Source of the DNA: Escherichia phage vB_EcoM_IME537
Length of the DNA: 64,000 nt
Sequence record: NC_054921.1
Direction: 5' to 3' (one strand)
In this document: positions 1-64,000 of the stretch, piece by piece
How the letters are laid out: each line of letters opens with the position of its first letter
How positions within the stretch are numbered: the first letter of the stretch is position 1
Program-made: the position numbers and the translations under genes
Notes under the pieces: generated by a model
Told to the model about the DNA's origin: nothing
The model's input: only the letters and a program-made list of their open reading frames with translations
The model's database searches: none

Positions 1-2
1 TT

Positions 3-20
3 AAAGGCCCGAAGGCCTTT
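3..20 (-). terminator. GC stem-loop with UUCG tetraloop on transcribed strand, 3' of ORF 19..207
   Basis: inverted repeat aaaggcc/ggccttt; CUUCGG-type hairpin common at T-even gene ends. Confidence 0.4.
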
Positions 21-207
21 AATAATCTAACGGTAAGAGAGTACGATATATTTCAAACTTTGGACCTTTTTCATAGGCATCAAATGTTTCTGTGAATTTA
101 TTATAAGCATATGCATCTACAAATTCGAGAATGACTTGTGATACAGAAGTAGAAACATCTCCACCTTCTTTTTGAGCAATGACAATTGTTTCTAAGTAAG
201 CTTTCAT
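19..207 (-). CDS. hypothetical protein, 62 aa
   Basis: ORF whose ATG overlaps ligase stop (ATGA). Confidence 0.5.
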   Translation of the reverse strand: MKAYLETIVIAQKEGGDVSTSVSQVILEFVDAYAYNKFTETFDAYEKGPKFEIYRTLLPLDY

Positions 208-1667
208 AGACTAGTTACCTCATGAAAATCGCCAAATACATCTTCGAACGTATTAGCTTTAGTTTTATCTTCGCGTAAACGAATCGCAATCGGAAGAAAT
301 AATTTAACGTAATCAGTGCGGCCATCAGATTTTAACCAACCGTTGCATTCGCACTCTAGAATTTTTCCAATATAATAATTTTGGTTTTCCATAATGCGAG
401 TACGGTCAAGTTCATGCGATTTTACACCGGCTTTATCTTTTAAGCCTGAACCAGCATTTACCTTAATTTTTCCACACTCTGACTCAAGAATAAATCCACC
501 TGCTTTAGTAGGGTCTTTACGGTGAGGATAAATTCCTACAATTTTTAAATCAACATCAATTACTTCTTTAAATTTATAGAGATTTTTTGAACGAGCATTT
601 TCCCATAATCCATCGATATTTTTGAGAATAATACCTTCAAGACCTTGGTCAATATACTTTTTATAAATTACCTTAGCTTCATCTAGGTTATTTACTACCT
701 GGTTTTCAATTAAAATTACTTTATCATATCCTGATGTCATTTGTTCTAGTTTAGAAAAACGTACATCATATTTCAAACGAAATGCAGGAAGACCGTATAT
801 TTCTACCAACGGAACATAATCCCAGACCTGAAACTTCATACATTGGGCTTCTTTTTCAGAAATGGTTCCCTTTAAAGATTTATTGGCGATTCCATTAGAA
901 GTAGTACGTGATTCAGCTACTTCGGCGAATTCTTTGGCTTTACTAATTTCAGGATAAGCATCAAAAAGAAAATCTAGTCCTTCTGGTTCCTTTTTAACTT
1001 GCTCATGGTATACCAATTCGCCATCAATTAACACACCTTCTGGATGAATCTGGCGGGCTTCAGCAGTCATTTTGATTAACTCTTCCTTAAGAAGATCTAA
1101 TCCTAGATATTCATTACCAGCTCGCGATAAAAGACGAACATCATCTAATTCATCGCCTCGGACTTCAGCAAAGCACCGAGCCCCATCAGCTTTTAACTGG
1201 GCAAAGGCTGGAAATTTGATATTCTTATTAATGCCTTTTTCATCATAAGAACTTGCAAGCATTTGAGGTTGTTCAGGAATTAAACCTGGCCAAACTTTGT
1301 TTGCAATAGATACTGAAGCACCGCATTCAAGGTCTCGCATCATCACTCGACGCAAAACTTCAACATCATCTTTTTTACCATCGGTGATATATCCAGTTAA
1401 TTCCTCAATTGCTGCATTTCCAGTCAATTTCCGAGTAGCTAATGTGAATTCAATGAAGTCAAGCATATCGGTAAGAGTCAACATTCCAAAACTCTGGGTA
1501 GCAATACCAGGTTTAGGCCATTTCTTGATATAATACTGTAACCCACGAGAATAAGTCAGACGATATACTCGTTTAAGCAATTCATTATCTTTATTCTTTT
1601 CAAGAATTGCTTGCTTCTGCTTAGTTGAACCAATAGATGCTATTTCGTTCAGAATTTTAAGAATCAT
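204..1667 (-). CDS. 30: ATP-dependent DNA ligase
   Basis: 487 aa, matches T4 gp30 as recalled; adenylation motif QLKADGARC. Confidence 0.97.
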   Translation of the reverse strand: MILKILNEIASIGSTKQKQAILEKNKDNELLKRVYRLTYSRGLQYYIKKWPKPGIATQSFGMLTLTDMLDFIEFTLATRKLTGNAAIEELTGYITDGKKDDVEVLRRVMMRDLECGASVSIANKVWPGLIPEQPQMLASSYDEKGINKNIKFPAFAQLKADGARCFAEVRGDELDDVRLLSRAGNEYLGLDLLKEELIKMTAEARQIHPEGVLIDGELVYHEQVKKEPEGLDFLFDAYPEISKAKEFAEVAESRTTSNGIANKSLKGTISEKEAQCMKFQVWDYVPLVEIYGLPAFRLKYDVRFSKLEQMTSGYDKVILIENQVVNNLDEAKVIYKKYIDQGLEGIILKNIDGLWENARSKNLYKFKEVIDVDLKIVGIYPHRKDPTKAGGFILESECGKIKVNAGSGLKDKAGVKSHELDRTRIMENQNYYIGKILECECNGWLKSDGRTDYVKLFLPIAIRLREDKTKANTFEDVFGDFHEVTSL

Positions 1668-1933
1668 TGTTCATCCTTTAGAGTTTGGTTTACAGCTCTA
1701 TTATAAATCAATTCATCATTAAGCTCAGTCAAAGACCTGTGGTACGTGGTTCTAACTTTATTTCCTTGCATCCAGTGCTTGACGTAAATGAAACCTTGCT
1801 CTACACATTTTTTAAAAATTCGTTCGTCTTTTTGAGCTCGGAATTCTGGATTGCATCTAAAAAATTGATTTACGTGACCGTAATCACGTGTAGTATTACC
1901 TTCATTTTCATAAATAGTATGAACAACAAACAT
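1664..1933 (-). CDS. hypothetical protein, 89 aa (30.1 position)
   Basis: ORF coupled to following gene; position between 30 and rIII. Confidence 0.55.
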   Translation of the reverse strand: MFVVHTIYENEGNTTRDYGHVNQFFRCNPEFRAQKDERIFKKCVEQGFIYVKHWMQGNKVRTTYHRSLTELNDELIYNRAVNQTLKDEQ

Positions 1934-2772
1934 TAGAATGCTCCTTGGAAAATATTATCACCACAAGTAGGTCTATTATACAAATACTCTATACCGCCGG
2001 GTTTAATATAGTTCCATGTCTGAAACGGATGCGTCTGATATGGATGATATAGATGATTATAAGGATTAAATCCAGGAGTTCTCCAGGTAGTGTTCCAAGG
2101 AAAAGAATCGTTTTTAATCATCTTTTCAATTACATCTTTTATAGCTTTTTCACTATCAAAACTTTCTTTATTTTCCTTTGGTGAAAAAAGCTTATTCTCT
2201 ACATCGTTCCATGTATAAACTCGCTGAGCAGTTTTTGGAATATTATCACGCTCTCCTCGAGCCATCCAATAAACCGGAACATTTAATATTTCACTCGCGT
2301 GGTCGCAGTGGTGAGCGAGATCGTCAATATAACAAATTACGTTATATTTCTCTTTTGCCTTTTTGAACAACTCTTCTTTTGAAGAATCATGACCACACAT
2401 CATTACTTCTGAGAAGGCACCAGGAAAAAGAGCATTCAAATTAAATTGACGATTCAACAGAGCGTCAATAGAATCGCCCAATGCTGTAACAGCTACAAAA
2501 TTATAATCTTCTTTTAATTTGTTAATTACACACAGGGCATCTTTATACGGAGACAAGTAACGAATAAAATCTGAACGATTGTATTTTTCAATTAACTTGA
2601 CGCCAAGTTCTTCGTCACAATTAAAGAGTTTACCTGGAGAAATAAATTTCTCATCTTGGATCATTTTTAAAATATGTTCTAATGGAAGATTATATTTCTG
2701 AGCAAAATAAGGAAGGCCTGATTGCCAGCTTAAACATACTCCATCAATATCAGTTAAAATAGTAGGCTTCAT
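1933..2772 (-). CDS. HAD-superfamily phosphatase-like protein (30.2 position)
   Basis: 279 aa; HAD motifs DIDGV near N-terminus and YIDD. Confidence 0.65.
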   Translation of the reverse strand: MKPTILTDIDGVCLSWQSGLPYFAQKYNLPLEHILKMIQDEKFISPGKLFNCDEELGVKLIEKYNRSDFIRYLSPYKDALCVINKLKEDYNFVAVTALGDSIDALLNRQFNLNALFPGAFSEVMMCGHDSSKEELFKKAKEKYNVICYIDDLAHHCDHASEILNVPVYWMARGERDNIPKTAQRVYTWNDVENKLFSPKENKESFDSEKAIKDVIEKMIKNDSFPWNTTWRTPGFNPYNHLYHPYQTHPFQTWNYIKPGGIEYLYNRPTCGDNIFQGAF

Positions 2773-3233
2773 AGAGAGTCTCTTAATAGGTTTAACACAT
2801 CAATAAATTCAGCTTCGGTTAGTATTGTATCATCTTTTGTTAGACCACTAGCCATGCTGTGCTTCAAAACTTTTCCTTTCGAGGCTTGTAATGCATCACG
2901 AAAGCCCTTGTTTTGGATCGCTGCTTCAAAATATGCATTTGTGTATAATTCTTTCCACGCCGGGGAGTATCTTGAAAATGGAACTCCAAGCCAGAACAAC
3001 GTGCCACGGTCCTGAGCTCTAGCATAAGACCTTCCAGCTTGTTGGGCGGCAAGCCCGGATAACCCAAATATACGACGTTGTTGTTCAACATTTTTCACCT
3101 TGCACCCTTGGAGAAATCCTTCAAGACCTCCAAATTGGATACCATCCATAACAAAAGGCCATTGAGCGAAATTACTTAATGCACATGATGGCCATCTAAA
3201 ATTGCTTCTAATCTCTAACTCAGACATTTTCAA
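2769..3233 (-). CDS. NADAR (YbiA-like) domain protein (30.3 position)
   Basis: 154 aa; LSNFAQWPFVMDG resembles YbiA FSNFAAWPIKVDG. Confidence 0.65.
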   Translation of the reverse strand: MKMSELEIRSNFRWPSCALSNFAQWPFVMDGIQFGGLEGFLQGCKVKNVEQQRRIFGLSGLAAQQAGRSYARAQDRGTLFWLGVPFSRYSPAWKELYTNAYFEAAIQNKGFRDALQASKGKVLKHSMASGLTKDDTILTEAEFIDVLNLLRDSL

Positions 3234-3426
3234 TGCTTATAATTTCAACATCAGCCCAATGACCATAGCAAGGAAGACGAAATTCAACTGGCCAGTTAGG
3301 GTCCTTTTCTAATATAATAGACTCAACTCGTGGTTCTTCATGTTCATCAGTATATGGATTTTTATCTGTTACTTTATATGTGACCTTAATGTACTGAATT
3401 CCAAAAATCTTATTAATTATATTCAT
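3220..3426 (-). CDS. hypothetical protein, 68 aa
   Basis: ORF in operon context. Confidence 0.5.
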   Translation of the reverse strand: MNIINKIFGIQYIKVTYKVTDKNPYTDEHEEPRVESIILEKDPNWPVEFRLPCYGHWADVEIISIENV

Positions 3427-3620
3427 ACTAATTCCTTTAATCCGTAAATAGGAGATAATTCATCACCCATGCGAAGGTCTTCATTTCCATCTACCCAGGA
3501 AACAATATAAGCCTCTTTTATTTGAATACCACTCCATTTAAATGGAGGTAGAACCTTAGAAATTAATCCAGGTATACCAACTCCCTTTAATTCAACAGTT
3601 TGACCTAAAAAGAATTTCAT
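3423..3620 (-). CDS. hypothetical protein, 65 aa
   Basis: ORF in operon context. Confidence 0.5.
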   Translation of the reverse strand: MKFFLGQTVELKGVGIPGLISKVLPPFKWSGIQIKEAYIVSWVDGNEDLRMGDELSPIYGLKELV

Positions 3621-3907
3621 TAAAACCTCATCTGAAAACCATGCGATTTAACATTACCGCCGCCAATATCAGAAATGTTAATTTCACGCGCAATTGAAGG
3701 GTCAATGTCAATTTCGCGATTGAGTTTAGTGATAGCTAAAGTATCGCGGCCATTTACAGTACGGAACTCTAAAGGGCAGACTACATTAACATAGTTTTTA
3801 ATCGATTCACTAGTAGGCTGCAAATGAGCAGGAAGGTCTTTAGGTGCCTTAGAGAAAACCACTTCACAGAAATTTTTGCGGGTATCAAAATAAGTAGTCA
3901 TAAACAT
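3620..3907 (-). CDS. hypothetical protein, 95 aa
   Basis: ORF preceded by hairpin and SD. Confidence 0.55.
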   Translation of the reverse strand: MFMTTYFDTRKNFCEVVFSKAPKDLPAHLQPTSESIKNYVNVVCPLEFRTVNGRDTLAITKLNREIDIDPSIAREINISDIGGGNVKSHGFQMRF

Positions 3908-3923
3908 AGTATTTTCCTCAGTA

Positions 3924-3939
3924 AGGGGCCGAAGCCCCT
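3924..3939 (-). terminator. GGGGC-UUCG-GCCCC hairpin
   Basis: perfect 5-bp GC stem with tetraloop between ORFs. Confidence 0.45.
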
Positions 3940-3948
3940 CATTTTATT

Positions 3949-4314
3949 TTAAATATCAAATTCGTTAAGAACTACATCAAAGATTGCTTCAAGATGCTCA
4001 GGTTTAGCTCTGTTACTCAGAATATGACGAATCCAAGTTTTAACCAGAAGCTTGCGATTAACGCCATTCCAGCAAGGATGAGTCCCTAAATCGCGTTGAC
4101 GAAAATCATCATCCAATGCGATTTTAAAAGAAGAACCTTCTTTCGTGATTGAAACCGTGATGCCATTTTCAAATCGCATATAAACGTAGTTAGGAGTCAT
4201 ATACTGTTCAATTTCGCATACTGATCCATTTTGATGTTTCCAAAGGCAGATAGTATCAATAGAACCTGCAATACCGTTAGAAACATATTTACGTTCAAAG
4301 TTGATGTAATTCAT
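3949..4314 (-). CDS. hypothetical protein, 121 aa
   Basis: ORF downstream of early promoter. Confidence 0.55.
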   Translation of the reverse strand: MNYINFERKYVSNGIAGSIDTICLWKHQNGSVCEIEQYMTPNYVYMRFENGITVSITKEGSSFKIALDDDFRQRDLGTHPCWNGVNRKLLVKTWIRHILSNRAKPEHLEAIFDVVLNEFDI

Positions 4315-4339
4315 TTTTATTCTCCGAGATGTTTAATTG

Positions 4340-4380
4340 CGGTACAGGTATATAATATCATATCCTGTACCAAAGTAAAC
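4340..4380 (-). promoter_or_regulatory. T4-type early promoter (GTTTAC -35, TATTAT -10)
   Basis: minus strand GTTTAC-17 nt-TATTAT upstream of ORF 3949..4314. Confidence 0.5.
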
Positions 4381-4384
4381 TATT

Positions 4385-4753
4385 TTATGCAACTTTAATC
4401 CAATTATCTAAATTTAATTCACCTTTGGCTTTCATTTTTTCAATCAAGAGGTCAGCGGTAATACGACCATTTTGATACCACGTAACATCTTCAGAGTAAC
4501 CAGTTTCTTTATCTTCATAAGTCTCACAGCGAATTTTACCAAGAATCAAAGTTTTTAATTCGTATGTATCTCCAGTAAAAAAGTTAGTTAACATTATTTT
4601 CCAAGAGAAATCATCAGAAGGACCTTCAGGAGTCATACAATCTACGAATTCAAATTGTTCTTTATATAAATGCCACTGAAGTTCTTTAGTTTCAATAGCT
4701 TTATAGCCGTCGTGATCTTTACCTTTGATGTATGAGTTAAGATTGATTTTCAT
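4385..4753 (-). CDS. hypothetical protein, 122 aa
   Basis: ORF downstream of early promoter. Confidence 0.55.
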   Translation of the reverse strand: MKINLNSYIKGKDHDGYKAIETKELQWHLYKEQFEFVDCMTPEGPSDDFSWKIMLTNFFTGDTYELKTLILGKIRCETYEDKETGYSEDVTWYQNGRITADLLIEKMKAKGELNLDNWIKVA

Positions 4754-4770
4754 TTTATTCTCCTTTGTTT

Positions 4771-4810
4771 GTGTAAGATAATACTATCACAAAGGAACCA
4801 TACTGTAAAC
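4771..4810 (-). promoter_or_regulatory. T4-type early promoter
   Basis: minus strand GTTTAC ... TAGTATTAT upstream of ORF 4385..4753. Confidence 0.5.
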
Positions 4811-4838
4811 AACTTTGTGCAATCTTTGGAAAATAAAA

Positions 4839-4858
4839 AGGACTCCCGAAGGAGTCCT
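4839..4858 (-). terminator. AGGACUCC-UUCG-GGAGUCCU hairpin
   Basis: 8-bp stem with tetraloop; identical copy at 58850..58869. Confidence 0.45.
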
Positions 4859-4862
4859 TAAC

Positions 4863-5039
4863 TTATGCTTTCTGCTTACCAAAACGAGAAGCATCATCTC
4901 GAAGAACCGCACGTGCTCGGCGCATGATCTTCTCAACAGTTTGATTGATACGAGAGTTCGACCCACGCTTGTAACCAGCGCGTTTAGAATCACCGACTTT
5001 CTTTTCAACTGCTTTCTTTGCTTTAGCTTGTTTTGCCAT
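4863..5039 (-). CDS. small highly basic protein, 58 aa (MAKQAKAKKAVEKK...)
   Basis: ATG at 5039 within track ORF 4863..5081; Lys/Arg-rich; function unknown. Confidence 0.5.
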   Translation of the reverse strand: MAKQAKAKKAVEKKVGDSKRAGYKRGSNSRINQTVEKIMRRARAVLRDDASRFGKQKA

Positions 5040-5081
5040 TATAAATTCTCTTTTAAATGAAAATGCAGGACTTATTGGCAT

Positions 5082-5284
5082 TGCCTGCGCAAGCCCTCAA
5101 GGGGAACATAGGTTTTTGGATATTTAACGACCAGGATAACCATAAACCCGTCATCATTCACATTCAAGAGGTACACCGTAAAACTGCCGGGGTCTTAAAA
5201 CTATAATGATTCGCAAATCATTAATCAGACAGTTCGACGGCTCCTCGATTTTAGCTCACACTAAGGCAGTGAATCTCCAATGAA
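5082..5284 (-). other. 203-bp stretch with no ORF of 60 aa or more between rIII and the basic-protein gene
   Basis: unusually long non-coding gap for this genome; local hairpins; no recognisable promoter box. Confidence 0.4.
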
Positions 5285-5533
5285 TTACTTCAGTGTTACC
5301 ACAAAGTGACGAACTGCTTTTCGTGCAGCAGAAGCCAGAGGCTTAGCATATTTAAGTTCATCTTTTTCCTGAAGCTCAGCAGCTAATGCAGTTTGAGCAG
5401 GATTCAGATGTTTGAAATAACGCAGGATTTCAAGAGCTTCGGCTTCAACATCAATAGATGCGCCATAGTTTTCGTGACCATTATTCCATGCGTTTCGTTG
5501 CAGTTCAAGAGCGTGTTGTAATTGTTTAATCAT
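5285..5533 (-). CDS. rIII: rIII lysis-inhibition accessory protein
   Basis: 82 aa, matches T4 RIII as recalled. Confidence 0.9.
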   Translation of the reverse strand: MIKQLQHALELQRNAWNNGHENYGASIDVEAEALEILRYFKHLNPAQTALAAELQEKDELKYAKPLASAARKAVRHFVVTLK

Positions 5534-5680
5534 TTAAAAATTCTCGTTAGAGATTAAAACTCGGTAGTCACGTTCTTCTGAATTTCATCTTCTTTCGACA
5601 GATCTCTCAGTTGTAGACTACCACGTAGAATTGTTCGGTTAACTTATTATTCCGACACCCAATTCATATTATTATTTATA

Positions 5681-6016
5681 TCACTTATAAAGACACGGAA
5701 TAGCTTTATAGTGACATGTTACGAATTTTTGTTTAATTTCTTTTGGCTGCTTAAGACCCAGAGCTACAAAAGGATGCGGAACGTTTCGAATTTGACCAAC
5801 TGGAAGAGAAGTCAAATCACCAACTTCGCAGAAACCTTCGGGAACATCAGGACCAACAGAGTGAATTACACACAGTTCAGGAACTTCACCTTGAACACGT
5901 TTACCGATAATAAGTCCTGATTCTGTAACTTCTTCATCACCGGCTTGTGCAGGTTCAGAAACTAAAATAACATATTCACCTACAGCACGAATTGGTAGCT
6001 GTTGTACTTCAGACAT
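5681..6016 (-). CDS. 31: gp31 co-chaperonin (GroES analogue)
   Basis: 111 aa, matches T4 gp31 as recalled. Confidence 0.95.
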
Positions 6017-6072
6017 CGTTTTTCCTTTTTGTTAACAGATGAATTAATAATAACAAATAATTCTTAAAGCAT

Positions 6073-6381
6073 TTATTTACCAATAAATTGAAGCAAATGC
6101 TCAACTTTCATGCCATTAACGGAAATCAATTTGTCAATAGAAAAACCTCGCCATGCACCGAGTTCAACATCAAATACCGGAATCATATCAGTAGATTCTT
6201 TCCGAGTAGATTCAGTCAATTTACCGGTTTGCATGGTTGGCATAAAGTCTGCATCACGAGTACCTTTCATAGTACGAATAGTACCATCAGACTTTTCAAA
6301 AACTACGTTTGAAACACCCATGGACAATTTAGTTTTCAAAATTTCACGAATTGCTACTTTCTGCTCAGTTGTCAGTTTCAT
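6073..6381 (-). CDS. hypothetical protein, 102 aa (31.1 position)
   Basis: ORF upstream of gene 31. Confidence 0.55.
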   Translation of the reverse strand: MKLTTEQKVAIREILKTKLSMGVSNVVFEKSDGTIRTMKGTRDADFMPTMQTGKLTESTRKESTDMIPVFDVELGAWRGFSIDKLISVNGMKVEHLLQFIGK

Positions 6382-6618
6382 TTATTTACCTATCACAGTT
6401 TTAATATGGGTTGTTCCACGTTCTTTAAGTGTGGAAAGCAGTTTTTGGCATTTTTCTAAATCAGATTTCCAACTATACGGCCTATCAATACAAACCCATT
6501 CTGACTTATAATACTGCTTCCATTTAGAGAAAAAATATTTCTTATACTCTACAGCAAATGAGATGTTCTCGTTAGAATAAGAACTAATTGCTGTGAGCTT
6601 TACCAAACGAAATTTCAT
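6382..6618 (-). CDS. hypothetical protein, 78 aa
   Basis: ORF abutting cd. Confidence 0.5.
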   Translation of the reverse strand: MKFRLVKLTAISSYSNENISFAVEYKKYFFSKWKQYYKSEWVCIDRPYSWKSDLEKCQKLLSTLKERGTTHIKTVIGK

Positions 6619-7199
6619 TATTCACCACAGAATTCGTTGATATTTTCCCAGTTTAACTTATTCAAGTTTTTCTTAGGAACATTAAACACTTCAATACCTG
6701 CATTTCGCAGAATATCATCCCAGCCAGGTTTATTTTTATCGTATGTTTCGCAATAAACCAGCTTTTTAATACCAGATTGAGCTATCGCTTTTGCGCAATC
6801 TGGGCAAGGAGAAAGTGTTACATACATAGTAGCACCTTCAATTGAAGAACCATTTCGTGCAGCAAACAAAATCGCATTTAGTTCAGCATGAATTTCATTT
6901 TTAGACGACCATTCAGAGTGAGCGCTACGGTGTTCTTTCGCCAAAACAAAACGATCAGTTGAACCAAACGATACACATTCAGGCTTATGACCTTGAATGA
7001 TAGTATGTTTAGGCTTATTCAGCAACCAACCTTGCTCAGCAGCATAATCACAGCAATTCACACCACCTGCCGGAGAACCGTTATATCCAGTAGAAATAAT
7101 ACGTCCATTCTTTTCAATTACTGCTCCTACCTTCCAGGAGCAACATTTGGATTCTTGTGATACTAAATATGCAATTTGAAGTACTGTACTCGCTTTCAT
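6618..7199 (-). CDS. cd: dCMP deaminase
   Basis: 193 aa; zinc-binding deaminase motifs HAELNAI and PCPDC. Confidence 0.93.
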   Translation of the reverse strand: MKASTVLQIAYLVSQESKCCSWKVGAVIEKNGRIISTGYNGSPAGGVNCCDYAAEQGWLLNKPKHTIIQGHKPECVSFGSTDRFVLAKEHRSAHSEWSSKNEIHAELNAILFAARNGSSIEGATMYVTLSPCPDCAKAIAQSGIKKLVYCETYDKNKPGWDDILRNAGIEVFNVPKKNLNKLNWENINEFCGE

Positions 7200-7534
7200 T
7201 TCATAATCACCAGATAAGCAGATTTAGCAGTTTCAACACGATAAATTTCGTGACGAAGTTTAGTTATACTTTTAATAACAGAACTAATTATATTCTGCCC
7301 GTCTTTAAAGCGGTTTTTCTTATCAATAAAAATTGCACCAGCCATCTTTTTGTGAAGCTCAACTGGATACTTCGTCACAATAATAGCATCATACACAGAA
7401 GGATGAATACTATTCACCAGAGTATCATTCATTAAAGTTATTCTAATGAACTGTGCTGTGTCAGAGTCAAGCGCTCTATGATCGCCAGTATCATTTTCAA
7501 GACAATTATCAATTATATCAGTTAAATTCATCAT
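7196..7534 (-). CDS. hypothetical protein, 112 aa
   Basis: ORF coupled to cd. Confidence 0.5.
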   Translation of the reverse strand: MMNLTDIIDNCLENDTGDHRALDSDTAQFIRITLMNDTLVNSIHPSVYDAIIVTKYPVELHKKMAGAIFIDKKNRFKDGQNIISSVIKSITKLRHEIYRVETAKSAYLVIMK

Positions 7535-7767
7535 AGTACGCCATACACCCTTTGTGCTTCAACTAATCCATCAAAATCCAATTTAAGATGCGATATTTGA
7601 TCGCCATCACCTGGATTCACAATTACTAATACTGAACGAGGAGTTTCGGTAATAACACGAACCGATGTTTCAGGAAATCGTTCAGAAACCTTATTTACCA
7701 ATTCCTGCGCAAATAGCTTAACTTTTTCTTGGAATTCTTTAACAGTAATCGGTTTTTCACTTAGCAT
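7531..7767 (-). CDS. hypothetical protein, 78 aa
   Basis: ORF. Confidence 0.5.
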   Translation of the reverse strand: MLSEKPITVKEFQEKVKLFAQELVNKVSERFPETSVRVITETPRSVLVIVNPGDGDQISHLKLDFDGLVEAQRVYGVL

Positions 7768-8288
7768 GTTGATCCCAGCTCCTTACTTTCAACGTTTTTA
7801 ACTAATTTGACAGAAACTAATTCAGCATCTTGAGTAATCATTACTGGGCCTTCTTCATACTCTTCAAGATATTCTAGAGCTTTCTTTTTAGCTTCTTCCT
7901 TCGTATCAGTTTGAGCATAGATATAAAACATACAACCAGTAATACCTACTACTTTCCATTTAATTTCTTTATCAGTTTTAATTTCAAATTTACTGACAGA
8001 ATCATCTTTTTGAACTTCTTCGAAAAAAGAATATTCTAACATATAAGCAATTGAAAATAACGGGCTATCTTTATAGGATTCGCCCATTACATCAATAGCT
8101 TTATACCAGCAGTCATCAATTTCGCGTTTAATGCTAATAACATTCTTTGCAGGGTCAATTTTTACTTTAAATGAATTTTCCCCAATAAACTGGGCAATTC
8201 GTTTATTAGCCCCGCAAGTTTCATTAAAAATATCTTTATACCCAGTTTTAAAGCGATAAACCTTATCTTCTTCAAACCATTCGCTCAT
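7761..8288 (-). CDS. hypothetical protein, 175 aa
   Basis: ORF downstream of early promoter. Confidence 0.55.
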   Translation of the reverse strand: MSEWFEEDKVYRFKTGYKDIFNETCGANKRIAQFIGENSFKVKIDPAKNVISIKREIDDCWYKAIDVMGESYKDSPLFSIAYMLEYSFFEEVQKDDSVSKFEIKTDKEIKWKVVGITGCMFYIYAQTDTKEEAKKKALEYLEEYEEGPVMITQDAELVSVKLVKNVESKELGSTC

Positions 8289-8305
8289 TTCAATTTCCTC
8301 ATTTG

Positions 8306-8347
8306 TTTGGTAGAGCTATAATATCACAACTCTACCGTAAAGTAAAC
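8306..8347 (-). promoter_or_regulatory. T4-type early promoter
   Basis: minus strand GTTTAC ... TATTAT upstream of ORF 7761..8288. Confidence 0.45.
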
Positions 8348-8349
8348 TA

Positions 8350-8625
8350 TTAAATCGCTTTGAATTCCGCAGTTTGAGATTCAAAACGAATGTCGCCTTT
8401 GATAACTAGCTCAGCATCAAGACCGAATACAACAATGATATGCGCGGAACCTGGATACAACGTGATGGCAACAGAATCCACCTGGTCTGGAAGCAAAGTA
8501 TTCAATACATGAGTCACTTGAGCATGAATTCGAAGCTCAGCTGCATTATCAAGCTTTTCAAACATATTATTAGCGATAATTTGGCTAAACACTACTTCTA
8601 CGATTTTAGAATAAGTCGGAAACAT
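8350..8625 (-). CDS. hypothetical protein, 91 aa
   Basis: ORF. Confidence 0.5.
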   Translation of the reverse strand: MFPTYSKIVEVVFSQIIANNMFEKLDNAAELRIHAQVTHVLNTLLPDQVDSVAITLYPGSAHIIVVFGLDAELVIKGDIRFESQTAEFKAI

Positions 8626-8627
8626 AT

Positions 8628-8820
8628 TTACCTCACATAATTTTCTTCAAGCCAATCAATAACATCCAACGCATTATCAAAAGTTGAACCATCTACTTTG
8701 TCTTCTGTTTCATAATCAAGAACATCTAAGCCTACTCTTCCATCAACAATAGGCCATAAACAAAATAGATATTTCTTTTCTTTTTCAATTTTATCACAAA
8801 GACGATAAATCTTTTCTATA

Positions 8821-8828
<8 letters not shown>
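8628..8828 (-). CDS. hypothetical protein, 66 aa
   Basis: ORF. Confidence 0.5.
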
Positions 8829-10221
<1,393 letters not shown>

Positions 10222-10225
<4 letters not shown>

Positions 10226-10452
10226 TTATTTTTCTCAACTAATGATTGAATATAATCATGCAGGTCTTTAGATGCTTTACCCCACTTATTTTGGTATTCA
10301 TTTTTAAGATTAGCCCGAGATTGAGCTAATAAAACATCATTAGTTGGAGGTAAAGATTCTAATCGTTGAATCTGGCGTCCATAAATCATTGCAGCCATCT
10401 CGGATTCATAAATCAATCCTTTGAGATGTTCAAATTGATTCCATGAAATCAT
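10222..10452 (-). CDS. hypothetical protein, 76 aa
   Basis: ORF. Confidence 0.5.
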
Positions 10453-10748
10453 TTACATTTATCCTCTTTTAGCTCTTGACGATAATAACATATCATAGTT
10501 TTTTGGTCATGTACATATCGTTTTACATCATTAAGCCAAATACGAAATTCCTGGGAATCTTCAAATGGCATACCAACCCAAGCTTTACCATCAATAACTT
10601 TAACTTGCCAGGATAGTTTAGCTTCATCATATGACTTTATTTGCACAGGCCAATTAGGATGAACTGTTTCTTTCTTTACTTCTAGAGGCTTTGTCGAACA
10701 ACCAACTAGAAGACCAATAGATAATATTACTGCCGATAGTTTAATCAT
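10449..10748 (-). CDS. o-spanin-like outer-membrane lipoprotein
   Basis: 99 aa; signal peptide with lipobox LLVGC. Confidence 0.6.
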   Translation of the reverse strand: MIKLSAVILSIGLLVGCSTKPLEVKKETVHPNWPVQIKSYDEAKLSWQVKVIDGKAWVGMPFEDSQEFRIWLNDVKRYVHDQKTMICYYRQELKEDKCK

Positions 10749-11098
10749 TTAGAAAGGTCCTGGATGTCTTCTGCGAACTTGTTGAAGGAGTTGTTGATTT
10801 GTTTTTCAACCAATCCTGGCTTATGAGCCACCACATCCGCCTTCTTTGCATCTTTGCGCAGTTTTTCATTTTCACGCTCAATAGCAGCAATTGCCTCACG
10901 ATTTTTATTATTCATCGCATCAATATAATTATACTGAATTCGCAAATTATCTAATGCTAAAGCGTTTTCATTGGCCGTTTTTGTAATTTCAGTAACCGAT
11001 GTTTCTAATCTTTCTACCTTATTTTTTAAAATAATAGATGTTCCGCCAAATGCTATTACAAGTAATAGCAATCCAGCTGTAAAATTACTTACATGCAT
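10745..11098 (-). CDS. i-spanin-like protein (N-terminal TM, coiled coil)
   Basis: 117 aa; hydrophobic N-terminus then charged helical region; adjacent to the lipoprotein. Confidence 0.6.
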   Translation of the reverse strand: MHVSNFTAGLLLLVIAFGGTSIILKNKVERLETSVTEITKTANENALALDNLRIQYNYIDAMNNKNREAIAAIERENEKLRKDAKKADVVAHKPGLVEKQINNSFNKFAEDIQDLSK

Positions 11099-11595
11099 AA
11101 AGTTTTAATAACCTCTACAATATCGTCTTGAGAAAGACCGTTAATTAAAATATGATGTTCAGCCGGAGATTTAGAAATTTTAAAGCATGCCTCAACATCT
11201 TCTGCCATATCTGATGCACTACGATTTGGATTACTAATTCCAAGACGATGTTTTCCCGTCAAAGGATTAACGATGATGTAGCATTTACAGCTATTAATGT
11301 GAACATTAGGTTGAGTCTGATTAATAAACACATCACAATCATATTTCGCAAGCTGATTTTCTAAAAAGACTTTCATCTCCTCAACCGCATCAGGAAGCAT
11401 ATCACGGGCTTGCTCAAGACGACGATTTCGATATTCTTTAATGGTCGTTTTCCGCTTGACTTGCTTAGCTAAATCTTTCTTAAGATCAGTGATATATCCA
11501 ACTCGACGATTTCCTTTGAATACAGAAATCCCATCTGTAGTATCACCGTATGCTTCAACGACCATCTCAGTAGTAATAAGCTGCAAATCCATCAT
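11089..11595 (-). CDS. alc: Alc, inhibitor of host transcription
   Basis: 168 aa; position and size as T4 alc. Confidence 0.8.
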   Translation of the reverse strand: MMDLQLITTEMVVEAYGDTTDGISVFKGNRRVGYITDLKKDLAKQVKRKTTIKEYRNRRLEQARDMLPDAVEEMKVFLENQLAKYDCDVFINQTQPNVHINSCKCYIIVNPLTGKHRLGISNPNRSASDMAEDVEACFKISKSPAEHHILINGLSQDDIVEVIKTLCM

Positions 11596-11609
11596 AAAGT
11601 CCTCATGTT

Positions 11610-11651
11610 ATGTCAGTAAGACTACTATAACACAACACGAGGGACTTGTAA
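11610..11651 (-). promoter_or_regulatory. T4-type promoter upstream of alc
   Basis: minus strand GTTTAC ... TATAGT. Confidence 0.4.
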
Positions 11652-11656
11652 ACAGC

Positions 11657-13244
<1,588 letters not shown>

Positions 13245-13271
13245 AATAAAATGGGCCTTGCGGCCCACTCC

Positions 13272-14441
13272 TTAAAAATATTTTTTAAAACTCATCATAA
13301 CTTTATCATCAACATCATTATCAATCTGTGCTACAAGGTAAGATGACAGTTCTACTTCTTGCGGCGCGGATTGAACATTATCAGAATTAAGGTATTCACG
13401 AATCCAAGGATACGGATGTTTAACCGGAGCATCGGTAATTGGGCATGGAAGACCGCACTGTTTCATACGAGATACAGTTAAGTAATCAATAAAGCTCCAC
13501 ATGCTATTTGTATTTAATCCAGGAACATCGCCATCTTTAAATAAATGAACTGCCCAGTCTTTTTCTTGGCGGTTAACTTCCATGAAAATATCAACTGCTT
13601 CTTGTTCACACTCTTGAGCAATTTTAACCCATTCATCACCATCAGTGCCAAGTTGAAGTTGACGAATAATATATTGGGTGCCTTTAAGATGAAGCTGCTC
13701 ATCACGCGCAATGAACTTCATAATCTTGGCATTACCTTCCATGATTTCCATGTTCTTATGGAAGTTAAAGGTACATGCGAAAGATACGTAAAAACGAATA
13801 GCTTCCAATGCATTGATTACATGCAAGCAGAGGTAAAGAGATTTCATTAATGCTCGTTTAGTACATTCAACAACTTTGCCTAACTCTTCTTTACGAAATC
13901 CTTCTGATAAAATTCCTTCATAATCTTCAACCGCGTTTTGGTATTCACGAGTCTTAACTAGAACATCATCGTAATAGCGACCAATGGACTCGGCACGTTT
14001 CATAATAGCTTTATCTAATACAATCTCATCAAATACCTTTGATGGGTCAGTATAAAGATTTCGCATGATATGAGTATATGAACGACTGTGAATAGTTTCA
14101 CTAAAAGTCCATGTAGCAACCCATGTATCAAGACTTGGATCTGAAATTAATGACATAAGTACTGCAGACGGTGCACGACCCTGAATGCTATCTAGAAGTG
14201 ATTGATACTTCAGGTTATTAGTAAAAATATCTTGCTGATACTGAGGAAGCTTGTTAAATTGTGCAGCATCCATCATTAAGTTTACTTCTTCAGGACGCCA
14301 GAAAAATGATAAAGATTTCTCTGTAAGTTCTTCAAATACTCGATGCCGTTGAATATCATAACGCGCAATACCAAGACCTGAACCAAAAAACATAGGTTCT
14401 TTTAAAACATCAACTGGATTTGTATTAAAAACTGTAGACAT
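13272..14441 (-). CDS. nrdB: ribonucleotide reductase small subunit, uninterrupted (no intron)
   Basis: from MSTVFNTNPVD; continuous ORF. Confidence 0.93.
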   Translation of the reverse strand: MSTVFNTNPVDVLKEPMFFGSGLGIARYDIQRHRVFEELTEKSLSFFWRPEEVNLMMDAAQFNKLPQYQQDIFTNNLKYQSLLDSIQGRAPSAVLMSLISDPSLDTWVATWTFSETIHSRSYTHIMRNLYTDPSKVFDEIVLDKAIMKRAESIGRYYDDVLVKTREYQNAVEDYEGILSEGFRKEELGKVVECTKRALMKSLYLCLHVINALEAIRFYVSFACTFNFHKNMEIMEGNAKIMKFIARDEQLHLKGTQYIIRQLQLGTDGDEWVKIAQECEQEAVDIFMEVNRQEKDWAVHLFKDGDVPGLNTNSMWSFIDYLTVSRMKQCGLPCPITDAPVKHPYPWIREYLNSDNVQSAPQEVELSSYLVAQIDNDVDDKVMMSFKKYF

Positions 14442-15172
14442 TAATTTTTCCTCTTTAAAATTCTGCCGTGTTTCCAACCTGGCGGTATAATATCATCTTT
14501 ACCTATAAGCGTGCATTCACTTCCATTATTAATCCATTTCTTACCGCGGATTCCTTTATAATCTCTTGGTTTTATTTTGTCAAACTTTGCATCAAGTTGA
14601 TATGACCATCTAAATCCATAAGCATATTGAAATTTACCCTCGGCACAATATTTGATATTTGACCCGTTTCCATTAACTGACCGGGACGCTGCCGCAATAG
14701 AGTGAAAGGTTTCTATGAAATCCCCATCTAATGAGAATTTATGTATTTCTACAGATGGGCACGCATATCTATTCACGTTAGATACATGCTGTTTAGTTTC
14801 GTTTTTATGATGCTTGCCTAGCATCCCTTTAGGATGAGGATTATTTTTCCAATATTTCTTAAAGAACTCAGAATTAGCTTTAGCAAATAATTTTCTGTGT
14901 AAGCTGTACAATCTGTTATTAATTCTATTGCCAGCTTTATCTGTTGCCATTAACGTTAACGCAGAGGCAAGACCAAAATGGCCTTCATTTATCTTACATA
15001 GTAATAGATGAGCTATAAAATGTTCTCTGGCTGTTAATTCAACTAAATTTTCCTTATCATCAGAACCTCCCATACATTTAGGGATTATATGATGTGTCTC
15101 TTTATATTCTAGTAAAGATTCCCGAGCCTGAGCTCGGGAAATTAGGTCGTTATAGATTTTTTGATAATTCAT
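14441..15172 (-). CDS. HNH homing endonuclease (Mob family) between nrdA and nrdB
   Basis: 243 aa; N-terminal HNH core HHIIPKCMGGSDDKENLVELTAREHFIAH; same position as T4 mobE. Confidence 0.8.
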   Translation of the reverse strand: MNYQKIYNDLISRAQARESLLEYKETHHIIPKCMGGSDDKENLVELTAREHFIAHLLLCKINEGHFGLASALTLMATDKAGNRINNRLYSLHRKLFAKANSEFFKKYWKNNPHPKGMLGKHHKNETKQHVSNVNRYACPSVEIHKFSLDGDFIETFHSIAAASRSVNGNGSNIKYCAEGKFQYAYGFRWSYQLDAKFDKIKPRDYKGIRGKKWINNGSECTLIGKDDIIPPGWKHGRILKRKN

Positions 15173-16161
15173 TACAATTTACACGCTGCGCAATCATCGG
15201 CTTTTGGAGTTTCTATTTCATAATCATCAGTACCGGAACCATCACGAGTATTATGATAATAGAAGTTTTTAATGCCATAATACCATCCGTATAGCATGTC
15301 ATCAATCATTACAGACATTGGAACTTTTCCTTTTGGAAAAATCTGCGGGTCATAATATGTATTTGCTGAAGCTGATTGACATACCCATTTCAGCATAATA
15401 GCTACTTGCGTAAGATAAGGTTTATTACCTTTTTTAGCTAATTTCCACGTATAATCATACAGGTCTATGTTATGCTCAATATTGGGCACGACTTGATTAA
15501 AGGAGCCCTCTTTTGATTCTTTAACAGAGACTGGTCCACGTGGAGGCTCGATACCGTTTGTACTGTTAGAAACTTGGGAAGATGACTCACATGGCATAAG
15601 TGCTGATAATGTGCTATTACGGATGCCAAAGAGCTTAAGGTCTTCCCGCAGCGACGACCAGTCACAAACGTATTTTGGAGCTGCGATTTGGTCAATCTTT
15701 TTATTGTACCAGTCGATAGGTAATTCGCCTCGAGACCAACGGGTGTCTGAATAATATTCGCAAGGTCCTTTTTCTTTGGCGAGCTTAATGGATGCTTTAA
15801 TGAGTCCATACTGTAATCTCTCAAATAGTTCATGTGTTAAATCGTTAGCATCTTCATAAGAAGCAAAATTACTTGCCAGCCAAGCTGCATAGTTAGTAAC
15901 ACCTACGCCAAGGTTTCGACGCTTTTTAGCTTTTTCTGCTTCAGGAACTGGATATCCTTGGTAATCCAAAAGATTATCAAGAGCACGAACTTGGACTTCT
16001 GCCAATTCATTAATTTTATCTTGGTCTTGCCAATCGAAGTTATCTAACACAAATGCAGATAACGTGCAGAGGCCCACTTCACCTTTGTTTTCAATAACTT
16101 GTATTGTTGTATACTCATCATCTTCGTAAAATTCATCTACAAATTCATAATCAATATTCAT
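15172..16161 (-). CDS. nrdA: ribonucleotide reductase large subunit, C-terminal fragment
   Basis: 329 aa; ENKGEVGLCTLSAF aligns with E. coli NrdA ENGEIALCTLSAF; C-terminal CAACKL tail; ATG overlaps stop of the inserted HNH ORF. Confidence 0.85.
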   Translation of the reverse strand: MNIDYEFVDEFYEDDEYTTIQVIENKGEVGLCTLSAFVLDNFDWQDQDKINELAEVQVRALDNLLDYQGYPVPEAEKAKKRRNLGVGVTNYAAWLASNFASYEDANDLTHELFERLQYGLIKASIKLAKEKGPCEYYSDTRWSRGELPIDWYNKKIDQIAAPKYVCDWSSLREDLKLFGIRNSTLSALMPCESSSQVSNSTNGIEPPRGPVSVKESKEGSFNQVVPNIEHNIDLYDYTWKLAKKGNKPYLTQVAIMLKWVCQSASANTYYDPQIFPKGKVPMSVMIDDMLYGWYYGIKNFYYHNTRDGSGTDDYEIETPKADDCAACKL

Positions 16162-16861
16162 TTAATTCTTCTACCTTTTTTCGAGATATTCCTAGAGCTT
16201 TAGATGCTCGATGTATTGATTGATATTCTATACCGTTTATTTTTACAGCAATTAAGTTATGGGGTTTTAATCCCTTTGGATGAGGTTTACTGACGTATTC
16301 TTGATTATCGTTTTCAGAGATATTATCAAGCTTTCGACACTTAAAGCCTTTATGTTGAGACCTTTTGCCTTTGCATACGGCCGACATTGCCGAAGCATTG
16401 AGTGAATGTAGTTCGCAAAATTCTCTTAGGCCTTTATGGATTTCTTCATGACCGTCCGGGAAAGTAAATACCCAAGTTGTTTGAAGTTTTTCTCTATGCT
16501 CGTCAGTTACCGGAATACCTTTGTTCCAAGCTGGTTTGCCTTTATTATTTTCAGATACAGAAATAGCCAATTTTCTTCTAAGCCACCCATGGCGTTTATT
16601 GGTGTTCTTTCGTTCAATATTATCTTCAGAATAAACACACATCATATTAGCGGCAAATACCAATTTATGATTATCTGGATATATCTTTACTAATAATTGA
16701 TGAGCTATGTAATGCTCTTCGGGTGTCAAATCTACCAGGTTTTCCTTTGTATCAGAACCACCAATACACAGAGGTATAATATGGTGTGATTCGGTATAGC
16801 AATCTAATTTTCTGTTCTTAGCTTTAGAAATAAGGTTATTGTAAATTTTAGAATAATCCAT
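16151..16861 (-). CDS. HNH homing endonuclease inserted inside nrdA
   Basis: 236 aa; HNH core HHIIPLCIGGSDTKENLVDLTPEEHYIAH; own SD AAGAGGAAAA; C-terminal helix-turn-helix-like region. Confidence 0.85.
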   Translation of the reverse strand: MDYSKIYNNLISKAKNRKLDCYTESHHIIPLCIGGSDTKENLVDLTPEEHYIAHQLLVKIYPDNHKLVFAANMMCVYSEDNIERKNTNKRHGWLRRKLAISVSENNKGKPAWNKGIPVTDEHREKLQTTWVFTFPDGHEEIHKGLREFCELHSLNASAMSAVCKGKRSQHKGFKCRKLDNISENDNQEYVSKPHPKGLKPHNLIAVKINGIEYQSIHRASKALGISRKKVEELNEY

Positions 16862-16906
16862 AACTTTTCCTCTTGTTATGGATTATTTATTAACGGTCTG
16901 TGTACT

Positions 16907-18340
16907 TTATTTGCTTTGAATTATACCGCCAGGATTAGCTTCATAAAACTTAGCTACATCCGACTTCTTAATTTTGATTAAACGGGTTTGTTGGCTATTG
17001 ACATCATTAGTTGGAATAGCAATTTCACAACACAAGTTGCTCTGACGAATAGGTGCCTTTTCGCGAATAAACGGAGTATAGTTATTCGTATTATCAATGA
17101 ACTGCACATAAATCCTTGCTGTTCCTGATCGTTCAGTCATGAGCAATTCAAACAGTTCACGGGCTTTAATACGCTTTTTACGAATATTAGGGTCTTTTTC
17201 TGCGGCTTCATATAATTCACGGAAACGGTCTTGGTCTTTAAAATAAGAATAATAAAGCTCGCCACCCATTTCGTGTGGACTGAACAAAGTAATGTAGTCG
17301 TTCTTTCCGAATCGTTCCATCATTAGGTCATTCAGCTGGACACCATAATCCATATGGCGGATACGGTTTTCTTCTACACCTTTGTTATTTTTCAAAACGA
17401 GAAGATTTTCAACTTCCAAATGCCAAATAGGATAATAAGCAGTAGCAGCACCGCCACGAATTCCGCCCTGTGAACATGATTTAACAGCAGTCTGAAAATG
17501 TTTCCAAAAAGGAATAACACCAGTATGGCGTACTTCACCTGTGCCAATCTTAGAACCTTCGGCACGAATCATACCAACGTTAATGCCGATTCCAGCTCGC
17601 TTGGAGATATATTCAACAATTGAAGCAGAAGCTTTGTTGATAGACTTCAGCGAATCACCTGCCTCAATAACAACGCATGAACTAAACTGTCGAGTTGGAG
17701 TACGACATCCAGCCATAATAGGAGTTGGCAATGAAATCTGTCGAGTGGATACTGCTTCATAAAAACGGATAACGTGTTTTAATCTATCAACAGGTTCATC
17801 TTGATGCAATGCCATTCCAATAGTCATAAACGCAAACTGTGGAGTTTCATAAATTTGACCAGTGGTTTTATCTTTAACGAGATATTTTTCTTTTAATTGC
17901 ATCGCCCCGGAATAAGTAAATTCCATATCCCGCTCATGCTTAATTTTTGATTCTAAAAATGTAATTTCTTCTGCTGAATATTTTGACAGCAGTTCAGGGT
18001 CATATTTACCTTCATTTACACAGTAAGAAATATGGTCAATAAATGAACATGGTTCATATTGCCCGTAAACATGCTTACGAAGAGCAAACATTAAACACCG
18101 TGCAGCTACATATTGATAATCAGGCTCTTCAACTGAAATAGAATTCGCAGCAGCCTTAATGACAATAGTCTGAATGTCATCAGTTGTCATTCCATCACGG
18201 AGATATGATTTAATATTTTCATATAATTCATAAGGATCTACAGATGTTCCTTCAGCTGCCCAAGATAAAACTTTAATAATTTTTTGCGGGTCAAAGCTTT
18301 GAGAAACACCACTACTTTTGATAACATTAATTAATTGCAT
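16907..18340 (-). CDS. nrdA: ribonucleotide reductase large subunit, N-terminal fragment
   Basis: 477 aa; NrdA N-terminus through SNLCCEIAIPTNDVNS, then 28 unrelated residues and TAA. Confidence 0.85.
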   Translation of the reverse strand: MQLINVIKSSGVSQSFDPQKIIKVLSWAAEGTSVDPYELYENIKSYLRDGMTTDDIQTIVIKAAANSISVEEPDYQYVAARCLMFALRKHVYGQYEPCSFIDHISYCVNEGKYDPELLSKYSAEEITFLESKIKHERDMEFTYSGAMQLKEKYLVKDKTTGQIYETPQFAFMTIGMALHQDEPVDRLKHVIRFYEAVSTRQISLPTPIMAGCRTPTRQFSSCVVIEAGDSLKSINKASASIVEYISKRAGIGINVGMIRAEGSKIGTGEVRHTGVIPFWKHFQTAVKSCSQGGIRGGAATAYYPIWHLEVENLLVLKNNKGVEENRIRHMDYGVQLNDLMMERFGKNDYITLFSPHEMGGELYYSYFKDQDRFRELYEAAEKDPNIRKKRIKARELFELLMTERSGTARIYVQFIDNTNNYTPFIREKAPIRQSNLCCEIAIPTNDVNSQQTRLIKIKKSDVAKFYEANPGGIIQSK

Positions 18341-18612
18341 AAGTCCTCAACTTGAAAATCGTCTTTAAACAATCGGTTAACTATATGAGCTATTATATCA
18401 CCATGACACGGCTTTGGTTTACATGTGCATCCTAGCCTCATTCCACGTAAAGGCTCTAAATGTGCTTTAGTTATTTCTCCGGATTTAATTCGACGTATAA
18501 AATCTTTTTTGAATAATTCAATGGCAGCCTCCCGGCTGCCAGCATCTTTACCGACGTAATTTCCCCAAAATGTACCACGGTGAATATTAACATCAAAGTC
18601 GGATTTATATTT
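18331..18612 (-). pseudogene. DUF4326-like reading frame (93 codons) with no ATG/GTG/TTG start, following an in-frame TAA
   Basis: minus-frame translation KYKSDFDVNIHRGTFWGNYVGKD...LRGMRLGCTCKPKPCHGDIIAHIV; ends overlapping nrdA start. Confidence 0.5.
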
Positions 18613-18876
18613 TTATTCACTACTTGGCATAGACGGCCCGCGCGGTGATAATTCGTCATATTGTTTTTCCGTTAAAACAGTAATATCATAGTAACAATCA
18701 GAAGAAGTTTTAACCGTAGAAATTTTATTATCAAAATACTCACGAGTCATTTTATGAGTATAATATTTTTTGCCATAAATGATAATAGGCTGATTTGGTC
18801 CTGGAACTTCTAACTCGCTTGGGTTAGGAAGTGTAAAAAGAACTACACCAGAAGTATCTTTAAATCGTAAAATCAT
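18613..18876 (-). CDS. hypothetical protein, 87 aa, in frame with downstream DUF4326-like segment
   Basis: ORF; TAA at 18613..18615 separates it from the DUF4326-like frame. Confidence 0.5.
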
Positions 18877-18899
18877 ATATCCTCACAATTAATAATTAA

Positions 18900-19759
18900 T
18901 TACACCGCCATTTTTCCTTTAATAGGAGGGTGTGATTCGTAACCTTTAAGAACGAAATCTTTAGGCCTGAGTTTAAGAACATATTCCAATTGTTCTTTAG
19001 TAGAAAGATAGCGGAATTTATAAGGCAATCCGCCTATTACCAGTTCACAAAGCTCTTTAGGTTCACGACGTAAAATTTCTTTACACTGTTCTATGTGATT
19101 CATATAGATATGAGTATTACCACCAGAAAATATCAAATCTCCTGGAATAAGATTACACATCTTAGCTACAATATGAACTAATGCAGCATATGATGCAATG
19201 TTGAATGGCAAGCCCAAGAACACGTCAACACTTCTTTGATACCACTGCAAATCCAAATAGCCATTACGCACATTAAACTGATAAAACATATGACAAGGTG
19301 GTAATGCCATATGTTTAAGTTCAGCTGGATTCCATGCTGAAACAATTTGACGCCTATCATTCGGCAGTTTTTTAATACGATCAATAACTTCTACAATTTG
19401 GTCTACACCGCCAAAATCACGCCACTGTTTTCCATAAATTGGACCAAGTTCACCACTATGATATCCTAAATCTTTTGCTTGATTTTCGTAATTTTCATCC
19501 CAGACTGTTTTGCCTTGAATTAATGAATCATGCTGAATTAATCGTAAATCATTTACGTTAGTACTTCCTGACAAAAACCATATTAGCTCAGCAATACAAG
19601 CTTTCCAGGCGAGCTTCTTAGTCGTTACTGCAGGAAAACCTTTAGTTAAATCCCAGCGTAATTTAGTACCGAACAAAGCAATTGTTCCTGTGCCTGTTCG
19701 GTCATCGGTTTCATAACCGTTTTCCAGGATATCTTTAATTAAAAATTGGTATTGTTTCA

Positions 19760-19760
<1 letters not shown>
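18900..19760 (-). CDS. td: thymidylate synthase, uninterrupted (no intron)
   Basis: 286 aa from MKQYQ; continuous ORF including the PPCH active-site region. Confidence 0.95.
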
Positions 19761-20792
<1,032 letters not shown>

Positions 20793-20803
20793 ATTATCTC
20801 CTA

Positions 20804-21136
20804 TTAAAAAGGATCAGGAACATATCCACTAGCTTTAATCATTTTAACTAATGTTACCATTCCTTTGTTAACTGCTTGTGAGATTTCATCAAAAACTTCA
20901 TCATTAAAAAGTTCTAGCACACCCTTCTGAACTTTTAATTTACAGCCAACAATTTCGTCATCGCCTATAGTAAATTCATTACCGCCAATTCCACCGAAAA
21001 ACTTAATTACCCCAGTTAACTGTCTTCCACGAGAATATGGGTCATGTGATAAAGTAATATGAGTCACCCCAGGTACAGTTTTAAATTGGCAGCGAATGTT
21101 TACTTGGGAAATTCCAGTTACATGAACGTCAGACAT
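20804..21136 (-). CDS. hypothetical protein, 110 aa
   Basis: ORF with SD. Confidence 0.55.
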   Translation of the reverse strand: MSDVHVTGISQVNIRCQFKTVPGVTHITLSHDPYSRGRQLTGVIKFFGGIGGNEFTIGDDEIVGCKLKVQKGVLELFNDEVFDEISQAVNKGMVTLVKMIKASGYVPDPF

Positions 21137-21146
21137 AATGTTTTCC

Positions 21147-21389
21147 TCAGACAGACTTTTTCACAATTTTCCAATCAGCTTTAAACTGATCAACGTCAGA
21201 ATGATAAATCCAGAATCCTGCGCTTTCTCCATCCTCATAAAGAGGGCATCCATCGCATTCATCTTCCCATCCCATATCACGCAAAAGACGTTCAGCTTTT
21301 TCAACAAGTTCAGAATCTTTACCGATGATATTAAAATACCATTTACCCCTAACTTCTGAATCTTTAATGCTCTGACGTTGTAATCTCAT
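21147..21389 (-). CDS. hypothetical protein, 80 aa
   Basis: ORF with strong SD TAAGGAGAATAAA. Confidence 0.55.
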   Translation of the reverse strand: MRLQRQSIKDSEVRGKWYFNIIGKDSELVEKAERLLRDMGWEDECDGCPLYEDGESAGFWIYHSDVDQFKADWKIVKKSV

Positions 21390-21399
21390 TTTATTCTCC

Positions 21400-21468
21400 T
21401 TAGCAAGCTTTAATCAAAAGGTATAAGCAAACTAACATAACTGCTGCCATAATATAAGGTGCGAACAT
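21400..21468 (-). CDS. candidate 22-aa hydrophobic peptide (MFAPYIMAAVMLVCLYLLIKAC)
   Basis: SD GGAGAAAAGAAA before ATG; stop lies in the SD of the next gene. Confidence 0.35.
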   Translation of the reverse strand: MFAPYIMAAVMLVCLYLLIKAC

Positions 21469-21494
21469 TTTCTTTTCTCCATTAGTTTTGATAG

Positions 21495-21528
21495 GGTAAT
21501 AGTATCACACTACTACCCTTCTGTAAAC
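21495..21528 (-). promoter_or_regulatory. T4-type early promoter
   Basis: minus strand GTTTAC ... GATACTAT. Confidence 0.4.
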
Positions 21529-21929
21529 TACTTTTTGAAAGTTTTTCGCAAAAGTTCAATGATTTCGTCTACATTGTTTTCGTCAACAATGCAGTGAATT
21601 TTTGTTACGCCAGAAACCTTGTCTTTGACTTCATCTTCTTCAGAAGTTGGTTCTTTATACTCGCGGAAACAATAAAACTCTTCTTCACTAAGTTCAAAAT
21701 AATCATCACCCATACCATCATCATTATAGATTTCGCCATTAGCACAAATGATTTCAGTTACATAATCAAAGCCATCTAAACTTGATATTGATTTAACTTC
21801 AAACCAACCACCATTTTCTTGAATGATGCCGACCATATTAGCATTTGATGAACTAATATCAATGAAAGATTTAATACGATGTGGATTTAACTCATATTTT
21901 TTGCCAATTTCCATTTTGATTTTCCTCAT
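21528..21929 (-). CDS. hypothetical acidic protein, 133 aa
   Basis: ORF. Confidence 0.55.
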   Translation of the reverse strand: MRKIKMEIGKKYELNPHRIKSFIDISSSNANMVGIIQENGGWFEVKSISSLDGFDYVTEIICANGEIYNDDGMGDDYFELSEEEFYCFREYKEPTSEEDEVKDKVSGVTKIHCIVDENNVDEIIELLRKTFKK

Positions 21930-21936
21930 TTTGATA

Positions 21937-21952
21937 GGGGCTTGACAGCCCC
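21937..21952 (-). terminator. GGGGCU-loop-AGCCCC hairpin
   Basis: 6-bp stem between ORFs. Confidence 0.4.
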
Positions 21953-21959
21953 TTGATAA

Positions 21960-22190
21960 TTATTGTTCAATCAGTCCCATGTAAAATTCTGCATCTTCAG
22001 CATCCATACCATCACAGTATTCATTAGCCATAAATCGTTCAAGAACTTCTAAAGGACCTTCAATAACAATAGAAAAATTGCAATAATTGGGATCATCATG
22101 AATACTTGTGATACTAAGTTCAGGATAACGATTACGAATAATTTCTTCAATATATTCAAAATCAACGATGTCAATATCAACTTTAGCCAT
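21960..22190 (-). CDS. hypothetical protein, 76 aa (MAKVDIDIV...), own SD, in frame with gene 32 above
   Basis: SD AAAGAGGAAAA before ATG at 22190. Confidence 0.5.
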
Positions 22191-23168
22191 ATTGTTTTCC
22201 TCTTTAATCATCAGCAGTATTGCCGATAGTTGTATAGTACCATAGTCCTTGTTGTATGTAAACCGTTTTGTGAAAAAAAAAAATGGGTCCGTGTCATCAG
22301 CACTAGATGAACTGCCAGAGCTTGAGCTCATAAAATCATCTTCAGTTTTTGTTTTGAAGTCATCAACATTAAATGCATCCAAATCATCAGCAACTTTATC
22401 AGCTTTCTTAGCGGCAGTTGCTGCGGCACCGCCCATAGCAGCAGTTCCCATAACTTGACTGAACTTAGTGCTCAGTTCTTCAAACGATTTGAATTTATCT
22501 TTAGAAGTCATTTCAGAAAGGTCAACCATTTGTTCGAACAGTTCTTTCTGGAAAGATTCATCATCAATGTTTGGAATCGCAGATTGATTCAGGAATTTAG
22601 ATTCGTCGTAGTTACTAAAACCAGAAACTTGTTTAACTTTCAGTACAAAGTTAGCACCTTCCCACGGACAAGTTACATCAACCGGAGTTTCACCCATTTC
22701 AACATCAACTGCAATCATTGCATTGATTTTATCCCAGATTTTCTTACCGAAACGGTATTTAAATACTTTACCTTCATTTTCTGGAGCAGCTGGGTCTTTT
22801 ACAACAAGAATGTTAGCCCAGTAAGAAGTTTTACGTTTAACAAGACCGTACTCTTTATTGTCAGTGTTATACAAATCATTTTTACTGATGTACTGACATA
22901 CTGGGCAAGAATCGTAATCACCGTGGGTAGATGAACAGTTTTCAATATACCATTTACCATTTTTCTTGAAACCGTGATTTACAAGAATTGCGAATGGTGC
23001 TTGTTCATCATTTTTAGACGGAAGAAAACGAATTACTGCTTGACCGTTACCCGCATTGTCGAGTTTCAGTTTCCACTCGCCTTTATCTTCAGAAGAAAAA
23101 CCACCTTTATTTCCAGCCAGTTTAGCCATTTGCGCAGCGAGTTCAGCAGTAGATTTACGTTTAAACAT
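21960..23168 (-). CDS. 32: ssDNA-binding protein gp32; frame stays open past the expected C-terminus to 21960
   Basis: residues 1..about 293 match T4 gp32 as recalled (to ...SSSSADDTD); then PFFFF from an 11-nt homopolymer at 22273..22283 and no stop. Confidence 0.85.
22225..22262 (-). promoter_or_regulatory. T4-type early promoter lying inside the gene 32 readthrough
   Basis: minus strand GTTTACATACAACAAGGACTATGGTACTATACAACT. Confidence 0.5.
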
Positions 23169-23267
23169 TTTTATTTCCTTTTTAATTTAATTAACAGTTG
23201 GTGCTATGACGATGTATGACCTCATAGCTGGTCAGTGAGATAATTATAATCTATTTATAATAAGCAA
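23169..23267 (-). promoter_or_regulatory. gene 32 leader: AU-rich translational operator with pseudoknot region, plus late promoter TATAAATA (23252..23259)
   Basis: minus strand UUAAAUUAAAAAGGAAAUAAAA before AUG; TATAAATAG box. Confidence 0.6.
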
Positions 23268-23921
23268 TTAGTACTTGCAAGATTTCACAGTTTCAATAAA
23301 AACACTTTTAGCTTTCTGTGAATCAATATTTAAAATTTTTCTATAAGCCTTTAACTTTATAGAATAATTATTCCAGACTAAATTATCAGTCTGTTCATCA
23401 TGTTTATCGATTATATTTAAAAACGAATCAAGCAAGATAAACGTCTCAAACGAAATTATATTCGATTGAAGTAGTTTAAAAATATAACTTGATTGAACTT
23501 TTGGATTATATTCAAAAATTTCTTTAAAAGCAGAAACTTCAACTTTTTTACTAAAATAATAAATGTTGCGAATATCTTCTTCAAACTTAAATTTAATTTG
23601 CTTTAAGCGTCCGATATATTCACGATAAAACACAAGTGCATCAGCGTCAGAGATGTCACCAATCCAAGCATCTTGGTTAGCAACAAGATTGCTTATAAAG
23701 ATTAAAGCAAGTTCCTTTAATTTATATTTTTCTGATAACTTCTGGAAAAAATACTTATCCCTTCGCTTTTGATAAGCGGCATCAGACACCCGCATGCACC
23801 AATTATACTTAATTACATCATACTTTCCATTCATATGTTGTTTTATCATTAAGTATAATTTATAAACTGATTTACCATCAATGTATCTTTCACCACCAGC
23901 AGGCATGCGGAGTTTAATCAT
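23268..23921 (-). CDS. 59: helicase loader gp59
   Basis: 217 aa; size and position as T4. Confidence 0.9.
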   Translation of the reverse strand: MIKLRMPAGGERYIDGKSVYKLYLMIKQHMNGKYDVIKYNWCMRVSDAAYQKRRDKYFFQKLSEKYKLKELALIFISNLVANQDAWIGDISDADALVFYREYIGRLKQIKFKFEEDIRNIYYFSKKVEVSAFKEIFEYNPKVQSSYIFKLLQSNIISFETFILLDSFLNIIDKHDEQTDNLVWNNYSIKLKAYRKILNIDSQKAKSVFIETVKSCKY

Positions 23922-24256
23922 AATAGAAAATCTAATGTATTAGTTTTTTCACAACGAACAACAGAAGGACGTAAAAGATTTTCGTCAATAGCTTCTGACT
24001 GAATTTTTTCAATTATACCCGAAGGAATAAATTTAGCAAATTGAGTTTCAGGAATAGAATTTTCTTCTAAGAATGCTGTTGTAGCTTCAAGATAACTCAT
24101 TCCAAACTCTTCTACCATTTTTTCAATAATAAATCCATTTTCTTGGCGGTCAAGAAGCTTTGCTATTTCATCCTTTTCTTTCTTAATTGAAAGTTCTTTT
24201 TCTGAAAGACCGGTCTCATCGACCGGACGAATATCATTTAGAGAAAACTGTGTCAT
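23918..24256 (-). CDS. 33: late transcription co-activator gp33
   Basis: 112 aa from MTQFSLNDIRP. Confidence 0.9.
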   Translation of the reverse strand: MTQFSLNDIRPVDETGLSEKELSIKKEKDEIAKLLDRQENGFIIEKMVEEFGMSYLEATTAFLEENSIPETQFAKFIPSGIIEKIQSEAIDENLLRPSVVRCEKTNTLDFLL

Positions 24257-24503
24257 AAAGTTCAACTACCTCTTCGGTTTCAGCTTCAAACACATCACGG
24301 TTATCTTTATGATACAAAGCTAACAGACGATTAAACATCTTACCATCAACGCCAAGTTCATCTTTGGCACGAATTCGAATATCTTTAATCAATTCATTAT
24401 AACCAGAAATTTTCAGTTTATGATCAGATGCTTCTTTAATAAATTTAGCTAAGTCTTCGCCATGGATAGCTTCATCAAATTCAACCATTTCTTTTTTAGC
24501 CAT
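24234..24503 (-). CDS. dsbA: dsDNA-binding protein DsbA
   Basis: 89 aa; position as T4. Confidence 0.85.
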   Translation of the reverse strand: MAKKEMVEFDEAIHGEDLAKFIKEASDHKLKISGYNELIKDIRIRAKDELGVDGKMFNRLLALYHKDNRDVFEAETEEVVELYDTVFSK

Positions 24504-24511
24504 TATTCACC

Positions 24512-25429
24512 TCAAAATTCATTAATGCTATTAGTTAATTTAGAAAGACCCGCTTTTACAAAATATGAATAAATTTTGCCACGCGGTGGTAATTTATATG
24601 AATTATAGTAATTCACAATGTTTGAAGCAATATTATCAGGAATATAATCAAAATCAATTAGAACTAAATTTTCTTTATAACGATTGTATTCAGATTCAGT
24701 GAGAAGCACCTTAGCTTGCTCACGGTCATTAGCAATAGCTTCAACAATAGAGGTTTTCATTGAAGGAGTTCGTTCACCTTCAACTCTGGTAAACCAAAAG
24801 TCAGATCGTACTTTAACTGAAGCGACGTTATCCTTTTTATCACCCTTAAGAATTTTAGTCATGCAATCAATTTCAGCAGAACCGCTTTTAATTTTAACCC
24901 ATTTCTTGTGCATCGGTGACCATTGCTTAACATTTGGATATTTGTGAAGCTGTGTAAAGTCACCATCCGATGAAATGATTAAAATCTTGTGTCCTTCTAA
25001 AGAGAACTTTTTAACAAGAACAGCAATGTGGTCATCTGCTTCATACTTATCAATATCCATAACAATGTATGGCATATAAGCTTTTAATTCATCTATAACT
25101 TTATGGCTGGATTCAAAATAACCTTCCCAGTCCCAAGTAGATTCTTCTCGTGCCTTTCCGCGGTTTTTCTTATAATAATAAGCGAAATCACGACGCCAGT
25201 ATCCAGATTTCGCGTTATCAATACACAGTACAATTTTAGTGTATCCAAGCGTTTTTGCTTTTTTGACATTAAACTTAATTGAGTTCAATATCAAATGACG
25301 AACCATTGATAAATTAATTTTTTCTTTATCTGGGAAGTTTACTAGAGCAGTTGAAAGCGCAATTTGACTAAAGTCAATTAAGCAAATTCCTTCTTTGTAA
25401 TCTTCATCCAGCATCATTTCTAAATCCAT
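24512..25429 (-). CDS. rnh: RNase H (5'-3' exonuclease)
   Basis: 305 aa from MDLEMMLDEDYKEG. Confidence 0.93.
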   Translation of the reverse strand: MDLEMMLDEDYKEGICLIDFSQIALSTALVNFPDKEKINLSMVRHLILNSIKFNVKKAKTLGYTKIVLCIDNAKSGYWRRDFAYYYKKNRGKAREESTWDWEGYFESSHKVIDELKAYMPYIVMDIDKYEADDHIAVLVKKFSLEGHKILIISSDGDFTQLHKYPNVKQWSPMHKKWVKIKSGSAEIDCMTKILKGDKKDNVASVKVRSDFWFTRVEGERTPSMKTSIVEAIANDREQAKVLLTESEYNRYKENLVLIDFDYIPDNIASNIVNYYNSYKLPPRGKIYSYFVKAGLSKLTNSINEF

Positions 25430-25489
25430 ATGAACCTCGTTCAATTAGTGAGATTTCTATTATACCATCCAAATCTTAAAGTAAACAAG

Positions 25490-25497
25490 TATAAATA
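25490..25497 (+). promoter_or_regulatory. T4 late promoter TATAAATA for gene 34
   Basis: exact TATAAATA 35 nt upstream of the gene 34 ATG. Confidence 0.6.
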
Positions 25498-25531
25498 CTT
25501 ATTATTGAAAACACAATAGGAGCCCGGGAGA

Positions 25532-28500
25532 ATGGCCGAGATTAAAAGAAAGTTCAGAGCAGAAGATGGTCTGGACGCAGGTGGCGATAAAATAATCAAC
25601 GTAGCTTTAGCTGATCGTACCGTAGGAACTGACGGTGTTAACGTTGATTACTTAATTCAAGAAAACACAGTTCAACAATATGATCCAACTCGTGGATATT
25701 TAAAAGATTTTGTAATCATTTATGATAACCGCTTTTGGGCTGCTATAAATGATATTCCAAAACCAGCAGGAGCTTTTAATAGTGTACGCTGGAGAGCGTT
25801 ACGTACCGATGCTAATTGGACAACTGTTTCATCAGGACCTTATCAATTAAAATCAGGCGAATCAATTTCAGTTGATACTGCAGCTGGTAATGACATTACA
25901 TTTACTTTGCCATCTTCTCCAATTGATGGAGATACTATCGTTCTTCAAGATATTGGTGGAAAACCTGGTGTTAACCAAGTTTTAATTGTAGCTCCAGTGC
26001 AAAGCATTGTAAACTTCAGAGGCGAACAAGTACGTTCAGTACTAATGACTCATCCAAAATCGCAGATAGTTTTAATTTTTAGTAATCGTCTGTGGCAAAT
26101 GTATGTTGCTGATTATAGCAGAGAAGCTGTAGTCGTAACACCGGCAAGTCTTTATCAGGCGCAATCTAACGATTTTATCGTACGTAGATTTACTTCTGCT
26201 GCACCAATTAATGTTAAACTTCCAAGATTTGCTAATCATGGCGATATTATTAATTTCGTCGATTTAGATAAACTAAATCCGCTTTATCATACAATTGTTA
26301 CTACATACGATGAAACGACTTCAATACAAGAAGTTGGAACTCATTCCATTGAAGGCCGTACAACGATTGACGGTTTCTTGATGTTTGATGATAATGAGAA
26401 ATTGTGGAGATTGTTTGACGGGGATAGTAAAGCACGTTTACGTATTATAACAACTAATTCTAGTATTCGTCCAAATGAAGAAGTTATGGTATTTGGTGCG
26501 AATAACGGAACAACTCAGACAATTGAACTTCAGCTTCCGACTGATATTTCTGTTGGTGATACTGTTAAAATTTCCATGAATTACATGAGAAAAGGACAAA
26601 CAGTTAAAATCAAAGCTGCCGGTGAAGATAAAATTGCTTCTTCAGTTCAATTGCTGCAATTCCCAAAACGCTCAGAATATCCGCCTGAAACTAAATGGGT
26701 TACAGTTCAAGAATTAGTTTTTAATGGTGAAACTAATTATGTTCCAGTTTTAGAGCTTGCTTATATAGAAGATTCTGATGGAAAATACTGGGTTGTACAA
26801 CAAAACGTGCCAACTGTAGAAAGAGTTGATTCTTTAAATGATTCTACTAGAGCAAGATTAGGCGTAATTGCTTTAGCTACACAAGCTCAAGCTAATGCTG
26901 ATTTAGAAAATTCTCCACAAAAAGAATTAGCAATTACACCAGAAACATTAGCTAACCGTACTGCTACAGAAACTCGTAGAGGTATCGCAAGAATAGCAAC
27001 TACTGCCCAAGTGAACCAGGACACTACATTCTCTTTTGCTGATGATATTATCATCACTCCTAAAAAGCTGAATGAAAGAACTGCTACAGAAACTCGTAGA
27101 GGTGTTGCTGAAATTGCTACGCAGCAAGAAACTAACGCAGGTACTGATGATACTACAATCATCACTCCTAAAAAGCTTCAAGCTCGTCAAGGTTCTGAAT
27201 CATTATCTGGTATTGTAACCTTTGTATCTACTGCAGGTGCTACTCCAGCTTCTAGCCGTGAATTAAATGGTACGAATGTTTATAATAAAAACACTGATAA
27301 TTTAGTTGTTTCGCCTAAAGCTTTAGATCAGTATAAAGCTACTCCAACACAGCAAGGTGCAGTAATTTTAGCAGTTGAAAGTGAAGTAATTGCTGGACAA
27401 AGCCAAGAAGGATGGGCAAATGCGGTTGTAACGCCAGAAACGTTACATAAAAAGACATCAACTGATGCAAGAATTGGTTTAATTGAAATTGCTACGCAAA
27501 GTGAAGTTAATACAGGAACTGATTATACTCGTGCAGTCACTCCGAAAACTTTAAATGACCGTATAGCAACTGAAAGTTTAAGTGGTATAGCTGAAATTGC
27601 TACGCAAGTTGAATTCGACGCAGGCGTCGACGATACTCGTATCTCTACACCATTAAAAATTAAAACTAGATTTAACAGTACTGATCGTACTTCTGTTGTT
27701 GCTCTATCTGGATTAGTTGAATCAGGAACTCTCTGGGACCATTATACCCTTAATATTCTTGAAGCAAATGAGACACAACGTGGTACACTTCGTGTAGCTA
27801 CACAAGTTGAAGCTGCTGCAGGAACATTGGATAATGTTTTAATAACTCCTAAAAAGCTTTTAGGTACTAAATCTACCGAATCGCAGGAAGGTGTTATTAA
27901 AGTTGCAACTCAGTCTGAAACTGTAGCTGGAACGTCAGCAAATACTGCTGTATCTCCAAAAAATTTAAAATGGATTGTGCAGAGTGAACCTACTTGGGCA
28001 GCTACTACCCTGGTAAGAGGTTTTGTTAAAACTTCATCTGGTTCAATTACATTCGTTGGTAATGATACGGTAGGTTCAACACAGCCATTAGAATCATACG
28101 AGAAAAATAGCTATGCAGTATCGCCATATGAATTAAACCGTGTATTAGCAAATTATTTGCCGTTAAAAGCAAAAGCTGTAGATAGTAATTTACTGGATGG
28201 TCTAGATTCATCTCAGTTCATTCGTAGGGATATTGCACAAACGGTTAATGGTTCACTAACCTTAACCCAACAAACGAATCTGAGTGCCCCTCTTGTATCA
28301 TCTAGTACTGCTACGTTTGGTGGATCAGTTTCGGCAAATAGTACACTAACCATTTCTAATACAGGAGCCCCGACCAGTATCGTTTTCGAAAAAGGTCCTG
28401 CATCTGGGGCAAATCCTGCACAGTCAATGAGTATTCGTGTATGGGGTAACCAATTTGGCGGCGGTAGTGATACGACTCGTTCGACAGTGTTTGAAGTTGG

Positions 28501-29401
28501 CGATGAAACATCTCATCACTTTTATTCTCAACGTAATAAAGACGGTACTATAGCGTTTATCATTAATGGTACTGTAATGCCAATAAATGTTAATGCTTTA
28601 GGTTCTTTGAATGCGAATGGCGTTGCAACATTCGGTAGTTCAGTTACTGCTAATGGCGAATTTATCAGTAAATCATCGAATGCTTTCAGAGCAATAAATG
28701 GTGATTACGGGTTCTTTATTCGTAATGATGCTGCTAACACTTATTTTATGCTTACTGCATCTGGTGATCAGACTGGTGGATTTAATGGATTACGTCCATT
28801 ATCAATTAATAATCAATCTGGTCAGGTTACAATTGGTGAAAGCTTAATCATTGCCAAAGGTGCTACTATAAATTCAGGTGGTTTGACTGTTAACTCGAGA
28901 ATTCGTTCTCAAGGTACTAAAACTGCTGACCTATACACCCGTGCACCGACATCTGATACTGTAGGATTCTGGTCAATCGATATTAATGATTCAGCCACTT
29001 ATAACCAGTTCCCGGGTTATTTTAAAATGGTTGAAAAAACTAATGAAGTGACTGGGCTTCCATACTTAGAACGCGGTGAAGAGGTTAAATCTCCTGGTAC
29101 GCTGACTCAGTTTGGTAACACACTCGATTCGCTTTACCAAGATTGGATTACTTATCCAACGACCCCAGAAGCGCGCACCACTCGTTGGACGCGTACATGG
29201 CAGAAAACCAAAAACTCTTGGTCAAGTTTTGTTCAGGTATTTGATGGGGGTAACCCTCCTCAGCCATCTGATATTGGTGCTTTACCATCTGATAATGCTA
29301 TAATGGGGAATCTTACTATTCGTGATTTCTTACGAATTGGTAATGTTCGCATTATTCCTGACCCAGTGAATAAAACGGTTAAATTTGAATGGGTTGAATA
29401 A
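25532..29401 (+). CDS. 34: long tail fibre proximal subunit gp34
   Basis: 1289 aa; size and position as T4. Confidence 0.95.
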   Translation: MAEIKRKFRAEDGLDAGGDKIINVALADRTVGTDGVNVDYLIQENTVQQYDPTRGYLKDFVIIYDNRFWAAINDIPKPAGAFNSVRWRALRTDANWTTVSSGPYQLKSGESISVDTAAGNDITFTLPSSPIDGDTIVLQDIGGKPGVNQVLIVAPVQSIVNFRGEQVRSVLMTHPKSQIVLIFSNRLWQMYVADYSREAVVVTPASLYQAQSNDFIVRRFTSAAPINVKLPRFANHGDIINFVDLDKLNPLYHTIVTTYDETTSIQEVGTHSIEGRTTIDGFLMFDDNEKLWRLFDGDSKARLRIITTNSSIRPNEEVMVFGANNGTTQTIELQLPTDISVGDTVKISMNYMRKGQTVKIKAAGEDKIASSVQLLQFPKRSEYPPETKWVTVQELVFNGETNYVPVLELAYIEDSDGKYWVVQQNVPTVERVDSLNDSTRARLGVIALATQAQANADLENSPQKELAITPETLANRTATETRRGIARIATTAQVNQDTTFSFADDIIITPKKLNERTATETRRGVAEIATQQETNAGTDDTTIITPKKLQARQGSESLSGIVTFVSTAGATPASSRELNGTNVYNKNTDNLVVSPKALDQYKATPTQQGAVILAVESEVIAGQSQEGWANAVVTPETLHKKTSTDARIGLIEIATQSEVNTGTDYTRAVTPKTLNDRIATESLSGIAEIATQVEFDAGVDDTRISTPLKIKTRFNSTDRTSVVALSGLVESGTLWDHYTLNILEANETQRGTLRVATQVEAAAGTLDNVLITPKKLLGTKSTESQEGVIKVATQSETVAGTSANTAVSPKNLKWIVQSEPTWAATTLVRGFVKTSSGSITFVGNDTVGSTQPLESYEKNSYAVSPYELNRVLANYLPLKAKAVDSNLLDGLDSSQFIRRDIAQTVNGSLTLTQQTNLSAPLVSSSTATFGGSVSANSTLTISNTGAPTSIVFEKGPASGANPAQSMSIRVWGNQFGGGSDTTRSTVFEVGDETSHHFYSQRNKDGTIAFIINGTVMPINVNALGSLNANGVATFGSSVTANGEFISKSSNAFRAINGDYGFFIRNDAANTYFMLTASGDQTGGFNGLRPLSINNQSGQVTIGESLIIAKGATINSGGLTVNSRIRSQGTKTADLYTRAPTSDTVGFWSIDINDSATYNQFPGYFKMVEKTNEVTGLPYLERGEEVKSPGTLTQFGNTLDSLYQDWITYPTTPEARTTRWTRTWQKTKNSWSSFVQVFDGGNPPQPSDIGALPSDNAIMGNLTIRDFLRIGNVRIIPDPVNKTVKFEWVE
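26890..27700 (+). repeat. tandem degenerate peptide repeats inside gp34
   Basis: about six copies of a roughly 35-aa unit ITPKKL..RTATETRRG.A.IAT...AG.D.T. Confidence 0.6.
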
Positions 29402-29409
29402 GAGGTATT

Positions 29410-30525
29410 ATGGAAAAATTTATGGCAGAGTTTGGACAAGGATATGTCCAAACGCCATTTTTATCGGAAAGCAATTCAGTAAGATACAAAATAAGTATAG
29501 CGGGTTCTTGCCCGCTTTCTACAGCAGGACCGTACGTTAAATTTCAGGATAATCCTGTCGGAAATCAAACATTTAATGCAGGTCTTCATTTAAGAGTTTT
29601 TGACCCTTCTACAGGAGCATTAGTTGATAGTAAGTCATATGCTTTTTCGACTTCAAATGATACTACATCAGCTGCTTTTGTTAGTTTCATGAATTCTTTT
29701 TCAAACAACAGACTTGTTGCTATATTAACTAGCGGAAAGGTTAATTTTCCTCCTGAGGTAGTATCTTGGCTAAGAACCGCAGGAACGTCTGCTTTTCCAT
29801 CTGACTCTATATTGTCAAGATTTGACGTATCATATGCTGCTTTTTACACTTCTTCTAAAAGAGCTATTGCATTAGAACATGTTAAATTAAGCAATAGAAA
29901 AAGCACAGATGACTATCAAACTATTTTAGATGTTGTATTTGATAGTTTAGAAGACGTTGGAGCTACAGGATTTCCTAAAAGAACATACGAAAGCGTTGAG
30001 CAATTTATGTCAGCGGTTGGTGGAACTAATAACGAAATTGCACGTTTACCAACTTCATCCGCGATAAGTAAACTCTCTGATTATAATTTAATTCCTGGCG
30101 ATGTTCTTTATCTTAAAGCACAGCTATATGCTGATGTCGATTTACTTGCGCTTGGAACTACAAATATATCTATCCGTTTTTATGATGAATCGAATGGATA
30201 TATTTCTTCAACACATGCTGAGTTTACTGGACAAGCTGGGTCATGGGAATTAAAGGAAGATTATGTAGTTATTCCAGAAAATGCAGTAGGATTTACGATA
30301 TATGCACAAAGAACTGCCCAAGCAGGTCAAGGTGGCATGAGAAATTTAAGCTTTTCTGAAGTATCAAGAAACGGCGGAATTTCAAAACCTGCTGAATTTG
30401 GCGTCAATGGTATTCGAGTTAATTATGTCTGTGAATCTGCTTCACCTCCGGATATAATGGTACTTCCTACACAAGCATCGTCTAAAACTGGTAAAGTGTT
30501 TGGGCAAGAATTTAGAGAAGTTTAA
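29410..30525 (+). CDS. 35: tail fibre hinge protein gp35
   Basis: 371 aa; position. Confidence 0.9.
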   Translation: MEKFMAEFGQGYVQTPFLSESNSVRYKISIAGSCPLSTAGPYVKFQDNPVGNQTFNAGLHLRVFDPSTGALVDSKSYAFSTSNDTTSAAFVSFMNSFSNNRLVAILTSGKVNFPPEVVSWLRTAGTSAFPSDSILSRFDVSYAAFYTSSKRAIALEHVKLSNRKSTDDYQTILDVVFDSLEDVGATGFPKRTYESVEQFMSAVGGTNNEIARLPTSSAISKLSDYNLIPGDVLYLKAQLYADVDLLALGTTNISIRFYDESNGYISSTHAEFTGQAGSWELKEDYVVIPENAVGFTIYAQRTAQAGQGGMRNLSFSEVSRNGGISKPAEFGVNGIRVNYVCESASPPDIMVLPTQASSKTGKVFGQEFREV

Positions 30526-30530
30526 ATTGA

Positions 30531-30553
30531 GGGAGCCTTCGGGTTCCCTTTTT
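30531..30553 (+). terminator. GGGAGCC-UUCG-GGUUCCC hairpin followed by U tract
   Basis: stem-loop then tttttc after gene 35. Confidence 0.6.
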
Positions 30554-30556
30554 CTT

Positions 30557-30564
30557 TATAAATA
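30557..30564 (+). promoter_or_regulatory. T4 late promoter TATAAATA for gene 36
   Basis: exact TATAAATA upstream of the gene 36 ATG. Confidence 0.6.
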
Positions 30565-30587
30565 CTATTAAAATAAAGGGGCATACA

Positions 30588-31244
30588 ATGGCTGATTTAA
30601 AAGTAGGTTCAACAACTGGAGGCTCTGTCATTTGGCATCAAGGAAATTTTCCATTGAATCCAGCCGGTGACGATGTACTCTATAAATCATTTAAAATATA
30701 TTCAGAATACAATAAACCACAAGCTACTGATAACGATTTCGTTTCTAAAGCTAATGGTGGTACGTATTTAAATAAAGTAATTTTTAATAAAGGAATGACT
30801 GTTCCTGGTGCAGGGTCAGGTGACAATGGTATTTTTGCTGGTCCTGGTGATAATGCCACGTATGATACTACAAATATGGATATTGTTTCTTGGTATGGTA
30901 TTGGTTTTAAATCATCACAAGGAACAGCAGGTAGAACTGTAGTAATTAACACGCGAAATGGAGATATTAGCTCAAAGGGTGTAATTGAAGCATCACAAAT
31001 ACGCGCAACTTCATTATCACCAGTAAATAATTATGACCTTACACGGAAAGATTATGTTGATGGAGCAATAAATATTGTTACAGCAAACGCAAACTCTAGG
31101 GTATTACGCTCTGGAGACACTATGACAGGAAATTTGACTGCGCCAAACCTTTTTTCACAGAATCCTGCATCTCAACCCTCGCATGTTCCGCGATTTGACC
31201 AAATTGTTATTAAGGATTCTGTTCAAGATTTCGGCTATTATTAA
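30588..31244 (+). CDS. 36: tail fibre protein gp36
   Basis: 218 aa; position. Confidence 0.9.
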   Translation: MADLKVGSTTGGSVIWHQGNFPLNPAGDDVLYKSFKIYSEYNKPQATDNDFVSKANGGTYLNKVIFNKGMTVPGAGSGDNGIFAGPGDNATYDTTNMDIVSWYGIGFKSSQGTAGRTVVINTRNGDISSKGVIEASQIRATSLSPVNNYDLTRKDYVDGAINIVTANANSRVLRSGDTMTGNLTAPNLFSQNPASQPSHVPRFDQIVIKDSVQDFGYY

Positions 31245-31252
31245 GAGGACTT

Positions 31253-34200
31253 ATGGCTACTTTAAAACAAATACAATTTAAAAGAAGCAAAACTGCAGGA
31301 GCACGTCCTGCCGCTTCAGTATTAGCCGAAGGTGAATTGGCTATAAACTTAAAAGACCGCGTACTTTTTACTAAAGATGACCAAGGAAATATTATTGATC
31401 TTGGTTTTGCTAAGGGCGGTAGTATTGACGGGAATGTTATTCATATAGGAAATTATAATCAAACTGGTGATTATACTTTAAATGGCACCTTCACTCAGAC
31501 AGGTAATTTTAATTTAACTGGTATTGCTCGAGTAACTCGCGATATTATTGCCGCCGGGCAGATTATGACTGAGGGCGGAGAACTTATTACAAAAAGTTCA
31601 GGTACAGCGCATGTTCGTTTTTTCGATGGCAATAGCCGCGAACGTGGAATCATTTATGCCCCGGCTAATGATGGTTTAACTACACAAGTACTTAATATCA
31701 GGGTTCAAGATTATGCTGCAGGAAGCGAAAGCACCTATGCATTTTCAGGCAGTGGACTATTTACTTCACCTGAAGTATCAGCATGGAAATCTATTTCGTC
31801 TCCACAAATTCTAACCAACAAAGTCATTACTAATAATAAATCTACGGGCGATTATGACATCTATTCGATGGCAGACAATGTTCCACTGTCTGAAAGCACT
31901 ACTGCTATTAATCATCTACGTGTCATGCGCAATGCAGTTGGTTCTGGTATTTTCCATGAAGTTAAAGATAATGATGGAATAACATGGTATAGTGGAGATG
32001 GATTAGACGCTTATCTTTGGTCATTTACTTGGAGCGGCGGAATTAAATCAAGTCACTCAATTTCCATCGGTTTAACACCCGGATCTAAGGATTACTCAAT
32101 ATTAGGACCGTCTAGTATCGCTTTAGGAGATAATGATACTGGATTTAAATGGCATCAGGACGGATATTATTTCAGCGTTAATAATGGAACAAAAACGTTT
32201 TTATTTAGTCCTAGCGAAACAACTAGCCTAAGAAAATTTGTAGTTGGATATTCTACTAACGGAACCGATTTAACGACTCCTCCAACTGAAAACTACGCTC
32301 TTGCTACTGTCGTGACATATCACGATAATAACGCGGTTGGAGATGGTCAAACTCTTTTAGGATATTACCAAGGCGGTAATTATCATCACTATTTCCGTGG
32401 TAAAGGTACTACAAACATTAATACTCACGGCGGTTTGTTAGTCACTCCTGGTAATATTGACGTTATTGGTGGTTCTGTTAATATTGATGGTCGTAATAAT
32501 TCTTCTACGCTGATGTTTAGAGGTAACACAACTGGTAGCAGTTCAGTTGATAATATGACAATTTCTGTATGGGGTAATACCTTTATTAATCCTAGTGAAG
32601 GCACCCGTAAAAATGTCATGGAAATTTCTGACGCAACTAGTTGGATGAGCTATATTCAACGAACAACTGCAGGTAAAGTCGAATCGGTTATAAATGGCAC
32701 CCAGATTGTTAATGAAAACTTGACAGTAGTAAAAAATGCTACATTTGACGGTACAATCAGCGCAGCCGGTGAAATCGCGACAAATGCTGTAAATGGTCTT
32801 CGCATTTGGAATGCAGATTATGGAGCCATTTTTAGACGTTCAGAAGGCAGTCTTCATATTATTCCTACAGCATTTGGCGAAGGACAGAATGGTGATATCG
32901 GCCCACTTCGTCCATTTAGTATATCTTTAGATACAGGTAAGGTTGTTATTCCTGACTTGGATTTGAGTTATGCTTCTTTTGCAGCAAACGGCTATATTAA
33001 ATTCGGTGGACATGGTGCAGGTGCAGGCGGTTACGATATTCAATATGCACAAGCAGCTCCTGTTTTCCAAGAAATTGATGATGACGCGGTAAGTAAATAT
33101 TATCCTATTGTTAAGCAGAAATTCTTACAAGGAAAAGCTGTTTGGTCTTTAGGTACTGAAATTAATTCCGGGACTTTTGTTTTGCATCATTACAAAGAAG
33201 ACGGGACCCAAGGTCATACATCAAGATTTAATGCTGATGGTACAGTTAATTTCCCTGATAACGTGCAGGTTGGCGGCGGTGAAGCTACTATTGCTCGCAA
33301 TGGTAATATCTTCTCTGATATTTGGAAACCGTTTACTTCTGCTGGTGATACTACAAATATTCGTGATGCTATTGCCTCCCGTGTGTCTAAAGAAGGCGAC
33401 ACGATGACCGGTAGGTTGACTTTATCTGCTGGAAATGATGCCCTTGTTTTAACTGCAGGCGTGGGCGCTTCATCGCACATCCGTAGTGATGTAGGTGGTA
33501 CAAATAATTGGTATATAGGCAAAGGCGGCGGCGATAATGGTCTAGGTTTTTACAGTTACATTACACAAGGCGGTGTATACATAACAAATAACGGCGAAAT
33601 ATCGCTTTCTCCTCAAGGTCAAGGAACATTTAATTTTAATAGAGACCGCCTTCATATAAACGGTACACAATGGGTTGCGCATCAATCTGGCGCCTGGGGC
33701 GACCAATGGGGTTTAGAAGCTCCTATATTTGTAGATTTTGGATCCGTCAGCAATGACTGCTATTATCCTATTATTAAAGGAAAATCTGGTATTACTAACG
33801 AAGGATATTTTTCCGGCGTAGATTTTGGTATGCGACGCATTACTAATACCTGGGCGCAAGGTATTATTCGTGTAGGTAACCAGGAAAATGGCCATGACCC
33901 ACAAGCTATCTATGAATTCCACCACAATGGAGTTATGTATGTTCCTAACATGGTTAAAACTGAAAGATTATCAGCTGGCGGTGGTGACCCTGTATGGGGC
34001 GGCGCGTGTCTTGCTATTGGTGATAATGATACAGGATTAGTTCATGGTGGTGATGGTCGTATTAACATGTTTGCCGATGGTGTTCATATTGCGTCATGGG
34101 GGTCTCAACGTCTGGCACATGAGGGGTTATGGGATTCATACGGTGCTTTTTGGACAGAAGTCGGTAAAGCAATTGTTTCTCATGGGCATCTCGTTCAGGC

Positions 34201-34579
34201 AAATGATAGCTATTCAACGTTTGTCCGTGATGTTTATGTCCGTTCTGATATTCGCGTTAAAAAAGACCTCGTTAAATTTGAAAATGCTTCTCAGAAGCTT
34301 TCTAAAATTAACGGTTACACTTATATGCAGAAGCGAGGCCTAGATGAAGAAGGCAATCAGAAATGGGAACCTAACGCCGGTTTAATTGCTCAAGAAGTTC
34401 AAGCTATTTTACCAGAATTAGTTGAAGGTGACCCTGATGGCGAAGCTTTACTTCGTTTGAACTATAACGGTGTAATTGGTTTAAATACAGCTGCAATCAA
34501 TGAGCATACTGCAGAAATTGCAGAACTTAAATCAGAAATCGAAGAACTTAAAGCATTAGTTAAATCGTTGTTAAAATAA
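31253..34579 (+). CDS. 37: long tail fibre distal subunit gp37 with C-terminal intramolecular-chaperone (S74-like) domain
   Basis: 1108 aa; C-terminal RSDIRVKKD...coiled-coil tail. Confidence 0.93.
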
Positions 34580-34584
34580 TAAGA

Positions 34585-34598
34585 GGGGCTTCGGCCCC
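34585..34598 (+). terminator. GGGGC-UUCG-GCCCC hairpin between genes 37 and 38
   Basis: perfect 5-bp stem with UUCG loop on plus strand. Confidence 0.5.
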
Positions 34599-34610
34599 TT
34601 GGAGGTTTAT

Positions 34611-35387
34611 ATGGCAGTAACAGGACCGTGGGTAGGATCGTCTGCAGTAGTTAATACAGGACAAAATTGGATGGGTGGCGCGGCCCAACGATTAAGAATG
34701 GGCATTCCGTTCTGGATGAGTAATATGATAGGTCGATCTGTTGAAATAATTCACACGCTTGGAGCAGACCATAACTTCAATGGCCAATGGTTCCGAGATA
34801 GATGTTTTGAGGCAGGTAGTGCACCTATAGTGTTTAATATCACTGGAGATTTAGTATCATATTCTAAAGATGTTCCTTTATTCTTCATGTACGGAGATAC
34901 ACCGAATGAATATGTTCAACTGAATATACATGGTGTAACGATGTATGGCCGTGGCGGTAATGGCGGTAGCAATAGTCCTGGCTCAGCTGGGGGTCATTGT
35001 ATTCAAAATGATATTGGTGGGAGACTAAGAATTAATAATGGCGGAGCTATTGCTGGCGGCGGTGGCGGTGGCGGTGGCGGATATTATTCTCCTTTTTCAC
35101 AAATGAGATTGACCTTTGGCGGTGGTGGCGGTCGTCCGTTTGGCGCGCCGGGCGGATCTATTGATATGCAATCAGGAGCAACTGCTGGTACTATTTCTGC
35201 GCCTGGCGCAGGGTCTGTGAACGGTATCTATAGCGGCGGGTCTGGCGGTGAAGTTGGCTCCGCAGGAGGTAGATGCAATATTCGTGGTCAAGGATATGAA
35301 TACGATGGAGGAGCTGCTGGTTATGCTGTTATAGGGTCTGCTCCAACGTGGATAAATGTTGGAGCAATATATGGTCCAAGGGTATAA
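34611..35387 (+). CDS. 38: T2-type receptor-recognising adhesin gp38 (glycine-rich islands)
   Basis: poly-Gly tracts (GGGGGGGGG) between conserved blocks; ATG at 34611 with GGAGG SD (track ORF starts at TTG 34599). Confidence 0.88.
35041..35079 (+). repeat. GGY-codon simple repeat encoding poly-glycine in gp38
   Basis: ggcggcggtggcggtggcggtggcgga. Confidence 0.7.
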
Positions 35388-35418
35388 TTTTGAATAAATA
35401 TCCTTAAAAGGAGGGTCT

Positions 35419-36075
35419 ATGGCAGCACCTAGAATATCATTTTCGCCCTCTGATATTCTGTTGGGTGTTCTAGATCGCTTGTTCAAAGATAACGCTACCG
35501 GGAAAGTTCTTGCTTCCCGGGTAGCTGTCGTAATTCTTTTGTTTATAATGGCGATTGTTTGGTATAGGGGAGATAGTTTCTTTGAGTACTATAAGCAATC
35601 AAAGTATGAAACATACAGTGAAATTATTGAAAAGGAAAGAAATGCACGCTTTGAATCTGTCGCCCTGGAACAACTCCAGATAGTTCATATATCATCTGAG
35701 GCAGACTTTAGTGCGGTGTATTCTTTCCGCCCTAAAAACTTAAACTATTTTGTTGATATTATAGCATATGAAGGAAAATTACCTTCAACAATAAGTGAAA
35801 AATCACTTGGAGGATATCCTGTTGATAAAACTATGGATGAATATGCAGTTCATTTAAATGGACGTCATTATTATTCCAACTCAAAATTTGCTTTTTTACC
35901 GACTAAAAAGCCTACTCCCGAAATAAATTACATGTACAGTTGTCCATATTTCAATTTGGATAATATCTATGCTGGAACAATAACCATGTACTGGTATAGA
36001 AATGATCATATAAGTAATGACCGCCTTGAATCAATATGTGCTCAGGCGGCCAGAATATTAGGAAGGGCTAAATAA
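35419..36075 (+). CDS. t: holin T
   Basis: 218 aa; N-terminal TM segment; matches T4 T as recalled. Confidence 0.93.
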   Translation: MAAPRISFSPSDILLGVLDRLFKDNATGKVLASRVAVVILLFIMAIVWYRGDSFFEYYKQSKYETYSEIIEKERNARFESVALEQLQIVHISSEADFSAVYSFRPKNLNYFVDIIAYEGKLPSTISEKSLGGYPVDKTMDEYAVHLNGRHYYSNSKFAFLPTKKPTPEINYMYSCPYFNLDNIYAGTITMYWYRNDHISNDRLESICAQAARILGRAK

Positions 36076-36348
36076 TTATTTGTTTGTATACATCTCTAGA
36101 TATCGATATACACCCTCAAAACCCTCGTTGAATTCGTCGATGAGGGTTTTCTTATCTTCTTGAGTTAATTCAGAAACAATTTTACGGAATGAATTCTGAT
36201 TTAACTTTCTACCTTCATGCGTTACTCCAATCTCATTCAGAAATGCAATAAAATTAGTGCGATTCTCAACAATATCTTCTCTGGAAAATTTAATCAAAAT
36301 AGACGCAACAGTAATAATTTCACGAACTGTATCAATGTTTTTATTCAT
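36076..36348 (-). CDS. asiA: anti-sigma70 factor AsiA
   Basis: 90 aa, matches T4 AsiA as recalled. Confidence 0.93.
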   Translation of the reverse strand: MNKNIDTVREIITVASILIKFSREDIVENRTNFIAFLNEIGVTHEGRKLNQNSFRKIVSELTQEDKKTLIDEFNEGFEGVYRYLEMYTNK

Positions 36349-36360
36349 TAACTATACCAC

Positions 36361-36513
36361 TCAATTAGTTGACTTTATTATAATATCATCAGACACTTGA
36401 TTTGTAAACCGGTCTGTGTTATTTTCTTCAAAAATTTTTTCTACGAATTCCTTGAACGACTCGCGTTCCTGAGCTACATTATGCTCGATTACCTTTTCAA
36501 GATTATGACTCAT
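36361..36513 (-). CDS. small ORF, 50 aa, coupled to arn stop
   Basis: ATGA overlap with arn stop. Confidence 0.4.
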   Translation of the reverse strand: MSHNLEKVIEHNVAQERESFKEFVEKIFEENNTDRFTNQVSDDIIIKSTN

Positions 36514-36788
36514 TCGAAATAATCTTCAATTTCGTAATCATGGACGTAAAACATTATAGTTTTTAATACATCATCAATACTTTTTCCTGGAGCTGGAATT
36601 ACGTAGAAATATCCCGCCTTTGAGTTATCTTTATAAGTTCCAACCAAAAAATCATTATTTTCAAGATGTAGTTCTTCAACTAATTCATTAACAATTGAGT
36701 GGTATAAATTTGGTAGAAACTTATATAGCTTTTCTAAAATATCAATTTTGATTGTATATTGAACCACAGATTGAGAATCAATAATCAT
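36510..36788 (-). CDS. arn: Arn-like anti-restriction (McrBC inhibitor) protein
   Basis: 92 aa acidic protein at the T4 arn position. Confidence 0.7.
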   Translation of the reverse strand: MIIDSQSVVQYTIKIDILEKLYKFLPNLYHSIVNELVEELHLENNDFLVGTYKDNSKAGYFYVIPAPGKSIDDVLKTIMFYVHDYEIEDYFE

Positions 36789-36871
36789 AGACCTTCCCCT
36801 TATGTTTCTGTTTGCGATTAGATTCTTTAAACGCTTTCTTCTTATCCTTATGGACAGAAGCTCTATTAAAA

Positions 36872-37090
36872 TTATGTTTTGCGACTAAATTGTTCATAGT
36901 GCTGAATTACCTCTTTTAAACATTTGCATGTGAATGAAAACTTTTTAGCTACACCACATTCAAATATATGTTCTCTTAAATCACGTGTATCAGTATATCC
37001 CATCTCAACAATAAAATGCCGTATTAGATTTTTATCTTTATCATTGAGAGAATTAAAATAATCGGATTTTGAATTAATTTCCCTGGCCAA
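36872..37090 (-). CDS. hypothetical protein, 72 aa
   Basis: ORF. Confidence 0.5.
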   Translation of the reverse strand: MAREINSKSDYFNSLNDKDKNLIRHFIVEMGYTDTRDLREHIFECGVAKKFSFTCKCLKEVIQHYEQFSRKT

Positions 37091-37370
37091 ATTGAATCAC
37101 CTTCAGTTGACGTTTTAGTTCTTTTATCATTTCTTCGTTCATCGCAATATAAAGATCGCGTAAAGCGGGTTTTAGCATTCCATTTACTGGAGAACTAAAT
37201 GGACATACATAATCTTTTCCTACGAGCTTTTTAGTGAATTCCATGTCACAAAACTGAAATGCAGGTTCATTGGCATAAATTCCCCAATTAGTTGACATCA
37301 TTTTATTGGCATATTCCAATGCCTGGATTTGATTAGTAATTCCATCAATTTGAAACTTTTTAATATTCAT
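37074..37370 (-). CDS. hypothetical protein, 98 aa
   Basis: ORF. Confidence 0.5.
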   Translation of the reverse strand: MNIKKFQIDGITNQIQALEYANKMMSTNWGIYANEPAFQFCDMEFTKKLVGKDYVCPFSSPVNGMLKPALRDLYIAMNEEMIKELKRQLKVIQFGQGN

Positions 37371-37831
37371 TAGTAAAGGTCCTCAGAGTAAAGTTCTTTT
37401 TCACTACCACCGCGTTCAATACGTACTTGTCCAGCGTAAGTTGCAATAATCATTGCTTCTTCACGTGTCCAATAATTACTATATTGGTCAATAAACCCTT
37501 GGTCATCATCACAAACTTGCTGAGTAACTAATTGGGGTTTAACTACATCTAAAACTTCGGCCATATCTTTAGAATAATGACGAGCACCCGGAATAATAAG
37601 AGTTCGTCCATCTTTTAATTTAAAACGGTTGGCTGCGCAAACAATCCGTCGTTGGTACTTTTGGTTTTCATCCCAGTATGCAGACTGCCAACAGATTTCA
37701 GGAACTTCTTTTAAAATATCTTCTTCTGTGCATTTATAACCATGCGCTTTAAATTTTTCAGCAAGACTTTCTGGAGTTTCACGAGATAAAGGAACATTCA
37801 GCATTTTTAAACGATTAATAAATGGGTTCAT
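37370..37831 (-). CDS. hypothetical protein, 153 aa
   Basis: ORF. Confidence 0.55.
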
Positions 37832-38157
37832 TTAAACCATCCTTTAATACGTTGCCACAAAGTTTTCTGCTGAGCTTTGTTAACACCAATTGAGCGAATA
37901 ACTGGTTGAGATTCCTGGAATTCTTTATAATCAGCAAGGTAAATTTCGTAAGCTGCATCTGTAAATGAACTTATTGCTGCCATAAAATTATTGCGAATAC
38001 CTACTGGAGCATCTTTACTTTCACGAATAATCATGTATTTACCAGTCTTAATCTTTACAATAGTTCCAAGATAAGCTCCATGGTACCAGATATCCCACCC
38101 CTCTTGAGTGGGTTCTGCGCAACGACGAAGTTCATTGATAATTTCTAACTTGTTCAT
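37828..38157 (-). CDS. hypothetical protein, 109 aa
   Basis: ORF. Confidence 0.5.
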
Positions 38158-38167
38158 TATTTATTCC

Positions 38168-38803
38168 TCACAGTTCAGATGCTACAGTAATTACAGCTTC
38201 AATGTTTTCTGCCGAGCGTTTAATGTCAAGATACACATTACCGTTTTTAGCGATTTTACATGACATTCCGATGTCAGTAAATTTCTGAATATGATGTTCC
38301 ATCATTTTGTATCCAAAAATTCGCATATTTCCATTGTTGTTAATTTCAAAATTACGAATTCCGTGAGTGCGTTTTTCTAAAATAGCGAGATAGTTACTGC
38401 GATAAGTTTCAACCTTTTTAAGAACAAATCCATTTTCATCTAAAAGTTTTAACATGAAGTCTTTATCTTCTTCCATATCAGAAGTAATCTCGCGAGCTTT
38501 ACGAGTTGCTCGTTTTTTCAGCAGTTCCGGAGCGTTTTCCTGTGCGTATAAAGTTGCTGCATTTGAAATAATATCCTGAGCTTCACCAGTAATGATTAAT
38601 CCATCACCAGATTTCTCCACCAGGCCTTTTTTAATCAACACCCCAATATTACTATTAACTACTGCATTACCTAAATCTGGATGCACCTCACGAACTTCTG
38701 CGGCTGTAATGAAATCTTTCTTAGCAATGGTAATTAAAATCGCAGCAGTTTTTTCATTCAGAACATCGTTAGAAGCTTTGATGATGTAAGTTACTTTAGA
38801 CAT
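38168..38803 (-). CDS. motA: middle-transcription activator MotA
   Basis: 211 aa, matches T4 MotA as recalled. Confidence 0.93.
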   Translation of the reverse strand: MSKVTYIIKASNDVLNEKTAAILITIAKKDFITAAEVREVHPDLGNAVVNSNIGVLIKKGLVEKSGDGLIITGEAQDIISNAATLYAQENAPELLKKRATRKAREITSDMEEDKDFMLKLLDENGFVLKKVETYRSNYLAILEKRTHGIRNFEINNNGNMRIFGYKMMEHHIQKFTDIGMSCKIAKNGNVYLDIKRSAENIEAVITVASEL

Positions 38804-38892
38804 TTTCTAATCTCCGTAATTCTGCATCAGTAGTTGATAGTTGTATAGTACCACAGTATGCTTTGGAGGGAGAGCTTCGGCTCTCCCTAAAA

Positions 38893-39042
38893 TTACTGCA
38901 TGACTGTGATAACTGTCATGATAACGCGTTGAATTCCGAACGCAAGAAGACCTCCTGCTACGGCTGGAACAACACCTAAACCCGCCAGTAAAATGCCGCC
39001 AGATACTAACGCCGCGCTTGTAATACCAATGAATGGACTCAT
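38893..39042 (-). CDS. small membrane protein, 49 aa
   Basis: hydrophobic; ATG overlaps gene 52 stop (ATGA). Confidence 0.45.
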   Translation of the reverse strand: MSPFIGITSAALVSGGILLAGLGVVPAVAGGLLAFGIQRVIMTVITVMQ

Positions 39043-40367
39043 TTGATTTCCTCTAAATCTTTGGTGTATTCGGTAACTACATCAGTAGTTTTCCAATATT
39101 CGTTTTCTTCTTTTTTAGCTTTAGCTTCTTCAGCAAGTTTCTTCGCTTCATCGGAAGTCATATGAAAAATATTCATTCCAACTAGTTTATCAACATAAGA
39201 AGAATACATATCGATTTTCGAAAGTTCTTCGGTCAGTTCTTTACGAGTTTTACCTTGTACAACAATTTCACCTGAAATTACTTTCTTAATGAAATGTGCC
39301 TTGGCAAAGGCTAAACGAAAAGCTGATTCAGTTTCTTTAATTTTGTTATCAATTCGTTTTTGAACATAAGTTTTACGAACTTCAACAAAGTCTTTAATTA
39401 AATCAACTACGTTATCGTAAACTTGCAGCTTTCCTTTCTCATTAATGACTGTAATATTCTGAGAACGACGCTCAATCAATCCAAAGTCTTTCATAATTTT
39501 TGCATGGCGTTCTTCTTCGTTATCGCTCAAAGCGTATTCTTTGCGGAATTTAACTTTAAAGCCAAAACCATGCTCACCGCAAGCATCATCCCATGTAATG
39601 AAGCCCTTATCTTCAAGCGGGTCTAAGATTTTACTCACATAAGTTTCACGATCATACTTATATGGAATCTCAGTGATATTCATTTGAGTTCGTGAAGTAA
39701 ACTTATATGTTCCACGAATTTCATATTGACCGTCAATTTCAACGACTTCACCGCGAAATTCTGGGAATTCTACCTTCGGTTTAGTTACTTTCTTTCCTTG
39801 AAGAGCTTGTAGTACAGCTTTCTTGACAGAAGAAACACTATGAGGAAGAATGTAAGTTGCATAACCAGTTGCAATACCGGAAACACCATTAAGAAGAACA
39901 GTAGGAATAATAGGCAAATAGAAAGCAGGAGGAATGTGTTCTTTATCTTGATGTACCGGAGCATATTCAGTATCTTTATATACGTTATAGAAATTTTTAC
40001 TTACACGAGCAAAAATATAACGACTTGCTGCTGCTTTTTGAACGGTACGAGAACCAAAGTTTCCTTGACCATCTAACAAAGGAAAGTTATTATTCCAAGT
40101 GTTAGCCATCAAAGCCCCCGCATCTTGTGCGGAGTTTTCACCATGATGATATCCAAGGTCAGCTACACCACCTGCAATAGAAGCGAGTTTGTGAAACTTA
40201 TCTTTATTTCCTCGCGCCAAATCAAGAGCTCGAGCAATAACAAATCGTTGAACTGGCTTAAATCCATCAATCATATTTGGAATAGCACGATTTTCAACCG
40301 TGTACATAGCATAAGCCAATGCTTCATTATCAATGATACTTTTTAAATCGCGATTATTCAGTTGCAT
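39039..40367 (-). CDS. 52: DNA topoisomerase II medium subunit gp52
   Basis: 442 aa, matches T4 gp52 as recalled. Confidence 0.93.
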   Translation of the reverse strand: MQLNNRDLKSIIDNEALAYAMYTVENRAIPNMIDGFKPVQRFVIARALDLARGNKDKFHKLASIAGGVADLGYHHGENSAQDAGALMANTWNNNFPLLDGQGNFGSRTVQKAAASRYIFARVSKNFYNVYKDTEYAPVHQDKEHIPPAFYLPIIPTVLLNGVSGIATGYATYILPHSVSSVKKAVLQALQGKKVTKPKVEFPEFRGEVVEIDGQYEIRGTYKFTSRTQMNITEIPYKYDRETYVSKILDPLEDKGFITWDDACGEHGFGFKVKFRKEYALSDNEEERHAKIMKDFGLIERRSQNITVINEKGKLQVYDNVVDLIKDFVEVRKTYVQKRIDNKIKETESAFRLAFAKAHFIKKVISGEIVVQGKTRKELTEELSKIDMYSSYVDKLVGMNIFHMTSDEAKKLAEEAKAKKEENEYWKTTDVVTEYTKDLEEIK

Positions 40368-40371
40368 AAAT

Positions 40372-40512
40372 TTACCATACTAGTGAATGTAGTGCCATAA
40401 TAACATCAGAAATGAAAAGCACGACTTGAATTAATCCGAACATTACTCCATAATATAGTGCTACCAGTAAAGCAGCAAGGGCTACTGAGTAGCCCAAGAT
40501 TTTCTTAATCAT
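40372..40512 (-). CDS. small membrane peptide, 46 aa
   Basis: hydrophobic; ATGATTAA overlap with ac stop. Confidence 0.45.
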   Translation of the reverse strand: MIKKILGYSVALAALLVALYYGVMFGLIQVVLFISDVIMALHSLVW

Positions 40513-40660
40513 TAGATAACAACGCAAATGTTAAACATGCACACATACCCTGAGCTAAAGCTTGCGAAAACACGCTGCTGACATCAATACAGATAGTTAA
40601 AACACATGCTACTATCCAACAAATAAATGAAATAACTCCTAATAATTTTGCAATATTCAT
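40505..40660 (-). CDS. ac: Ac-like small membrane protein (acridine sensitivity)
   Basis: 51 aa hydrophobic ORF between 52 and stp. Confidence 0.6.
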   Translation of the reverse strand: MNIAKLLGVISFICWIVACVLTICIDVSSVFSQALAQGMCACLTFALLSND

Positions 40661-40667
40661 ATTTTCC

Positions 40668-40748
40668 TCACTGGCGTCCGAAGACGCCTTTAGTTTTAAG
40701 ATTGTTACGATAGAACTGCATTACGTGTTCGTTATGGAAATTACTCAT
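40668..40748 (-). CDS. stp: Stp peptide (activator of host PrrC anticodon nuclease)
   Basis: 26 aa [26 protein letters not shown], matches T4 Stp as recalled. Confidence 0.85.
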
Positions 40749-41203
40749 TAATATGCCTGCAAAACAAATTTAAAGTTATCAGCCAACATACGGTTCATTT
40801 CTTCAAGTGTTTGATACTCAGAATGATGATTACGAGTAAACGCCAAAGCTAACTGACCTTTTCCAAATCCTGTCGTCAAAGGTTTCATCTTAGAAGCAGG
40901 AAGATAAAATACTGTGTATGGAACATTGTTATTTGCAATAGTACGCGCAAGCTGAGACCGACGCTGACGAATATGACTTAGAACTGCACTGAATCCTTGC
41001 TTAGAACGCTGATTACCTACATAAAATCGTGCAGATACACACGGACTATCAAATGGACCACCAAATTTGCTCACTAAAAAGTAAAATCCAGGGTTAGACA
41101 AAATGTCTTTATGCGGAGTTCCAAAAACCCATTCACCACCCTTGATTGTACCAATAACAGTTGCGCCTGCGTTGTTCAGATCAGTAACAGTCATGTATTT
41201 CAT
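40748..41203 (-). CDS. ndd: nucleoid disruption protein Ndd
   Basis: 151 aa, matches T4 Ndd as recalled. Confidence 0.9.
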
Positions 41204-41263
41204 ATTAATTTCCTCTAATTATTTTCTACTCCATGGCCGCATGAATACACACGGCCTGTTAAA

Positions 41264-41479
41264 TTAATCGTCGCAGTCGACGCTCAATTCCCAAAACTCT
41301 TCTACAGTATAAGTTTCAGTATCATTTTCAATACAGAAACGTTCATTACTGTTATTTGCTAAAGTAGCGTTAACTGTCATTTTCTCGCTAGTGCTCTTAA
41401 GAGGTGAAATACGAATTAACTGATCACCACTATCTAAACAGAAAATTTCACCAACTTTTACATCTTTAAAAATTTTCAT
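41264..41479 (-). CDS. hypothetical protein, 71 aa
   Basis: ORF. Confidence 0.5.
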   Translation of the reverse strand: MKIFKDVKVGEIFCLDSGDQLIRISPLKSTSEKMTVNATLANNSNERFCIENDTETYTVEEFWELSVDCDD

Positions 41480-41594
41480 AATTCACCTCAGGGAGTATAA
41501 AATCCGAATGCAGTTGTTGACCATCCCATCCAATATGGGAAATTTGCGCCAATGTAAAACATGAGAATATAAAACCAACCGCTCAGCAAATTCA

Positions 41595-41813
41595 TCATTT
41601 TACGCCATTCCAAATTGTTTCAACCACGGATTTTAAACCATTTTGATGAATATCAATTCCGACTACTGTCATCAAATAGATTCCAACTACAACTGAACCT
41701 AAGGCAAAAATCAGCATGAAAATGAATAAAGCCGGAAAAATATTATCGAAAAACCATTCAATAAATGTAAAAGCACTGCGTTTACGCTTCATATTTTCCT
41801 CACATAAATCCAA
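41595..41813 (-). CDS. small membrane protein
   Basis: two predicted TM segments. Confidence 0.5.
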   Translation of the reverse strand: MDLCEENMKRKRSAFTFIEWFFDNIFPALFIFMLIFALGSVVVGIYLMTVVGIDIHQNGLKSVVETIWNGVK

Positions 41814-42157
41814 AGTAAGCGTTTAATACATCAATCATTAAAACGATTGGGAATATACTCAAAACTATTAGTATTATAACTACATTCCATATAGCTTTAA
41901 CAATCTTTTTCATTTTCTGTTCCTCCGTAGTTGATAGGGTAATAGTACCACGGAAGAACAGTCTTGTAAACAACTTTTTTTAAAAATATTCGTAATAAAT
42001 GTGAATACCAACTACTACCGCTGAAACCTGTGCAACCCACCACGCACAAGCAATAAGTACAGAATTCAAAATTTTCATAATAACCTCATCACAAAAGTAA
42101 ATGTTAAACAAATTACTGGAATACTAATTAACCAAACAAAACACCACCACAGTGAAC

Positions 42158-42421
42158 TCATAGTTCAATCTCAACGATTTCCAGGTGTTTTTGTTTTATT
42201 GCCTTTTTAACACAATCATGGACTAAATATGACCATGAATCATTATATTCTCCATTAACTAATCGTTGGAGATCTTCACGTGATGATAAGTAAGGTTGAT
42301 CTGATTCCCATTTTGATAAAAATACTGCAGTAAAAATATCTCCTTCACCTGTAGTTGAAGTCGTAAATGCAATAAATTCACCGGTAATTTTATGTTTAGC
42401 GTAATAAAATTTAAATTTCAT
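42158..42421 (-). CDS. hypothetical protein, 87 aa
   Basis: ATG at 42421 after SD GGAGG; track ORF extends upstream only by translating the promoter. Confidence 0.5.
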   Translation of the reverse strand: MKFKFYYAKHKITGEFIAFTTSTTGEGDIFTAVFLSKWESDQPYLSSREDLQRLVNGEYNDSWSYLVHDCVKKAIKQKHLEIVEIEL

Positions 42422-42439
42422 TTTTACTCCTCCGTAGCT

Positions 42440-42478
42440 GATAGTTGTATAGTACCACAGTCCTTGTGGTATGTAAAC
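42440..42478 (-). promoter_or_regulatory. T4-type early promoter
   Basis: minus strand GTTTACATACCACAAGGACTGTGGTACTATACAACT. Confidence 0.5.
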
Positions 42479-42495
42479 TGTTTTGTGAAATTTTT

Positions 42496-43053
42496 TTAAA
42501 TGGAAAGATACCATCCGTTGTAGTTGCTTTTTCTTACAACCTTACGAAGGTCTTCTCTGTCACCGATGAACTTCGGAGTGTACTGGATGACACCTGGATG
42601 AATTTCTTTAGTGTTGAATATAATTATACAGTCAGCGACTTGGTGATTTAGAATGGGCCCTAGATTTATTCCAGAACCATATGGATACTCTCCGCTGCAT
42701 CCGGTTGTTACCGAAATCCAACGTGAGTCAGTTTGATGTGTCTTAACTTCTACACGAAGCCCACAGTATTTTGGATGCGCCAATACATCCCATGCATATG
42801 TGTACGGATCATCGACATCTTCTTGACCTTTGTTAACATACCCGCTCAGCCAATCTGCTACAAAAAATTCTGCGTACACAGCGATACGGCATCTTTCGAT
42901 AACTTCTGCCTTATCTTGATTTGGGTTTTGTTTTAAAGAGTATCTTGCTGTATCAGCAATTTTGGCCTTCATTTCACTAGTCAAGTCACTGTTCGATAGG
43001 GTAAATGTCGGAATCTGAAACAGTCTCTGTAACCCAGGATTCGTTTTCTGCAT
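42496..43053 (-). CDS. denB: endonuclease IV
   Basis: 185 aa, matches T4 DenB as recalled. Confidence 0.9.
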   Translation of the reverse strand: MQKTNPGLQRLFQIPTFTLSNSDLTSEMKAKIADTARYSLKQNPNQDKAEVIERCRIAVYAEFFVADWLSGYVNKGQEDVDDPYTYAWDVLAHPKYCGLRVEVKTHQTDSRWISVTTGCSGEYPYGSGINLGPILNHQVADCIIIFNTKEIHPGVIQYTPKFIGDREDLRKVVRKSNYNGWYLSI

Positions 43054-43315
43054 TTAGACTTTCCTTTTTACCACTGAGATAAGCGTTATATACTTTAAGA
43101 GTGCCGTAATAAATTCGGTCATTTTCATCTAAAGACTCGCGGTCAAGTTCATCGAGCTCCTTTTTATCCATGACTATAACATCATTACAGTAAAGAAACC
43201 CAAGTTTTTCGTGACCAAACTCAAATTTATTACAGTACACAATATTAGCGTGATGATTTCCGTGCAGTTTAATCTCTTTTATGTCGGAATCACCGATATT
43301 CATACAATAAATCAT
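42986..43315 (-). CDS. hypothetical protein, 109 aa, overlapping denB start
   Basis: ORF. Confidence 0.45.
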   Translation of the reverse strand: MIYCMNIGDSDIKEIKLHGNHHANIVYCNKFEFGHEKLGFLYCNDVIVMDKKELDELDRESLDENDRIYYGTLKVYNAYLSGKKESLNAENESWVTETVSDSDIYPIEQ

Positions 43316-43334
43316 AATTTTTCCTTAAAACAAA

Positions 43335-43348
43335 AGGGCCGAAGCCCT
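43335..43348 (-). terminator. AGGGC-UUCG-GCCCU hairpin
   Basis: stem-loop 3' of ORF 43354..43548. Confidence 0.4.
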
Positions 43349-43353
43349 TTATT

Positions 43354-43548
43354 TTACTTGAATTGTGCAATTCTTTTCTCTAGACATTCAGCATAAGATT
43401 TCATTGAGATAAACTGCGAAAGTAGCAGTTCTTGCTCAACTGCGCTAACTGTTAGAAACTTTGCGCTTTCTAAAAATTTGCTCAGTGCATTAATTTTGAG
43501 CATTAATTGATCGTATTCTTCTTTTACTCGTGCTTGATAACCTAACAT
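43354..43548 (-). CDS. hypothetical protein, 64 aa
   Basis: ORF. Confidence 0.5.
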   Translation of the reverse strand: MLGYQARVKEEYDQLMLKINALSKFLESAKFLTVSAVEQELLLSQFISMKSYAECLEKRIAQFK

Positions 43549-43580
43549 AATTTTCCTTAATGTAATAAGGGCCGAAGCCT

Positions 43581-44519
43581 TTATTTGAATTGTTCAGTAA
43601 CGTCTTCAACTACTTCGTATTGGCAGGTACGCATTTTAGCATCGTTGTAATCAATCGGAATTGATACTACATCACGCGGATGTACTTTAACTTTTACAAC
43701 TCGGCTGGTTGAACTGCCAAAGTGACGAATATAAGATTTAGAACACACATGCAGACCATGAGAACAAGTTTGTGTATCATCGTCATTCACACGAGTACGT
43801 GGCATTTTAACTACTTTACCCGGACTGTTATCAAAGGTGTTTGAGTGACAGTCAAAGTAATTGCTACGAACTACTTTCCAAGCATAGAAGTAACCATCTT
43901 CTGTAATTTCAATATCGTTTGCTACCAAGAAATCAAAGAGTCGAGATACCGCTTTTTGGCTTGGGTTTTCCAACAGATTTTCCAGGAACGGAAAATAAAA
44001 TTCAAAGTTTTCACCTTTTTCCATCGAATCAAGAATACGATCAACTAAACCAGACCGCAATTCAATATTTTGATAGAACAGGCTTCCACCTTCAATTCGA
44101 ACATCACCGGAAATATATTTTTCAACAGCGCGACGAACATTAATTTTTTGTGCCGCTTCTTCCAATTTATCTGCAACAAGCAGATTAAGAATTTCCTGGA
44201 AGTTTGAATGAGTATTAGGAGTTGCGTTATAAGTTACGCCATCAACAGTAATTGAAATGAATTTTTTAGATGCATTCCAAATAATGTCAGATTTAGCAAC
44301 TGGAGCAATAGCTACATCACTCTTAACTTCAACTGTAATGTCACCGCTAATGGTAACTTTGGAGCGCTCAACTTCTTCAGCATTTTTCAAAACACGACGG
44401 ATTGTGTCAACCGATACATCTTTCCAATAAGCCAATTCCTGTTGGGTATAATTACCGCTTGAATACAGTTTAACAATTTCAGCTTGTTCGTTTTTGGTCA
44501 GGCATTTAATATTGTACAT
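43581..44519 (-). CDS. rIIB: rIIB protector from prophage-induced early lysis
   Basis: 312 aa, matches T4 rIIB as recalled. Confidence 0.95.
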   Translation of the reverse strand: MYNIKCLTKNEQAEIVKLYSSGNYTQQELAYWKDVSVDTIRRVLKNAEEVERSKVTISGDITVEVKSDVAIAPVAKSDIIWNASKKFISITVDGVTYNATPNTHSNFQEILNLLVADKLEEAAQKINVRRAVEKYISGDVRIEGGSLFYQNIELRSGLVDRILDSMEKGENFEFYFPFLENLLENPSQKAVSRLFDFLVANDIEITEDGYFYAWKVVRSNYFDCHSNTFDNSPGKVVKMPRTRVNDDDTQTCSHGLHVCSKSYIRHFGSSTSRVVKVKVHPRDVVSIPIDYNDAKMRTCQYEVVEDVTEQFK

Positions 44520-44530
44520 AATTTTCCTTA

Positions 44531-46708
44531 TTAGGCCGCAAGGGCCTTCATAGTTTTAGCGATTTGGGAAACTTCATCATCACTTAAAGAGTTGCGATAA
44601 CCGATGAAGTCAGAAACAATACGGAATTTCTTGGTAAACTCAGCAACCATTTTATCACTGTTTTTTGAAGCATTACGTGATAATTCATCAAAGAGATTAG
44701 TTACTGTCCAGATGTCATGACCGATGGTATCTCTTCCACCATTAAAATATACACCCTGTAATGAACTAACCATATTAGCAAGTCGTGTATATTCTTCAGA
44801 AACTTCATCTACACTGAAGTACTTCATCATAAAATCTAGTTCAGGATACTTAATAATTTTATCAATATATCGTTTAGCTGAACTTGAATAACCTACATAC
44901 TTATCATAATCTACATCATCAAAAGCATCTACATATAAATCACGCAAAGTTTCAAAAATACATTGGCACTGACCAAGTTCTTTTACCTTTTTCTGCAAAA
45001 GCGGACGAATAACATAAAATTCATTAATGCCAATAAGATTAGCCATACGAATCAAAATATTCGTAGATGGATGACAAAGCGATGTAGTACCATCCATAGA
45101 GAAAATATCAGAACGATGCATGTATGCTACATAACCAGTAATTTCATCTGCTTCTGACGTAAGTGTAAACAATTCCTCTTTTTCCCAGCGCCCGTCTTTA
45201 ATTTCAAACTTAAATGCGGTGGCAGCTTTAGGACGAGGAGCTGTACTTTTTACTGCCTTTGGAATATAACTTTTAACTAAAGCTTCAATTTCTGACAAAT
45301 AATGAATGTTAACTTCATCACTTTCAAACATTGCCATAATATCAGGAAGCAAATCAATCTGCGATTCTACTTCCGGATTAATAAACAGAAGACGCTCATT
45401 GTGATGAATATTCAAAGTGTTATTAAATTCACTATCATCTAATGCACGTGCTAATCCACGGACAATATTAACACGATTTTTAATATTATCAATAACGATA
45501 TTAATTTTTGTTGTGTTAATACCAAACAGACGATAACTTGATGCAACGGCTGAAGTTTCATGACTTTGCTTAATGCGTTTTAGTCGAGGGTCAAGATTTA
45601 CTTCATACACAACCCCTGCATTGCATAACTTACTGTCAGGTTCAAACATGCTTTGCATCTTCTTATATGACAGATTTTTAGTCGTGAATTTGACCGAATT
45701 ACTAATCATATAATCTCGAGCAGAATATCCCATCTTCATCAATTCACGGTATGTATGACGAGGAGATGTAGATTCTTTAAATCGTTTTACATCTTCATTA
45801 AATGCCTTCTCACTGAGCTCTTTAACACGCTCAATAATATTTTTACGAGTACGATCATCTAGTGAAAGAGCCTCACGCGATGGAGCAATATCAAGTGAAC
45901 CCATTGGAAACTTAATGTAATTCACTTCATTACGAATGCTTAACCAGTTACGGTCTCTAATAACACCGTCTATAGGATAAACAATACCACCATAGATAGC
46001 ATATAATCCACCACGATCTGGCCAGTATCTTTCTGGATTTACGCCGTAATAATCATCAAAATCAGGAAAATAATCAATTTCGCGGTCAAGACCATTAATG
46101 ATAGCCAAATCTTTGAATGGTCGCATGATATAAGAAACTTCATAAGCAAAGTTTCTAAAGTCTTTTTCTTCAACTGGAACTACGATTTCAATACCAGTTT
46201 TATCGTCTGGACCCATTTCTTTTACGAATGTAGGTTTAATCTGCGGACCGTCACCATCCATGTAAGCTACATAACCACGAATTTCGCCTTTATGATATGA
46301 AGTGATACTAAACGTATCAGTATAACTAAACGGAGATTTAGAACCTAAACCAAATCCACCAATGAAATCATTAGATTCAGCCTTAGATGAACTGAAGTAT
46401 GAATTATACAACCCAGGAGAATTATCATCACCCTGAATATCAAAATCGCTCATACCCGGACCAAAATCTCGACAAACAAATCGCGGATCTAATCGTCCTG
46501 GAACTTGAATGATAAATTTTTCAGGATTTCCATTAAGAGCATGGGCATCAATCATGTTGGTAATCAATTCACGGACTACTGCGCGAATCTTGTTTGTATA
46601 CAAATCAGATGATAGAATTTTAAATACTTTAGGAGATGCTGTGATGCTAAATGCTTTTGATTTAGAACCATTACCAAGAATTGTTTCTTTTTCAGTGGTG
46701 ATAATCAT
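44531..46708 (-). CDS. rIIA: rIIA
   Basis: 725 aa; GHKL-type ATPase-like N-terminus. Confidence 0.95.
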
Positions 46709-46718
46709 AATTTCCTCA

Positions 46719-46922
46719 TTAATTCATATTGCGTTTAATAACTTCAACAACTTCTAGTAGTTCATCTTTAGTTGCGGTGTCGGATTGAATTTTATCTCTA
46801 ATATCCTTAAAGCGGTTTTTAAACTCTTCAGCTTCTCCCATATCGAAAAAGCGTTGAATGATTCTATATTCTCGATGAACTGCTTTATCAAAAAGTTCTA
46901 AATTTACTTTGTATGATTTCAT
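46719..46922 (-). CDS. hypothetical protein, 67 aa (rIIA.1 position)
   Basis: ORF. Confidence 0.6.
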
Positions 46923-46944
46923 TTCAATATCCTCATTTGCTCAA

Positions 46945-46977
46945 TTAATTATACCACATCCTTGTGGTAAAGTAAAC
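46945..46977 (-). promoter_or_regulatory. T4-type early promoter upstream of rIIA.1/rIIA
   Basis: minus strand GTTTAC ... TGGTATAAT. Confidence 0.5.
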
Positions 46978-48797
46978 TACTGGCTCATCCATTCTTTACG
47001 AAGGTCAGCATTATCTCCCATGAGCATTTCAAAAAGCTCTTTCCAATTCTCAGGAAGTTTAACAACATCATATACTGGGTTTTGAATCATCTCACGATAT
47101 TCAGATTTTTCCAAAGAGCCAAGTCCCTTAATATAACGGATGCTATGTTTAGGTAGAGCATCTTTGGCACTCTCATATTCAGCGACTGTATAAAACCATT
47201 CTTGTTTTTTGCCGACCTGAGCGATGATTACAGGAGTTTTGACAAAGCGAATTCTTCCTTGTTCAAACAATTCTGGCCAATTACTAAAAAATCCGAGCAG
47301 AGAAGGATAAATGCTTCCTAGACCATCATGGTCAGCATCGGTCATAATTGCAATATTATGATAATTCAAGTTTTCGGCTTTTTCACCAAGAACTAATCCA
47401 GTGATTGCGCAAATATCAAACAGTTCTTTGTTTTTAAGCATATCAGCATATGACATACCCCAACTGTTGAGAACTTTACCACGCAATGGATAACCACCAT
47501 GAAGTTCTTTATCACGAACATCAATAAGATATCCAATAGCAGAATCACCCTCAGTCAAGAAAAGAGTAGTATCAGCATCTTTACCACAAAGATTCGCTTT
47601 AATATGTTTATGAACCTTAGCTTTAGAAGCCTTTTTAGCTGCTTTAGTTTCTGCTGCTTTTTCTGCCGCCAATTTACGAGCAAGGGCAGCTTCAATGATT
47701 GGCATTAAAATTGCTTCATTATTTAAAATAGCACGTGAAATCTTTTTAGCATCAAGCTGAATATGACTACGGATTTCACCAAATGGAGAAGTAAGTCGTT
47801 CTTTAGTTTGAGAATCAAATCGCATGTTTTTCATATCACGGACAAACATAACGATAGTCAAACATTCTTTGACACGTGCTTTAGTTACATCAATTTTGAA
47901 TTTACGTTTGATTTGTGGAATAAGGTCTTCACAAATATCATCCATAACGCAGTCAATGTGATGGCCACCATTCTTAGTATGAATGTTATTGACGTATGTT
48001 AATTGACGAAAACCATCCGGTGAACGACCAACAGCAATAGAACAATTTTCTTGTTCTTGAACGATAGCATGTTCATCATACTGTCGTGCATATTTCTTAA
48101 AATTACCCTGAACCTTTTTACCATTAAAGGTAAATTGAATATCAGGATAAACTACTGCAAGTGTCTGGAGACGATCCAGTGTAATGTCAAGATAAACTTG
48201 AGATAGCTCATTAGTTTCAAATGACATAAAATCAGGAATGAAAGTAACGCGAGTTCCTTTCCATTTTCCAGGAATAGTTTCCCACGATTTATTTTCCATG
48301 CCATTTGAACAACGAACTACAATATTATTTTGACCATCGCCGGTTTCACCGACAAACATCACAGAAAAAATATTAGTTAAACTAGAACCAACACCATTCA
48401 TACCACCAGTGACGCGTTCTTTATCATCACCGAAGTTACCACCTGCTTTTGGAATAGTCCATGCAGCAACTGGACCAGGAATTTCTTCACCGGTAGGTGT
48501 TTTAACCATCGCCTGTGGAATACCGCGACCGTTATCTTCAACTGTTACTTGATTGTTTTTAATAGTAACATTAATTTTATTTGCGAATTTAAACTTAGTA
48601 CGAATACCTTCATCTACTGAGTTATCGATAATTTCATCAATAAGCTTAACAAGACCAGGTACATACTGAACACTTTCCCATTTACCAAACAGAAAGCGCT
48701 CATGCATTTCATTAGCTGAAGAGCCAATGTACATGCCGCTACGCTTTTTGATATGTTCAATATCGCTCAGAATTTTAATTTCATTCTTAATCATCAC
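46977..48797 (-). CDS. 39: DNA topoisomerase II large subunit, unsplit T2-type gp39
   Basis: 606-aa continuous ORF with GHKL ATPase and Toprim regions; no separate gene 60. Confidence 0.93.
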   Translation of the reverse strand: MMIKNEIKILSDIEHIKKRSGMYIGSSANEMHERFLFGKWESVQYVPGLVKLIDEIIDNSVDEGIRTKFKFANKINVTIKNNQVTVEDNGRGIPQAMVKTPTGEEIPGPVAAWTIPKAGGNFGDDKERVTGGMNGVGSSLTNIFSVMFVGETGDGQNNIVVRCSNGMENKSWETIPGKWKGTRVTFIPDFMSFETNELSQVYLDITLDRLQTLAVVYPDIQFTFNGKKVQGNFKKYARQYDEHAIVQEQENCSIAVGRSPDGFRQLTYVNNIHTKNGGHHIDCVMDDICEDLIPQIKRKFKIDVTKARVKECLTIVMFVRDMKNMRFDSQTKERLTSPFGEIRSHIQLDAKKISRAILNNEAILMPIIEAALARKLAAEKAAETKAAKKASKAKVHKHIKANLCGKDADTTLFLTEGDSAIGYLIDVRDKELHGGYPLRGKVLNSWGMSYADMLKNKELFDICAITGLVLGEKAENLNYHNIAIMTDADHDGLGSIYPSLLGFFSNWPELFEQGRIRFVKTPVIIAQVGKKQEWFYTVAEYESAKDALPKHSIRYIKGLGSLEKSEYREMIQNPVYDVVKLPENWKELFEMLMGDNADLRKEWMSQ

Positions 48798-48846
48798 TTA
48801 TCCTCGTTTGGTTTCGGGAATATTATACTCCAATAATCATAAAGCT

Positions 48847-48865
48847 AAAGGCCCGAAGGCCTTTT
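48847..48865 (-). terminator. AAAGGCC-UUCG-GGCCUUU hairpin
   Basis: identical to hairpin at 3..20. Confidence 0.4.
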
Positions 48866-49124
48866 ATTTAAAACGAATAGTCGAATCCTTGAAGAATAGT
48901 CCAGAACATACTGTTCCTTCTACTTTCTGCCCAGTAGGTCCAATAGCACGAAATCCAGTATGTTGGAAATCATTTTCAGAGCAACCGAACCAATTATATC
49001 CAGTGATTTCAATATTAGTAAAACCACTTGAAGACAAAACTTTGGTTGCATTATCAGCATCAGTACATCCTACTAAAGACACTGCTAATACTAATGCTGC
49101 AATAGAACGATTAATATATTTCAT
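48864..49124 (-). CDS. predicted lipoprotein, 86 aa
   Basis: signal peptide with lipobox LVGC. Confidence 0.55.
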   Translation of the reverse strand: MKYINRSIAALVLAVSLVGCTDADNATKVLSSSGFTNIEITGYNWFGCSENDFQHTGFRAIGPTGQKVEGTVCSGLFFKDSTIRFK

Positions 49125-49126
49125 AA

Positions 49127-49303
49127 TTACCCTTTAAGCAAGTCGTAAAATCCACCATTCACATGCTTAGGAGCGGAAACTAACCGAATAGCAATCCGAT
49201 GACAATCAGGACATACATCAGTATCCCTTTCAGAAATTTTCTTGATTTTTTCGTATTCTTTTGCACAGTCTTTGGATTGACATTTATAATCATAAAGAGG
49301 CAT
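49127..49303 (-). CDS. zinc-ribbon protein (FmdB-like CxxC...CxxC), 58 aa
   Basis: MPLYDYKCQSKDC...CPDC. Confidence 0.5.
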   Translation of the reverse strand: MPLYDYKCQSKDCAKEYEKIKKISERDTDVCPDCHRIAIRLVSAPKHVNGGFYDLLKG

Positions 49304-49305
49304 AA

Positions 49306-49737
49306 TTATTCCTTAAAGTGAGCTTTCAACATCTGATACAAGGACCATGCTTGTTCATTATTTTCAATAGTAACTTTCATTACCGGGAATTCAGATGGTT
49401 CAGTTACTGGTGCAGGGTCTTCCTGCTCTTCAGCTGCCTGGTATGGATTTTCAACTTCATCAAAGAATTCAGCTTCATTCGATGAAAGCCAAATAAAATC
49501 TTCATCCAAAATATCTTTACCGGAGGATAATGCCAATCTTCCAGTAGATGTCACAATTTTAGTAGGACGACCAAGATAGTCAATATCTATAACTTTAAAA
49601 GGTTCCATACCTAAACGTCGTGCATAAATTCCGTTTTCAGTATGATATTTAATAAATTTTTCTTGAGCTTGTTTATTTTTAAATTGATACCATTTATTAA
49701 CTTCAAATTTAATAGCCATTAATAAATTTCCTTCCAA
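49306..49737 (-). CDS. goF: GoF-like protein
   Basis: 143 aa at the T4 goF position. Confidence 0.6.
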
Positions 49738-49934
49738 TAAGTTGTGCCATTTTCAGTAATTTCACGAAATACACCATAAATTGGTTGTTTATCACCGACT
49801 TTCTCATACACATAAACAGAAGTCAAGTGAGTAAACTTGCTAGTATGTTCCTTTTGAACTACTACCAAATTTGGATCAAATAATACATCTTCAAATTCAT
49901 CATTAGTGCAATTCTGAACAATTTTACGTTTCAT
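49719..49934 (-). CDS. cef: Cef (modifier of suppressor tRNAs)
   Basis: 71 aa at the T4 cef position. Confidence 0.65.
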
Positions 49935-50106
49935 TACAATTTCCTCATTAATTGAACATTGGAGCGATGCGTTTCAGAAGAGTAGCAGCACCTTTGGCGA
50001 ATTTTTCATTTTATTCTCCAAGTTGTTTTCTGTATCAGTAGTTGATATTTGATATAGTACCATAATCAACTACTGATGTATATAGTTTTATGAAAAATTT
50101 TAAACT

Positions 50107-50604
50107 TTATGCACAGCGAGCTTTGCTATAGTGTTTAATCCAACTTTCAGGAATGACTTTGTATGTTCCTAAAAATACCGCGTTGTACAACTTAACGCCA
50201 TCTTCTACCCACTGATCGGTAATGTATGCACACATAGCACGAGTACGACGTTTTTGAACAACCCCTTCCTCATCTTCAGTAAATTCGAATTCATAAGGAG
50301 CAACGAACTTAATAGCCTGACCGAGTTTCCACTTAAAGTCTACACCTACATGCGAAGTATCAATCGTTTCAATTCCTTTAACAGGAACAGCTTTCAAAAA
50401 CGCAGACTCAAGAAATTTCGCACGAACATAGCCAAACTGAGGTTTAGACTTTCCATCTTTAGGAATGATACGCACTTTTACTTCAGAATCTTCATCTTTA
50501 ACGCCATGTTTAAGCTGAATGCTTACAATTTCGACCAATTTTCCTGCTGCTTTAGAACGGGATTTATCAGATACACGAGCAATTTCACCAATATTAATAA
50601 TCAT
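50107..50604 (-). CDS. motB: MotB-like protein
   Basis: 165 aa at the T4 motB position. Confidence 0.55.
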   Translation of the reverse strand: MIINIGEIARVSDKSRSKAAGKLVEIVSIQLKHGVKDEDSEVKVRIIPKDGKSKPQFGYVRAKFLESAFLKAVPVKGIETIDTSHVGVDFKWKLGQAIKFVAPYEFEFTEDEEGVVQKRRTRAMCAYITDQWVEDGVKLYNAVFLGTYKVIPESWIKHYSKARCA

Positions 50605-50642
50605 AGTTATCTCTCACTTGTTAAAAAGATTTTATACTCCAC

Positions 50643-50678
50643 AGGACCATTATACTCTGGTCCCAAGAGTTTGTAAAC
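50643..50678 (-). promoter_or_regulatory. T4-type early promoter
   Basis: minus strand GTTTAC-17 nt-GTATAAT. Confidence 0.5.
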
Positions 50679-50680
50679 TA

Positions 50681-51226
50681 TTAATTCAAAATAGCTACCA
50701 CTGCACTACGAGGTACTACGCTAAAATCACCTGCATGAACAACATTCAGAAGTTCAACACCATCTTCAATCCACTGGTCTGTTACCCAACCACAGATAGG
50801 ATTATCAAAAGGACGACGGATAGACACAGCAGCACACAACAGGTCTGTAGGGTCTTGCTCTTCAACTTCTTGGAACAGAATGAACTCTGCTTCATAAACC
50901 AGGATTTTCTCTATTTTGTTATTGTCTAAACGACGACCGTGGACAATATAAGATTTAGTAAACCATTTACTTTTTTCAAAGTCTTCAACGGTAAATTCGC
51001 CTTCGCCAAAAACATCAGTCAAAGTTTTATGGCCGGAAATCAAGGCATTAGTTTTAATTTCAGGTTCAACCAGTTTGTAGGTTTTGCCGATTTCAATAGC
51101 GATAGTCATAGTAGGTTCCTTAATTTCCAGTGGTTTAACAGGGCATACATAAGTGCTTACAACATCAAAATCAATCAGTTTAGCTACCGGATTTGGCGTG
51201 TATTCAGGATTATAATTAAATTTCAT
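50681..51226 (-). CDS. paralogue of the MotB-like protein, 181 aa
   Basis: shares TDQW(I/V)EDGV.L.N.V..G...V.P.S block with ORF 50107..50604. Confidence 0.55.
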   Translation of the reverse strand: MKFNYNPEYTPNPVAKLIDFDVVSTYVCPVKPLEIKEPTMTIAIEIGKTYKLVEPEIKTNALISGHKTLTDVFGEGEFTVEDFEKSKWFTKSYIVHGRRLDNNKIEKILVYEAEFILFQEVEEQDPTDLLCAAVSIRRPFDNPICGWVTDQWIEDGVELLNVVHAGDFSVVPRSAVVAILN

Positions 51227-51228
51227 AA

Positions 51229-51768
51229 TTATCTCATTTCAATAAAATCTACGAGTTCAGCATGGGATTTACGGAACATTACTTGGTGCCCGCCAATGAT
51301 AACTTCATCTTCAGGAACTTCATATACAGCGAGATAAAATCCTTTAGAAGATAATTCTTCGCGTTCTTCTCGTGTGAACCATCTCATCATATCATATTCG
51401 CTAGCGAAAGCAAAATGATAAAGAGCTATAAACCATCCTGGAATATGATATTCGACTCCAACATAATCTTTCTTGAACTTAGTATTAATTACTATATTAG
51501 CGTTTTTAACTAATAGTTTATCTTCGTGTGGTAAAGGAATTCTTTTATTATTATCGCTATGATGCATAAAATTAGGTCTATCATAACCTACGTGTAATAA
51601 CCACTCTTCGCTCCATGAATCTATTATACTCCTGTACGGCGTTATTTGAACACAAAGATTTCGACGTATTGTTATAGCATCTTCACAATTAAGAATACTA
51701 AACGATGATTCAACACGATAAATTTTCATTTTATTATCCTCAGTAGCTATGGTGTTATAATACCACAA
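51229..51768 (-). CDS. hypothetical protein, 179 aa
   Basis: ORF downstream of early promoter (GTTTAC at 51781). Confidence 0.55.
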   Translation of the reverse strand: MWYYNTIATEDNKMKIYRVESSFSILNCEDAITIRRNLCVQITPYRSIIDSWSEEWLLHVGYDRPNFMHHSDNNKRIPLPHEDKLLVKNANIVINTKFKKDYVGVEYHIPGWFIALYHFAFASEYDMMRWFTREEREELSSKGFYLAVYEVPEDEVIIGGHQVMFRKSHAELVDFIEMR

Positions 51769-51792
51769 CTAACCGAGGAAGTAAACAACTTT

Positions 51793-52476
51793 TTATCGTT
51801 TTGTTGGAAGAGATAGAGGATCGCAATCTTCCTCTGATGGAGCATCTTCAAGACCCATAGCGTATCGCAAAGCATACTTCATCATCAGGATGTCTTTCGC
51901 ACAGTCATGAATAGAATTATGCGCAACAAATCCATCTAAAGTTCCCTTTGGAAGGGGACACGTTGTCATATCACGAACAAGCAGAAGTGCTTCAATTCTG
52001 GTACGAATATCACGCTGATTCCAAAATTTACATGGTTCTAACTTAAATGTGTCAAGCTCATTCTCAGATACACCATTAAGGCGTTGAATATCACGAATGA
52101 GATCGACTAAAATTGGAAAATCAAACGACATTCCACGGCACCAGCCTTGAGATTTCCAAGGATCGATATTGTGTGCATTGATGTAATCATTAAATTTTGC
52201 AATACCATCGATAGTGCTTACATCTTCATCTGATGGTGCAATATTTTTTCTAGCTTCAGGAGATTGATTCTTCCACCATTCGATAGTGCTTTTAGTAAAA
52301 AGACGATGTCCTTTTTGGCTTTTTAAATCAAATTTGATTTTAATGCCACGTGAAACTAATTCATCGAATGTTTCAACGACTTCTGGATTAGGGTCAAAAG
52401 CAATTACAGCCAAATCAATAACAGCTGCTTTTTCACCACTTCCCATTGTTTCAAAATCTATAATAAAATCAAACAT
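51793..52476 (-). CDS. dexA: exonuclease A
   Basis: 227 aa, matches T4 DexA as recalled. Confidence 0.9.
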   Translation of the reverse strand: MFDFIIDFETMGSGEKAAVIDLAVIAFDPNPEVVETFDELVSRGIKIKFDLKSQKGHRLFTKSTIEWWKNQSPEARKNIAPSDEDVSTIDGIAKFNDYINAHNIDPWKSQGWCRGMSFDFPILVDLIRDIQRLNGVSENELDTFKLEPCKFWNQRDIRTRIEALLLVRDMTTCPLPKGTLDGFVAHNSIHDCAKDILMMKYALRYAMGLEDAPSEEDCDPLSLPTKR

Positions 52477-52733
52477 TAAATTTTCCTTGCTAAATCGCGA
52501 ATTTGACCTACAGTATAGTCTTGAATATAAACTTTATTAATGGGCTCATCAATAAATTTTGCCACAGATTCAATGTCTTTTTGTATCTCTTCAAGACTGT
52601 ATACTATCTTTGAAGCTTTTTCGCGAATAGTAATATTTTCAGGACCTGGATTTTCTTCAATGACATCTTTAACACTTGTCATAAGAGATTTAAACTGCCA
52701 CCAACTTAATTCAATCATTAATAATCGCCTCAT
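52476..52733 (-). CDS. hypothetical protein, 85 aa
   Basis: ORF. Confidence 0.5.
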   Translation of the reverse strand: MRRLLMIELSWWQFKSLMTSVKDVIEENPGPENITIREKASKIVYSLEEIQKDIESVAKFIDEPINKVYIQDYTVGQIRDLARKI

Positions 52734-52971
52734 AAAGATAGCTAATTTCGCCTAAAACGTAATCATTGATTGTAACAGTTTTCACTTCACCGCAAAAGAA
52801 TTCTAACGCAATTAAATCTCGTTCAATTTCTTCTAATTGAAGCCTCAACTTACTAGATTCTATTTTTACAGTTTCACGATTTTTGCTATAAGCAATTTCA
52901 TAAATTTCGCTTACTTTATCTTGAAGAAGATAAAACTGATCTTTAGTTATTTCCACGAATAGCTTCCTCAA
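52711..52971 (-). CDS. hypothetical protein, 86 aa
   Basis: ORF. Confidence 0.5.
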   Translation of the reverse strand: MRKLFVEITKDQFYLLQDKVSEIYEIAYSKNRETVKIESSKLRLQLEEIERDLIALEFFCGEVKTVTINDYVLGEISYLYEAIIND

Positions 52972-52977
52972 ATTTAA

Positions 52978-54297
52978 TCATACATAAAATACATCATAAC
53001 GACCACGGGTAACACCAACATAAAGAAGCTGCTGTGCTAGTTCAGCATCTGCATAATGAATACAAGGCGTATAGATGAAAGCACGGTCTACAGACATGCC
53101 CTGAGCTTTGTGGAATGTTGATGCAGGAAGTGCTTTCACTTTACTGAACTGTGATTTAGCATCCCAAAAATCACTCCATGAAGCTTTTCCACCTTTATTC
53201 CAATTTTTATAAGTTTCTGCCGTTTTACCTAAAAATAGGTTAAACTTATATAGCTCTTCATCAGATGAAATTATTTTAATCTTTTCACGATAATATTCAT
53301 CATCGCCGTAAGTTTCTACTGTTAAATCCCAATGACGAATTAAGTATTCTCCAGGAACACCACGAGCTTTAACAAACGTCGATGTATACTCTGCTTCTAT
53401 AATACGAACTAATTGTCCGTTATTAAAAATAATTTCTGACACAGGCTTTCCATCAATTTTATATGTTTTAATTAATGGTTCCTGCATTACAATAATTTCA
53501 CCGACAATAAAATCTTTATCAGTTTCAAAAATCTTTTTACGAATAATGCTATTTAACTTGTCAACAGATTTATTCGTAAATGCCATTACACGATTTTCAA
53601 ACAAATCATCTAGTGATTTTACGATTGAAAAATAATTTACCATAAAATTGCGTAAAGCGGTATCACCGGTAAATCCACGTACTCCATGTCCGTCAACAAT
53701 TTTATCATAAATCCACTTACCGTTACGAACATCAGTAGCTACATCAATAATAGGAGCATTACTGCGTTTAACTTCAGTGAGTTCACATTGATAAAAATCT
53801 TTGTGTGTAAAGAATGGACTGATATAAGCAGTGTTTTCTCCTGGGTCAACAGGTCTAATTTGCTTATTATCACCTATTCCAATTATAGTACACCACGGTG
53901 GAATAGTTGAAAGCAGAATTTTAAATAGCTTTCTATCATACATTGACACTTCGTCGCAGATTAATACTCTGCATTTAGCCAAATCTGGTACTTCTTTTTG
54001 TTCAAAAAGAACGTTTTCTTCGTATGTTACTGGGTTAATTTTAAGAATACTGTGAATAGTACTCGCTTCTTTCCCTGATAGTTTTGAAAGAATCTTTTTA
54101 GCTGCATGTGTAGGAGCTGCTAAAATAATGCCAGTTTCGCCTGTAGATATTAAGGCTTCAATGATGAACTTAGTAAGAGTAGTCTTACCGGTACCAGCAG
54201 GTCCATTAATAGTTACATGATGTTTCTTTTCTTTAATAGCCCTCATAACGATGTTAAAGGCATTTTTCTGGCCTTCAGTCAAATCATCAAATGTCAT
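52978..54297 (-). CDS. dda: Dda DNA helicase
   Basis: 439 aa; Walker A GPAGTGKT; matches T4 Dda as recalled. Confidence 0.95.
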   Translation of the reverse strand: MTFDDLTEGQKNAFNIVMRAIKEKKHHVTINGPAGTGKTTLTKFIIEALISTGETGIILAAPTHAAKKILSKLSGKEASTIHSILKINPVTYEENVLFEQKEVPDLAKCRVLICDEVSMYDRKLFKILLSTIPPWCTIIGIGDNKQIRPVDPGENTAYISPFFTHKDFYQCELTEVKRSNAPIIDVATDVRNGKWIYDKIVDGHGVRGFTGDTALRNFMVNYFSIVKSLDDLFENRVMAFTNKSVDKLNSIIRKKIFETDKDFIVGEIIVMQEPLIKTYKIDGKPVSEIIFNNGQLVRIIEAEYTSTFVKARGVPGEYLIRHWDLTVETYGDDEYYREKIKIISSDEELYKFNLFLGKTAETYKNWNKGGKASWSDFWDAKSQFSKVKALPASTFHKAQGMSVDRAFIYTPCIHYADAELAQQLLYVGVTRGRYDVFYV

Positions 54298-54605
54298 CGT
54301 AAATTCCCTGCAATTGGTATACTAACAATACGCCCAGTATCTAAAATTCGCCGATATAATCTTTGTGTGTCTACATCAGGCTTAACATGTTTAACTTCTA
54401 TTTTATTAAACCAAAACTTGCGTGGAGTCTCAACTAATCTCGGAATTCCCATACCTAAAGCTAGTCGATACTGCTCTTTAAGAGTAGTAAATACTTTATC
54501 AGCAATCTCCCTTTCAAAAAATACAGCAGGACGATGTTCATCAAGAGGAACAGGCACCGCAAATCCATCTTTATCTCTATACACTATCGCATATACATAA
54601 AACAT
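54294..54605 (-). CDS. hypothetical protein, 103 aa
   Basis: ORF coupled to dda. Confidence 0.5.
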   Translation of the reverse strand: MFYVYAIVYRDKDGFAVPVPLDEHRPAVFFEREIADKVFTTLKEQYRLALGMGIPRLVETPRKFWFNKIEVKHVKPDVDTQRLYRRILDTGRIVSIPIAGNLR

Positions 54606-54606
54606 A

Positions 54607-55353
54607 TTATCCTCGGATAAGTTTAAAAATTGAACAATTTAGCGGGTATCCTCTTTTCAGTTTAAGTTTATCAATAAAAGACAAGTTTTGATACCGCTCT
54701 ACACCTTGAATAATTTTATCACACATATCATATTGCATTTCTGCTTCTGACAACTTTTTCACGGTTTTCCAATCCGAGCCTTTAAGAAGAACGTTCAATT
54801 TAACAACTTCAGCGCCTTCTGCTATACGAGAACCATCAATACGAGCTTTGAGTGCTACAATCGTTAGCTTAATATCAGAGGTTTGTTTTGATTTAGAAAG
54901 CTGAGAAATGTGCTCAATTCGGTTTTCACGTTTTTTCTGTATAGCTTTAATTTGATTATAAGTCTTTTTGATTTTAGCCCATTTCTTTTCATCTAAATTT
55001 AGTTTATGAACTTTTTTCGCAGATGAACGACCAATTCGCAAAGCAAATAAATCACGCTTTTCAATCAACTCTTCTAAAGTATAATCAGAACGAAATGTAT
55101 TATACTTTTTCTTTACTGCAATAACATTCCCTTTAATGTATCCAACGTTATTATCAAAACGTTCTAATGATAATTTCTCTCCTTCAATACGATTATCAAA
55201 AGGTTCTCCCGAGTAAGCACAAACTTTCTGATCTAAAATGTTCTTAATGTAATTGAAGTCTAAGTTAAAATCTTTAGAACGTCTTTTAGCTGATGCCTGA
55301 GTGTGCTCTAAACGACGTGTAATTTTACGAATTTGATTTTTAGACAGTTTCAT
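54607..55353 (-). CDS. srd: Srd-like protein
   Basis: 248 aa at the T4 srd position. Confidence 0.55.
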   Translation of the reverse strand: MKLSKNQIRKITRRLEHTQASAKRRSKDFNLDFNYIKNILDQKVCAYSGEPFDNRIEGEKLSLERFDNNVGYIKGNVIAVKKKYNTFRSDYTLEELIEKRDLFALRIGRSSAKKVHKLNLDEKKWAKIKKTYNQIKAIQKKRENRIEHISQLSKSKQTSDIKLTIVALKARIDGSRIAEGAEVVKLNVLLKGSDWKTVKKLSEAEMQYDMCDKIIQGVERYQNLSFIDKLKLKRGYPLNCSIFKLIRG

Positions 55354-55380
55354 ATTTTTCTCACGGACGGGTTAACTACT

Positions 55381-55413
55381 TATACTATATCATTTTTACT
55401 TCAGCTTGTAAAC
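55381..55413 (-). promoter_or_regulatory. T4-type early promoter upstream of srd
   Basis: minus strand GTTTAC-18 nt-TATAGT. Confidence 0.5.
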
Positions 55414-55469
55414 AACTTTATGAAAAATGCTTTAAAACTTTCATGGTATAATGAATCTAAGTCCTTCCA

Positions 55470-56072
55470 TTATAGATTAAATCCTTCAAAATCAAGAGTA
55501 TAGATAGTGTATGTTGAATACTTTTTATACTCATATCTATCCGTAATTCTAAATACACTTCCAGCTGGTATCATTACTTCTTGTTCATCTGAAACTAATT
55601 CCATATTACGATAACGATGGCTATCTGGAAATTTAAAACTCGGACTATATTCTTTACAACGTAAAGCTTTTATAGCATACTCCTGGAAATTAAATACCAT
55701 AGGAGCTTTGAATTCAAAAATAACTTGTGTATTGTATTCTAATCCAGAAGCAAAATGTAGAGCTATATTTTTATCATATGAAGCTGATACTACTTTATCA
55801 AATGTAATAATATCAATTCCTTGATTTAATACTTGTTTAGTCTCAGCTGGAACACCTCTCCAAAGAGGTTTATCGTTTGGAACCAAACGAGATTTGATTA
55901 TTTCATTTAACCAAGAGTGGTCGTCTGGCTTATTAGTAATACAATGAATTAAAAGTTCAATTTCGGATAAATTAAATCCTTCAGAAAGTAATTCTTCACG
56001 AATAGAAGCACGAACCGATGCATCCATTGATTTGATTTTAAAATCTTTTAATTGCATTGCTGAATATTTCAT
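55470..56072 (-). CDS. modA: ADP-ribosyltransferase ModA
   Basis: 200 aa; R-S-E ART motifs. Confidence 0.85.
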   Translation of the reverse strand: MKYSAMQLKDFKIKSMDASVRASIREELLSEGFNLSEIELLIHCITNKPDDHSWLNEIIKSRLVPNDKPLWRGVPAETKQVLNQGIDIITFDKVVSASYDKNIALHFASGLEYNTQVIFEFKAPMVFNFQEYAIKALRCKEYSPSFKFPDSHRYRNMELVSDEQEVMIPAGSVFRITDRYEYKKYSTYTIYTLDFEGFNL

Positions 56073-56704
56073 TCAACTACCTCAATATCATACACTTTAA
56101 ATGTTCCAAATGAATCGTGTAATTTTTCTTTTGAAATAGAAGTTATTTTATACTTTCCAATTGGAATCATCCATTCTTGTTCACGCACAATCATCATTAA
56201 GTTATCAGTACGTTCTGAATCTAATCCATCAGTATCTTCATATGTATACTTAAACTCAGTATTAGGAGAAGAAAGTATAATATCGCTGATATGGTCAGAA
56301 TAATTAAAAGCTTTATCAGTTTTTAAGCGAAATATTATTTCAGTGAAATACTCAACATAAGAAAAACCACATGCTGTGTGCAAACTAGTAGTAAATGAAT
56401 CTACCCTGTTCGTTGAAAACACTTCTCCAACTTGTAAATCTTTAATGAGCTCTTTTGTCGATTTTGATATACCACGATATAGCTGATAAGGTGATTTAGT
56501 TAAATGCTTTTTAATGATTTTATTCAACTGCCGATGAAGAGCTTCATTCTTTTTGGCTTCCATACATTGCCAAAGAACTGACTGTTCAAAGTCAGTAAAT
56601 TTTTCACAGACCTTTTTATACATATCATATTGAAAATCAACACTTTCAGCTTTTATAGATAACTGTTCAACATCTGCAAGATTAATAATCATGATAGCCT
56701 CCAT
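56069..56704 (-). CDS. modB: ADP-ribosyltransferase ModB
   Basis: 211 aa; paralogous to modA with R-S-E motifs. Confidence 0.85.
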   Translation of the reverse strand: MEAIMIINLADVEQLSIKAESVDFQYDMYKKVCEKFTDFEQSVLWQCMEAKKNEALHRQLNKIIKKHLTKSPYQLYRGISKSTKELIKDLQVGEVFSTNRVDSFTTSLHTACGFSYVEYFTEIIFRLKTDKAFNYSDHISDIILSSPNTEFKYTYEDTDGLDSERTDNLMMIVREQEWMIPIGKYKITSISKEKLHDSFGTFKVYDIEVVE

Positions 56705-56748
56705 ATACTTCAGAAGCTATCATATCATTGTTAGGAAGGAAAGTAAAC
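56705..56748 (-). promoter_or_regulatory. T4-type early promoter upstream of modB
   Basis: minus strand GTTTAC ... TATGAT. Confidence 0.45.
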
Positions 56749-56759
56749 AACTTTTTGAA

Positions 56760-56942
56760 TTATTTTGCCCAGGGAGCCCAGGGCGGAGGGTCAAGATGGT
56801 ATGAAGCTAGTTCTTCTAGAAGAGCATCTGGGGCTTCAATTCCATAATTCTGTAATACTATACGGTATTCTTTCTTATAATCACTAGAATCATTCTGGAT
56901 ATTCGTAGAATGATTATCTTCTAACATCTCAAATAAATCCAT
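56760..56942 (-). CDS. hypothetical protein, 60 aa
   Basis: ORF. Confidence 0.45.
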   Translation of the reverse strand: MDLFEMLEDNHSTNIQNDSSDYKKEYRIVLQNYGIEAPDALLEELASYHLDPPPWAPWAK

Positions 56943-56950
56943 ATTAATTC

Positions 56951-57409
56951 CTAGCGATAAAAACCAAAATAACGATTAGCTTCAATAATCTTTCTTTCTT
57001 CTTCGGACATTCTCCAGCGTAGTCCAACATCAAAATGAGCCCAGACCATCTTAACAAATGCATTTATATCTTTAATATCTTCAATAATGAATGTTTTACT
57101 TTTAAAAGGCTGACTCGCTAATTTAACTTTATCGTCTTCAAACAGGTCAAAAAGACCATATTCATGAGCTCTTTTATAGCCTTTAATAGTTAAAGCTTCA
57201 GAAGAAGAAAATGGTGAATCAGTATTCTGCAAAATATCTTCAGTATGCTTTATAATTAGAATAACATTTTCTGGATATTTTCTTTCTTTTATATCTTTAA
57301 TTAAAATATCCGGATTTTCTGCTAAAGGAATAATTAATGAGCACTTTTTGTCAAGTGTATTTACCGTAGACATAAATTCTATTGAATATAGTTTTGCTAC
57401 TTCAATCAT
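56951..57409 (-). CDS. hypothetical protein, 152 aa
   Basis: ORF. Confidence 0.55.
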
Positions 57410-57562
57410 GTGATTTCCTCTTGCCTACTAATGGGCCGTCAGGAATTTTGTTTTCCTGGATATATTTCTCATTTTCTTCCATCATTTTACTGCCAATTTT
57501 AAGAAGCAAATCCAGTGCTTCATTTGCTTTAGCCTTGGCCTCTTCTAGCGTCATATCTCTGT

Positions 57563-57766
57563 TCACGATTTATCCCCATAGATGTCTCTCATCAATTTAA
57601 GCGCTGAGCGTTCTAATTTCTTTTCTTTCTCGGCACTAATCATTGATTTCATCCATTCTTCTGATTCGTTCTGCATTTCTTTATTTGCCTGTTCAACCCA
57701 ACCATCGTCAATGTACATTGAGTTTGGTCTATTGAACCATTCAAACATTTTCTTCAGAACTTTCAT
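57563..57766 (-). CDS. hypothetical protein, 67 aa
   Basis: ORF. Confidence 0.5.
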
Positions 57767-58238
57767 TTACTTTACCCAAAACAACAGTAGGAGCATCATC
57801 AAATTCATGAATTTTTAGCAAATTTGGATGTAAACTATTCCATATAGAAGAAATAAAGTATGATAAAGCATCTTCACTCGCAATTATAAATTTATTTCCT
57901 TTATCTATTTTCCAACTATATAATGAATCATACGAATAGAAAGATAAAGGTTTATCATTATATTGTTCTGCGCTAACATTAATGTATTCGGATTTAGTAA
58001 ATGCTTCAATTGCTCTAAATGGAATATTTGGTACAGTTTCAATGATACCAATCTTTTTAAGCTTTATTTCAACATCTTCTGGAACTGGCATTGAAACGAA
58101 ATTTTCTACGAGATACATTGGGTCACAATAACCCTTATCAATCAATACTGCTACGGTAATTGGAACATCTTTAGCAAACGACATGCTATTACTGCTAATA
58201 TACATTTCAAACAAAATCGCTTCCATAATTTTCCTCAA
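57741..58238 (-). CDS. hypothetical protein, 165 aa
   Basis: ORF. Confidence 0.55.
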
Positions 58239-58567
58239 TCACAAGATGTAGATGAACAGCTAGAATCACAAGAACTTCCGCATGAATCACCTGCCCATAC
58301 ATGAACAGGGACATTTGTATCATATGAATCAGAACTAGACTGTGTATTAGATGATGTAGTAGGTGTTGACCAGCGCCAAGGATTTTTATAATATTCTTGG
58401 GCTTCTTCATAAGTCATAGTAACTGCTTCTACTGTTCCATCTCCCATATAAACATACTCAACTACAGTTAAAGGAAGGTAGTCATTTGAAATAGGAACTA
58501 CACCTTCTCCAGGAGTCGTAGAGAAAAAATCCGTAAAGAAACTTTTAAACCAATTAAAGATAAACAT
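58235..58567 (-). CDS. hypothetical protein, 110 aa, Ser/Cys-rich C-terminus
   Basis: ORF. Confidence 0.5.
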
Positions 58568-58779
58568 TACAAAAAGCCTCTTTGAAATTCGACTCTTTGA
58601 AATCCACCCCAGTCAGTATATCGCATTTCAGCATTGAACTCGACTGAACCATCTGCATGCATCATGAATGAATGCGTGACGATATCACAATCCCAGCTTT
58701 TCATACCCCATTTATCAGAGATAGCTTTATCAAGAACCTTCTGGAGGTCTTCATTTGGTTTAATCCAACGATTTAACAT
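58567..58779 (-). CDS. hypothetical protein, 70 aa
   Basis: ORF. Confidence 0.5.
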   Translation of the reverse strand: MLNRWIKPNEDLQKVLDKAISDKWGMKSWDCDIVTHSFMMHADGSVEFNAEMRYTDWGGFQRVEFQRGFL

Positions 58780-58849
58780 AGTGCTCTCCTCTATAAGATA
58801 ATTCTATTATACCATACTCATTTTGGAAAGTAAACCATAAAATGAAAAA

Positions 58850-58869
58850 AGGACTCCCGAAGGAGTCCT
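58850..58869 (-). terminator. AGGACUCC-UUCG-GGAGUCCU hairpin after soc
   Basis: identical to 4839..4858. Confidence 0.45.
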
Positions 58870-58876
58870 TGAATTA

Positions 58877-59113
58877 TTAACCACCTATTGTTGTAGGCGT
58901 AAACATTGCAGCATTCTTAGTTTTCCAAGTTGCTGCATCGGAAACTACAGTAGAATATGCTGCCTTTTCTGACGGAAAGATTTGATAATGAGAATCCGCG
59001 ATACGGTGTTCATTTGAATATACATCAAATGCTACAGAAACTTCCATACCTTTAACTTCTTTGCCTTCACCCGCTGGATGAGTAAAGGTCTTGATGTTAA
59101 CGAAACCACCCAT
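58877..59113 (-). CDS. soc: small outer capsid protein Soc (divergent)
   Basis: 78 aa; shares VNIKTF, SVAF, YQ.FPSEKAAYSTV with T4 Soc as recalled. Confidence 0.8.
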   Translation of the reverse strand: MGGFVNIKTFTHPAGEGKEVKGMEVSVAFDVYSNEHRIADSHYQIFPSEKAAYSTVVSDAATWKTKNAAMFTPTTIGG

Positions 59114-59152
59114 AATAAACTCCTTTATTGTTTAATTACAAGTGTATTTATA

Positions 59153-59326
59153 TCAATCTTCAATGAAAACTTGTGCCAGGAATTCATGCTCATCTTGAAT
59201 TTGTTTATATAAAGCCATTACAGCATTTATGTTAGAGCTATCTACTTTAAGTTGATAAGCATACCACTCATGTAAATTAATTAAAGCTTTTTGACGTCTA
59301 ATAAATTCTTCTTTGGATATTTTCAT
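59153..59326 (-). CDS. hypothetical protein, 57 aa
   Basis: ATGA overlap with upstream ORF stop. Confidence 0.4.
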   Translation of the reverse strand: MKISKEEFIRRQKALINLHEWYAYQLKVDSSNINAVMALYKQIQDEHEFLAQVFIED

Positions 59327-59532
59327 TTTGAATGCTCTATAATTAATTTTAAGGCTTCTTCACTTACAAAAATTTCATCAGGACCTTCTTCTACAACCCA
59401 ATCAACCCAATCAACCACACGAAGCTGATTAGATAAGAGCTCACATACGAGCTCTTTGTCATAATTTTTAAATAGCTGGTCAATACGTTTCTTGCGGGCT
59501 TTCTTAAGCTGGCGTTTATTTAAACGAGCCAT
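59323..59532 (-). CDS. hypothetical protein, 69 aa
   Basis: ORF coupled to gene 56. Confidence 0.5.
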   Translation of the reverse strand: MARLNKRQLKKARKKRIDQLFKNYDKELVCELLSNQLRVVDWVDWVVEEGPDEIFVSEEALKLIIEHSK

Positions 59533-60050
59533 TAATAACCTCGATCTTGACGTGCGAAGTTTTCAGCATTTTTCAGATAATAAAGTTTAAAGATTTCTTC
59601 AGCTGTAAGACCAAGACCTTGGAACATGTTCAGAACGAAATGAAGAATATCAATCATTTCGAATTTAATTTCCAACTGGTCTTGTGGAGACAAATCAGTA
59701 ATTAGAGTTTCACGACGTTCACCATGTTGAGCTTTCCAAGGCTTCCATACAGCAGATGCATCTTTTTCGCCATTGCTCATACCGCCAAGAGATGTCAGAA
59801 GTTCACGGAATTCATCGTCAATATAATCTTTCTGATTACGCAGCCAATCAACAACTTCACCTGCAGTAGCCAAATCATCAGGATGACGGTTATATTCAGG
59901 TTTATCTTTAGCTAAACGAACCTGTAAAGATTTCTGCATATCAAGCATAACCTGCAGCGGGTCTTTTTCGTCACCGAGAATATCCCAGTATTCATTTTGA
60001 GCTTTATCAGCGCCTTCGATCAGTTGACTACATTCGTTGAAATGTGGCAT
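59532..60050 (-). CDS. 56: dCTP pyrophosphatase (dCTPase)
   Basis: 172 aa; position between soc and dam as in T4; sequence identity not checked residue-by-residue. Confidence 0.85.
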   Translation of the reverse strand: MPHFNECSQLIEGADKAQNEYWDILGDEKDPLQVMLDMQKSLQVRLAKDKPEYNRHPDDLATAGEVVDWLRNQKDYIDDEFRELLTSLGGMSNGEKDASAVWKPWKAQHGERRETLITDLSPQDQLEIKFEMIDILHFVLNMFQGLGLTAEEIFKLYYLKNAENFARQDRGY

Positions 60051-60051
60051 G

Positions 60052-60702
60052 TTATTTTTCCTTTCTTATGAAGTTTTCTATCATATGTCTATAGCAGATA
60101 TTAGGATAACCTGCCTTGACAGCTATTTTATTAAATTTTGTGCGCTTAGGTCTATTATTATAAACCCATAATTCATAAAGCGCATCATAACTATTCCATA
60201 TTTCTCCTCGCCTAGGATTTGGTAAACCATATCGAGGTGAATTTTTACCGCTAAATCTTCCTTTTCGGGCTTTACTCATATTAGCCTTGGCTTCATCGGA
60301 TATAATTTTACCTTTATGAGCTAGACGCATTTTGGCTTTAGTTTCTTCTGGGGTCTTTTTGCCTTTAATCCATGACGGCTTGCCATATCTAGGATTATTT
60401 TCACCCGAGAAAAGAACAGAGTTTTGGATTTTAAGGGTTTCTATTAATCTACTTGTTAATTTAACACCTTTATTATATCGCATTAAATTTACAGCATAAT
60501 GCAATCCTCTCACATCTGGATATATTTTAGTTAATAATCTATGAGCTATAAAATGCTCACGAGCAGTTAACTCAACAAGATTGTTTTTGTCATCTGCTCC
60601 TCCCATACATCTAGGAATTATATGATGGCGTTCTTTATATCCGCCAAGATGCCGGCATTTAGCTTTTGTAATTAAAGCCGAGTAAATTTTTTGGTAATTC
60701 AC
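60052..60702 (-). CDS. HNH homing endonuclease (Mob family) between 56 and dam
   Basis: 216 aa; HNH core HHIIPRCMGGADDKNNLVELTAREHFIAH; N-terminus nearly identical to ORF 14441..15172. Confidence 0.8.
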   Translation of the reverse strand: MNYQKIYSALITKAKCRHLGGYKERHHIIPRCMGGADDKNNLVELTAREHFIAHRLLTKIYPDVRGLHYAVNLMRYNKGVKLTSRLIETLKIQNSVLFSGENNPRYGKPSWIKGKKTPEETKAKMRLAHKGKIISDEAKANMSKARKGRFSGKNSPRYGLPNPRRGEIWNSYDALYELWVYNNRPKRTKFNKIAVKAGYPNICYRHMIENFIRKEK

Positions 60703-60761
60703 ATATATCCTTTCAATTCATTAATAAGTTAAATAATTATATCATTTGAGTGTGTAAGCAA

Positions 60762-62101
<1,340 letters not shown>

Positions 62102-62121
62102 TATATCATCCTCAGCAATTT

Positions 62122-62156
62122 ATTTTATAATACCATAACAAGCTGAGAAAGTAAAC
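62122..62156 (-). promoter_or_regulatory. T4-type early promoter upstream of ORF 61541..62101
   Basis: minus strand GTTTAC ... TATTAT then SD GAGGATGA. Confidence 0.45.
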
Positions 62157-62191
62157 AAATTTATGATAAATATTAATTTAAAGGAGGACAT

Positions 62192-62392
62192 ATGGTACAA
62201 AAATTAATGGCACTTGTTAATGCCATAAAAGGTAATAAGAAACGTATAGCTTTTACTATTTCTGCTATGATAGGAATTTTACTTTGGAATTTTGTTTTAT
62301 CGCCAGTTGCTATTGCTCATGGCGTTAATATTCCAGTAATTACTCTCGATACATTCGTAGATTTAGCATTTGCTTTAGTTGGGTTAATTTAA
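62192..62392 (+). CDS. small membrane protein, 66 aa, on the opposite strand
   Basis: strong SD AAAGGAGGA 6 nt before ATG; two predicted TM helices; 3' end overlaps gene 61 3' end. Confidence 0.5.
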   Translation: MVQKLMALVNAIKGNKKRIAFTISAMIGILLWNFVLSPVAIAHGVNIPVITLDTFVDLAFALVGLI

Positions 62393-63417
62393 ATCTTAGC
62401 ATATTTAGATAGCCGCATTTTAGCCATCAACCCCTGCGCAATATTATTTTTCATATATTCCATAATTTGTTCAGGGGTTGCACCTTCCTTTCTAATCATA
62501 TCATTAACATCTTTTGATTTCCAGGGAGATTTATCCCAAAACATAACCCTTTCTCCTGCATCAACTAATTTAGTCATTCGTTTAATAGTGTCAGGATGAC
62601 GAGGTTCATTATCTAAAACCCATACACGTCTATCTTTAAATGGAACAATTTCTAGGTCTAATTGACCGCCCGTAATAGCTATACCATTTTCAATAAAAAG
62701 CGAATCTATAGGTCCTTCTAGAACATATACATCACCGTCTTTAACCCGTTCAACACCATAGATTTTTGTTGCCTCAGGATAAGCTTTGATGGTGATATAT
62801 TTTTGAGGAGCATCTTTCTTTAATGCACGTCCTTGAAAAGACTCAGCTTTTCCATTAACATTATAAATTGGAATAACAAGACGAGACTCAGGTATTTCCT
62901 TTTTATATGTTCCTGGTGCTATACTATTAACTAATTTAGGCCATTCAGTTGTAAACCAAAGATATTTCCATTTATCCTTTGGAATACAGCGAGCTTTTAC
63001 GTATTTTATAATTGGATGGTCTTCCGTCAGTTTATCTAATCTAATGCATGACGGAAGAGATTTAATTATTTTCTTCTCGGGTTGTTTAGGAAGTTCTTTA
63101 GGTTTTTCTACTGGACGACTTTTACCTTTTTCTTTTCTTATTTCAAAGATATACTCACGATATAAATCAGGTTCAAACTCCTTTAAATATATTCCGATTG
63201 GCGCATGATAGTTACAGTTATAACAGTGAATATTTCCTTCATTGTTATCACCATAATACCATCCACGGGCTTTATTTTGGTCGGTTTTTGAATCTCCACA
63301 AACAGGGCATCTAAACCGTAATTTAAAAGTTGAACTATTATTTACTTGTGTGAATTTAGGTAAATGAGCTAGCGCCCGGTATGCAAACTCATTATCAATC
63401 CAAGGTATTGATGACAT
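62389..63417 (-). CDS. 61: DNA primase
   Basis: 342 aa; N-terminal zinc ribbon CPVC...CYNC; matches T4 gp61 as recalled. Confidence 0.95.
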   Translation of the reverse strand: MSSIPWIDNEFAYRALAHLPKFTQVNNSSTFKLRFRCPVCGDSKTDQNKARGWYYGDNNEGNIHCYNCNYHAPIGIYLKEFEPDLYREYIFEIRKEKGKSRPVEKPKELPKQPEKKIIKSLPSCIRLDKLTEDHPIIKYVKARCIPKDKWKYLWFTTEWPKLVNSIAPGTYKKEIPESRLVIPIYNVNGKAESFQGRALKKDAPQKYITIKAYPEATKIYGVERVKDGDVYVLEGPIDSLFIENGIAITGGQLDLEIVPFKDRRVWVLDNEPRHPDTIKRMTKLVDAGERVMFWDKSPWKSKDVNDMIRKEGATPEQIMEYMKNNIAQGLMAKMRLSKYAKI

Positions 63418-63585
63418 TTTTACTCTTCTTTTTCTTTAGATTCCTCTTTTTTCTTTTTAGGAATCTGTTCAGGACCTTTATTTACTACAGCACCTGACGT
63501 TGTTCCAGTAGAGATATTTTCAGGATTACCACCTGAATCTCCAGCTACCATATCTTCTTTGATAAATTCTTTAAACGTTTTCATA

Positions 63586-63966
63586 TTAACCTCTATTCAT
63601 AAAAGCATTAAAAATTTGGTCATCAATAGAAACATTCACTTTAGACTGTTTTTCTGATGGTAATTCATATCCACATATTACAATTTTATGATCAATATCA
63701 AAATACACAGAAGCAATATGATTAATGATGTTTTCAGTAAAGTCTAAATCAACATCAATATCTTTTTGACCACAGCCCAAAGGATAAATAATGCGAGTAA
63801 TTCGATTATCTTTAACAAAGATTCCACCGATATACTCTGTGCTGCGTTCAAAGTCTACACGCCGACGAAATGAAAAATATTCAGGCTCTTTATGAGCTCG
63901 GCTCATAGGACACAACGAGTAACTAGAATAAGAGATGTCAAATCCTACGCCTTCAATATGAGCCAA
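63586..63966 (-). CDS. hypothetical protein, 126 aa (61.1 position)
   Basis: ORF. Confidence 0.5.
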   Translation of the reverse strand: MAHIEGVGFDISYSSYSLCPMSRAHKEPEYFSFRRRVDFERSTEYIGGIFVKDNRITRIIYPLGCGQKDIDVDLDFTENIINHIASVYFDIDHKIVICGYELPSEKQSKVNVSIDDQIFNAFMNRG

Positions 63967-64000
63967 ATTATCATGATTAAACCAATTATAATCGTACGCC

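What the first reader, a model, noticed from the sequence alone, without database searches (positions are those of the whole stretch)
4863..5284. Small very basic protein gene followed by an unusually long non-coding gap
A 58-aa Lys/Arg-rich ORF (MAKQAKAKKAVEKKVGDSKRAGYKRGS...RFGKQKA), reminiscent of nucleic-acid-binding or ribosome-associated proteins, is preceded on the transcript by about 200 nt (5082..5284) with no ORF of 60 aa or more. The gap has local hairpins (for example AAUGAUU-CGCAA-AAUCAUU) but no promoter box I recognise. It could be a structured leader or small RNA, or a decayed gene.
Basis: seen in the sequence. Interest (0 to 1): 0.45.

Follow-up and report, generated by a model that had tools for sequence, protein, structure and literature searches.

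The report
Mobile structured RNA beside T4 rIII
The "empty" 245 bases between T4-type genes rIII and 30.9 are not a dead gene but a string of conserved folded RNA modules, one of which (about 90 nt) is an unannotated RNA family shared with unrelated E. coli phages; its function is unknown.

Summary
The 58-aa basic ORF (4863-5039, minus strand) is T4 gene 30.9, and 245 nt (5040-5284) separate it from rIII. T4 itself has the same unannotated spacer.

The spacer is non-coding. Indels and a lost ATG break every small ORF in relatives, and the old 97-aa "ORF D / 11.1 kDa protein" is a frameshift fusion.

It is a mosaic of RNA modules:
- **Block 1 (5160-5249)** is a four-helix irregular hairpin. It is 100% identical in RB69, where flanking genes are 72-95% identical.
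- It is absent from some Tequatroviruses.
- It also occurs beside tRNA genes in rV5-like phages, upstream of the large terminase gene in phiEco32-like podoviruses, and in phi92-like phages by recent transfer.
- In 22 distinct sequences, 98.7% of cells pair and 13 of 24 pairs show compensatory changes. Internal-loop bases stay invariant, and invariant G·U pairs fix the sense strand.
- There is no Rfam family, bacterial copy or paper.

Downstream hairpins (5046-5157) look like the 30.9 leader proper.

Best reading: an autonomous, horizontally mobile RNA module recognised by a host factor. Its role is probably RNA processing or stabilisation, or it is a processed small RNA. The function is inferred, not shown.

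The parts
5285..5533 (-). Gene rIII (82 aa, lysis-inhibition accessory protein). It is the upstream gene of the transcript that carries the spacer.
   Evidence: ORF list. phrog_1457 at E=5e-44. T4 annotation.
5248..5284 (-). Module 0: variable 5' part of the spacer, with a small hairpin CACUG-CCU-UAGUG (5259-5271). It resembles the 5' flank, acceptor strand and D-arm of a phi92-like phage tRNA-Gln gene, so it is probably a tRNA-gene remnant.
   Evidence: In T4 the 13-mer TTTATTGGAGATT, and in this window (TTCATTGGAGATT) its last 10 nt, match the native tRNA-Gln 5' junction of Justusliebigvirus. Local alignment to the tRNA-Gln gives 75 of 5000 shuffles at least as good. Module 0 is absent in RB69 and differs in IME08.
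5160..5249 (-). Block 1: a ~90-nt structured RNA module. Layout: P1 (4 bp), bulged A, P2 (5 bp), C/U mismatch, P3 (8-10 bp), junction UGAU, P4 (8 bp with a UNNG tetraloop), 15-nt junction UAGUUUUAAGACCCC, and a 3' GUA internal loop. The helices span 5168-5246.
   Evidence: Covariance model R1 scores 117.7 bits here, the only hit in the window. RNAalifold result. Across 22 distinct sequences, 98.7% of cells pair and 13 of 24 pairs change on both sides, against 0-1 in slid controls. MFE -25.9 kcal/mol, z = -3.6. It is 100% identical to RB69 over 5162-5241.
5204..5223 (-). P4 hairpin of block 1 (UAAUGAUU-UGCG-AAUCAUUA).
   Evidence: Four of its 8 pairs covary, for example UAGCAAUC/GAUUGUUA in Kuravirus and UAUCGAUU/AAUCGGUA in JS09.
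5189..5203 (-). Unpaired junction J4/3 (UAGUUUUAAGACCCC). Its core, UAGUUUUA..CC(C/A)C, is conserved across phage families while the stems around it change.
   Evidence: Alignments of the T4-like, W70/A5-4 and Kuravirus copies.
5110..5157 (-). Block 2a: a hairpin module (stem 5125-5156, loop containing GGUUAUC) with an A-rich tail. It is conserved across Tevenvirinae, including Klebsiella, Serratia and Erwinia phages, and also occurs in the rV5-like phage A5-4.
   Evidence: Alignments. In the 7-bp stem, 94.6% of cells pair and 3 pairs have compensatory changes; slid controls give 0. The single-sequence fold is not exceptional, z = -0.3.
5055..5104 (-). Block 2b: small hairpin P5 (CCCC-UUGA-GGG, 5094-5104) and hairpin P6 (GCAGG-14 nt-CCUGC, 5065-5088), followed by a U-rich run (5055-5064). 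This is a candidate weak terminator or regulatory hairpin of the 30.9 leader.
   Evidence: The P6 stem is replaced by GAACUGG/CCAGUUC in Salmonella phage STML-198, with the loop CAAUAAG conserved. P5 is kept in KP179 and Cronus. RNAalifold gives little covariation overall. Neither hairpin was called by the terminator scan.
5046..5063 (-). Possible hairpin UUUUC-AUUUAAAA-GAGAA that would pair the Shine-Dalgarno-like GAGA of gene 30.9.
   Evidence: Present in the MFE fold of 5040-5108. Analogous UUCUCC..GGAAGA sequences occur in STML-198 and KP179. This is an inference and has not been tested for covariation.
4863..5039 (-). Gene 30.9: a 58-aa, very basic protein of unknown function.
   Evidence: phrog_1427 at E=2e-31, no Pfam match. 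68 homologues at 63-100% identity in T4-like phages of many enterobacterial hosts. Invariant SKRA.YKR.SN.R and RAR.V...FG motifs. The AlphaFold2 model is one long helix (residues 19-53), mean pLDDT 70.
4830..4859 (-). Intrinsic terminator after gene 30.9 (AAGGACUCC-UUCG-GGAGUCCUU followed by UUUAUUUU). It marks the end of the rIII-spacer-30.9 transcription unit.
   Evidence: Terminator scan: 9-bp stem with a T-run. Annotated as a terminator in phage GiZh.

Best explanation
The rIII-30.9 spacer is transcribed with rIII and 30.9 and is a mosaic of independent, exchangeable structured RNA modules.

**Block 1.** The core module (window 5160-5249) is a self-contained ~90-nt RNA element that moves horizontally among virulent E. 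coli phages of four unrelated groups. It folds into a long irregular hairpin. The stems are free to covary, but the internal-loop and junction nucleotides are fixed: GGAGC, UCGAA/UUUU, CUGAUUA, UAGUUUUA..CC(C/A)C and GUGUACC.

**Inferred mode of action.** The phages that carry block 1 share almost no proteins, and its neighbours differ in each group: 30.9, tRNA genes, or the large terminase gene. Its function must therefore sit in the RNA itself, and it most likely depends on recognition by a host (E. coli) factor.

**Most likely mechanism (inferred, not shown).** A cis-acting punctuation element of polycistronic transcripts: a processing or stabilising site for a host ribonuclease such as RNase E or RNase III. 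The unpaired AG|UUUU junction fits my recollection of the RNase E site preference. Cleavage there could also release the hairpin as a discrete small RNA, in the way the tRNA-cluster RNAs rnaC and rnaD are released.

**The 3' part of the spacer.** Block 2a and hairpins P5, P6 and the SD hairpin (5046-5157) stay with gene 30.9 throughout Tevenvirinae. This part is the real 5' leader of 30.9 and probably controls its translation.

**Shown:** non-coding status, conservation, secondary structure, strand, modular presence/absence, and horizontal spread.
**Inferred:** transcription as one unit, a host-factor partner, and a processing role.

**Confidence.** The figure of 0.5 covers the statement as a whole. 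That this is a conserved, autonomous structured RNA module I put at about 0.9. The specific processing or stability role I put at about 0.3.
For: **Non-coding status**
- T4 has the identical unannotated gap.
- 1-nt indels and an ATG-to-ACG change break all small ORFs in RB69 and IME08.
- The 97-aa ORF D is a frameshift fusion.

**Exceptional conservation**
- Window 5162-5241 is 100% identical to RB69 and 98% to IME08.
- rIII and 30.9 are 72-95% identical, and the 31-rIII spacer 35-68%.

**Structure**
- RNAalifold predicts 25 pairs, 7 of them compensatory.
- On 22 distinct sequences, 98.7% of cells pair and 13 of 24 pairs change on both sides, against 0-1 in slid controls.
- The same fold is the MFE in the T4-type, A5-4 and FH3 copies, with z-scores of -3.6 to -4.1.
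- Even near-identical copies carry a G-C to A-U double change (GiZh and muut).

**Strand**
- 70 of 528 paired cells are G·U, two of them invariant positions.
- Pairing drops to 85% on the opposite strand.
- The orientation is always that of the flanking genes.

**Autonomy and mobility**
- Absent in EcNP1-type Tequatroviruses, where the gap is 120 nt.
- A clean ~92-nt presence/absence between Kuraviruses FH3/SU10 and phiEco32. NJ01 carries a different hairpin at the same site.
- In rV5-like W70 and A5-4 it lies just upstream of tRNA genes and an rnaD homologue.
- In phi92-like muut it sits within a T4-derived insert in the tRNA cluster.

**Phage-only, single copy**
- No E. coli chromosomal match and no genuine bacterial hit.
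- One copy per genome.

**Transcription unit**
- No promoter or terminator lies between rIII and the spacer, and a strong terminator follows 30.9.
- rIII is reported to be expressed from early, middle and late promoters (PMC9409239).

**Leader part**
- Block 2a and P5 are retained next to 30.9 in Klebsiella, Serratia and Erwinia phages.
- The block 2a stem covaries.
Against: - No expression data were available, so a discrete RNA species, a cleavage site or any host partner is unproven.
- The RNase E/III idea rests only on architecture and on a loose consensus match recalled from memory.
- Simple stabiliser or processing hairpins do not usually need such strict conservation of about 30 unpaired or weakly paired nucleotides. 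That degree of conservation fits a specific protein or RNA partner, a ribozyme or an aptamer equally well.
- Natural variants that keep only the basal half (EcMI02, STML-198, EP335) may be decaying copies, or they may mean that only the base matters.
- Phages lacking block 1 are viable, so any role is accessory.
- Much of the near-identity among T4-like genera could reflect recent horizontal spread rather than purifying selection alone.
- Classical 32P-labelling work, recalled from memory, mapped all abundant stable T4 RNAs to the tRNA cluster. This argues against an abundant stable species from this locus.
Confidence: 0.5

Rival explanations
1. A trans-acting small RNA gene. Block 1, and perhaps the other modules, are cut out of the polycistronic transcript and act elsewhere, for example as a decoy or sponge for a host defence or takeover target. 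On this view the rIII-30.9 spacer is a second small-RNA cluster, analogous to the tRNA/rnaC/rnaD cluster.
For: - In rV5-like phages block 1 lies in a promoter-driven operon of tRNAs plus an rnaD homologue.
- The modules shuffle in order and in presence, as tRNA genes do.
- Module 0 looks like a tRNA-Gln remnant.
- Unpaired sequences are strictly conserved.
- Spread among phages sharing a host is typical of accessory fitness or counter-defence factors.
Against: - Block 1 has no promoter, no terminator and no CCA-like or RNase P-type end of its own.
- No stable T4 RNA from this locus is known (from memory).
- No target could be proposed.
- There is no similarity to rnaC or rnaD: model R1 finds nothing in the T4 tRNA region.
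Confidence: 0.25
2. A cis-regulatory leader, either a riboswitch or a protein-binding operator, controls gene 30.9. The basic gp30.9 or a metabolite would bind the structured RNA and set translation or termination.
For: - The conserved junctions with covarying stems look like an aptamer.
- The orientation is always sense and upstream of a gene.
- In Kuravirus the motif is followed by a G-rich segment, a terminator-like hairpin and the Shine-Dalgarno sequence of the large terminase gene.
- Block 2a, P5 and P6 do co-occur with 30.9 in all Tevenvirinae.
Against: - For block 1 the downstream genes are unrelated: 30.9, tRNAs, and the large terminase gene.
- Cassettes of 45 or 153 nt can sit between block 1 and the gene.
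- phiEco32 keeps the terminator-like hairpin without the motif, so that hairpin is not a dedicated expression platform.
- EcNP1-type phages express 30.9 without block 1.
- In W70 only ~20 nt separate block 1 from a tRNA gene.
Confidence: 0.12
3. A processive antitermination RNA, working like the put RNAs of phage HK022. The nascent hairpin would bind the transcribing host RNA polymerase and let it read through downstream terminators.
For: - The element is autonomous and cis-oriented, and lies upstream of terminator-like hairpins in T4-likes (P6 and the terminator at 4830-4859) and in Kuravirus.
- In W70 it lies at the head of a highly structured tRNA operon.
- The partner would be a host protein common to all carriers.
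Against: - There is no sequence or structural likeness to put. As I recall them, put RNAs are two stem-loops just downstream of a promoter.
- In T4-likes block 1 is more than 400 nt from the nearest promoter.
- Nothing was tested.
Confidence: 0.08
4. A self-cleaving ribozyme of a new class. Such ribozymes are also scattered in phage genomes without consistent gene neighbours.
For: The genomic contexts are context-independent and sense-oriented. Junction nucleotides are strictly conserved, one copy lies near tRNA genes, and the element is mobile.
Against: - No hit to any Rfam ribozyme model, even at E<=10.
- The fold is one long hairpin with internal loops. No multi-helix junction or pseudoknot was detected.
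- No conserved candidate cleavage site was identified.
Confidence: 0.06
5. The element works at the DNA level, as a recombination hotspot, homing-endonuclease site or origin-like palindrome, or it is a decayed protein gene (ORF D). On this view it is not a functional RNA.
For: - Presence/absence polymorphism at fixed sites, and a circularly permuted copy in muut flanked by 13-nt repeats, show DNA-level mobility.
- The distal half has been deleted more than once.
- UniProt still lists a 97-aa protein here.
Against: - 13% of paired cells are G·U, including invariant ones. These are mismatches in a DNA cruciform or on the other strand.
- Compensatory changes occur in all four helices.
- There is one copy per genome, unlike repeat elements.
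- ORF D needs a frameshift that is absent from the current T4 sequence, and indels in relatives break it.
Confidence: 0.04

Closest known systems
T4 small stable RNAs rnaC and rnaD (species 1 and 2 RNAs of the tRNA cluster)
   Same: They are phage-encoded structured RNAs of unknown function, co-transcribed with other genes and without their own promoter. In the rV5-like phages W70 and A5-4, block 1 lies in the same operon as tRNAs and an rnaD homologue.
   Different: There is no sequence or model similarity: R1 finds nothing in the T4 tRNA region. Block 1 has no tRNA-like 3' end. In T4 it lies 60 kb from the tRNA cluster, between protein genes. No stable RNA species has been shown.
RNase III processing hairpins between the early genes of phage T7 (for example R1.1), and RNase E sites in tRNA-operon spacers
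   Same: They are autonomous intercistronic hairpins with conserved internal loops. They act in cis on polycistronic phage RNA through a host nuclease and are placed just after stop codons. This comparison draws on my own knowledge of these sites.
   Different: There is no homology. The continuous stem is 17-19 bp interrupted by a bulge and a mismatch. The 15-nt junction strand and the P4 arm have no T7 counterpart. Cleavage has not been tested.
PeSL (promoter-early stem-loop) mobile regulatory cassettes of T4-type phages (PMC2839356, PMC4122927)
   Same: They are short intergenic motifs in T4-like genomes associated with insertion, deletion and replacement between close relatives. The mini-circle excision and integration proposed for PeSLs would explain the circularly permuted T4 fragment in phage muut.
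   Different: PeSLs combine a sigma-70 promoter with a short terminator stem-loop and occur many times per genome. Block 1 has no promoter, is a ~90-nt multi-helix hairpin, and is single-copy. It also shows RNA-level covariation.
Orphan structured RNA motifs and riboswitch aptamers found by comparative genomics (Rfam-type candidates)
   Same: They share covarying stems around invariant junction nucleotides, intergenic location and sense orientation.
   Different: Block 1 has no consistent downstream gene and no dedicated expression platform. It matches none of the 4227 Rfam 15 families, even at E<=10.

Membership tests
T4 gene 30.9 protein family (phrog_1427) | Sequence match to the family profile, and position downstream of rIII | tested here: met
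   phrog_1427 at E=2.3e-31 over residues 1-58. 100% identical homologues carry the T4 30.9 names. Synteny is rIII-spacer-30.9-30.8.
Any Rfam 15 RNA family | Covariance-model hit at or near the gathering score within 5040-5284 | tested here: not met
   No hit in the gap even at E<=10. No hit on the homologous loci L007, L015 or L016 at E<=1, apart from tRNAs.
tRNA or tRNA-like gene | Cloverleaf detected by ARAGORN or the Rfam tRNA model | tested here: not met
   ARAGORN finds no tRNA in the window, and there is no Rfam tRNA hit in 4300-6100. Only module 0 resembles the first ~25 nt of a tRNA-Gln gene.
Riboswitch | Conserved aptamer with covarying stems | tested here: met
   13 of 24 pairs show compensatory changes, and junction nucleotides are invariant.
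Riboswitch | Consistent association with one functional class of downstream genes, and an expression platform that overlaps the aptamer | tested here: not met
   The downstream genes are 30.9, tRNAs or the large terminase gene. Cassettes intervene between block 1 and the gene. phiEco32 keeps the terminator-like hairpin without the motif.
Riboswitch | Specific ligand binding | not testable with these tools
   This needs in-line probing or ITC.
Known self-cleaving ribozyme classes (hammerhead, twister, twister-sister, pistol, hatchet, HDV-like, hairpin) | Match to the class consensus (Rfam models) | tested here: not met
   No such hit at E<=10. By eye, CUGAUUA differs from the hammerhead CUGAUGA core at the catalytic G; this judgement is from memory.
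Self-cleaving ribozyme (new class) | Site-specific self-cleavage | not testable with these tools
   This needs an in vitro transcription and cleavage assay.
PeSL mobile regulatory cassette | Sigma-70-type early promoter (TTTACW N17 TAYWAT) joined to a short stem-loop | tested here: not met
   No promoter-like site in 5040-5284. The PeSL definition comes from PMC4122927.
PeSL mobile regulatory cassette | Many copies per genome | tested here: not met
   There is a single R1 hit in the 64-kb window and one place per phage record.
RNase III or RNase E processing site | About 20 bp of irregular double helix, or a single-stranded A/U-rich segment next to stable stems | tested here: inconclusive
   P1-P3 stack to 17-19 bp with a bulge and a mismatch. 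The junction UAGUUUUAAG is unpaired in the consensus. This is compatible with such a site but not specific to it.
RNase III or RNase E processing site | Cleavage in vivo or in vitro that depends on the nuclease | not testable with these tools
   This needs primer extension or RACE in rnc and rne-ts hosts.
T4 rnaC / rnaD | Homology to the T4 species 1 or species 2 RNA | tested here: not met
   R1 finds nothing in the T4 tRNA/rnaC/rnaD locus L018. By contrast, the A5-4 operon does contain a true rnaD homologue downstream of block 1.

The most novel reading that the evidence does not exclude
The rIII-30.9 spacer of T-even-type phages is a hitherto unrecognised second small-RNA locus. It would hold a set of exchangeable structured RNA genes: block 1, block 2a with cassette D, and the 137-nt element C found in Klebsiella, Serratia, Erwinia and some E. 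coli T4-likes. Block 1 would be a host-directed RNA, for example an RNA-based counter-defence or takeover factor or a new catalytic or ligand-binding RNA, traded among at least four families of virulent coliphages.
Probability: 0.25. Interest if true: 0.8.

Novelty: new variant of a known kind. Interest (0 to 1): 0.62.

Why it matters
T4 is the most thoroughly annotated phage, yet this spacer carries no feature in the reference record. It holds an RNA more conserved than the neighbouring genes.

The same ~90-nt fold occurs in myoviruses (T4-like, rV5-like, phi92-like) and in podoviruses (phiEco32-like) that infect E. coli. This implies selection for an RNA-level function that works in any transcript and probably through a host factor.

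Natural presence/absence pairs already exist: EcNP1 against T4, and phiEco32 against SU10/FH3. The function is therefore directly testable.

If the RNA proves to be a processing signal, it adds a portable regulatory part. If it is a trans-acting or catalytic RNA, it would be a new class of phage RNA.

The work also removes a spurious protein from consideration: the 97-aa "11.1 kDa protein", and the "1,4-alpha-glucan branching enzyme" label attached to 30.9 in many GenBank records.

Tried and rejected
1. **Decayed or frameshifted protein gene.** Rejected. T4 has the same sequence. Indels and a lost ATG occur in relatives. ORF D is a fusion of the 34-aa and 72-aa ORFs.

2. **Known RNA family.** Nothing in Rfam 15 at E<=10. 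The weak Atu_C8 and Phe_leader hits at 4824-4907 are only the hairpins around the 30.9 stop and terminator.

3. **tRNA or tmRNA.** None found.

4. **Host-derived sequence.** No E. coli match. The one "bacterial" hit, L193, is a 3-kb contig, probably phiEco32-like phage DNA binned into a metagenome-assembled genome.

5. **CRISPR-repeat mimic (RNA anti-CRISPR).**
   - Module 0 shares TTCACTGCC, and 18 of 28 positions, with the type I-F repeat as I remember it.
   - The repeat's GGCAG arm is missing.
   - The segment is better explained as a tRNA-Gln acceptor and D-arm remnant.
   - This idea was not pursued further.

6. **Pseudoknot between the A-rich 5' flank and GUUUUA.** Topologically implausible across a 17-19-bp stack.

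7. **Kink-turn or sarcin-ricin motif in the A/GUA internal loop.** The sequences do not fit either consensus (assessed by eye).

8. **Small peptide inside block 1 (MICESL).** Not conserved in Kuravirus or JS09.

9. **Wider family.**
   - Three IMG/VR pattern scans, one metagenome scan and one genome scan, followed by covariance-model filtering, found only T4-like, phi92-like and phiEco32-like copies.
   - The loose pattern produced about 110 chance matches.

10. **Literature.**
    - No paper in the library mentions the element or contains its sequence.
    - The 2003 Biologija paper on rIII and 30.9 expression and the 2003 T4 genome review were not available.

11. **gp30.9 fold.** The model is a single helix with moderate confidence, so no fold search was run. 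The profile search against PDB gave only insignificant SlmA matches.
Full report
**Where we are.** The window is a Tequatrovirus genome, 99.8% identical to phages PD112 and HY03 over the region. On the minus strand the order is:
- cd, 31.2, 31.1
- gene 31 (5681-6016)
- rIII (5285-5533)
- a 245-nt spacer (5040-5284)
- gene 30.9 (4863-5039)
- an intrinsic terminator (4830-4859)
- gene 30.8

T4 itself (NC_000866) has the same arrangement and annotates nothing between rIII (130785-131033) and 30.9 (130364-130540).

**The observation.**
- The 58-aa ORF is as described, with pI 11.4.
- The ORF-free run 5082-5284 is 203 nt, the fifth longest in the window.
- The real spacer is 245 nt. The in-frame ATG at 5081, which gives a 72-aa ORF, is ACG in RB69 and IME08.

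**The protein.**
- gp30.9 belongs to phrog_1427, function unknown, and has no Pfam match.
- It is 63-100% identical in T4-like phages of Escherichia, Klebsiella, Serratia, Yersinia, Pectobacterium, Cronobacter and Edwardsiella.
- It has invariant SKRA.YKR.SN.R and RAR.V..FG motifs.
- AlphaFold2 gives a disordered basic N-terminus and one long helix, residues 19-53, with mean pLDDT 70.
- No solved relative was found.
- The UniProt "11.1 kDa protein in Gp30-rIII intergenic region" (97 aa, ORF D of X17657) joins the 34-aa ORF at 5053-5157 to the 72-aa ORF through a frameshift. That frameshift is absent from the present T4 sequence and from this window.

**The spacer is non-coding but highly conserved.**
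- Aligning the window with T4, T6, RB69 (Mosigvirus), IME08 (Dhakavirus) and F1 shows two almost invariant blocks separated by a variable insertion site.
- In 40-nt windows, 5162-5241 is 100% identical to RB69 and 98% to IME08.
- rIII and 30.9 are 72-95% identical. The 31-rIII spacer is 35-68% identical.
- One-base indels in RB69 and IME08 shift every small ORF.

**Modules (for coordinates).**

*Module 0 (5248-5284).*
- It is variable, and absent in RB69.
- In T4 it begins TTTATTGGAGATT. Those 13 nt are identical to the native junction upstream of, and into, the tRNA-Gln gene of phi92-like phages. The window itself reads TTCATTGGAGATT, so it matches over the last 10 nt.
- It aligns with the acceptor strand and D-arm of that tRNA. 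75 of 5000 shuffles score as well.
- It is probably a tRNA-gene remnant.

*Block 1 (5160-5249).* This is the structured core, described below.

*The insertion point after ..CUUGAAUGU.* It holds:
- nothing in T4 and in this window;
- a ~45-nt hairpin, "cassette D", in T6, RB69 and IME08;
- a ~153-nt cassette, "element C", in F1-type phages.

*Block 2a (5110-5157).*
- It is a hairpin with GGUUAUC in the loop.
- It is conserved in Klebsiella, Serratia and Erwinia T4-likes and in the rV5-like phage A5-4.
- Three of its 7 stem pairs covary.

*Block 2b.*
- It consists of P5 (5094-5104) and P6 (5065-5088), followed by a U-rich run.
- The P6 stem is replaced compensatorily in STML-198.
- A further possible hairpin (5046-5063) covers the Shine-Dalgarno region.

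**Block 1 is a bona fide RNA structure.**
- Its layout is P1 (4 bp), a bulged A, P2 (5 bp), a C/U mismatch, P3 (8-10 bp), UGAU, P4 (8 bp with a UNNG loop), a 15-nt junction, and a 3' GUA loop.
- RNAalifold on 11 variants gives 25 pairs, 7 with double changes.
- On 22 distinct sequences from four lineages, 98.7% of cells pair and 13 of 24 pairs change on both sides. Controls with the 3' partner slid by 1-3 columns give 0-1 such pairs.
- Examples of covariation:
  - P2 changes from GCCGU/ACGGU to GCCAU/AUGGU in GiZh and muut, and to GCUGU/ACAGU in Kuravirus.
  - P3 is GAACUGUC/GGCAGUUU in T4-types, GAAGAUUGUC/GACAAUCUUU in W70, and GAAGAACAUC/GAUGUUCUUU in FH3.
  - P4 changes from UAAUGAUU/AAUCAUUA to UAGCAAUC/GAUUGUUA.
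- The fold is the MFE in three lineages, with z-scores of -3.6 to -4.1.
- 70 of 528 paired cells are G·U, two of them invariant. The transcribed minus strand is therefore the functional one, and a DNA cruciform is unlikely.
- The unpaired or weakly paired nucleotides GGAGC, UCGAA/UUUU, CUGAUUA, UAGUUUUA..CC(C/A)C and GUGUACC stay fixed while the stems change.

**Block 1 is autonomous and mobile.**
- About 110 of ~770 T4-like records have only the 3' half of the spacer. In EcNP1 the gap is 120 nt.
- Outside Straboviridae it occurs in three further groups:
  1. *rV5-like phages W70 and A5-4.* It lies downstream of a consensus-like promoter that I read by eye, and directly upstream of two tRNA genes and an rnaD homologue.
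  2. *phiEco32-like podoviruses (FH3, ShigP1, SU10 and metagenomic contigs).* It lies between a 157-aa ORF and the large terminase gene. This is a clean ~92-nt presence/absence relative to phiEco32. NJ01 has a different hairpin at the same site, and EP335 has a basal-half remnant.
  3. *phi92-like phages (muut and relatives).* The whole T4 spacer, plus the last 90 nt of rIII, is inserted in circularly permuted form, flanked by the 13-nt repeat, at the 5' end of tRNA-Gln. Related phages show the empty site.
- The element is always in the sense orientation and single-copy.
- There is no copy in E. coli genomes or in other bacteria.
- There is no Rfam family and no paper.

**Interpretation.**

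*What is shown.* The spacer is a mosaic of conserved RNA structures. Block 1 is an independent RNA module under selection for fold and for specific loop sequences, and it has been exchanged among coliphages.

*What is inferred.*
- The carriers share a host but few proteins, and the neighbouring genes differ. The partner is therefore most likely a host component, and the element must work wherever it is transcribed.
- I favour a cis-acting processing or stabilising punctuation element. It is a long irregular stem just after a stop codon, with an unpaired AG|UUUU junction that fits the RNase E preference as I recall it. The tRNA-operon context in W70 also fits. Cleavage there might also liberate a small RNA.
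- A trans-acting small RNA, put-like antitermination, a new ribozyme or an aptamer remain possible. I rank them in the rival list.
- A classical riboswitch is unlikely because there is no common downstream gene or platform.
- The 3' hairpins that always accompany 30.9 are the plausible leader of that gene, possibly for autoregulation by the basic protein. This is untested.

**Comparison with known systems.**
- Block 1 works most like the intercistronic processing hairpins of T7, or the tRNA-cluster small RNAs of T4. It is homologous to neither.
- It differs from PeSL cassettes, which have a promoter plus terminator and occur in many copies (PMC4122927). The mini-circle mechanism proposed for PeSLs would nevertheless explain the permuted insert in muut.

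**Verdict.** This is a real, previously unannotated structured RNA family in one of the best-studied genomes. Its function is unknown, and it is testable with natural presence/absence variants.

Noticed in passing
L015 1473-1820 (phage muut, NC_052657); also L097 8378-8725 and L149: phi92-like phages carry the whole T4-type spacer plus the last ~90 nt of rIII. The insert is circularly permuted (junction ATAATGG|AAAAAGATG) and flanked by the 13-nt direct repeat TTTATTGGAGATT, at the 5' end of their tRNA-Gln gene. Relatives BME3 and alia have the empty site. It looks like integration of a circular T4-derived DNA by a single crossover.
   Followed up: partly
L007 928-1092 (phage F1); L180 901-1035 (Klebsiella phage KP179); L181 (Serratia phage Muldoon); L179 (Erwinia phage Cronus). 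Absent from this window; the insertion point is about 5160.: A ~137-nt non-coding "element C" occupies the rIII-30.9 spacer in about 400 T4-like phages of Klebsiella, Enterobacter, Serratia, Erwinia and some E. coli hosts. It is 79-99% identical across them and has no Rfam hit. A multi-helix fold has 37 pairs, 96.8% of cells paired and 7 pairs with compensatory changes. It is a second candidate new RNA.
   Followed up: partly
L004 893-943 (RB69), and T6/IME08 equivalents, inserted at window ~5160: The ~45-nt "cassette D" between block 1 and block 2a folds as a hairpin. It shares GGTTAT(C)CTGTC with the block 2a loop, and 67 of 2000 shuffles score as well. It may be a tandem paralogue presenting the same loop motif.
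   Followed up: partly
L016 1846-1938 (phage A5-4), compared with T4 rnaD (L018 1554-1672): rV5-like phages encode a clear homologue of the T4 species 2 RNA (rnaD) just after tRNA-Met (0 of 2000 shuffles score as well). This orphan T4 RNA therefore also occurs outside Straboviridae.
   Followed up: partly
L014 642-687 (EcMI02), L011 642-687 (STML-198), L184 346-391 (EP335): The distal half of block 1 (P3 tip, P4 and junctions) has been deleted independently in T4-like and phiEco32-like lineages, leaving a simple basal hairpin. These are either decaying copies or a hint that the base is a functional unit.
   Followed up: no
L183 345-462 (phage NJ01): At the exact site where other Kuraviruses carry block 1, NJ01 has an unrelated ~45-nt hairpin (GCUGUAUGGAUGCUGG..CCAGAUAUGCAGC). 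The site appears to be a hotspot for hairpin modules.
   Followed up: no
window 5534-5680: The 147-nt spacer between gene 31 and rIII contains a T4 late-promoter motif (TATAAATA, near 5668). It is poorly conserved, at 35-68% identity to RB69 and IME08, and so contrasts with the rIII-30.9 spacer.
   Followed up: no
window 40368-40747, 41814-42157, 38804-39038, 59114-59322: These are the other long stretches without an ORF of 60 aa or more (380, 344, 235 and 209 nt). They probably hold very small genes, but they were not examined.
   Followed up: no
GenBank and UniProt records for gene 30.9 (for example MN716856, OP978391, KY290975; P0018): Many deposited T4-like genomes label the 58-68-aa gp30.9 as "1,4-alpha-glucan (glycogen) branching enzyme, GH-13-type". 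This is an evident annotation-pipeline error that has propagated.
   Followed up: no
window 5242-5246 and 5273-5276: GGAG, the RegB endoribonuclease target motif as I recall it, occurs in module 0 (UUGGAGAUU). It is also invariant in block 1, where it spans P1, the bulged A and P2. The upstream gene product RIII is reported to inhibit RegB activation through ribosomal protein S1 (PMC9409239). A connection is possible in T4-likes, but it cannot explain the copies in other phage families.
   Followed up: no

What the first reader, a model, noticed from the sequence alone, without database searches (positions are those of the whole stretch)
14441..16861. Three paralogous Mob-type HNH endonuclease genes in one window, two of them flanking and splitting nrdA
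ORFs 14441..15172, 16151..16861 and 60052..60702 share an N-terminal HNH domain (YxKIY..LI..A..R...HHIIP.C.GG.D.K.NLV.LT..EH.IAH). Two of them (14441..15172 and 60052..60702) are almost identical over the first 55 residues, then diverge, which suggests recent duplication or domain swapping. One occupies the nrdA/nrdB gap, one is inside nrdA, and one is between 56 and dam. The classic T4 homing endonuclease sites in this window (td and nrdB introns, 32/59 and 56/soc gaps, the 39/60 split) are all empty here.
Basis: partly seen in the sequence, partly recalled or inferred. Interest (0 to 1): 0.5.

Follow-up and report, generated by a model that had tools for sequence, protein, structure and literature searches.

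The report
Three HNH homing endonucleases; split nrdA
This T4-like phage carries three selfish "homing" nuclease genes, one of which cuts the ribonucleotide reductase gene nrdA in two and supplies short peptide tails that probably hold the halves together; this arrangement is already known from phage Aeh1, and near-identical gene copies are annotated in dozens of coliphage genomes.

Summary
Three intact minus-strand ORFs share a Mob-type N-terminal HNH domain and have different C-terminal DNA-binding modules. They are A (14441-15172), B (16151-16861) and C (60052-60702).

- **A** fills the nrdA/nrdB gap. It is the RB3-type variant of T4 MobE.
- **B** splits nrdA into nrdA-a and nrdA-b.
- **C** sits between the ribosome-binding site and the ATG of gene 56, downstream of dam.

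One detail is wrong. A and C are only 64% identical over their first 55 residues. The near-identical pair is A and T4 MobE (3 differences in 55), which then diverge abruptly.

B is a full-length homologue of Aeh1 MobE (47.6% identity, E 4.5e-60). It lies at the same nrdA position and has homologous basic and acidic tails, a re-coded copy of the target codons and a hairpin over its start codon. Homologues in six metagenomic lineages all sit in a split nrdA with the same tail motifs.

The B cassette (936 bp) and the A tract (965 bp) have no mismatches to other phages, while their flanks differ by up to about 7%. That indicates recent horizontal spread.

Each gene is already in 33-55 GenBank phage records. 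Only the A+B pairing is unseen among isolates, and analogous double occupancy occurs in metagenomes. This is a known kind of element, of low to moderate interest.

The parts
14441..15172 (-). Gene A: an RB3-type MobE HNH homing endonuclease (243 aa) that fills the whole nrdA/nrdB gap. Its ATG overlaps the nrdA-b stop codon, and its own stop codon overlaps the nrdB ATG.
   Evidence: ORF. Pfam NUMOD1 (E 1.1e-5) and HNH (E 9e-4). phrog_655 at E 4.6e-57. The first 55 aa match T4 MobE except at 3 positions, then the two diverge. The unique 560 bp is 96-100% identical in 53 phage records, including RB3, where it is annotated 'mobE'.
15119..15140 (-). Terminator-like hairpin inside the 5' end of A (UUCCCGAGCUCAGGCUCGGGAA). 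It corresponds to the internal intrinsic terminator described for T4 mobE.
   Evidence: Found by the scan. The sequence is identical in T4 mobE and in the L025 MobE, with a fold energy of about -19 kcal/mol. The T4 mobE internal terminator is described in PMC2790892.
14347..15311 (-). A 965-bp tract with no mismatches to phage G50. It covers A plus 94 bp of the nrdB 5' end and 140 bp of the nrdA 3' end, and is inferred to be a co-conversion tract.
   Evidence: Mismatch positions. PEC04 and SH-2, which lack A, differ at 16 of 100 positions in 15200-15299.
14313..14346 (-). Hypervariable patch in nrdB codons 32-43. It is the region where T4 MobE nicks T2 nrdB (codon 42). The window allele is partly T4-like and has AAA at codon 42.
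   Evidence: 13 mismatches to G50 and SH7 in 34 bp. The nick site and the polymorphic nucleotides 114-131 are described in PMC2790892.
16064..16999 (-). The nrdA-splitting cassette: C-terminal tail codons, stop, 45-nt spacer with hairpin, gene B, N-terminal tail codons, and five re-coded nrdA codons. It replaces 21 bp of the uninterrupted allele (CCT GAT GCT GAA ATT GGA TTG).
   Evidence: Junctions. No mismatches to PEC04 across the 936 bp, against up to 7 mismatches per 100 bp in the flanks. GC content is 34.2%, against 37.6% and 39.0% in the nrdA cores.
16151..16861 (-). Gene B: an Aeh1-MobE-type HNH homing endonuclease (236 aa).
   Evidence: 47.6% identity over 229 aa to Aeh1 MobE, E 4.5e-60. 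100% identical to the HY01 protein, and 33 records are at least 80% identical. Pfam I-HmuI NUMOD-like at E 8e-8. The AlphaFold model has pLDDT 88.9 and its best PDB match is I-HmuI 1u3e (E 3.9e-5, probability 1.0). dN/dS is 0.17-0.20.
16852..16887 (-). A 13-bp RNA hairpin that buries the AUG of B and leaves the Shine-Dalgarno sequence in the loop. Its 5' arm overlaps a late-promoter-like AATAAATA motif 30 nt upstream of the ATG.
   Evidence: Fold energy -19.2 kcal/mol, z = -4.06, matched by 0 of 200 shuffles. Aeh1 has an analogous hairpin at the same place, z = -3.43. Motif position. The Aeh1 mechanism is described in PMC2988022.
16907..18340 (-). nrdA-a (477 aa): NrdA residues 1-449 plus a 28-aa basic C-terminal tail (QQTRLIKIKKSDVAKFYEANPGGIIQSK, net charge +4).
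   Evidence: Pfam ATP-cone, Ribonuc_red_lgN and the first half of Ribonuc_red_lgC. 99.3% identity to T4 NrdA residues 1-449. The tail motif LxK[IV][KR]Kx[DE][VI]xxF is conserved in 8 lineages.
15172..16161 (-). nrdA-b (329 aa): a 26-aa acidic N-terminal tail (MNIDYEFVDEFYEDDEYTTIQVIENK, net charge -8) followed by NrdA residues 452-754. Its start codon overlaps the 3' end of B by 11 nt.
   Evidence: Pfam Ribonuc_red_lgC profile positions 219-523. 98% identity to T4 NrdA residues 452-754. ED[DE]EYTT is invariant in 8 lineages.
60052..60702 (-). Gene C: an HNH plus NUMOD3 homing endonuclease (216 aa, GTG start). It is inserted exactly between the gene 56 Shine-Dalgarno sequence and the gene 56 ATG, and its 3' end supplies a new Shine-Dalgarno sequence for gene 56.
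   Evidence: ORF. Pfam NUMOD3 at E 8e-7. phrog_655 at E 3e-60. Pure insertion relative to T4. At least 36 phage records carry it at the same site, at 95-99% identity in the listed records.

Best explanation
The window is the early region of a Tequatrovirus (T4-like coliphage). It carries three independently acquired Mob-type HNH homing endonuclease genes.

**B: the nrdA-splitting cassette**
B belongs to a 936-bp mobile cassette of the Aeh1 mobE type. The steps below are inferred from Aeh1, T4 MobE and I-HmuI; none was tested here.
1. Late in infection the nuclease is translated. On early and middle transcripts a hairpin hides its AUG. A late-promoter-like motif lies inside the 5' arm of the hairpin, so late transcripts could not form it.
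2. In a mixed infection, B nicks the uninterrupted nrdA of a relative. The target is at or near the 21 bp that encode the loop between the two barrel strands carrying the active-site cysteines (E. coli Cys439 and Cys462).
3. Recombinational repair copies the cassette into that genome.

What the sequence shows directly is how the cassette makes the split harmless:
- It adds a basic tail to NrdA-a and an acidic tail to NrdA-b. In Aeh1 these tails are essential for ribonucleotide reductase activity.
- It re-codes five nrdA codons (GEVGL). This restores the barrel strand and destroys the target sequence, which would give self-immunity.

**A: the RB3-type MobE**
A has the T4 MobE HNH domain, and the same internal terminator hairpin, fused to a different NUMOD1-type DNA-binding half. 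By analogy with T4 MobE it should nick nrdB, or a nearby site, in phages that lack it. Flanking nrdA and nrdB sequence would be carried along with it.

**C: the gene 56 insertion**
C has taken over the translation-initiation site of gene 56 and is transcribed from the gene 56 promoter. Its target is unknown; I infer it lies in gene 56 or dam of phages that lack C.
For: **Shown by tool results or directly by the sequence**
- Three intact ORFs carry the HNH motif. All belong to one PHROG family and have different DNA-binding modules.
- B is homologous to Aeh1 MobE along its full length, and the layout matches. The spacer is 45 nt here and 46 nt in Aeh1. The overlap with nrdA-b is 11 nt here and 14 nt in Aeh1. 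The tails are homologous.
- The split falls between the codons for Cys439 and Cys462, as in Aeh1.
- The target codons are re-coded: GCT GAA ATT GGA TTG becomes GGT GAA GTG GGC CTC.
- The tail motifs and the insertion site are conserved in 8 lineages. These are the window, Aeh1 and the metagenomic loci L021, L022, L023, L026, L027 and L028.
- B has an I-HmuI-like fold.
- B is under purifying selection.
- The cassettes are identical to copies in other phages while the flanks differ. B has 0 mismatches in 936 bp and A has 0 in 965 bp, against up to about 7% in the flanks.
- All three genes are present in some and absent from other phages that are more than 95% identical.
- Both B and Aeh1 mobE have a hairpin over the start region. 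A carries the T4 mobE terminator hairpin.

**From the literature**
- The Aeh1 tails are essential for enzyme activity (PMC3045599).
- T4 MobE nicks T2 nrdB at codon 42 and drives its own inheritance (PMC2790892).
- Hairpin plus late-promoter control of Aeh1 mobE (PMC2988022).
Against: - No cleavage, homing or enzyme activity can be tested with these tools.
- A's DNA-binding half differs from that of T4 MobE, so its target need not be the T4 MobE site. G50 and SH7, which carry A, have the T2-like AAG at nrdB codon 42.
- The late-promoter-like motif upstream of B matches the consensus TATAAATA at only 7 of 8 positions.
- The hairpin is invariant among the Tequatrovirus copies, so there is no covariation to support it.
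- Across the 5 lineages compared, MobE divergence follows NrdA divergence. Between genera the cassette may therefore be old and vertically inherited rather than actively moving.
- The Pfam HNH hits are below the gathering score (17.9-19.7 bits against 21.4).
Confidence: 0.85

Rival explanations
1. The genes are immobile relics. The B cassette is an ancient, fixed, domesticated feature kept only because nrdA-b expression and NrdA assembly now depend on it. A and C are decaying passengers that no longer cut DNA.
For: MobE divergence between the 5 lineages compared follows NrdA divergence, which is compatible with long vertical co-inheritance. The tails are more conserved than the nuclease. T4's own mobE appears as two ORFs, mobE plus nrdB.1, where relatives have one 213-aa ORF. 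This shows that Mob genes do decay.
Against: Within Tequatrovirus the cassette is present in about 33 records and absent from hundreds that are more than 95% identical. Its 936 bp are identical to PEC04, while the flanks differ by up to 7 mismatches per 100 bp starting at the cassette edges. All three ORFs are full length with intact HNH residues, and B has dN/dS of 0.17-0.20.
Confidence: 0.1
2. The A+B arrangement is an assembly chimera of two co-occurring phages, one carrying A (G50-like) and one carrying B (HY01-like).
For: No isolate genome in the phage collection carries A and B together; the best coverage of the 4.1-kb query is 82%. The A tract is identical to G50 and the B cassette is identical to PEC04.
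Against: The 750 bp between the two tracts (15312-16063), and the sequence outside them, carry variants not found in any of the four Tequatrovirus isolate genomes aligned (for example 15325, 15433, 15460 and 15742). The backbone is therefore its own lineage and not a join of the two supposed parents. Double occupancy recurs independently: L022 and L025 carry a B-type gene plus a T4-type MobE, L028 has another gene in the gap, and F26 carries B plus a 522-aa endonuclease.
Confidence: 0.03
3. The HNH proteins serve the phage mainly as weapons against co-infecting relatives (marker exclusion) or as regulators. Copying of the gene is only a by-product.
For: Homing endonuclease sites coincide with the regions of strongest exclusion of T2 markers in T4 x T2 crosses (PMC2790892). 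Wilson and Edgell could not exclude that MobE acts as a regulator of another nuclease.
Against: This view uses the same molecular mechanism, so sequence cannot separate it from homing. The gene-sized tracts identical between phages show that the genes themselves are what spreads.
Confidence: 0.02

Closest known systems
Aeromonas phage Aeh1 mobE / nrdA-a / nrdA-b ('genes-in-pieces' ribonucleotide reductase; Friedrich et al. 2007; Crona et al. 2010, PMC3045599)
   Same: - B is a full-length homologue of Aeh1 MobE (47.6% identity).
- The insertion point is the same, between the strands that carry Cys439 and Cys462.
- The gene order, spacer length and overlap with nrdA-b match.
- The basic C-terminal tail and acidic N-terminal tail are homologous (LIKIKKSDVAKF against LFKVKKSEVDKF; EFYEDDEYTT against EVYEDEEYTT).
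- Both have a hairpin over the translation start of the endonuclease gene.
   Different: - The host genus and nrdA background differ. NrdA is only 52-59% identical, and here nrdA is in the T4 position next to td, whereas in Aeh1 it lies near nrdD.
- The hairpin sequesters the AUG here and the Shine-Dalgarno sequence in Aeh1.
- Within Tequatrovirus the cassette is polymorphic and identical between diverged genomes, so it looks recently mobile.
- Nothing has been tested biochemically for this copy.
T4 MobE (nrdA/nrdB gap; Wilson and Edgell 2009, PMC2790892) and its RB3 variant
   Same: - A occupies the same gap.
- The first 55 residues match except at 3 positions.
- The internal terminator hairpin is identical.
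- A is 96% identical over its unique 560 bp to the gene annotated mobE in RB3.
   Different: - After residue about 56, A has an unrelated C-terminal half (NUMOD1 type), so its recognition site may differ from the T4 MobE site in nrdB.
- T4's copy is annotated as two ORFs, mobE (141 aa) and nrdB.1 (83 aa).
T4 mobA element splitting topoisomerase gene 39/60 (bioRxiv 10.1101/2022.08.31.505936)
   Same: It follows the same design. An HNH gene is flanked by a C-terminal extension for the upstream fragment and an N-terminal extension for the downstream fragment. The N-terminal extension includes a re-coded 'homologous region' that replaces the deleted target.
   Different: The target gene is different. 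The B cassette has no translational bypass element. The mobA site itself is unoccupied in this window.
I-HmuI (PDB 1u3e), an intron-encoded HNH nicking endonuclease of Bacillus phage SPO1
   Same: It is the best structural match to the B model and has the same order of modules: HNH, NUMOD-like, then helix-turn-helix.
   Different: I-HmuI lies inside a group I intron. B is free-standing and there is no intron RNA here: Rfam finds nothing relevant. Sequence identity is about 20%.

Membership tests
Mob-type free-standing HNH homing endonucleases of T4-like phages | Conserved N-terminal HNH nuclease motif (HH...N...H) that is intact | tested here: met
   The residues are invariant in all three proteins. 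B aligns to the McrA HNH domain. All three hit phrog_655 at E 1e-57 to 1e-60. The Pfam HNH hits are sub-threshold only.
Mob-type free-standing HNH homing endonucleases of T4-like phages | A protein-specific C-terminal DNA-binding half | tested here: met
   NUMOD1 in A, I-HmuI NUMOD-like plus an I-TevI-type DNA-binding region in B, and NUMOD3 in C. There is no similarity between the three beyond about residue 130.
Mob-type free-standing HNH homing endonucleases of T4-like phages | An optional gene that is present or absent at a fixed site among close relatives, next to or inside a conserved gene | tested here: met
Mob-type free-standing HNH homing endonucleases of T4-like phages | Site-specific nicking or cleavage of the endonuclease-lacking allele, and preferential inheritance in crosses | not testable with these tools
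   The only indirect support is the gene-sized tracts identical to other phages inside diverged flanks.
Aeh1-type nrdA-splitting mobE cassette | An endonuclease homologous to Aeh1 MobE along its whole length | tested here: met
   47.6% identity over 229 of 236 aa, E 4.5e-60. In the phage collection, the closest full-length relatives of Aeh1 MobE are exactly this Tequatrovirus group.
Aeh1-type nrdA-splitting mobE cassette | nrdA split between the barrel strands that carry Cys439 and Cys462 (E. coli numbering) | tested here: met
   NrdA-a ends ...NLCCEIAIPTNDVNS plus the tail. NrdA-b resumes at GEVGLCTLSAF.
Aeh1-type nrdA-splitting mobE cassette | A basic C-terminal tail on NrdA-a and an acidic N-terminal tail on NrdA-b | tested here: met
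   Net charges are +4 and -8. The tails are homologous to those of Aeh1 and of six metagenomic lineages.
Aeh1-type nrdA-splitting mobE cassette | Translation of the endonuclease restricted by an RNA hairpin, with a late promoter inside it | tested here: inconclusive
   The hairpin is predicted with z = -4.06. The promoter-like motif matches at only 7 of 8 positions. There is no covariation among the Tequatrovirus copies.
Aeh1-type nrdA-splitting mobE cassette | The split enzyme is active and depends on the tails | not testable with these tools
   Known only for Aeh1 (PMC3045599).
Intein or group I intron (the other ways a homing endonuclease sits inside a gene) | An in-frame protein-splicing domain, or a self-splicing RNA around the endonuclease gene | tested here: not met
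   nrdA-a ends in a stop codon. A 45-nt spacer and a separate ORF follow. No Rfam intron match at E up to 1 in 12500-20500.

The most novel reading that the evidence does not exclude
The basic and acidic tail pair is a portable, strongly conserved 'molecular zipper' that has travelled with this HNH gene through at least eight T4-like lineages (ED[DE]EYTT invariant; LxK[IV][KR]Kx[DE][VI]xxF). It is more constrained than the nuclease itself. The cassette would then be a third general solution, beside introns and inteins, for inserting into an essential gene. Tequatrovirus would offer a tractable E. coli system where it is still actively homing. When B and a MobE-type gene both flank nrdA-b, as here and in L022 and L025, the two nucleases might jointly drive that whole segment as one homing island.
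Probability: 0.35. Interest if true: 0.5.

Novelty: already known. Interest (0 to 1): 0.25.

Why it matters
The general phenomenon is established. T4-like phages are full of Mob and Seg endonucleases, and a mobE that splits nrdA was worked out biochemically in Aeh1. A 2022 preprint already remarks that 'several other' phages have similar insertions with conserved tails.

This window adds three modest points:
- The Aeh1-type cassette, with tails, re-coded target and regulatory hairpin, exists in ordinary E. coli T4-like phages, where crosses and genetics are easy.
- Sequence identity patterns indicate that it is still spreading there.
- The tail motifs are conserved across many lineages, which supports the idea that they are functional assembly domains.

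These points would help anyone who wants to test how tails rescue a split enzyme. They do not change current understanding.

Tried and rejected
- **A and C as a recent duplication:** rejected. They are 64% identical in the core and 50% overall, and each has orthologues at its own site in other phages.
- **Intein or intron reading of the nrdA interruption:** rejected.
- **Further homing endonucleases in the window:** I searched the other insertions relative to T4 (7766-8286, 19761-19963, 20563-21080, 59058-59532, 61628-62165). None is a homing endonuclease.
- **IMG/VR scan with B:** it found only N-terminal HNH matches and no close cassette. The peptide-pattern method probably missed them.
- **NCBIfam:** no useful hits for B or C.
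- **Locating nrdA in Aeh1:** three wrong 27-45 kb stretches came first before the right one.
- **Sandegren et al. 2005 (PMC1275590)**, on mobE replacement, is not held in the library.
- **Literature on a Tequatrovirus split nrdA:** the search found nothing beyond the preprint remark.
- **Model of the NrdA-a/NrdA-b complex:** not attempted.
- **Covariation test of the B hairpin:** not possible. The five Tequatrovirus copies compared are identical there.

Full report
**Context**

The window aligns collinearly with phage T4 from about 125.5 kb, through the genome end, to about 19.5 kb, at roughly 92-97% identity. The early genes are on the minus strand (using T4 loci). It is therefore a Tequatrovirus. 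Hundreds of Escherichia, Shigella and Yersinia phage records match the nrd region.

**The observation**

Three minus-strand ORFs are present at the stated coordinates:
- A: 14441-15172, 243 aa.
- B: 16151-16861, 236 aa.
- C: 60052-60702, 216 aa, with a GTG start.

Their N-terminal 100-130 residues align, and the quoted motif is invariant. Pairwise BLASTP gives E 1e-23 to 1e-30. All three belong to phrog_655 'homing endonuclease' at E 1e-57 to 1e-60.

The C-terminal halves are unrelated to each other:
- A has NUMOD1.
- B has an I-HmuI NUMOD-like domain plus a weak match to the I-TevI DNA-binding region.
- C has NUMOD3.

The Pfam HNH hits are just below the gathering score. B nevertheless aligns to the HNH core of McrA. 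An AlphaFold model of B (mean pLDDT 88.9) has I-HmuI (1u3e) as its only significant PDB match (E 3.9e-5, probability 1.0).

A and C are not 'almost identical' over the first 55 residues; they share about 64%. The near-identical pair is A and T4 MobE. They differ at 3 of the first 55 residues, and the DNA lies in a 95%-identical match up to window 15003. All similarity ends there.

**Positions and the 'empty' classic sites**

- A fills the nrdA/nrdB gap.
- B lies between two nrdA fragments, nrdA-a (16907-18340) and nrdA-b (15172-16161).
- C lies between dam (60762-61541) and gene 56 (59532-60050).

Relative to T4, the td intron with I-TevI, the nrdB intron with I-TevIII, segG, segF and the mobA/60.1 segment are all absent. 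Gene 39 is a single 606-aa ORF. The soc/56 gap is not literally empty: it holds two small ORFs.

**What B is**

Phage Aeh1 has the only experimentally studied split nrdA. There, mobE separates nrdA-a from nrdA-b between the barrel strands that carry Cys439 and Cys462. Unique basic and acidic tails on the two fragments are essential for enzyme activity (PMC3045599).

I located the Aeh1 locus and compared it with the window:
- B is 47.6% identical to Aeh1 MobE over 229 residues (E 4.5e-60).
- The gene lengths match closely: 477/236/329 aa here and 473/237/323 aa in Aeh1.
- The spacer is 45 nt here and 46 nt in Aeh1.
- The overlap with nrdA-b is 11 nt here and 14 nt in Aeh1.
- The tails are recognisably homologous: LIKIKKSDVAKF against LFKVKKSEVDKF, and EFYEDDEYTTIQVIE against EVYEDEEYTTVEIEV.
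- The tail charges are +4 and -8, matching the Aeh1 pattern.

Codon-level comparison with the uninterrupted allele of SH7 and T4 defines the insertion. The 21 bp CCT GAT GCT GAA ATT GGA TTG are replaced by a cassette. Its 3' end re-codes five codons: GGT GAA GTG GGC CTC, encoding GEVGL in place of AEIGL. The barrel strand is thus restored and the sequence at the insertion site is changed. I infer that this gives immunity to self-cleavage. It parallels the 'homologous region' described for the mobA element (bioRxiv 10.1101/2022.08.31.505936).

**Regulation**

The 45-nt spacer and the first codons of B fold into a 13-bp hairpin that buries the AUG (-19.2 kcal/mol, z = -4.06). Aeh1 has a different-sequence hairpin at the same place (z = -3.43).

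In Aeh1 this hairpin, together with an embedded late promoter, restricts translation to late infection (PMC2988022). Here the 5' arm overlaps AATAAATA, a 7-of-8 match to the T4 late-promoter consensus TATAAATA, 30 nt upstream of the ATG. I treat the late-promoter step as inferred.

A contains the hairpin UUCCCGAGCUCAGGCUCGGGAA 32 nt into its ORF. It is identical in T4 mobE, and it matches the internal intrinsic terminator that limits T4 mobE transcripts (PMC2790892).

C sits just downstream of the gene 56 promoter region. It uses the former gene 56 Shine-Dalgarno sequence with a GTG start, and its last codons supply a new Shine-Dalgarno sequence for gene 56.

**Evidence for mobility**

I aligned 12800-19900 with five reference genomes.
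- The B cassette (16064-16999, 936 bp) has no mismatch to PEC04 and one to SH-2. The flanking nrdA differs by 2-9 mismatches per 100 bp from every reference, beginning right at the cassette edges.
- At the 3' junction, the first flanking codons are SH7-like in the window (ACG TTA) and T4-like in PEC04. The same cassette therefore sits in different nrdA backgrounds.
- A similar tract of 965 bp (14347-15311) has no mismatch to G50. It covers A, 94 bp of nrdB and 140 bp of the nrdA 3' end. In that nrdA stretch, phages that lack A differ at 16 of 100 positions.
- Given that flank divergence, tracts of this length without a single mismatch are very unlikely to arise by chance (my estimate).
- C is also more conserved than its neighbours (0-2 against 2-7 mismatches per 100 bp), but the contrast is weaker.

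B is under purifying selection between its two Tequatrovirus subtypes (dN/dS 0.17-0.20). Its central 65 codons are saturated at synonymous sites while the ends are nearly identical. This points to an internal swap of the DNA-binding module.

**Distribution**

| Gene | Records in the phage collection | Source |
|---|---|---|
| A (unique 560 bp) | 53 of 55 matching records cover at least 80% of it at 95-100%, including RB3 where it is annotated mobE | |
| B | 33 at 80% protein identity or more, 12 of them at 99% or more (HY01 is 100% identical) | |
| C | at least 36, at the same site | |

- No record carries A and B together; the best coverage of the 4.1-kb query is 82%.
- A+C occurs in G50. B+C occurs in fPS-2 and RPN226.
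- A Logan contig encodes exactly this NrdA-b protein. There it is followed by a 213-aa T4-type MobE instead of A.
- The metagenomic locus L022 has the same double occupancy. The arrangement is therefore not unique in kind.
- The nrdA/nrdB gap is a hot spot with at least six alternative states.

**Breadth of the nrdA-splitting cassette**

A search of the large protein collection with B returned a graded series of full-length homologues at 51-89% identity. I looked up the genomic context of six of them. All six lie in a split nrdA of a T4-like contig.

In all eight lineages the split is at the same place and the tails carry the same motifs:
- C-terminal tail on NrdA-a: LxK[IV][KR]Kx[DE][VI]xxF.
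- N-terminal tail on NrdA-b: ED[DE]EYTT, invariant.

In the phage collection, the closest full-length relatives of Aeh1 MobE are exactly the Tequatrovirus B group. Among the 5 lineages compared, MobE divergence follows NrdA divergence. The cassette may therefore be old between genera and still move within a genus.

**Comparison with what is known, and novelty**

- B is a member of the Aeh1-type mobE cassette family. Every sequence-level defining feature I could test is met.
- A is the RB3-type MobE.
- C is an annotated but unstudied Mob-type gene.
- I found no paper that describes the Tequatrovirus case explicitly.

The finding is therefore a correct recognition of known elements. Its added value is small: the A+B combination, the mobility signature, and the cross-lineage tail motifs.

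**Verdict**

- Best explanation: three independently acquired, probably active, Mob-type HNH homing endonuclease genes, one of them an Aeh1-type nrdA-splitting cassette (confidence about 0.85).
- Novelty: already known.
- Interest: 0.25.

Noticed in passing
window 61541-62101 (-): A 186-aa ORF (phrog_8706, function unknown) is a pure insertion between dam and gene 61 relative to T4, and overlaps the dam start. It has a sub-threshold Pfam hit to the DpnII (GATC) restriction endonuclease (E 0.0045) and sits next to the GATC Dam methyltransferase. ELT1 and T4 lack it. G4498 lacks both it and dam.
   Followed up: partly
window 13800-13999 (nrdB): A hypervariable stretch of nrdB with indels lies just 5' of the nrdB intron insertion point. 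The window matches SH-2 (4-6 mismatches per 100 bp) but differs by 22-38 per 100 bp from PEC04, SH7, G50 and T4.
   Followed up: no
window 14313-14346 (nrdB codons 32-43): The nrdB segment around the mapped T4 MobE nick site is a distinct allele here. Its first half is T4-like (CAT CGA GTA TTT GAA GAA CT), followed by ACA GAG AAA TCT, which none of the five aligned references has. Other phages that carry A have the T2-like allele.
   Followed up: partly
L004 (T4) 4217-4917; L022 5669-6310; L025 1065-1706: T4's annotated mobE (141 aa) and nrdB.1 (83 aa) together correspond to a single 213-aa MobE ORF in two metagenomic relatives. The T4 reference copy therefore looks frameshifted.
   Followed up: partly
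window 16300-16500 (central part of B); L003, L005: B exists in two Tequatrovirus subtypes. They are nearly identical at both ends, but the central 65 codons (the NUMOD-like domain) are saturated at synonymous sites (34 of 40). This suggests an internal module swap.
   Followed up: partly
nrdA/nrdB gap in L001, L003, L005, L028: The gap that A occupies has many alternative states. It is empty in PEC04, holds a Dam-like methyltransferase in 236Ecol005PP, a 522-aa endonuclease in F26, and a 258-aa protein of unknown function in L028.
   Followed up: no
window 59153-59532 (-): Two small ORFs (57 and 69 aa; phrog_9053, and phrog_5782 'virion structural protein') occupy the soc/56 gap where T4 has segF. 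Gene 56 itself is only about 75% identical to the T4 gene.
   Followed up: no
window 19760-19966 (-) and 20547-21136 (-): Extra small genes relative to T4: a 68-aa ORF between td and frd (phrog_9550), shared with SH7 but not the other references, and an insertion of about 520 bp after frd that encodes an 81-aa ORF and a DUF7247 protein.
   Followed up: no
window 18900-19099 (3' end of td): The 3' end of td differs by 25-42 mismatches per 100 bp from four Tequatrovirus references, but by only 10-12 from T4. This is another sharply mosaic patch next to a classic homing site.
   Followed up: no
window 31419-35394: There is no nucleotide similarity to T4 across the distal tail-fibre region (genes 37/38). 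This is presumably a different host-range cassette.
   Followed up: no

Follow-up and report, generated by a model that had tools for sequence, protein, structure and literature searches.

Gene content of the td-nrdA interval

The DNA under study, called the window below, is a stretch of 64,000 nucleotides (positions 1-64000) from Escherichia phage vB_EcoM_IME537 (NC_054921.1), a T4-like phage (Tequatrovirus). On its minus strand, the genes frd, td (18903-19760), nrdA.2, nrdA.1 and nrdA are found in this order. A 24-kb stretch around the site described here is ~95-97% identical to phages HY01, PEC04 and PD112, of which PD112 is the closest relative of the window by identity. The interval, used as a 701-base query, was matched at an identity of at least 95% by about 490-510 phage records belonging to Tequatrovirus, and in the top matches 699 bases were aligned with the 701 bases of the query. 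With the 108-aa NrdA.1 protein as tblastn query, 475 records were found at an identity of at least 95%. The following features are referred to in the text.

18613..18876, minus strand: nrdA.2 (DUF5496), 87 aa, intact (ORF list; Pfam DUF5496 E-value 1.4e-58; 100% amino acid identity to HY01_0222)
18615-18613, minus strand: stop codon TAA of nrdA.2, inside the lengthened A-run (ORF list)
18612..18659, minus strand: 5' piece of nrdA.1, ATG (18659-18657) with 16 native codons, corresponding to the start of the relatives' 327-nt nrdA.1 (alignment)
18610..18614, minus strand: A5 run with a 2-bp AA insertion; relatives carry A3 (GTGAAT-AAA-TAT) (alignments, blastn against HY01)
18471..18659, minus strand: shifted frame, open from the nrdA.1 ATG, 62 aa, stop TAA at 18473-18471 (ORF list)
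18331..18609, minus strand: body of nrdA.1, codons 17-108 and stop (Pfam DUF4326 E-value 9.1e-21; identity to HY01)
18338..18348, minus strand: Shine-Dalgarno sequence GAGGA (18348-18344) and ATG (18340-18338) of nrdA, overlapping the end of nrdA.1 (sequence; ORF 16907-18340)
18504..18510, minus strand: A AAA AAG heptamer, in phase with the shifted frame (UCA AAA AAG) (sequence)
18505-18510, minus strand: A6 run, site of the A7 allele in other phages (alignment, A7 records)

The reading frame of nrdA.2 runs on past its TAA for 93 sense codons (18612-18334) and ends at a stop codon at 18333-18331. This segment (18331-18612) was matched by the Pfam profile DUF4326 (PF14216) with an E-value of 9.1e-21 and 74.8 bits against a cutoff of 25, which is above the gathering score. 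The match covers profile positions 7-81 of 82 and is far beyond chance. The DUF4326 core, with HRGTFWGN and GCTCKPKPCHGD, lies within the segment. The earliest ATG, GTG or TTG in this frame is an ATG at 18441 (codon 58), which lies past HRGTFWGN and leaves an ORF of 36 aa, and the body of the gene is without a usable start in its present frame, that of nrdA.2. These observations bear out the descriptive part of the original prediction, which had noted an 87-aa ORF at 18613-18876 ending in TAA, a DUF4326-like continuation of 93 codons with no ATG, GTG or TTG before the motif, and an end that overlaps the start of nrdA (stop 18333-18331, nrdA ATG 18340-18338).

In DNA, the body of nrdA.1 is nearly invariant: of 490 records, 433-440 matched 71-nt probes from 18331-18600 at an identity of at least 99%. 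Far more variation than in the body is found in the initial ~60 nt of nrdA.1 and in the flanking td gene. Co-conversion around homing-endonuclease sites or an overlapping signal may be responsible. Within nrdA.1, a perfect 7-bp hairpin, GGCAGCC-GGGA-GGCUGCC, can be formed on the minus strand (18523-18540); it lacks a downstream T-tract and was not picked up in the terminator scan. Scanning for promoters and terminators near the insertion site gave nothing informative.

A 2-bp insertion cuts nrdA.1 off from its start

In the annotated relatives SF2-1, vB_SsoM_113 and HY01, nrdA.1 is a separate gene of 327 nt and 108 aa, read in a different frame from an ATG that is located 47 nt within nrdA.2. 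One record (W143) puts the start of nrdA.1 elsewhere. For the td-to-nrdA interval of other T-even phages, the original prediction had asked whether there is one ORF or two; the relatives have two separate ORFs there, the second of which starts 47 nt inside nrdA.2. The ATG used by the orthologues is directly visible in the window at 18659-18657 and is followed by the conserved 16-residue N-terminus of the family. The earlier suggestion that the gene had lost its start comes close in that the body is cut off from its start, but the ATG at 18659 is itself present, in another frame. The DUF4326 domain and the frame of the body had been assigned correctly, but the conserved N-terminus in front of it was overlooked. 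The original prediction had named an orthologous start at a codon that is an ATG in the window as evidence against it, and 18659 is such a codon.

Alignment with relatives directly reveals the cause of the split. The run GTGAATAAATAT of the relatives reads GTGAATAAAAATAT in the window (A3 to A5, 18610-18614), and the sole aligned difference at the site is GTGAAT-AAA-TATAAATCC in the relatives versus GTGAAT-AAAAA-TATAAATCC in the window. The A-run has a length of five in the window and of three in all 15 loci that were aligned (the first seven, checked separately, also had three). When compared with HY01 by blastn, the 2-bp gap was the only gap in an alignment of 3.8 kb. Because of the two additional A's, the native frame is left after codon 16. 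Starting at the ATG at 18659, 16 native and 46 out-of-frame residues are encoded before the TAA at 18471, giving an ORF of 62 aa. This frameshifted ORF had no Pfam match, and its product was absent from the records in an exact look-up. Since nrdA.1 normally stands in the +1 frame relative to nrdA.2 and the insertion adds two bases, the body of nrdA.1 comes to lie in the frame of nrdA.2. Judged from the sequence, the shared frame behind the TAA is an accident that is fully explained by the +2 insertion.

The profile match is affected in the same manner. Profile positions 2-6 of DUF4326 (QVVNK) are encoded in another frame than the body, so that the whole domain is not contained in one started frame. 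With the N-terminus restored, the Pfam match begins at profile position 2 rather than 7. C11, N15 and K16, each of them located upstream of the shift, show no variation among 42 aligned full-length homologues.

None of 300 phage records was matched at 100% by a 66-mer across the site. The top match, at 97.0%, aligned 64 bases of the record with 66 bases of the query, which corresponds to the 2-bp gap alone. An exact 26-mer with A5 was found in 0 IMG/VR contigs; three IMG/VR contigs carry the site, all of them with A3. Among metagenome contigs, 0 had A4, A5 or A6 at this position. Direct comparison thus finds the +AA allele to be private to the window among the phage records, IMG/VR and the metagenome contigs.

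The gene lies between nrdA.2 and nrdA, with its ATG inside nrdA.2, with a stop codon overlapping the nrdA start and with high identity to its relatives, as found for T4 nrdA.1 and its orthologues (e.g. HY01_0221), and it can be assigned as the orthologue of T4 nrdA.1. Unlike T4 nrdA.1 and HY01_0221, the copy in the window is broken in its frame after codon 16, and no 108-aa product is possible. It seems probable that this is the result of a recent natural frameshift mutation that inactivated nrdA.1, a gene that appears to be dispensable and to have been lost repeatedly in this group of phages. nrdA.1 is a T4-type accessory gene encoding a single DUF4326 domain of 108 aa, and according to this explanation a slip in the short A-run changed A3 to A5 and thereby inserted 2 bp between codons 16 and 17. 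It follows from the sequence that ribosomes starting at the ATG at 18659 translate 16 native codons and then 46 codons out of frame, as far as the stop at 18471. The other 92 native codons, although intact, cannot be translated by standard decoding. nrdA.2 is unaltered by the insertion, and nrdA retains its own Shine-Dalgarno sequence. The +AA allele is presumably null. Most likely, it is an ordinary broken-gene allele and neither a fused nor a recoded gene.

Mutation or error in the record

The two additional A's might also be an error of sequencing or assembly, in which case the phage itself would have a normal nrdA.1 of 108 aa. We consider this unlikely, although several observations point in its direction. 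The difference is placed in a homopolymer, and the +AA allele is present in no second sequence and is unique among hundreds of relatives. The rest of nrdA.1 is perfectly conserved: residues 16-108 share 100% amino acid identity with HY01, and the 92 downstream codons are without any decay. Such complete identity would be expected just as much from a very recent mutation as from an artefact. On the other hand, the A-run is only 3 nt long in the relatives, and a change of +2 is atypical of homopolymer miscalls.

The remainder of the window is intact, as was observed directly. The HY01 genes annotated in two stretches spanning the window were translated and compared with the window by tblastn. 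Out of ~95 HY01 genes with an orthologue in positions 1-64000, nrdA.1 alone is split between frames. Short tblastn coverage was otherwise seen for a tail-fibre gene, which is variable, for a homing endonuclease, which is absent, and for a small ORF, which is divergent; none of these is frameshifted. Comparison of the blastn alignment with the annotation showed that the other isolated indels relative to HY01 whose length is not a multiple of three are all intergenic or at gene ends and thus avoid coding sequence. The assembly therefore looks accurate, because random errors would mostly fall in coding sequence. That no other gene among the ~95 is frameshifted makes a real mutation likelier than a sequencing error, and real frameshift alleles of nrdA.1 are known from related genomes (see below). 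We infer that the insertion is present in the phage itself and not merely in the record. With respect to the original prediction, which had listed a one-base sequencing error, an error is a near option, but the insertion comprises 2 bp (AA) and a real mutation is favoured.

Other frameshift alleles of nrdA.1

In the homologue search, two 87-aa proteins (P0023 and P0026) have their start in an alternative frame, followed by the native C-terminus. Aligning the contigs that encode them revealed independent insertions. An A6 to A7 change in TTCAAAAAAGAT is found at 100% identity in 10 of 488 phage records and with one substitution in 6 more, and the same allele is present in four metagenome samples. 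Its carriers include vB_EcoM_Lutter, CHD2BS1, G3G6 and PM105, and in vB_EcoM_Lutter nrdA.1 is annotated as two ORFs. An additional G in CGGGAGGCT (GGGAGG to GGGAGGG) was observed in four Logan samples and in none of the records of the phage collection; this +G allele, carried by contigs L012-L015, maps to the loop or the 3' arm of the hairpin at 18523-18540. A G4 to G5 change in TTTTGGGGAAAT is carried by phage PD112 (vB_vPM_PD112) and by one Logan contig, whose NrdA N-terminal protein is the same as that of the window. The ECO07P4 protein has an altered C-terminus, implying a 1-nt deletion near the 3' end of nrdA.1. Counting nrdA.1 alone, frameshifted versions occur in roughly 4% of the sequenced Tequatrovirus relatives.

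Like the allele of the window, the A7, G5 and +G alleles arise from small insertions, located at short homopolymers or G-rich runs. The remaining gene is intact, and the phages that carry these alleles are evidently viable. They differ in that the insertion of the window is +2, lies at codon 16/17 and is private, whereas the others are +1 changes at codons ~31, 43 and 51. nrdA.1 looks dispensable and repeatedly lost. Taken together with at least four other frameshift alleles in relatives, that of the window indicates that a phage can live and persist when it has no functional DUF4326 protein.

It is conceivable, but in our opinion doubtful, that nrdA.1 is subject to recurrent adaptive loss or to on/off switching in T4-like phages and that the +AA insertion is one instance of it. 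This idea draws on the finding that nrdA.1 is broken in otherwise intact genomes by small indels, at least five of them independent and most of them placed in short mononucleotide runs. If it were true, the recurrent loss could reflect counter-selection on some hosts, for example if the DUF4326 protein or its activity were sensed by, or costly against, an NAD+/ADP-ribose-based defence. Alternatively, the recurrent loss might then be caused by a hypermutable tract of the contingency type.

Recoding and gene fusion

Apart from the loss of nrdA.1 by mutation, the arrangement could be read as a gene that is expressed by recoding, either through a -1/+2 slip on the A-run, through readthrough of the TAA to a NrdA.2-NrdA.1 fusion, or through non-canonical initiation. 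The position of the body in the nrdA.2 frame behind a single TAA agrees with such a mechanism, as does the in-phase A AAA AAG heptamer that the shifted frame meets at 18510-18504. Nevertheless, recoding in any of these forms appears very improbable. None of the aligned relatives has this insertion or needs recoding at the site; being without the insertion, they require no frameshift there. The two-frame arrangement is not conserved either, as the phage records that match the site lack the insertion and the relatives inspected read nrdA.1 in one frame. The sequence at the insertion site in the shifted frame (U AAA AAU) provides no canonical slippery heptamer, and the downstream RNA is without significant structure, with a z-score of -1.62 for the fold of 18520-18640 and 14 of 200 shuffled sequences folding as well. 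An Rfam scan of 14000-20000 returned nothing, hence no known frameshift element. In E. coli, UAA is read through only very rarely. Moreover, a product of readthrough or of internal initiation would be without the invariant residues C11, N15 and K16, which speaks against the readthrough and non-canonical initiation considered in the original prediction. A -1 slip at A AAA AAG was also considered as a candidate: it would regain the native frame, but the HRGTFWGN region would by then already have been replaced by out-of-frame residues, and this candidate was rejected.

Almost no weight can be given to another option of the original prediction, in which a nonsense mutation would interrupt an ancestral gene with the two domains DUF5496 and DUF4326. 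Its sole support is that both parts share a frame in the window, whereas in every relative looked at nrdA.2 and nrdA.1 are separate genes overlapping by 47 nt in different frames. The homologue clusters (52/52) are single-domain proteins of 52-125 aa with no DUF5496-DUF4326 fusion, and the N-terminal extension seen in the longest cluster (P0046) does not resemble the 87-aa NrdA.2.

DUF4326 and its proposed function

T4 nrdA.1 is annotated as an 'uncharacterized 12.4 kDa protein in nrdA-td intergenic region', and in PHROGs the family (phrog_464) is listed as unknown. DUF4326 has been predicted to be a rhodanese-phosphatase-like enzyme that acts on ADP-ribose derivatives, and frequent fusions to Macro, NADAR and SLOG domains have been noted (PMC7824862, PMC9503650). 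According to the sole published proposal for its role, it processes terminal phosphates on molecules derived from ADP-ribose (Iyer et al. 2022, PMC9503650). The DUF4326 proteins of jumbo phages and giant viruses belong to the same Pfam domain and are often fused to Macro, NADAR or SLOG. Unlike these forms, the DUF4326 sequence of the window stands alone, is located beside nucleotide-metabolism genes and is disrupted. An AlphaFold model of an intact homologue was of moderate quality (pLDDT 72, pTM 0.66), and with this model no significant structural match to phosphatases was obtained. Sequence and profile searches of the PDB gave chance-level matches only.

For annotation, the appropriate entry for this region is a frameshift-disrupted nrdA.1, and not a fusion, a readthrough gene or an ORF without a start; nrdA.2 and nrdA are unaffected. 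The viability of phages that lack a functional DUF4326 protein provides a useful background for testing the proposed ADP-ribose-related role.

The neighbouring genes nrdA and td

On the minus strand of the window, nrdA is present as two ORFs of 477 aa (16907-18340) and 329 aa (15172-16161). The two pieces are separated by an ORF of 236 aa (16151-16861) encoding a homing endonuclease of the HNH/NUMOD type. Rfam detected no recognised group I intron within 14000-20000, the region that includes the split nrdA. The split gene resembles the genes-in-pieces nrdA of Aeromonas phage Aeh1. The homing endonuclease is 100% identical in HY01, where nrdA has been left unannotated. In PEC04, FL23, FL33 and FL44, nrdA is annotated as two genes, and the relative contig L012 has an intact nrdA of 754 aa. 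In two contigs with the A7 allele of nrdA.1, the endonuclease ORF is itself split into 129-aa and 106-aa ORFs (L008 3313-4023, L009 1904-2614), which suggests that the endonuclease is decaying in this lineage.

The td gene of the window is uninterrupted (286 aa) and contains neither an intron nor an I-TevI gene. In contigs L008 and L018, an I-TevI gene is found beside a td fragment, fitting a td that contains an intron. The td protein of the window, thymidylate synthase, is 88% identical in amino acid sequence to that of HY01, and an exact look-up of it gave no record. A 115-aa ORF located between frd and td in HY01 is without a counterpart in the window, which has an ORF of 68 aa (19760-19966) there instead.

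Follow-up and report, generated by a model that had tools for sequence, protein, structure and literature searches.

We have discovered that gene 32 of a T4-like phage reads in frame into its downstream neighbor, frd.3, within the window, the whole 64,000-nucleotide stretch of DNA that was analyzed here. The last codons of gp32, its stop codon and the terminator behind it are missing, and the protein continues through a short linker into a complete Frd.3. The reading that we favor, and consider probable, is a genuine gp32-Frd.3 fusion that was generated by deletion and is tolerated by the phage. Among phage SSBs gp32 is the textbook example, and proteins of replication, recombination and repair are recruited through its acidic C-terminus, which serves as their hub. 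On the reading that we favor, a deletion has fused this well-known protein to its neighbor, and GenBank contains a single precedent, which has gone unremarked.

The fused frame and its parts

The fused ORF (402 aa plus stop) occupies 21960..23168 on the minus strand in the ORF list and comprises gp32 residues 1-294, a 32-aa linker and Frd.3 residues 1-76, with a predicted mass of ~45.3 kDa as computed from the sequence. A preliminary description of this DNA held that the gp32 frame is T4-like up to ...SSSSADDTD and then lacks the expected tail and stop, and that a 402-aa ORF runs from there into the next gene. The ORF listing confirms the former, and the latter is the ORF given above.

The gp32 part (residues 1-294, without the terminal LDDLLNDL) was placed by protein alignment at 22287..23168 on the minus strand and shares 99% identity with the 302-aa gp32 that is common in Tequatrovirus, in an alignment covering 73% of the query. 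A correction of the numbering applies, in that gp32 here is the 302-aa form and the lost residues 295-302 are residues 294-301 of T4. The N-terminal cooperativity motif KRKST (within MFKRKST) is present, as are the Zn ligands H65, C78, C88 and C91, which occupy nearly invariant columns among the homologues; the roles of this motif and of the Zn ligands in gp32 have been described (PMC12893549). The acidic C-domain is retained up to residue 294, with the Dda-binding helix included; Dda contacts T4 gp32 at residues 248-270 (PMC11551737).

The 32-aa linker is translated out of former intergenic DNA at 22191..22286 on the minus strand, and the DNA that encodes it is made up of a remnant T-run, an early promoter and the Shine-Dalgarno sequence of frd.3. 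The run is an 11-nt homopolymer read directly at 22273..22283 (T11, or A11 on the plus strand), exactly as the preliminary description had it. That description had also seen the frame cross an early promoter, and a promoter-like TTTACA-17-TACTAT with a TG upstream is indeed found at 22234..22262 on the minus strand, now within the coding frame. It was recognized by its match to the consensus, and a promoter is annotated at the homologous place in phage Lutter. The Shine-Dalgarno sequence, GAGG, stands at 22199..22202 on the minus strand, 8 nt upstream of the ATG at 22190, and is kept in every aligned relative. From this ATG the frd.3 frame (76 aa plus stop, 21960..22190, minus strand) is intact and encodes MAKVDIDIV...GLIEQ, which the fused frame reads through in full; the downstream 76-aa gene with its own Shine-Dalgarno sequence is therefore present as had been described. 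The frd.3 frame of normal phages has no stop for ~29 codons 5′ of its ATG, and some annotations start 7-23 codons early. A 133-aa Frd2-like protein is encoded nearby in the window at 21528..21929.

Both domains were recognized in the fusion by Pfam. The gp32 profile (PF08804) matched residues 40-240 with an E-value of 3.9e-66 and 223.5 bits (cut-off 26.8), and Phage_FRD3 (PF05798) matched residues 327-402 with an E-value of 1.8e-36, covering profile positions 1-75 of 75; Frd.3 by itself matched the latter profile with an E-value of 1.1e-37. Frd.3 is strongly acidic, with 19 Asp and Glu against 4 Lys and Arg and a pI of ~4, and its AlphaFold model has a ferredoxin-like alpha/beta fold at a pLDDT of 93. 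Its ~30 protein clusters all belong to T4-like phages, and it shares 64-97% identity with 30 homologues. When the whole fusion was modeled with AlphaFold, the gp32 core and the Frd.3 domain were folded and the connector was disordered, with pLDDT values below 50 across residues 274-316. In the predicted product, a disordered linker would thus join the core and acidic domain of gp32 to a folded Frd.3 domain that is very acidic.

Translation of gene 32 would cross T11, the early promoter and the Shine-Dalgarno sequence of frd.3 before continuing through frd.3 in frame. No terminator-like sites were found in 21300..23400 of the window, and with the terminator gone gene 32 transcripts would be expected to extend into frd.3, frd.2 and beyond. 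Frd.3 alone could presumably still be produced from its own retained promoter and Shine-Dalgarno sequence.

The missing DNA and the junction

The window phage is a Tequatrovirus (T4-like) whose best relatives are 94-97% identical over 22 kb. Compared with these phages, the window is without a net 75 bp that is carried by all 12 related loci read base by base; base-level alignments were made with KAW1E185, Lutter, PD112, HY01, teqhad, slur07 and KIT06. When a 601-bp query was used, each of the 40 matches listed, of 512, was split in two and spanned ~671-676 bp (748 bp in one case). Two conserved anchors, GATGAYACNGAY and TGGTACTATACAAC, are separated by 118-123 nt in 12 normal loci; in the window the distance shrinks to 44 nt, and in phiC600P9, a phage that is treated below, to 14 nt. 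The lost DNA consists of the last 8 codons of gene 32 (LDDLLNDL), the TAA stop, a 22-nt spacer, an intrinsic terminator hairpin (GGGGACC-CTAGA-GGTCCCC) and a 10-nt A/T block, ATTTCAAAAA. The DNA coding for the tail, CTGGATGACCTTTTGAATGACCTTTAA, was found nowhere in the whole window with 3 mismatches allowed. A real deletion making a fusion, one of the explanations offered in the preliminary description, fits these observations, as the tail codons, stop and terminator are absent relative to all of the relatives examined.

The terminator-hairpin loop itself occurs in two orientations among the relatives, GGGGACC-CTAGA-GGTCCCC and GGGGACC-TCTAG-GGTCCCC, with 2 loci set apart from 11 others. The two loops are mutual reverse complements, as though the hairpin had been flipped.

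The deletion scar, defined by the alignments to relatives and by the anchor distance, reads GAC-CCA-T11 on the minus strand and lies at 22273..22289. T11 stands alone in the 64 kb, where no other A/T run, and indeed no other homopolymer, is longer than 7, and scans of the PD112 and phiC600P9 loci detected no run of 8 or more. The corresponding runs in the relatives are T5-T9 and are interrupted by ATTTCAAAAA; no relative has T11. The tract fits an ancestral T6 joined to an ancestral T5, and on these alignments would be a scar rather than an evolved element.

One simple deletion was ruled out for the window junction, since no relative gives it in one step. The shortest route that we could construct would start from a PD112-type ancestor and involve three steps. 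A 65-bp deletion at a CC microhomology (GGA[CCTGG...GAGGT]CCCC) may have come first, followed by loss of the 10 bp ATTTCAAAAA, which would bring together the T6 and T5 runs on either side of it as T11. A single C>A substitution, converting CCC to CCA, would complete the junction and would leave proline in the fused frame either way. The deletion, the frame, the domains and the parallel case described below can be read from the sequences; we infer that the phage DNA itself, and not just the assembled sequence, carries the deletion, that a phage with this deletion is viable, and that the events took this order.

Three other origins of the junction were considered and rejected. A deletion between two direct repeats of GGACC, one copy in gene 32 and the other within the terminator's 5′ arm, predicts ACGGACC-CTAGAGG..., which was not observed. 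A large alternative hairpin that would pair the breakpoints was not recovered, as DNA folding of the ancestral region gave the terminator hairpin only. Damage by the SegG homing endonuclease does not suit the position of the lesion; its cut site, which we take to be near the 5′ third of gene 32 and not at the 3′ end, is away from the junction, and segG is absent from the window. The segG gene lies in the interval from gene 59 to gene 32, the latter being its target (PMC2988022). At that place the window (23169..23267) has no segG, and HY01 has one. A Logan contig contains an unannotated 210-aa segG-like ORF between genes 59 and 32 together with a normal 301-aa gp32, and the same contig encodes a 133-aa Frd2 identical to that of the window.

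The junction appears to be unique among the sequences searched. With exact and gapped patterns, the exact junction had no match in viral, metagenome and genome contig collections or in E. coli genomes, a weak negative in that the collections hold few normal copies (3 in the viral contigs). The 402-aa protein has no record either.

Elsewhere in the window, identity to PD112 is 97-99% across most of the 64 kb, with ~30 small indels. Segments without a PD112 counterpart by blastn are found at 7768..8285, 14449..15175, 16082..16996, 20798..21133, 60066..60707 and 61629..62164, and represent mosaic insertions or replacements at nrdB/nrdA, in the frd.1-frd.2 region and near gene 61. The segment at 13777..14448 is just 85% identical to PD112, with clustered indels. 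An Rfam scan of the 64 kb gave no family at gathering score. Thymidylate synthase is encoded by an unbroken ORF (18900..19760, 286 aa), and the phage therefore appears to be without the td group I intron of T4. Just one similar copy of the early promoter was found elsewhere in the window. At ~38867 a 38-bp segment of PD112, TTGTAAACCGTTTTGTGAAAAAATTTTAAAATAAAAAA, is missing; its minus strand is a further copy, TTTTTTCACAAAACGGTTTACAA, of the early-promoter/UP motif that stands beside gene 32, and thus a second promoter cassette varies by presence or absence.

Tip conservation, a parallel fusion and competing explanations

The acidic C-domain of the gp32 family ends in the tip [DE]-L-D-D-L-L-x-[GD]-L, which the window protein lacks. 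Among the 121 best gp32 homologues, 115 carry this tip with 0-3 extra residues after it, and it is conserved down to ~60% identity while the Ser/Asp-rich linker before it is freely variable. Conservation of the tip beside a variable linker indicates strong selection, which makes a viable tip-less phage surprising, and in these alignments the tip behaves like a selected short linear motif. The six homologues without it are two synthetic constructs, one partial sequence, one truncated on a short contig, and the two records of phiC600P9; nonsense or frameshift variants missing only the tip were not found among the 121. Two 'metaclust' database entries are artificial-looking concatemers of gp32 fragments, one of them His6-tagged, and are not natural long gp32 variants.

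Enterobacteria phage phiC600P9 was the only other case of a gp32-Frd.3 fusion among 5.8 billion protein clusters. This phage (GenBank MZ681930.1 and MT630408.1) comes from China, where E. coli C600 served as the isolation host, and its 392-aa fusion (QYW08368.1 and QNI20321.1) is annotated merely as SSB. As in the window, the protein contains PF08804 and PF05798, the tip, stop and terminator have been deleted, and frd.3 is in frame. Relative to KIT06, its nearest relative at 98.4% identity, phiC600P9 has lost 106 bp in one clean deletion, which reaches from GGACCT into the spacer of the promoter and takes with it the tail and stop, the terminator, the UP region and the -35 box. It therefore differs from the window in having one clean deletion, in the loss of the -35 and in the lack of a homopolymer; it also keeps Leu295 (...ADDTDL) and has a linker of 22 aa against 32 aa in the window. 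The two phages are ~94% identical across the gene 32/frd.3 region, and this limited identity together with the different deletions indicates two independent events. The left breakpoint in phiC600P9 is 1 nt from that of the window, whereas the right end, in the promoter spacer, is different. The shared left end could reflect a mutational hot spot or selection for removing exactly the tip. Pattern scans of the same contig collections and E. coli genomes detected no further copies of the phiC600P9 junction (again a weak negative), a literature search found no papers mentioning phiC600P9, and the gp32 and frd.3 literature searched contained no reports of a gp32-Frd.3 fusion.

The fusion might instead be a local artifact of assembly or consensus calling, the phage itself having a normal tail and terminator and the 75 bp having been lost in sequencing or assembly; we regard this as rather unlikely. 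Poor reads through a GC hairpin and the A/T homopolymers of hydroxymethyl-C-modified DNA are a possible cause, and the junction does lie at a GC hairpin beside low-complexity A/T DNA, where consensus calling can fail. It is also complex, with two deletions, a substitution and an 11-nt homopolymer otherwise absent from the 64 kb, it removes a near-universally conserved motif from an essential protein, and the failure to find it in any other public sequence points weakly in the same direction. The alignments, however, reveal no k-mer common to both sides of the junction by which a de Bruijn assembler could have skipped across, and in phiC600P9 an independent clean deletion, found in both of its records, leads to the same outcome. 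Nor are there other signs of error in the window, where homopolymers elsewhere agree with PD112. Indels relative to PD112 whose length is not a multiple of 3 all fall outside ORFs of at least 60 aa, at the edge of an ORF or alignment, or in one doubtful 62-aa ORF, and thus avoid genes; frameshifting indels scattered in other genes, the mark of an error-prone assembly, were not found. Such a pattern would be expected from an accurate sequence shaped by selection and not from a noisy consensus. A miscalled homopolymer, which the preliminary description had entertained, was refuted as the cause of the missing tail. In simulations of T8-T14, the lengths T8, T11 and T14 gave the fusion and the other lengths gave a 318-321-aa gp32 with an unrelated tail, so that the length of the run decides whether the frame reaches frd.3; as none of them restores LDDLLNDL, a miscall cannot account for the lost C-terminus, and the earlier statement that no alternative frame restores the tail holds. 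The same simulations bear on the proposal that T11 is a programmed slippage or -1 frameshift site that sets the ratio of short gp32 (318-321 aa) to fusion, which we consider highly improbable. A/T runs of 9 or more provoke RNA polymerase slippage in E. coli, and U UUU UUC is a slippery heptamer. T11 places a slippery homopolymer of at least 9 nt in the coding frame (codons 296-299), and one T more or less in the run gives a product of 321 or 318 aa. The tract is absent from all relatives, however, and lacks the conservation of a recoding element; it is accounted for as a deletion scar, the alternative frames contribute 24-27 residues of unconserved tail without the tip, no stimulatory structure was found downstream, and phiC600P9 has the same fusion without the homopolymer. 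The description of T11 as a slippage-prone tract is therefore fair in physical terms, and minority slippage products of 318-321 aa are likely, but its reading as a programmed site did not stand, given a unique tract and alternative frames that encode junk.

A further question is whether a genuine fusion was selected and not just tolerated, with Frd.3 partly replacing the recruiting tip, or with loss or masking of the tip evading an SSB-responsive host system. We think this doubtful. To our knowledge, no defense system reads the gp32 tip. The two gp32 genes known to lack the tip are both fused in frame to Frd.3, and tip-only nonsense or frameshift variants, which are absent from the 121 homologues, would be expected far oftener than in-frame deletions of 75-106 bp; two in-frame outcomes would nevertheless arise by chance with a probability of ~1/9, which is suggestive and not significant. 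The left breakpoints, 1 nt apart and immediately before the tip, could instead stem from a mutational hot spot beside GGACC. The C-terminus of Frd.3 is loosely tip-like (acidic, two hydrophobics, x, Gly, Leu), and only 2 of 138 window ORFs, Frd.3 included, match this loose pattern, which was set post hoc. The resemblance is partial, as the conserved first Leu of the tip is opposite Asp and the invariant Leu is opposite Tyr, and AlphaFold places the C-terminal helix of Frd.3 in the confidently folded domain and not in a free tail. Phage SSBs have been reported as common determinants of defense sensitivity, and the SSBs tested on DARNA included T4 gp32 (bioRxiv 10.64898/2026.02.22.705581). It is conceivable, at a low probability, that tip loss is viable only, or best, as a Frd.3 fusion, and that Frd.3 acts as a mimic, competitor or substitute in the interaction network of the gp32 tail; substitution of Frd.3 for the tip is in particular speculative. 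Were it true, two phages would have independently made a neighboring regulator into a C-terminal SSB module, possibly under pressure from an SSB-responsive host.

The fusion by deletion that we favor has consequences of its own. If the deletion is real, two natural isolates would demonstrate that the most conserved part of the gp32 tail is dispensable as long as Frd.3 extends the protein, which would provide the first functional lead for the orphan Frd.3 family as well as a natural allele that separates the function of the tip from that of the Dda-binding helix (residues 248-270). Were the junction an artifact, the record would need correction, since automatic annotation would call the 402-aa product an 'SSB', as happened with phiC600P9.

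Comparison with known systems

Relative to T4 gp32 (301-302 aa), the window protein shares residues 1-294, the KRKST motif, the Zn ligands, the core and the acidic domain. It differs in that the tip LDDLLNDL, the stop codon and the terminator are missing and in that it has gained a 108-aa extension, consisting of the 32-aa linker and Frd.3.

The C-terminus of E. coli SSB (...DDDIPF) and the C-terminal Phe of T7 gp2.5 are acidic tips that recruit partners. By analogy, the gp32 tip would be comparable to these, being a conserved extreme C-terminus that follows a variable, disordered acidic linker. In the window, by contrast, the motif has been deleted and a folded domain stands in its place, while the Dda site is further upstream, at residues 248-270.

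PeSL cassettes, which combine a terminator stem-loop with an early promoter, mediate indels in T4-like genomes (PMC2839356, PMC4122927). The gene 32/frd.3 boundary of the relatives is PeSL-like, with a GC stem-loop and a T-run followed by an early promoter, and the rearrangement sits there. In the window itself, a GC stem-loop with a T-tail just 5′ of the promoter is no longer found, and only the promoter half remains at 22262..22234. PeSL shuffling exchanges whole ORFs by recombination between cassettes, whereas in the window the stem-loop half of the cassette and part of a core gene would have been deleted by micro- or non-homologous joining. The window may thus offer an example in which deletion within a terminator-promoter cassette yields a new multidomain protein from a core gene.
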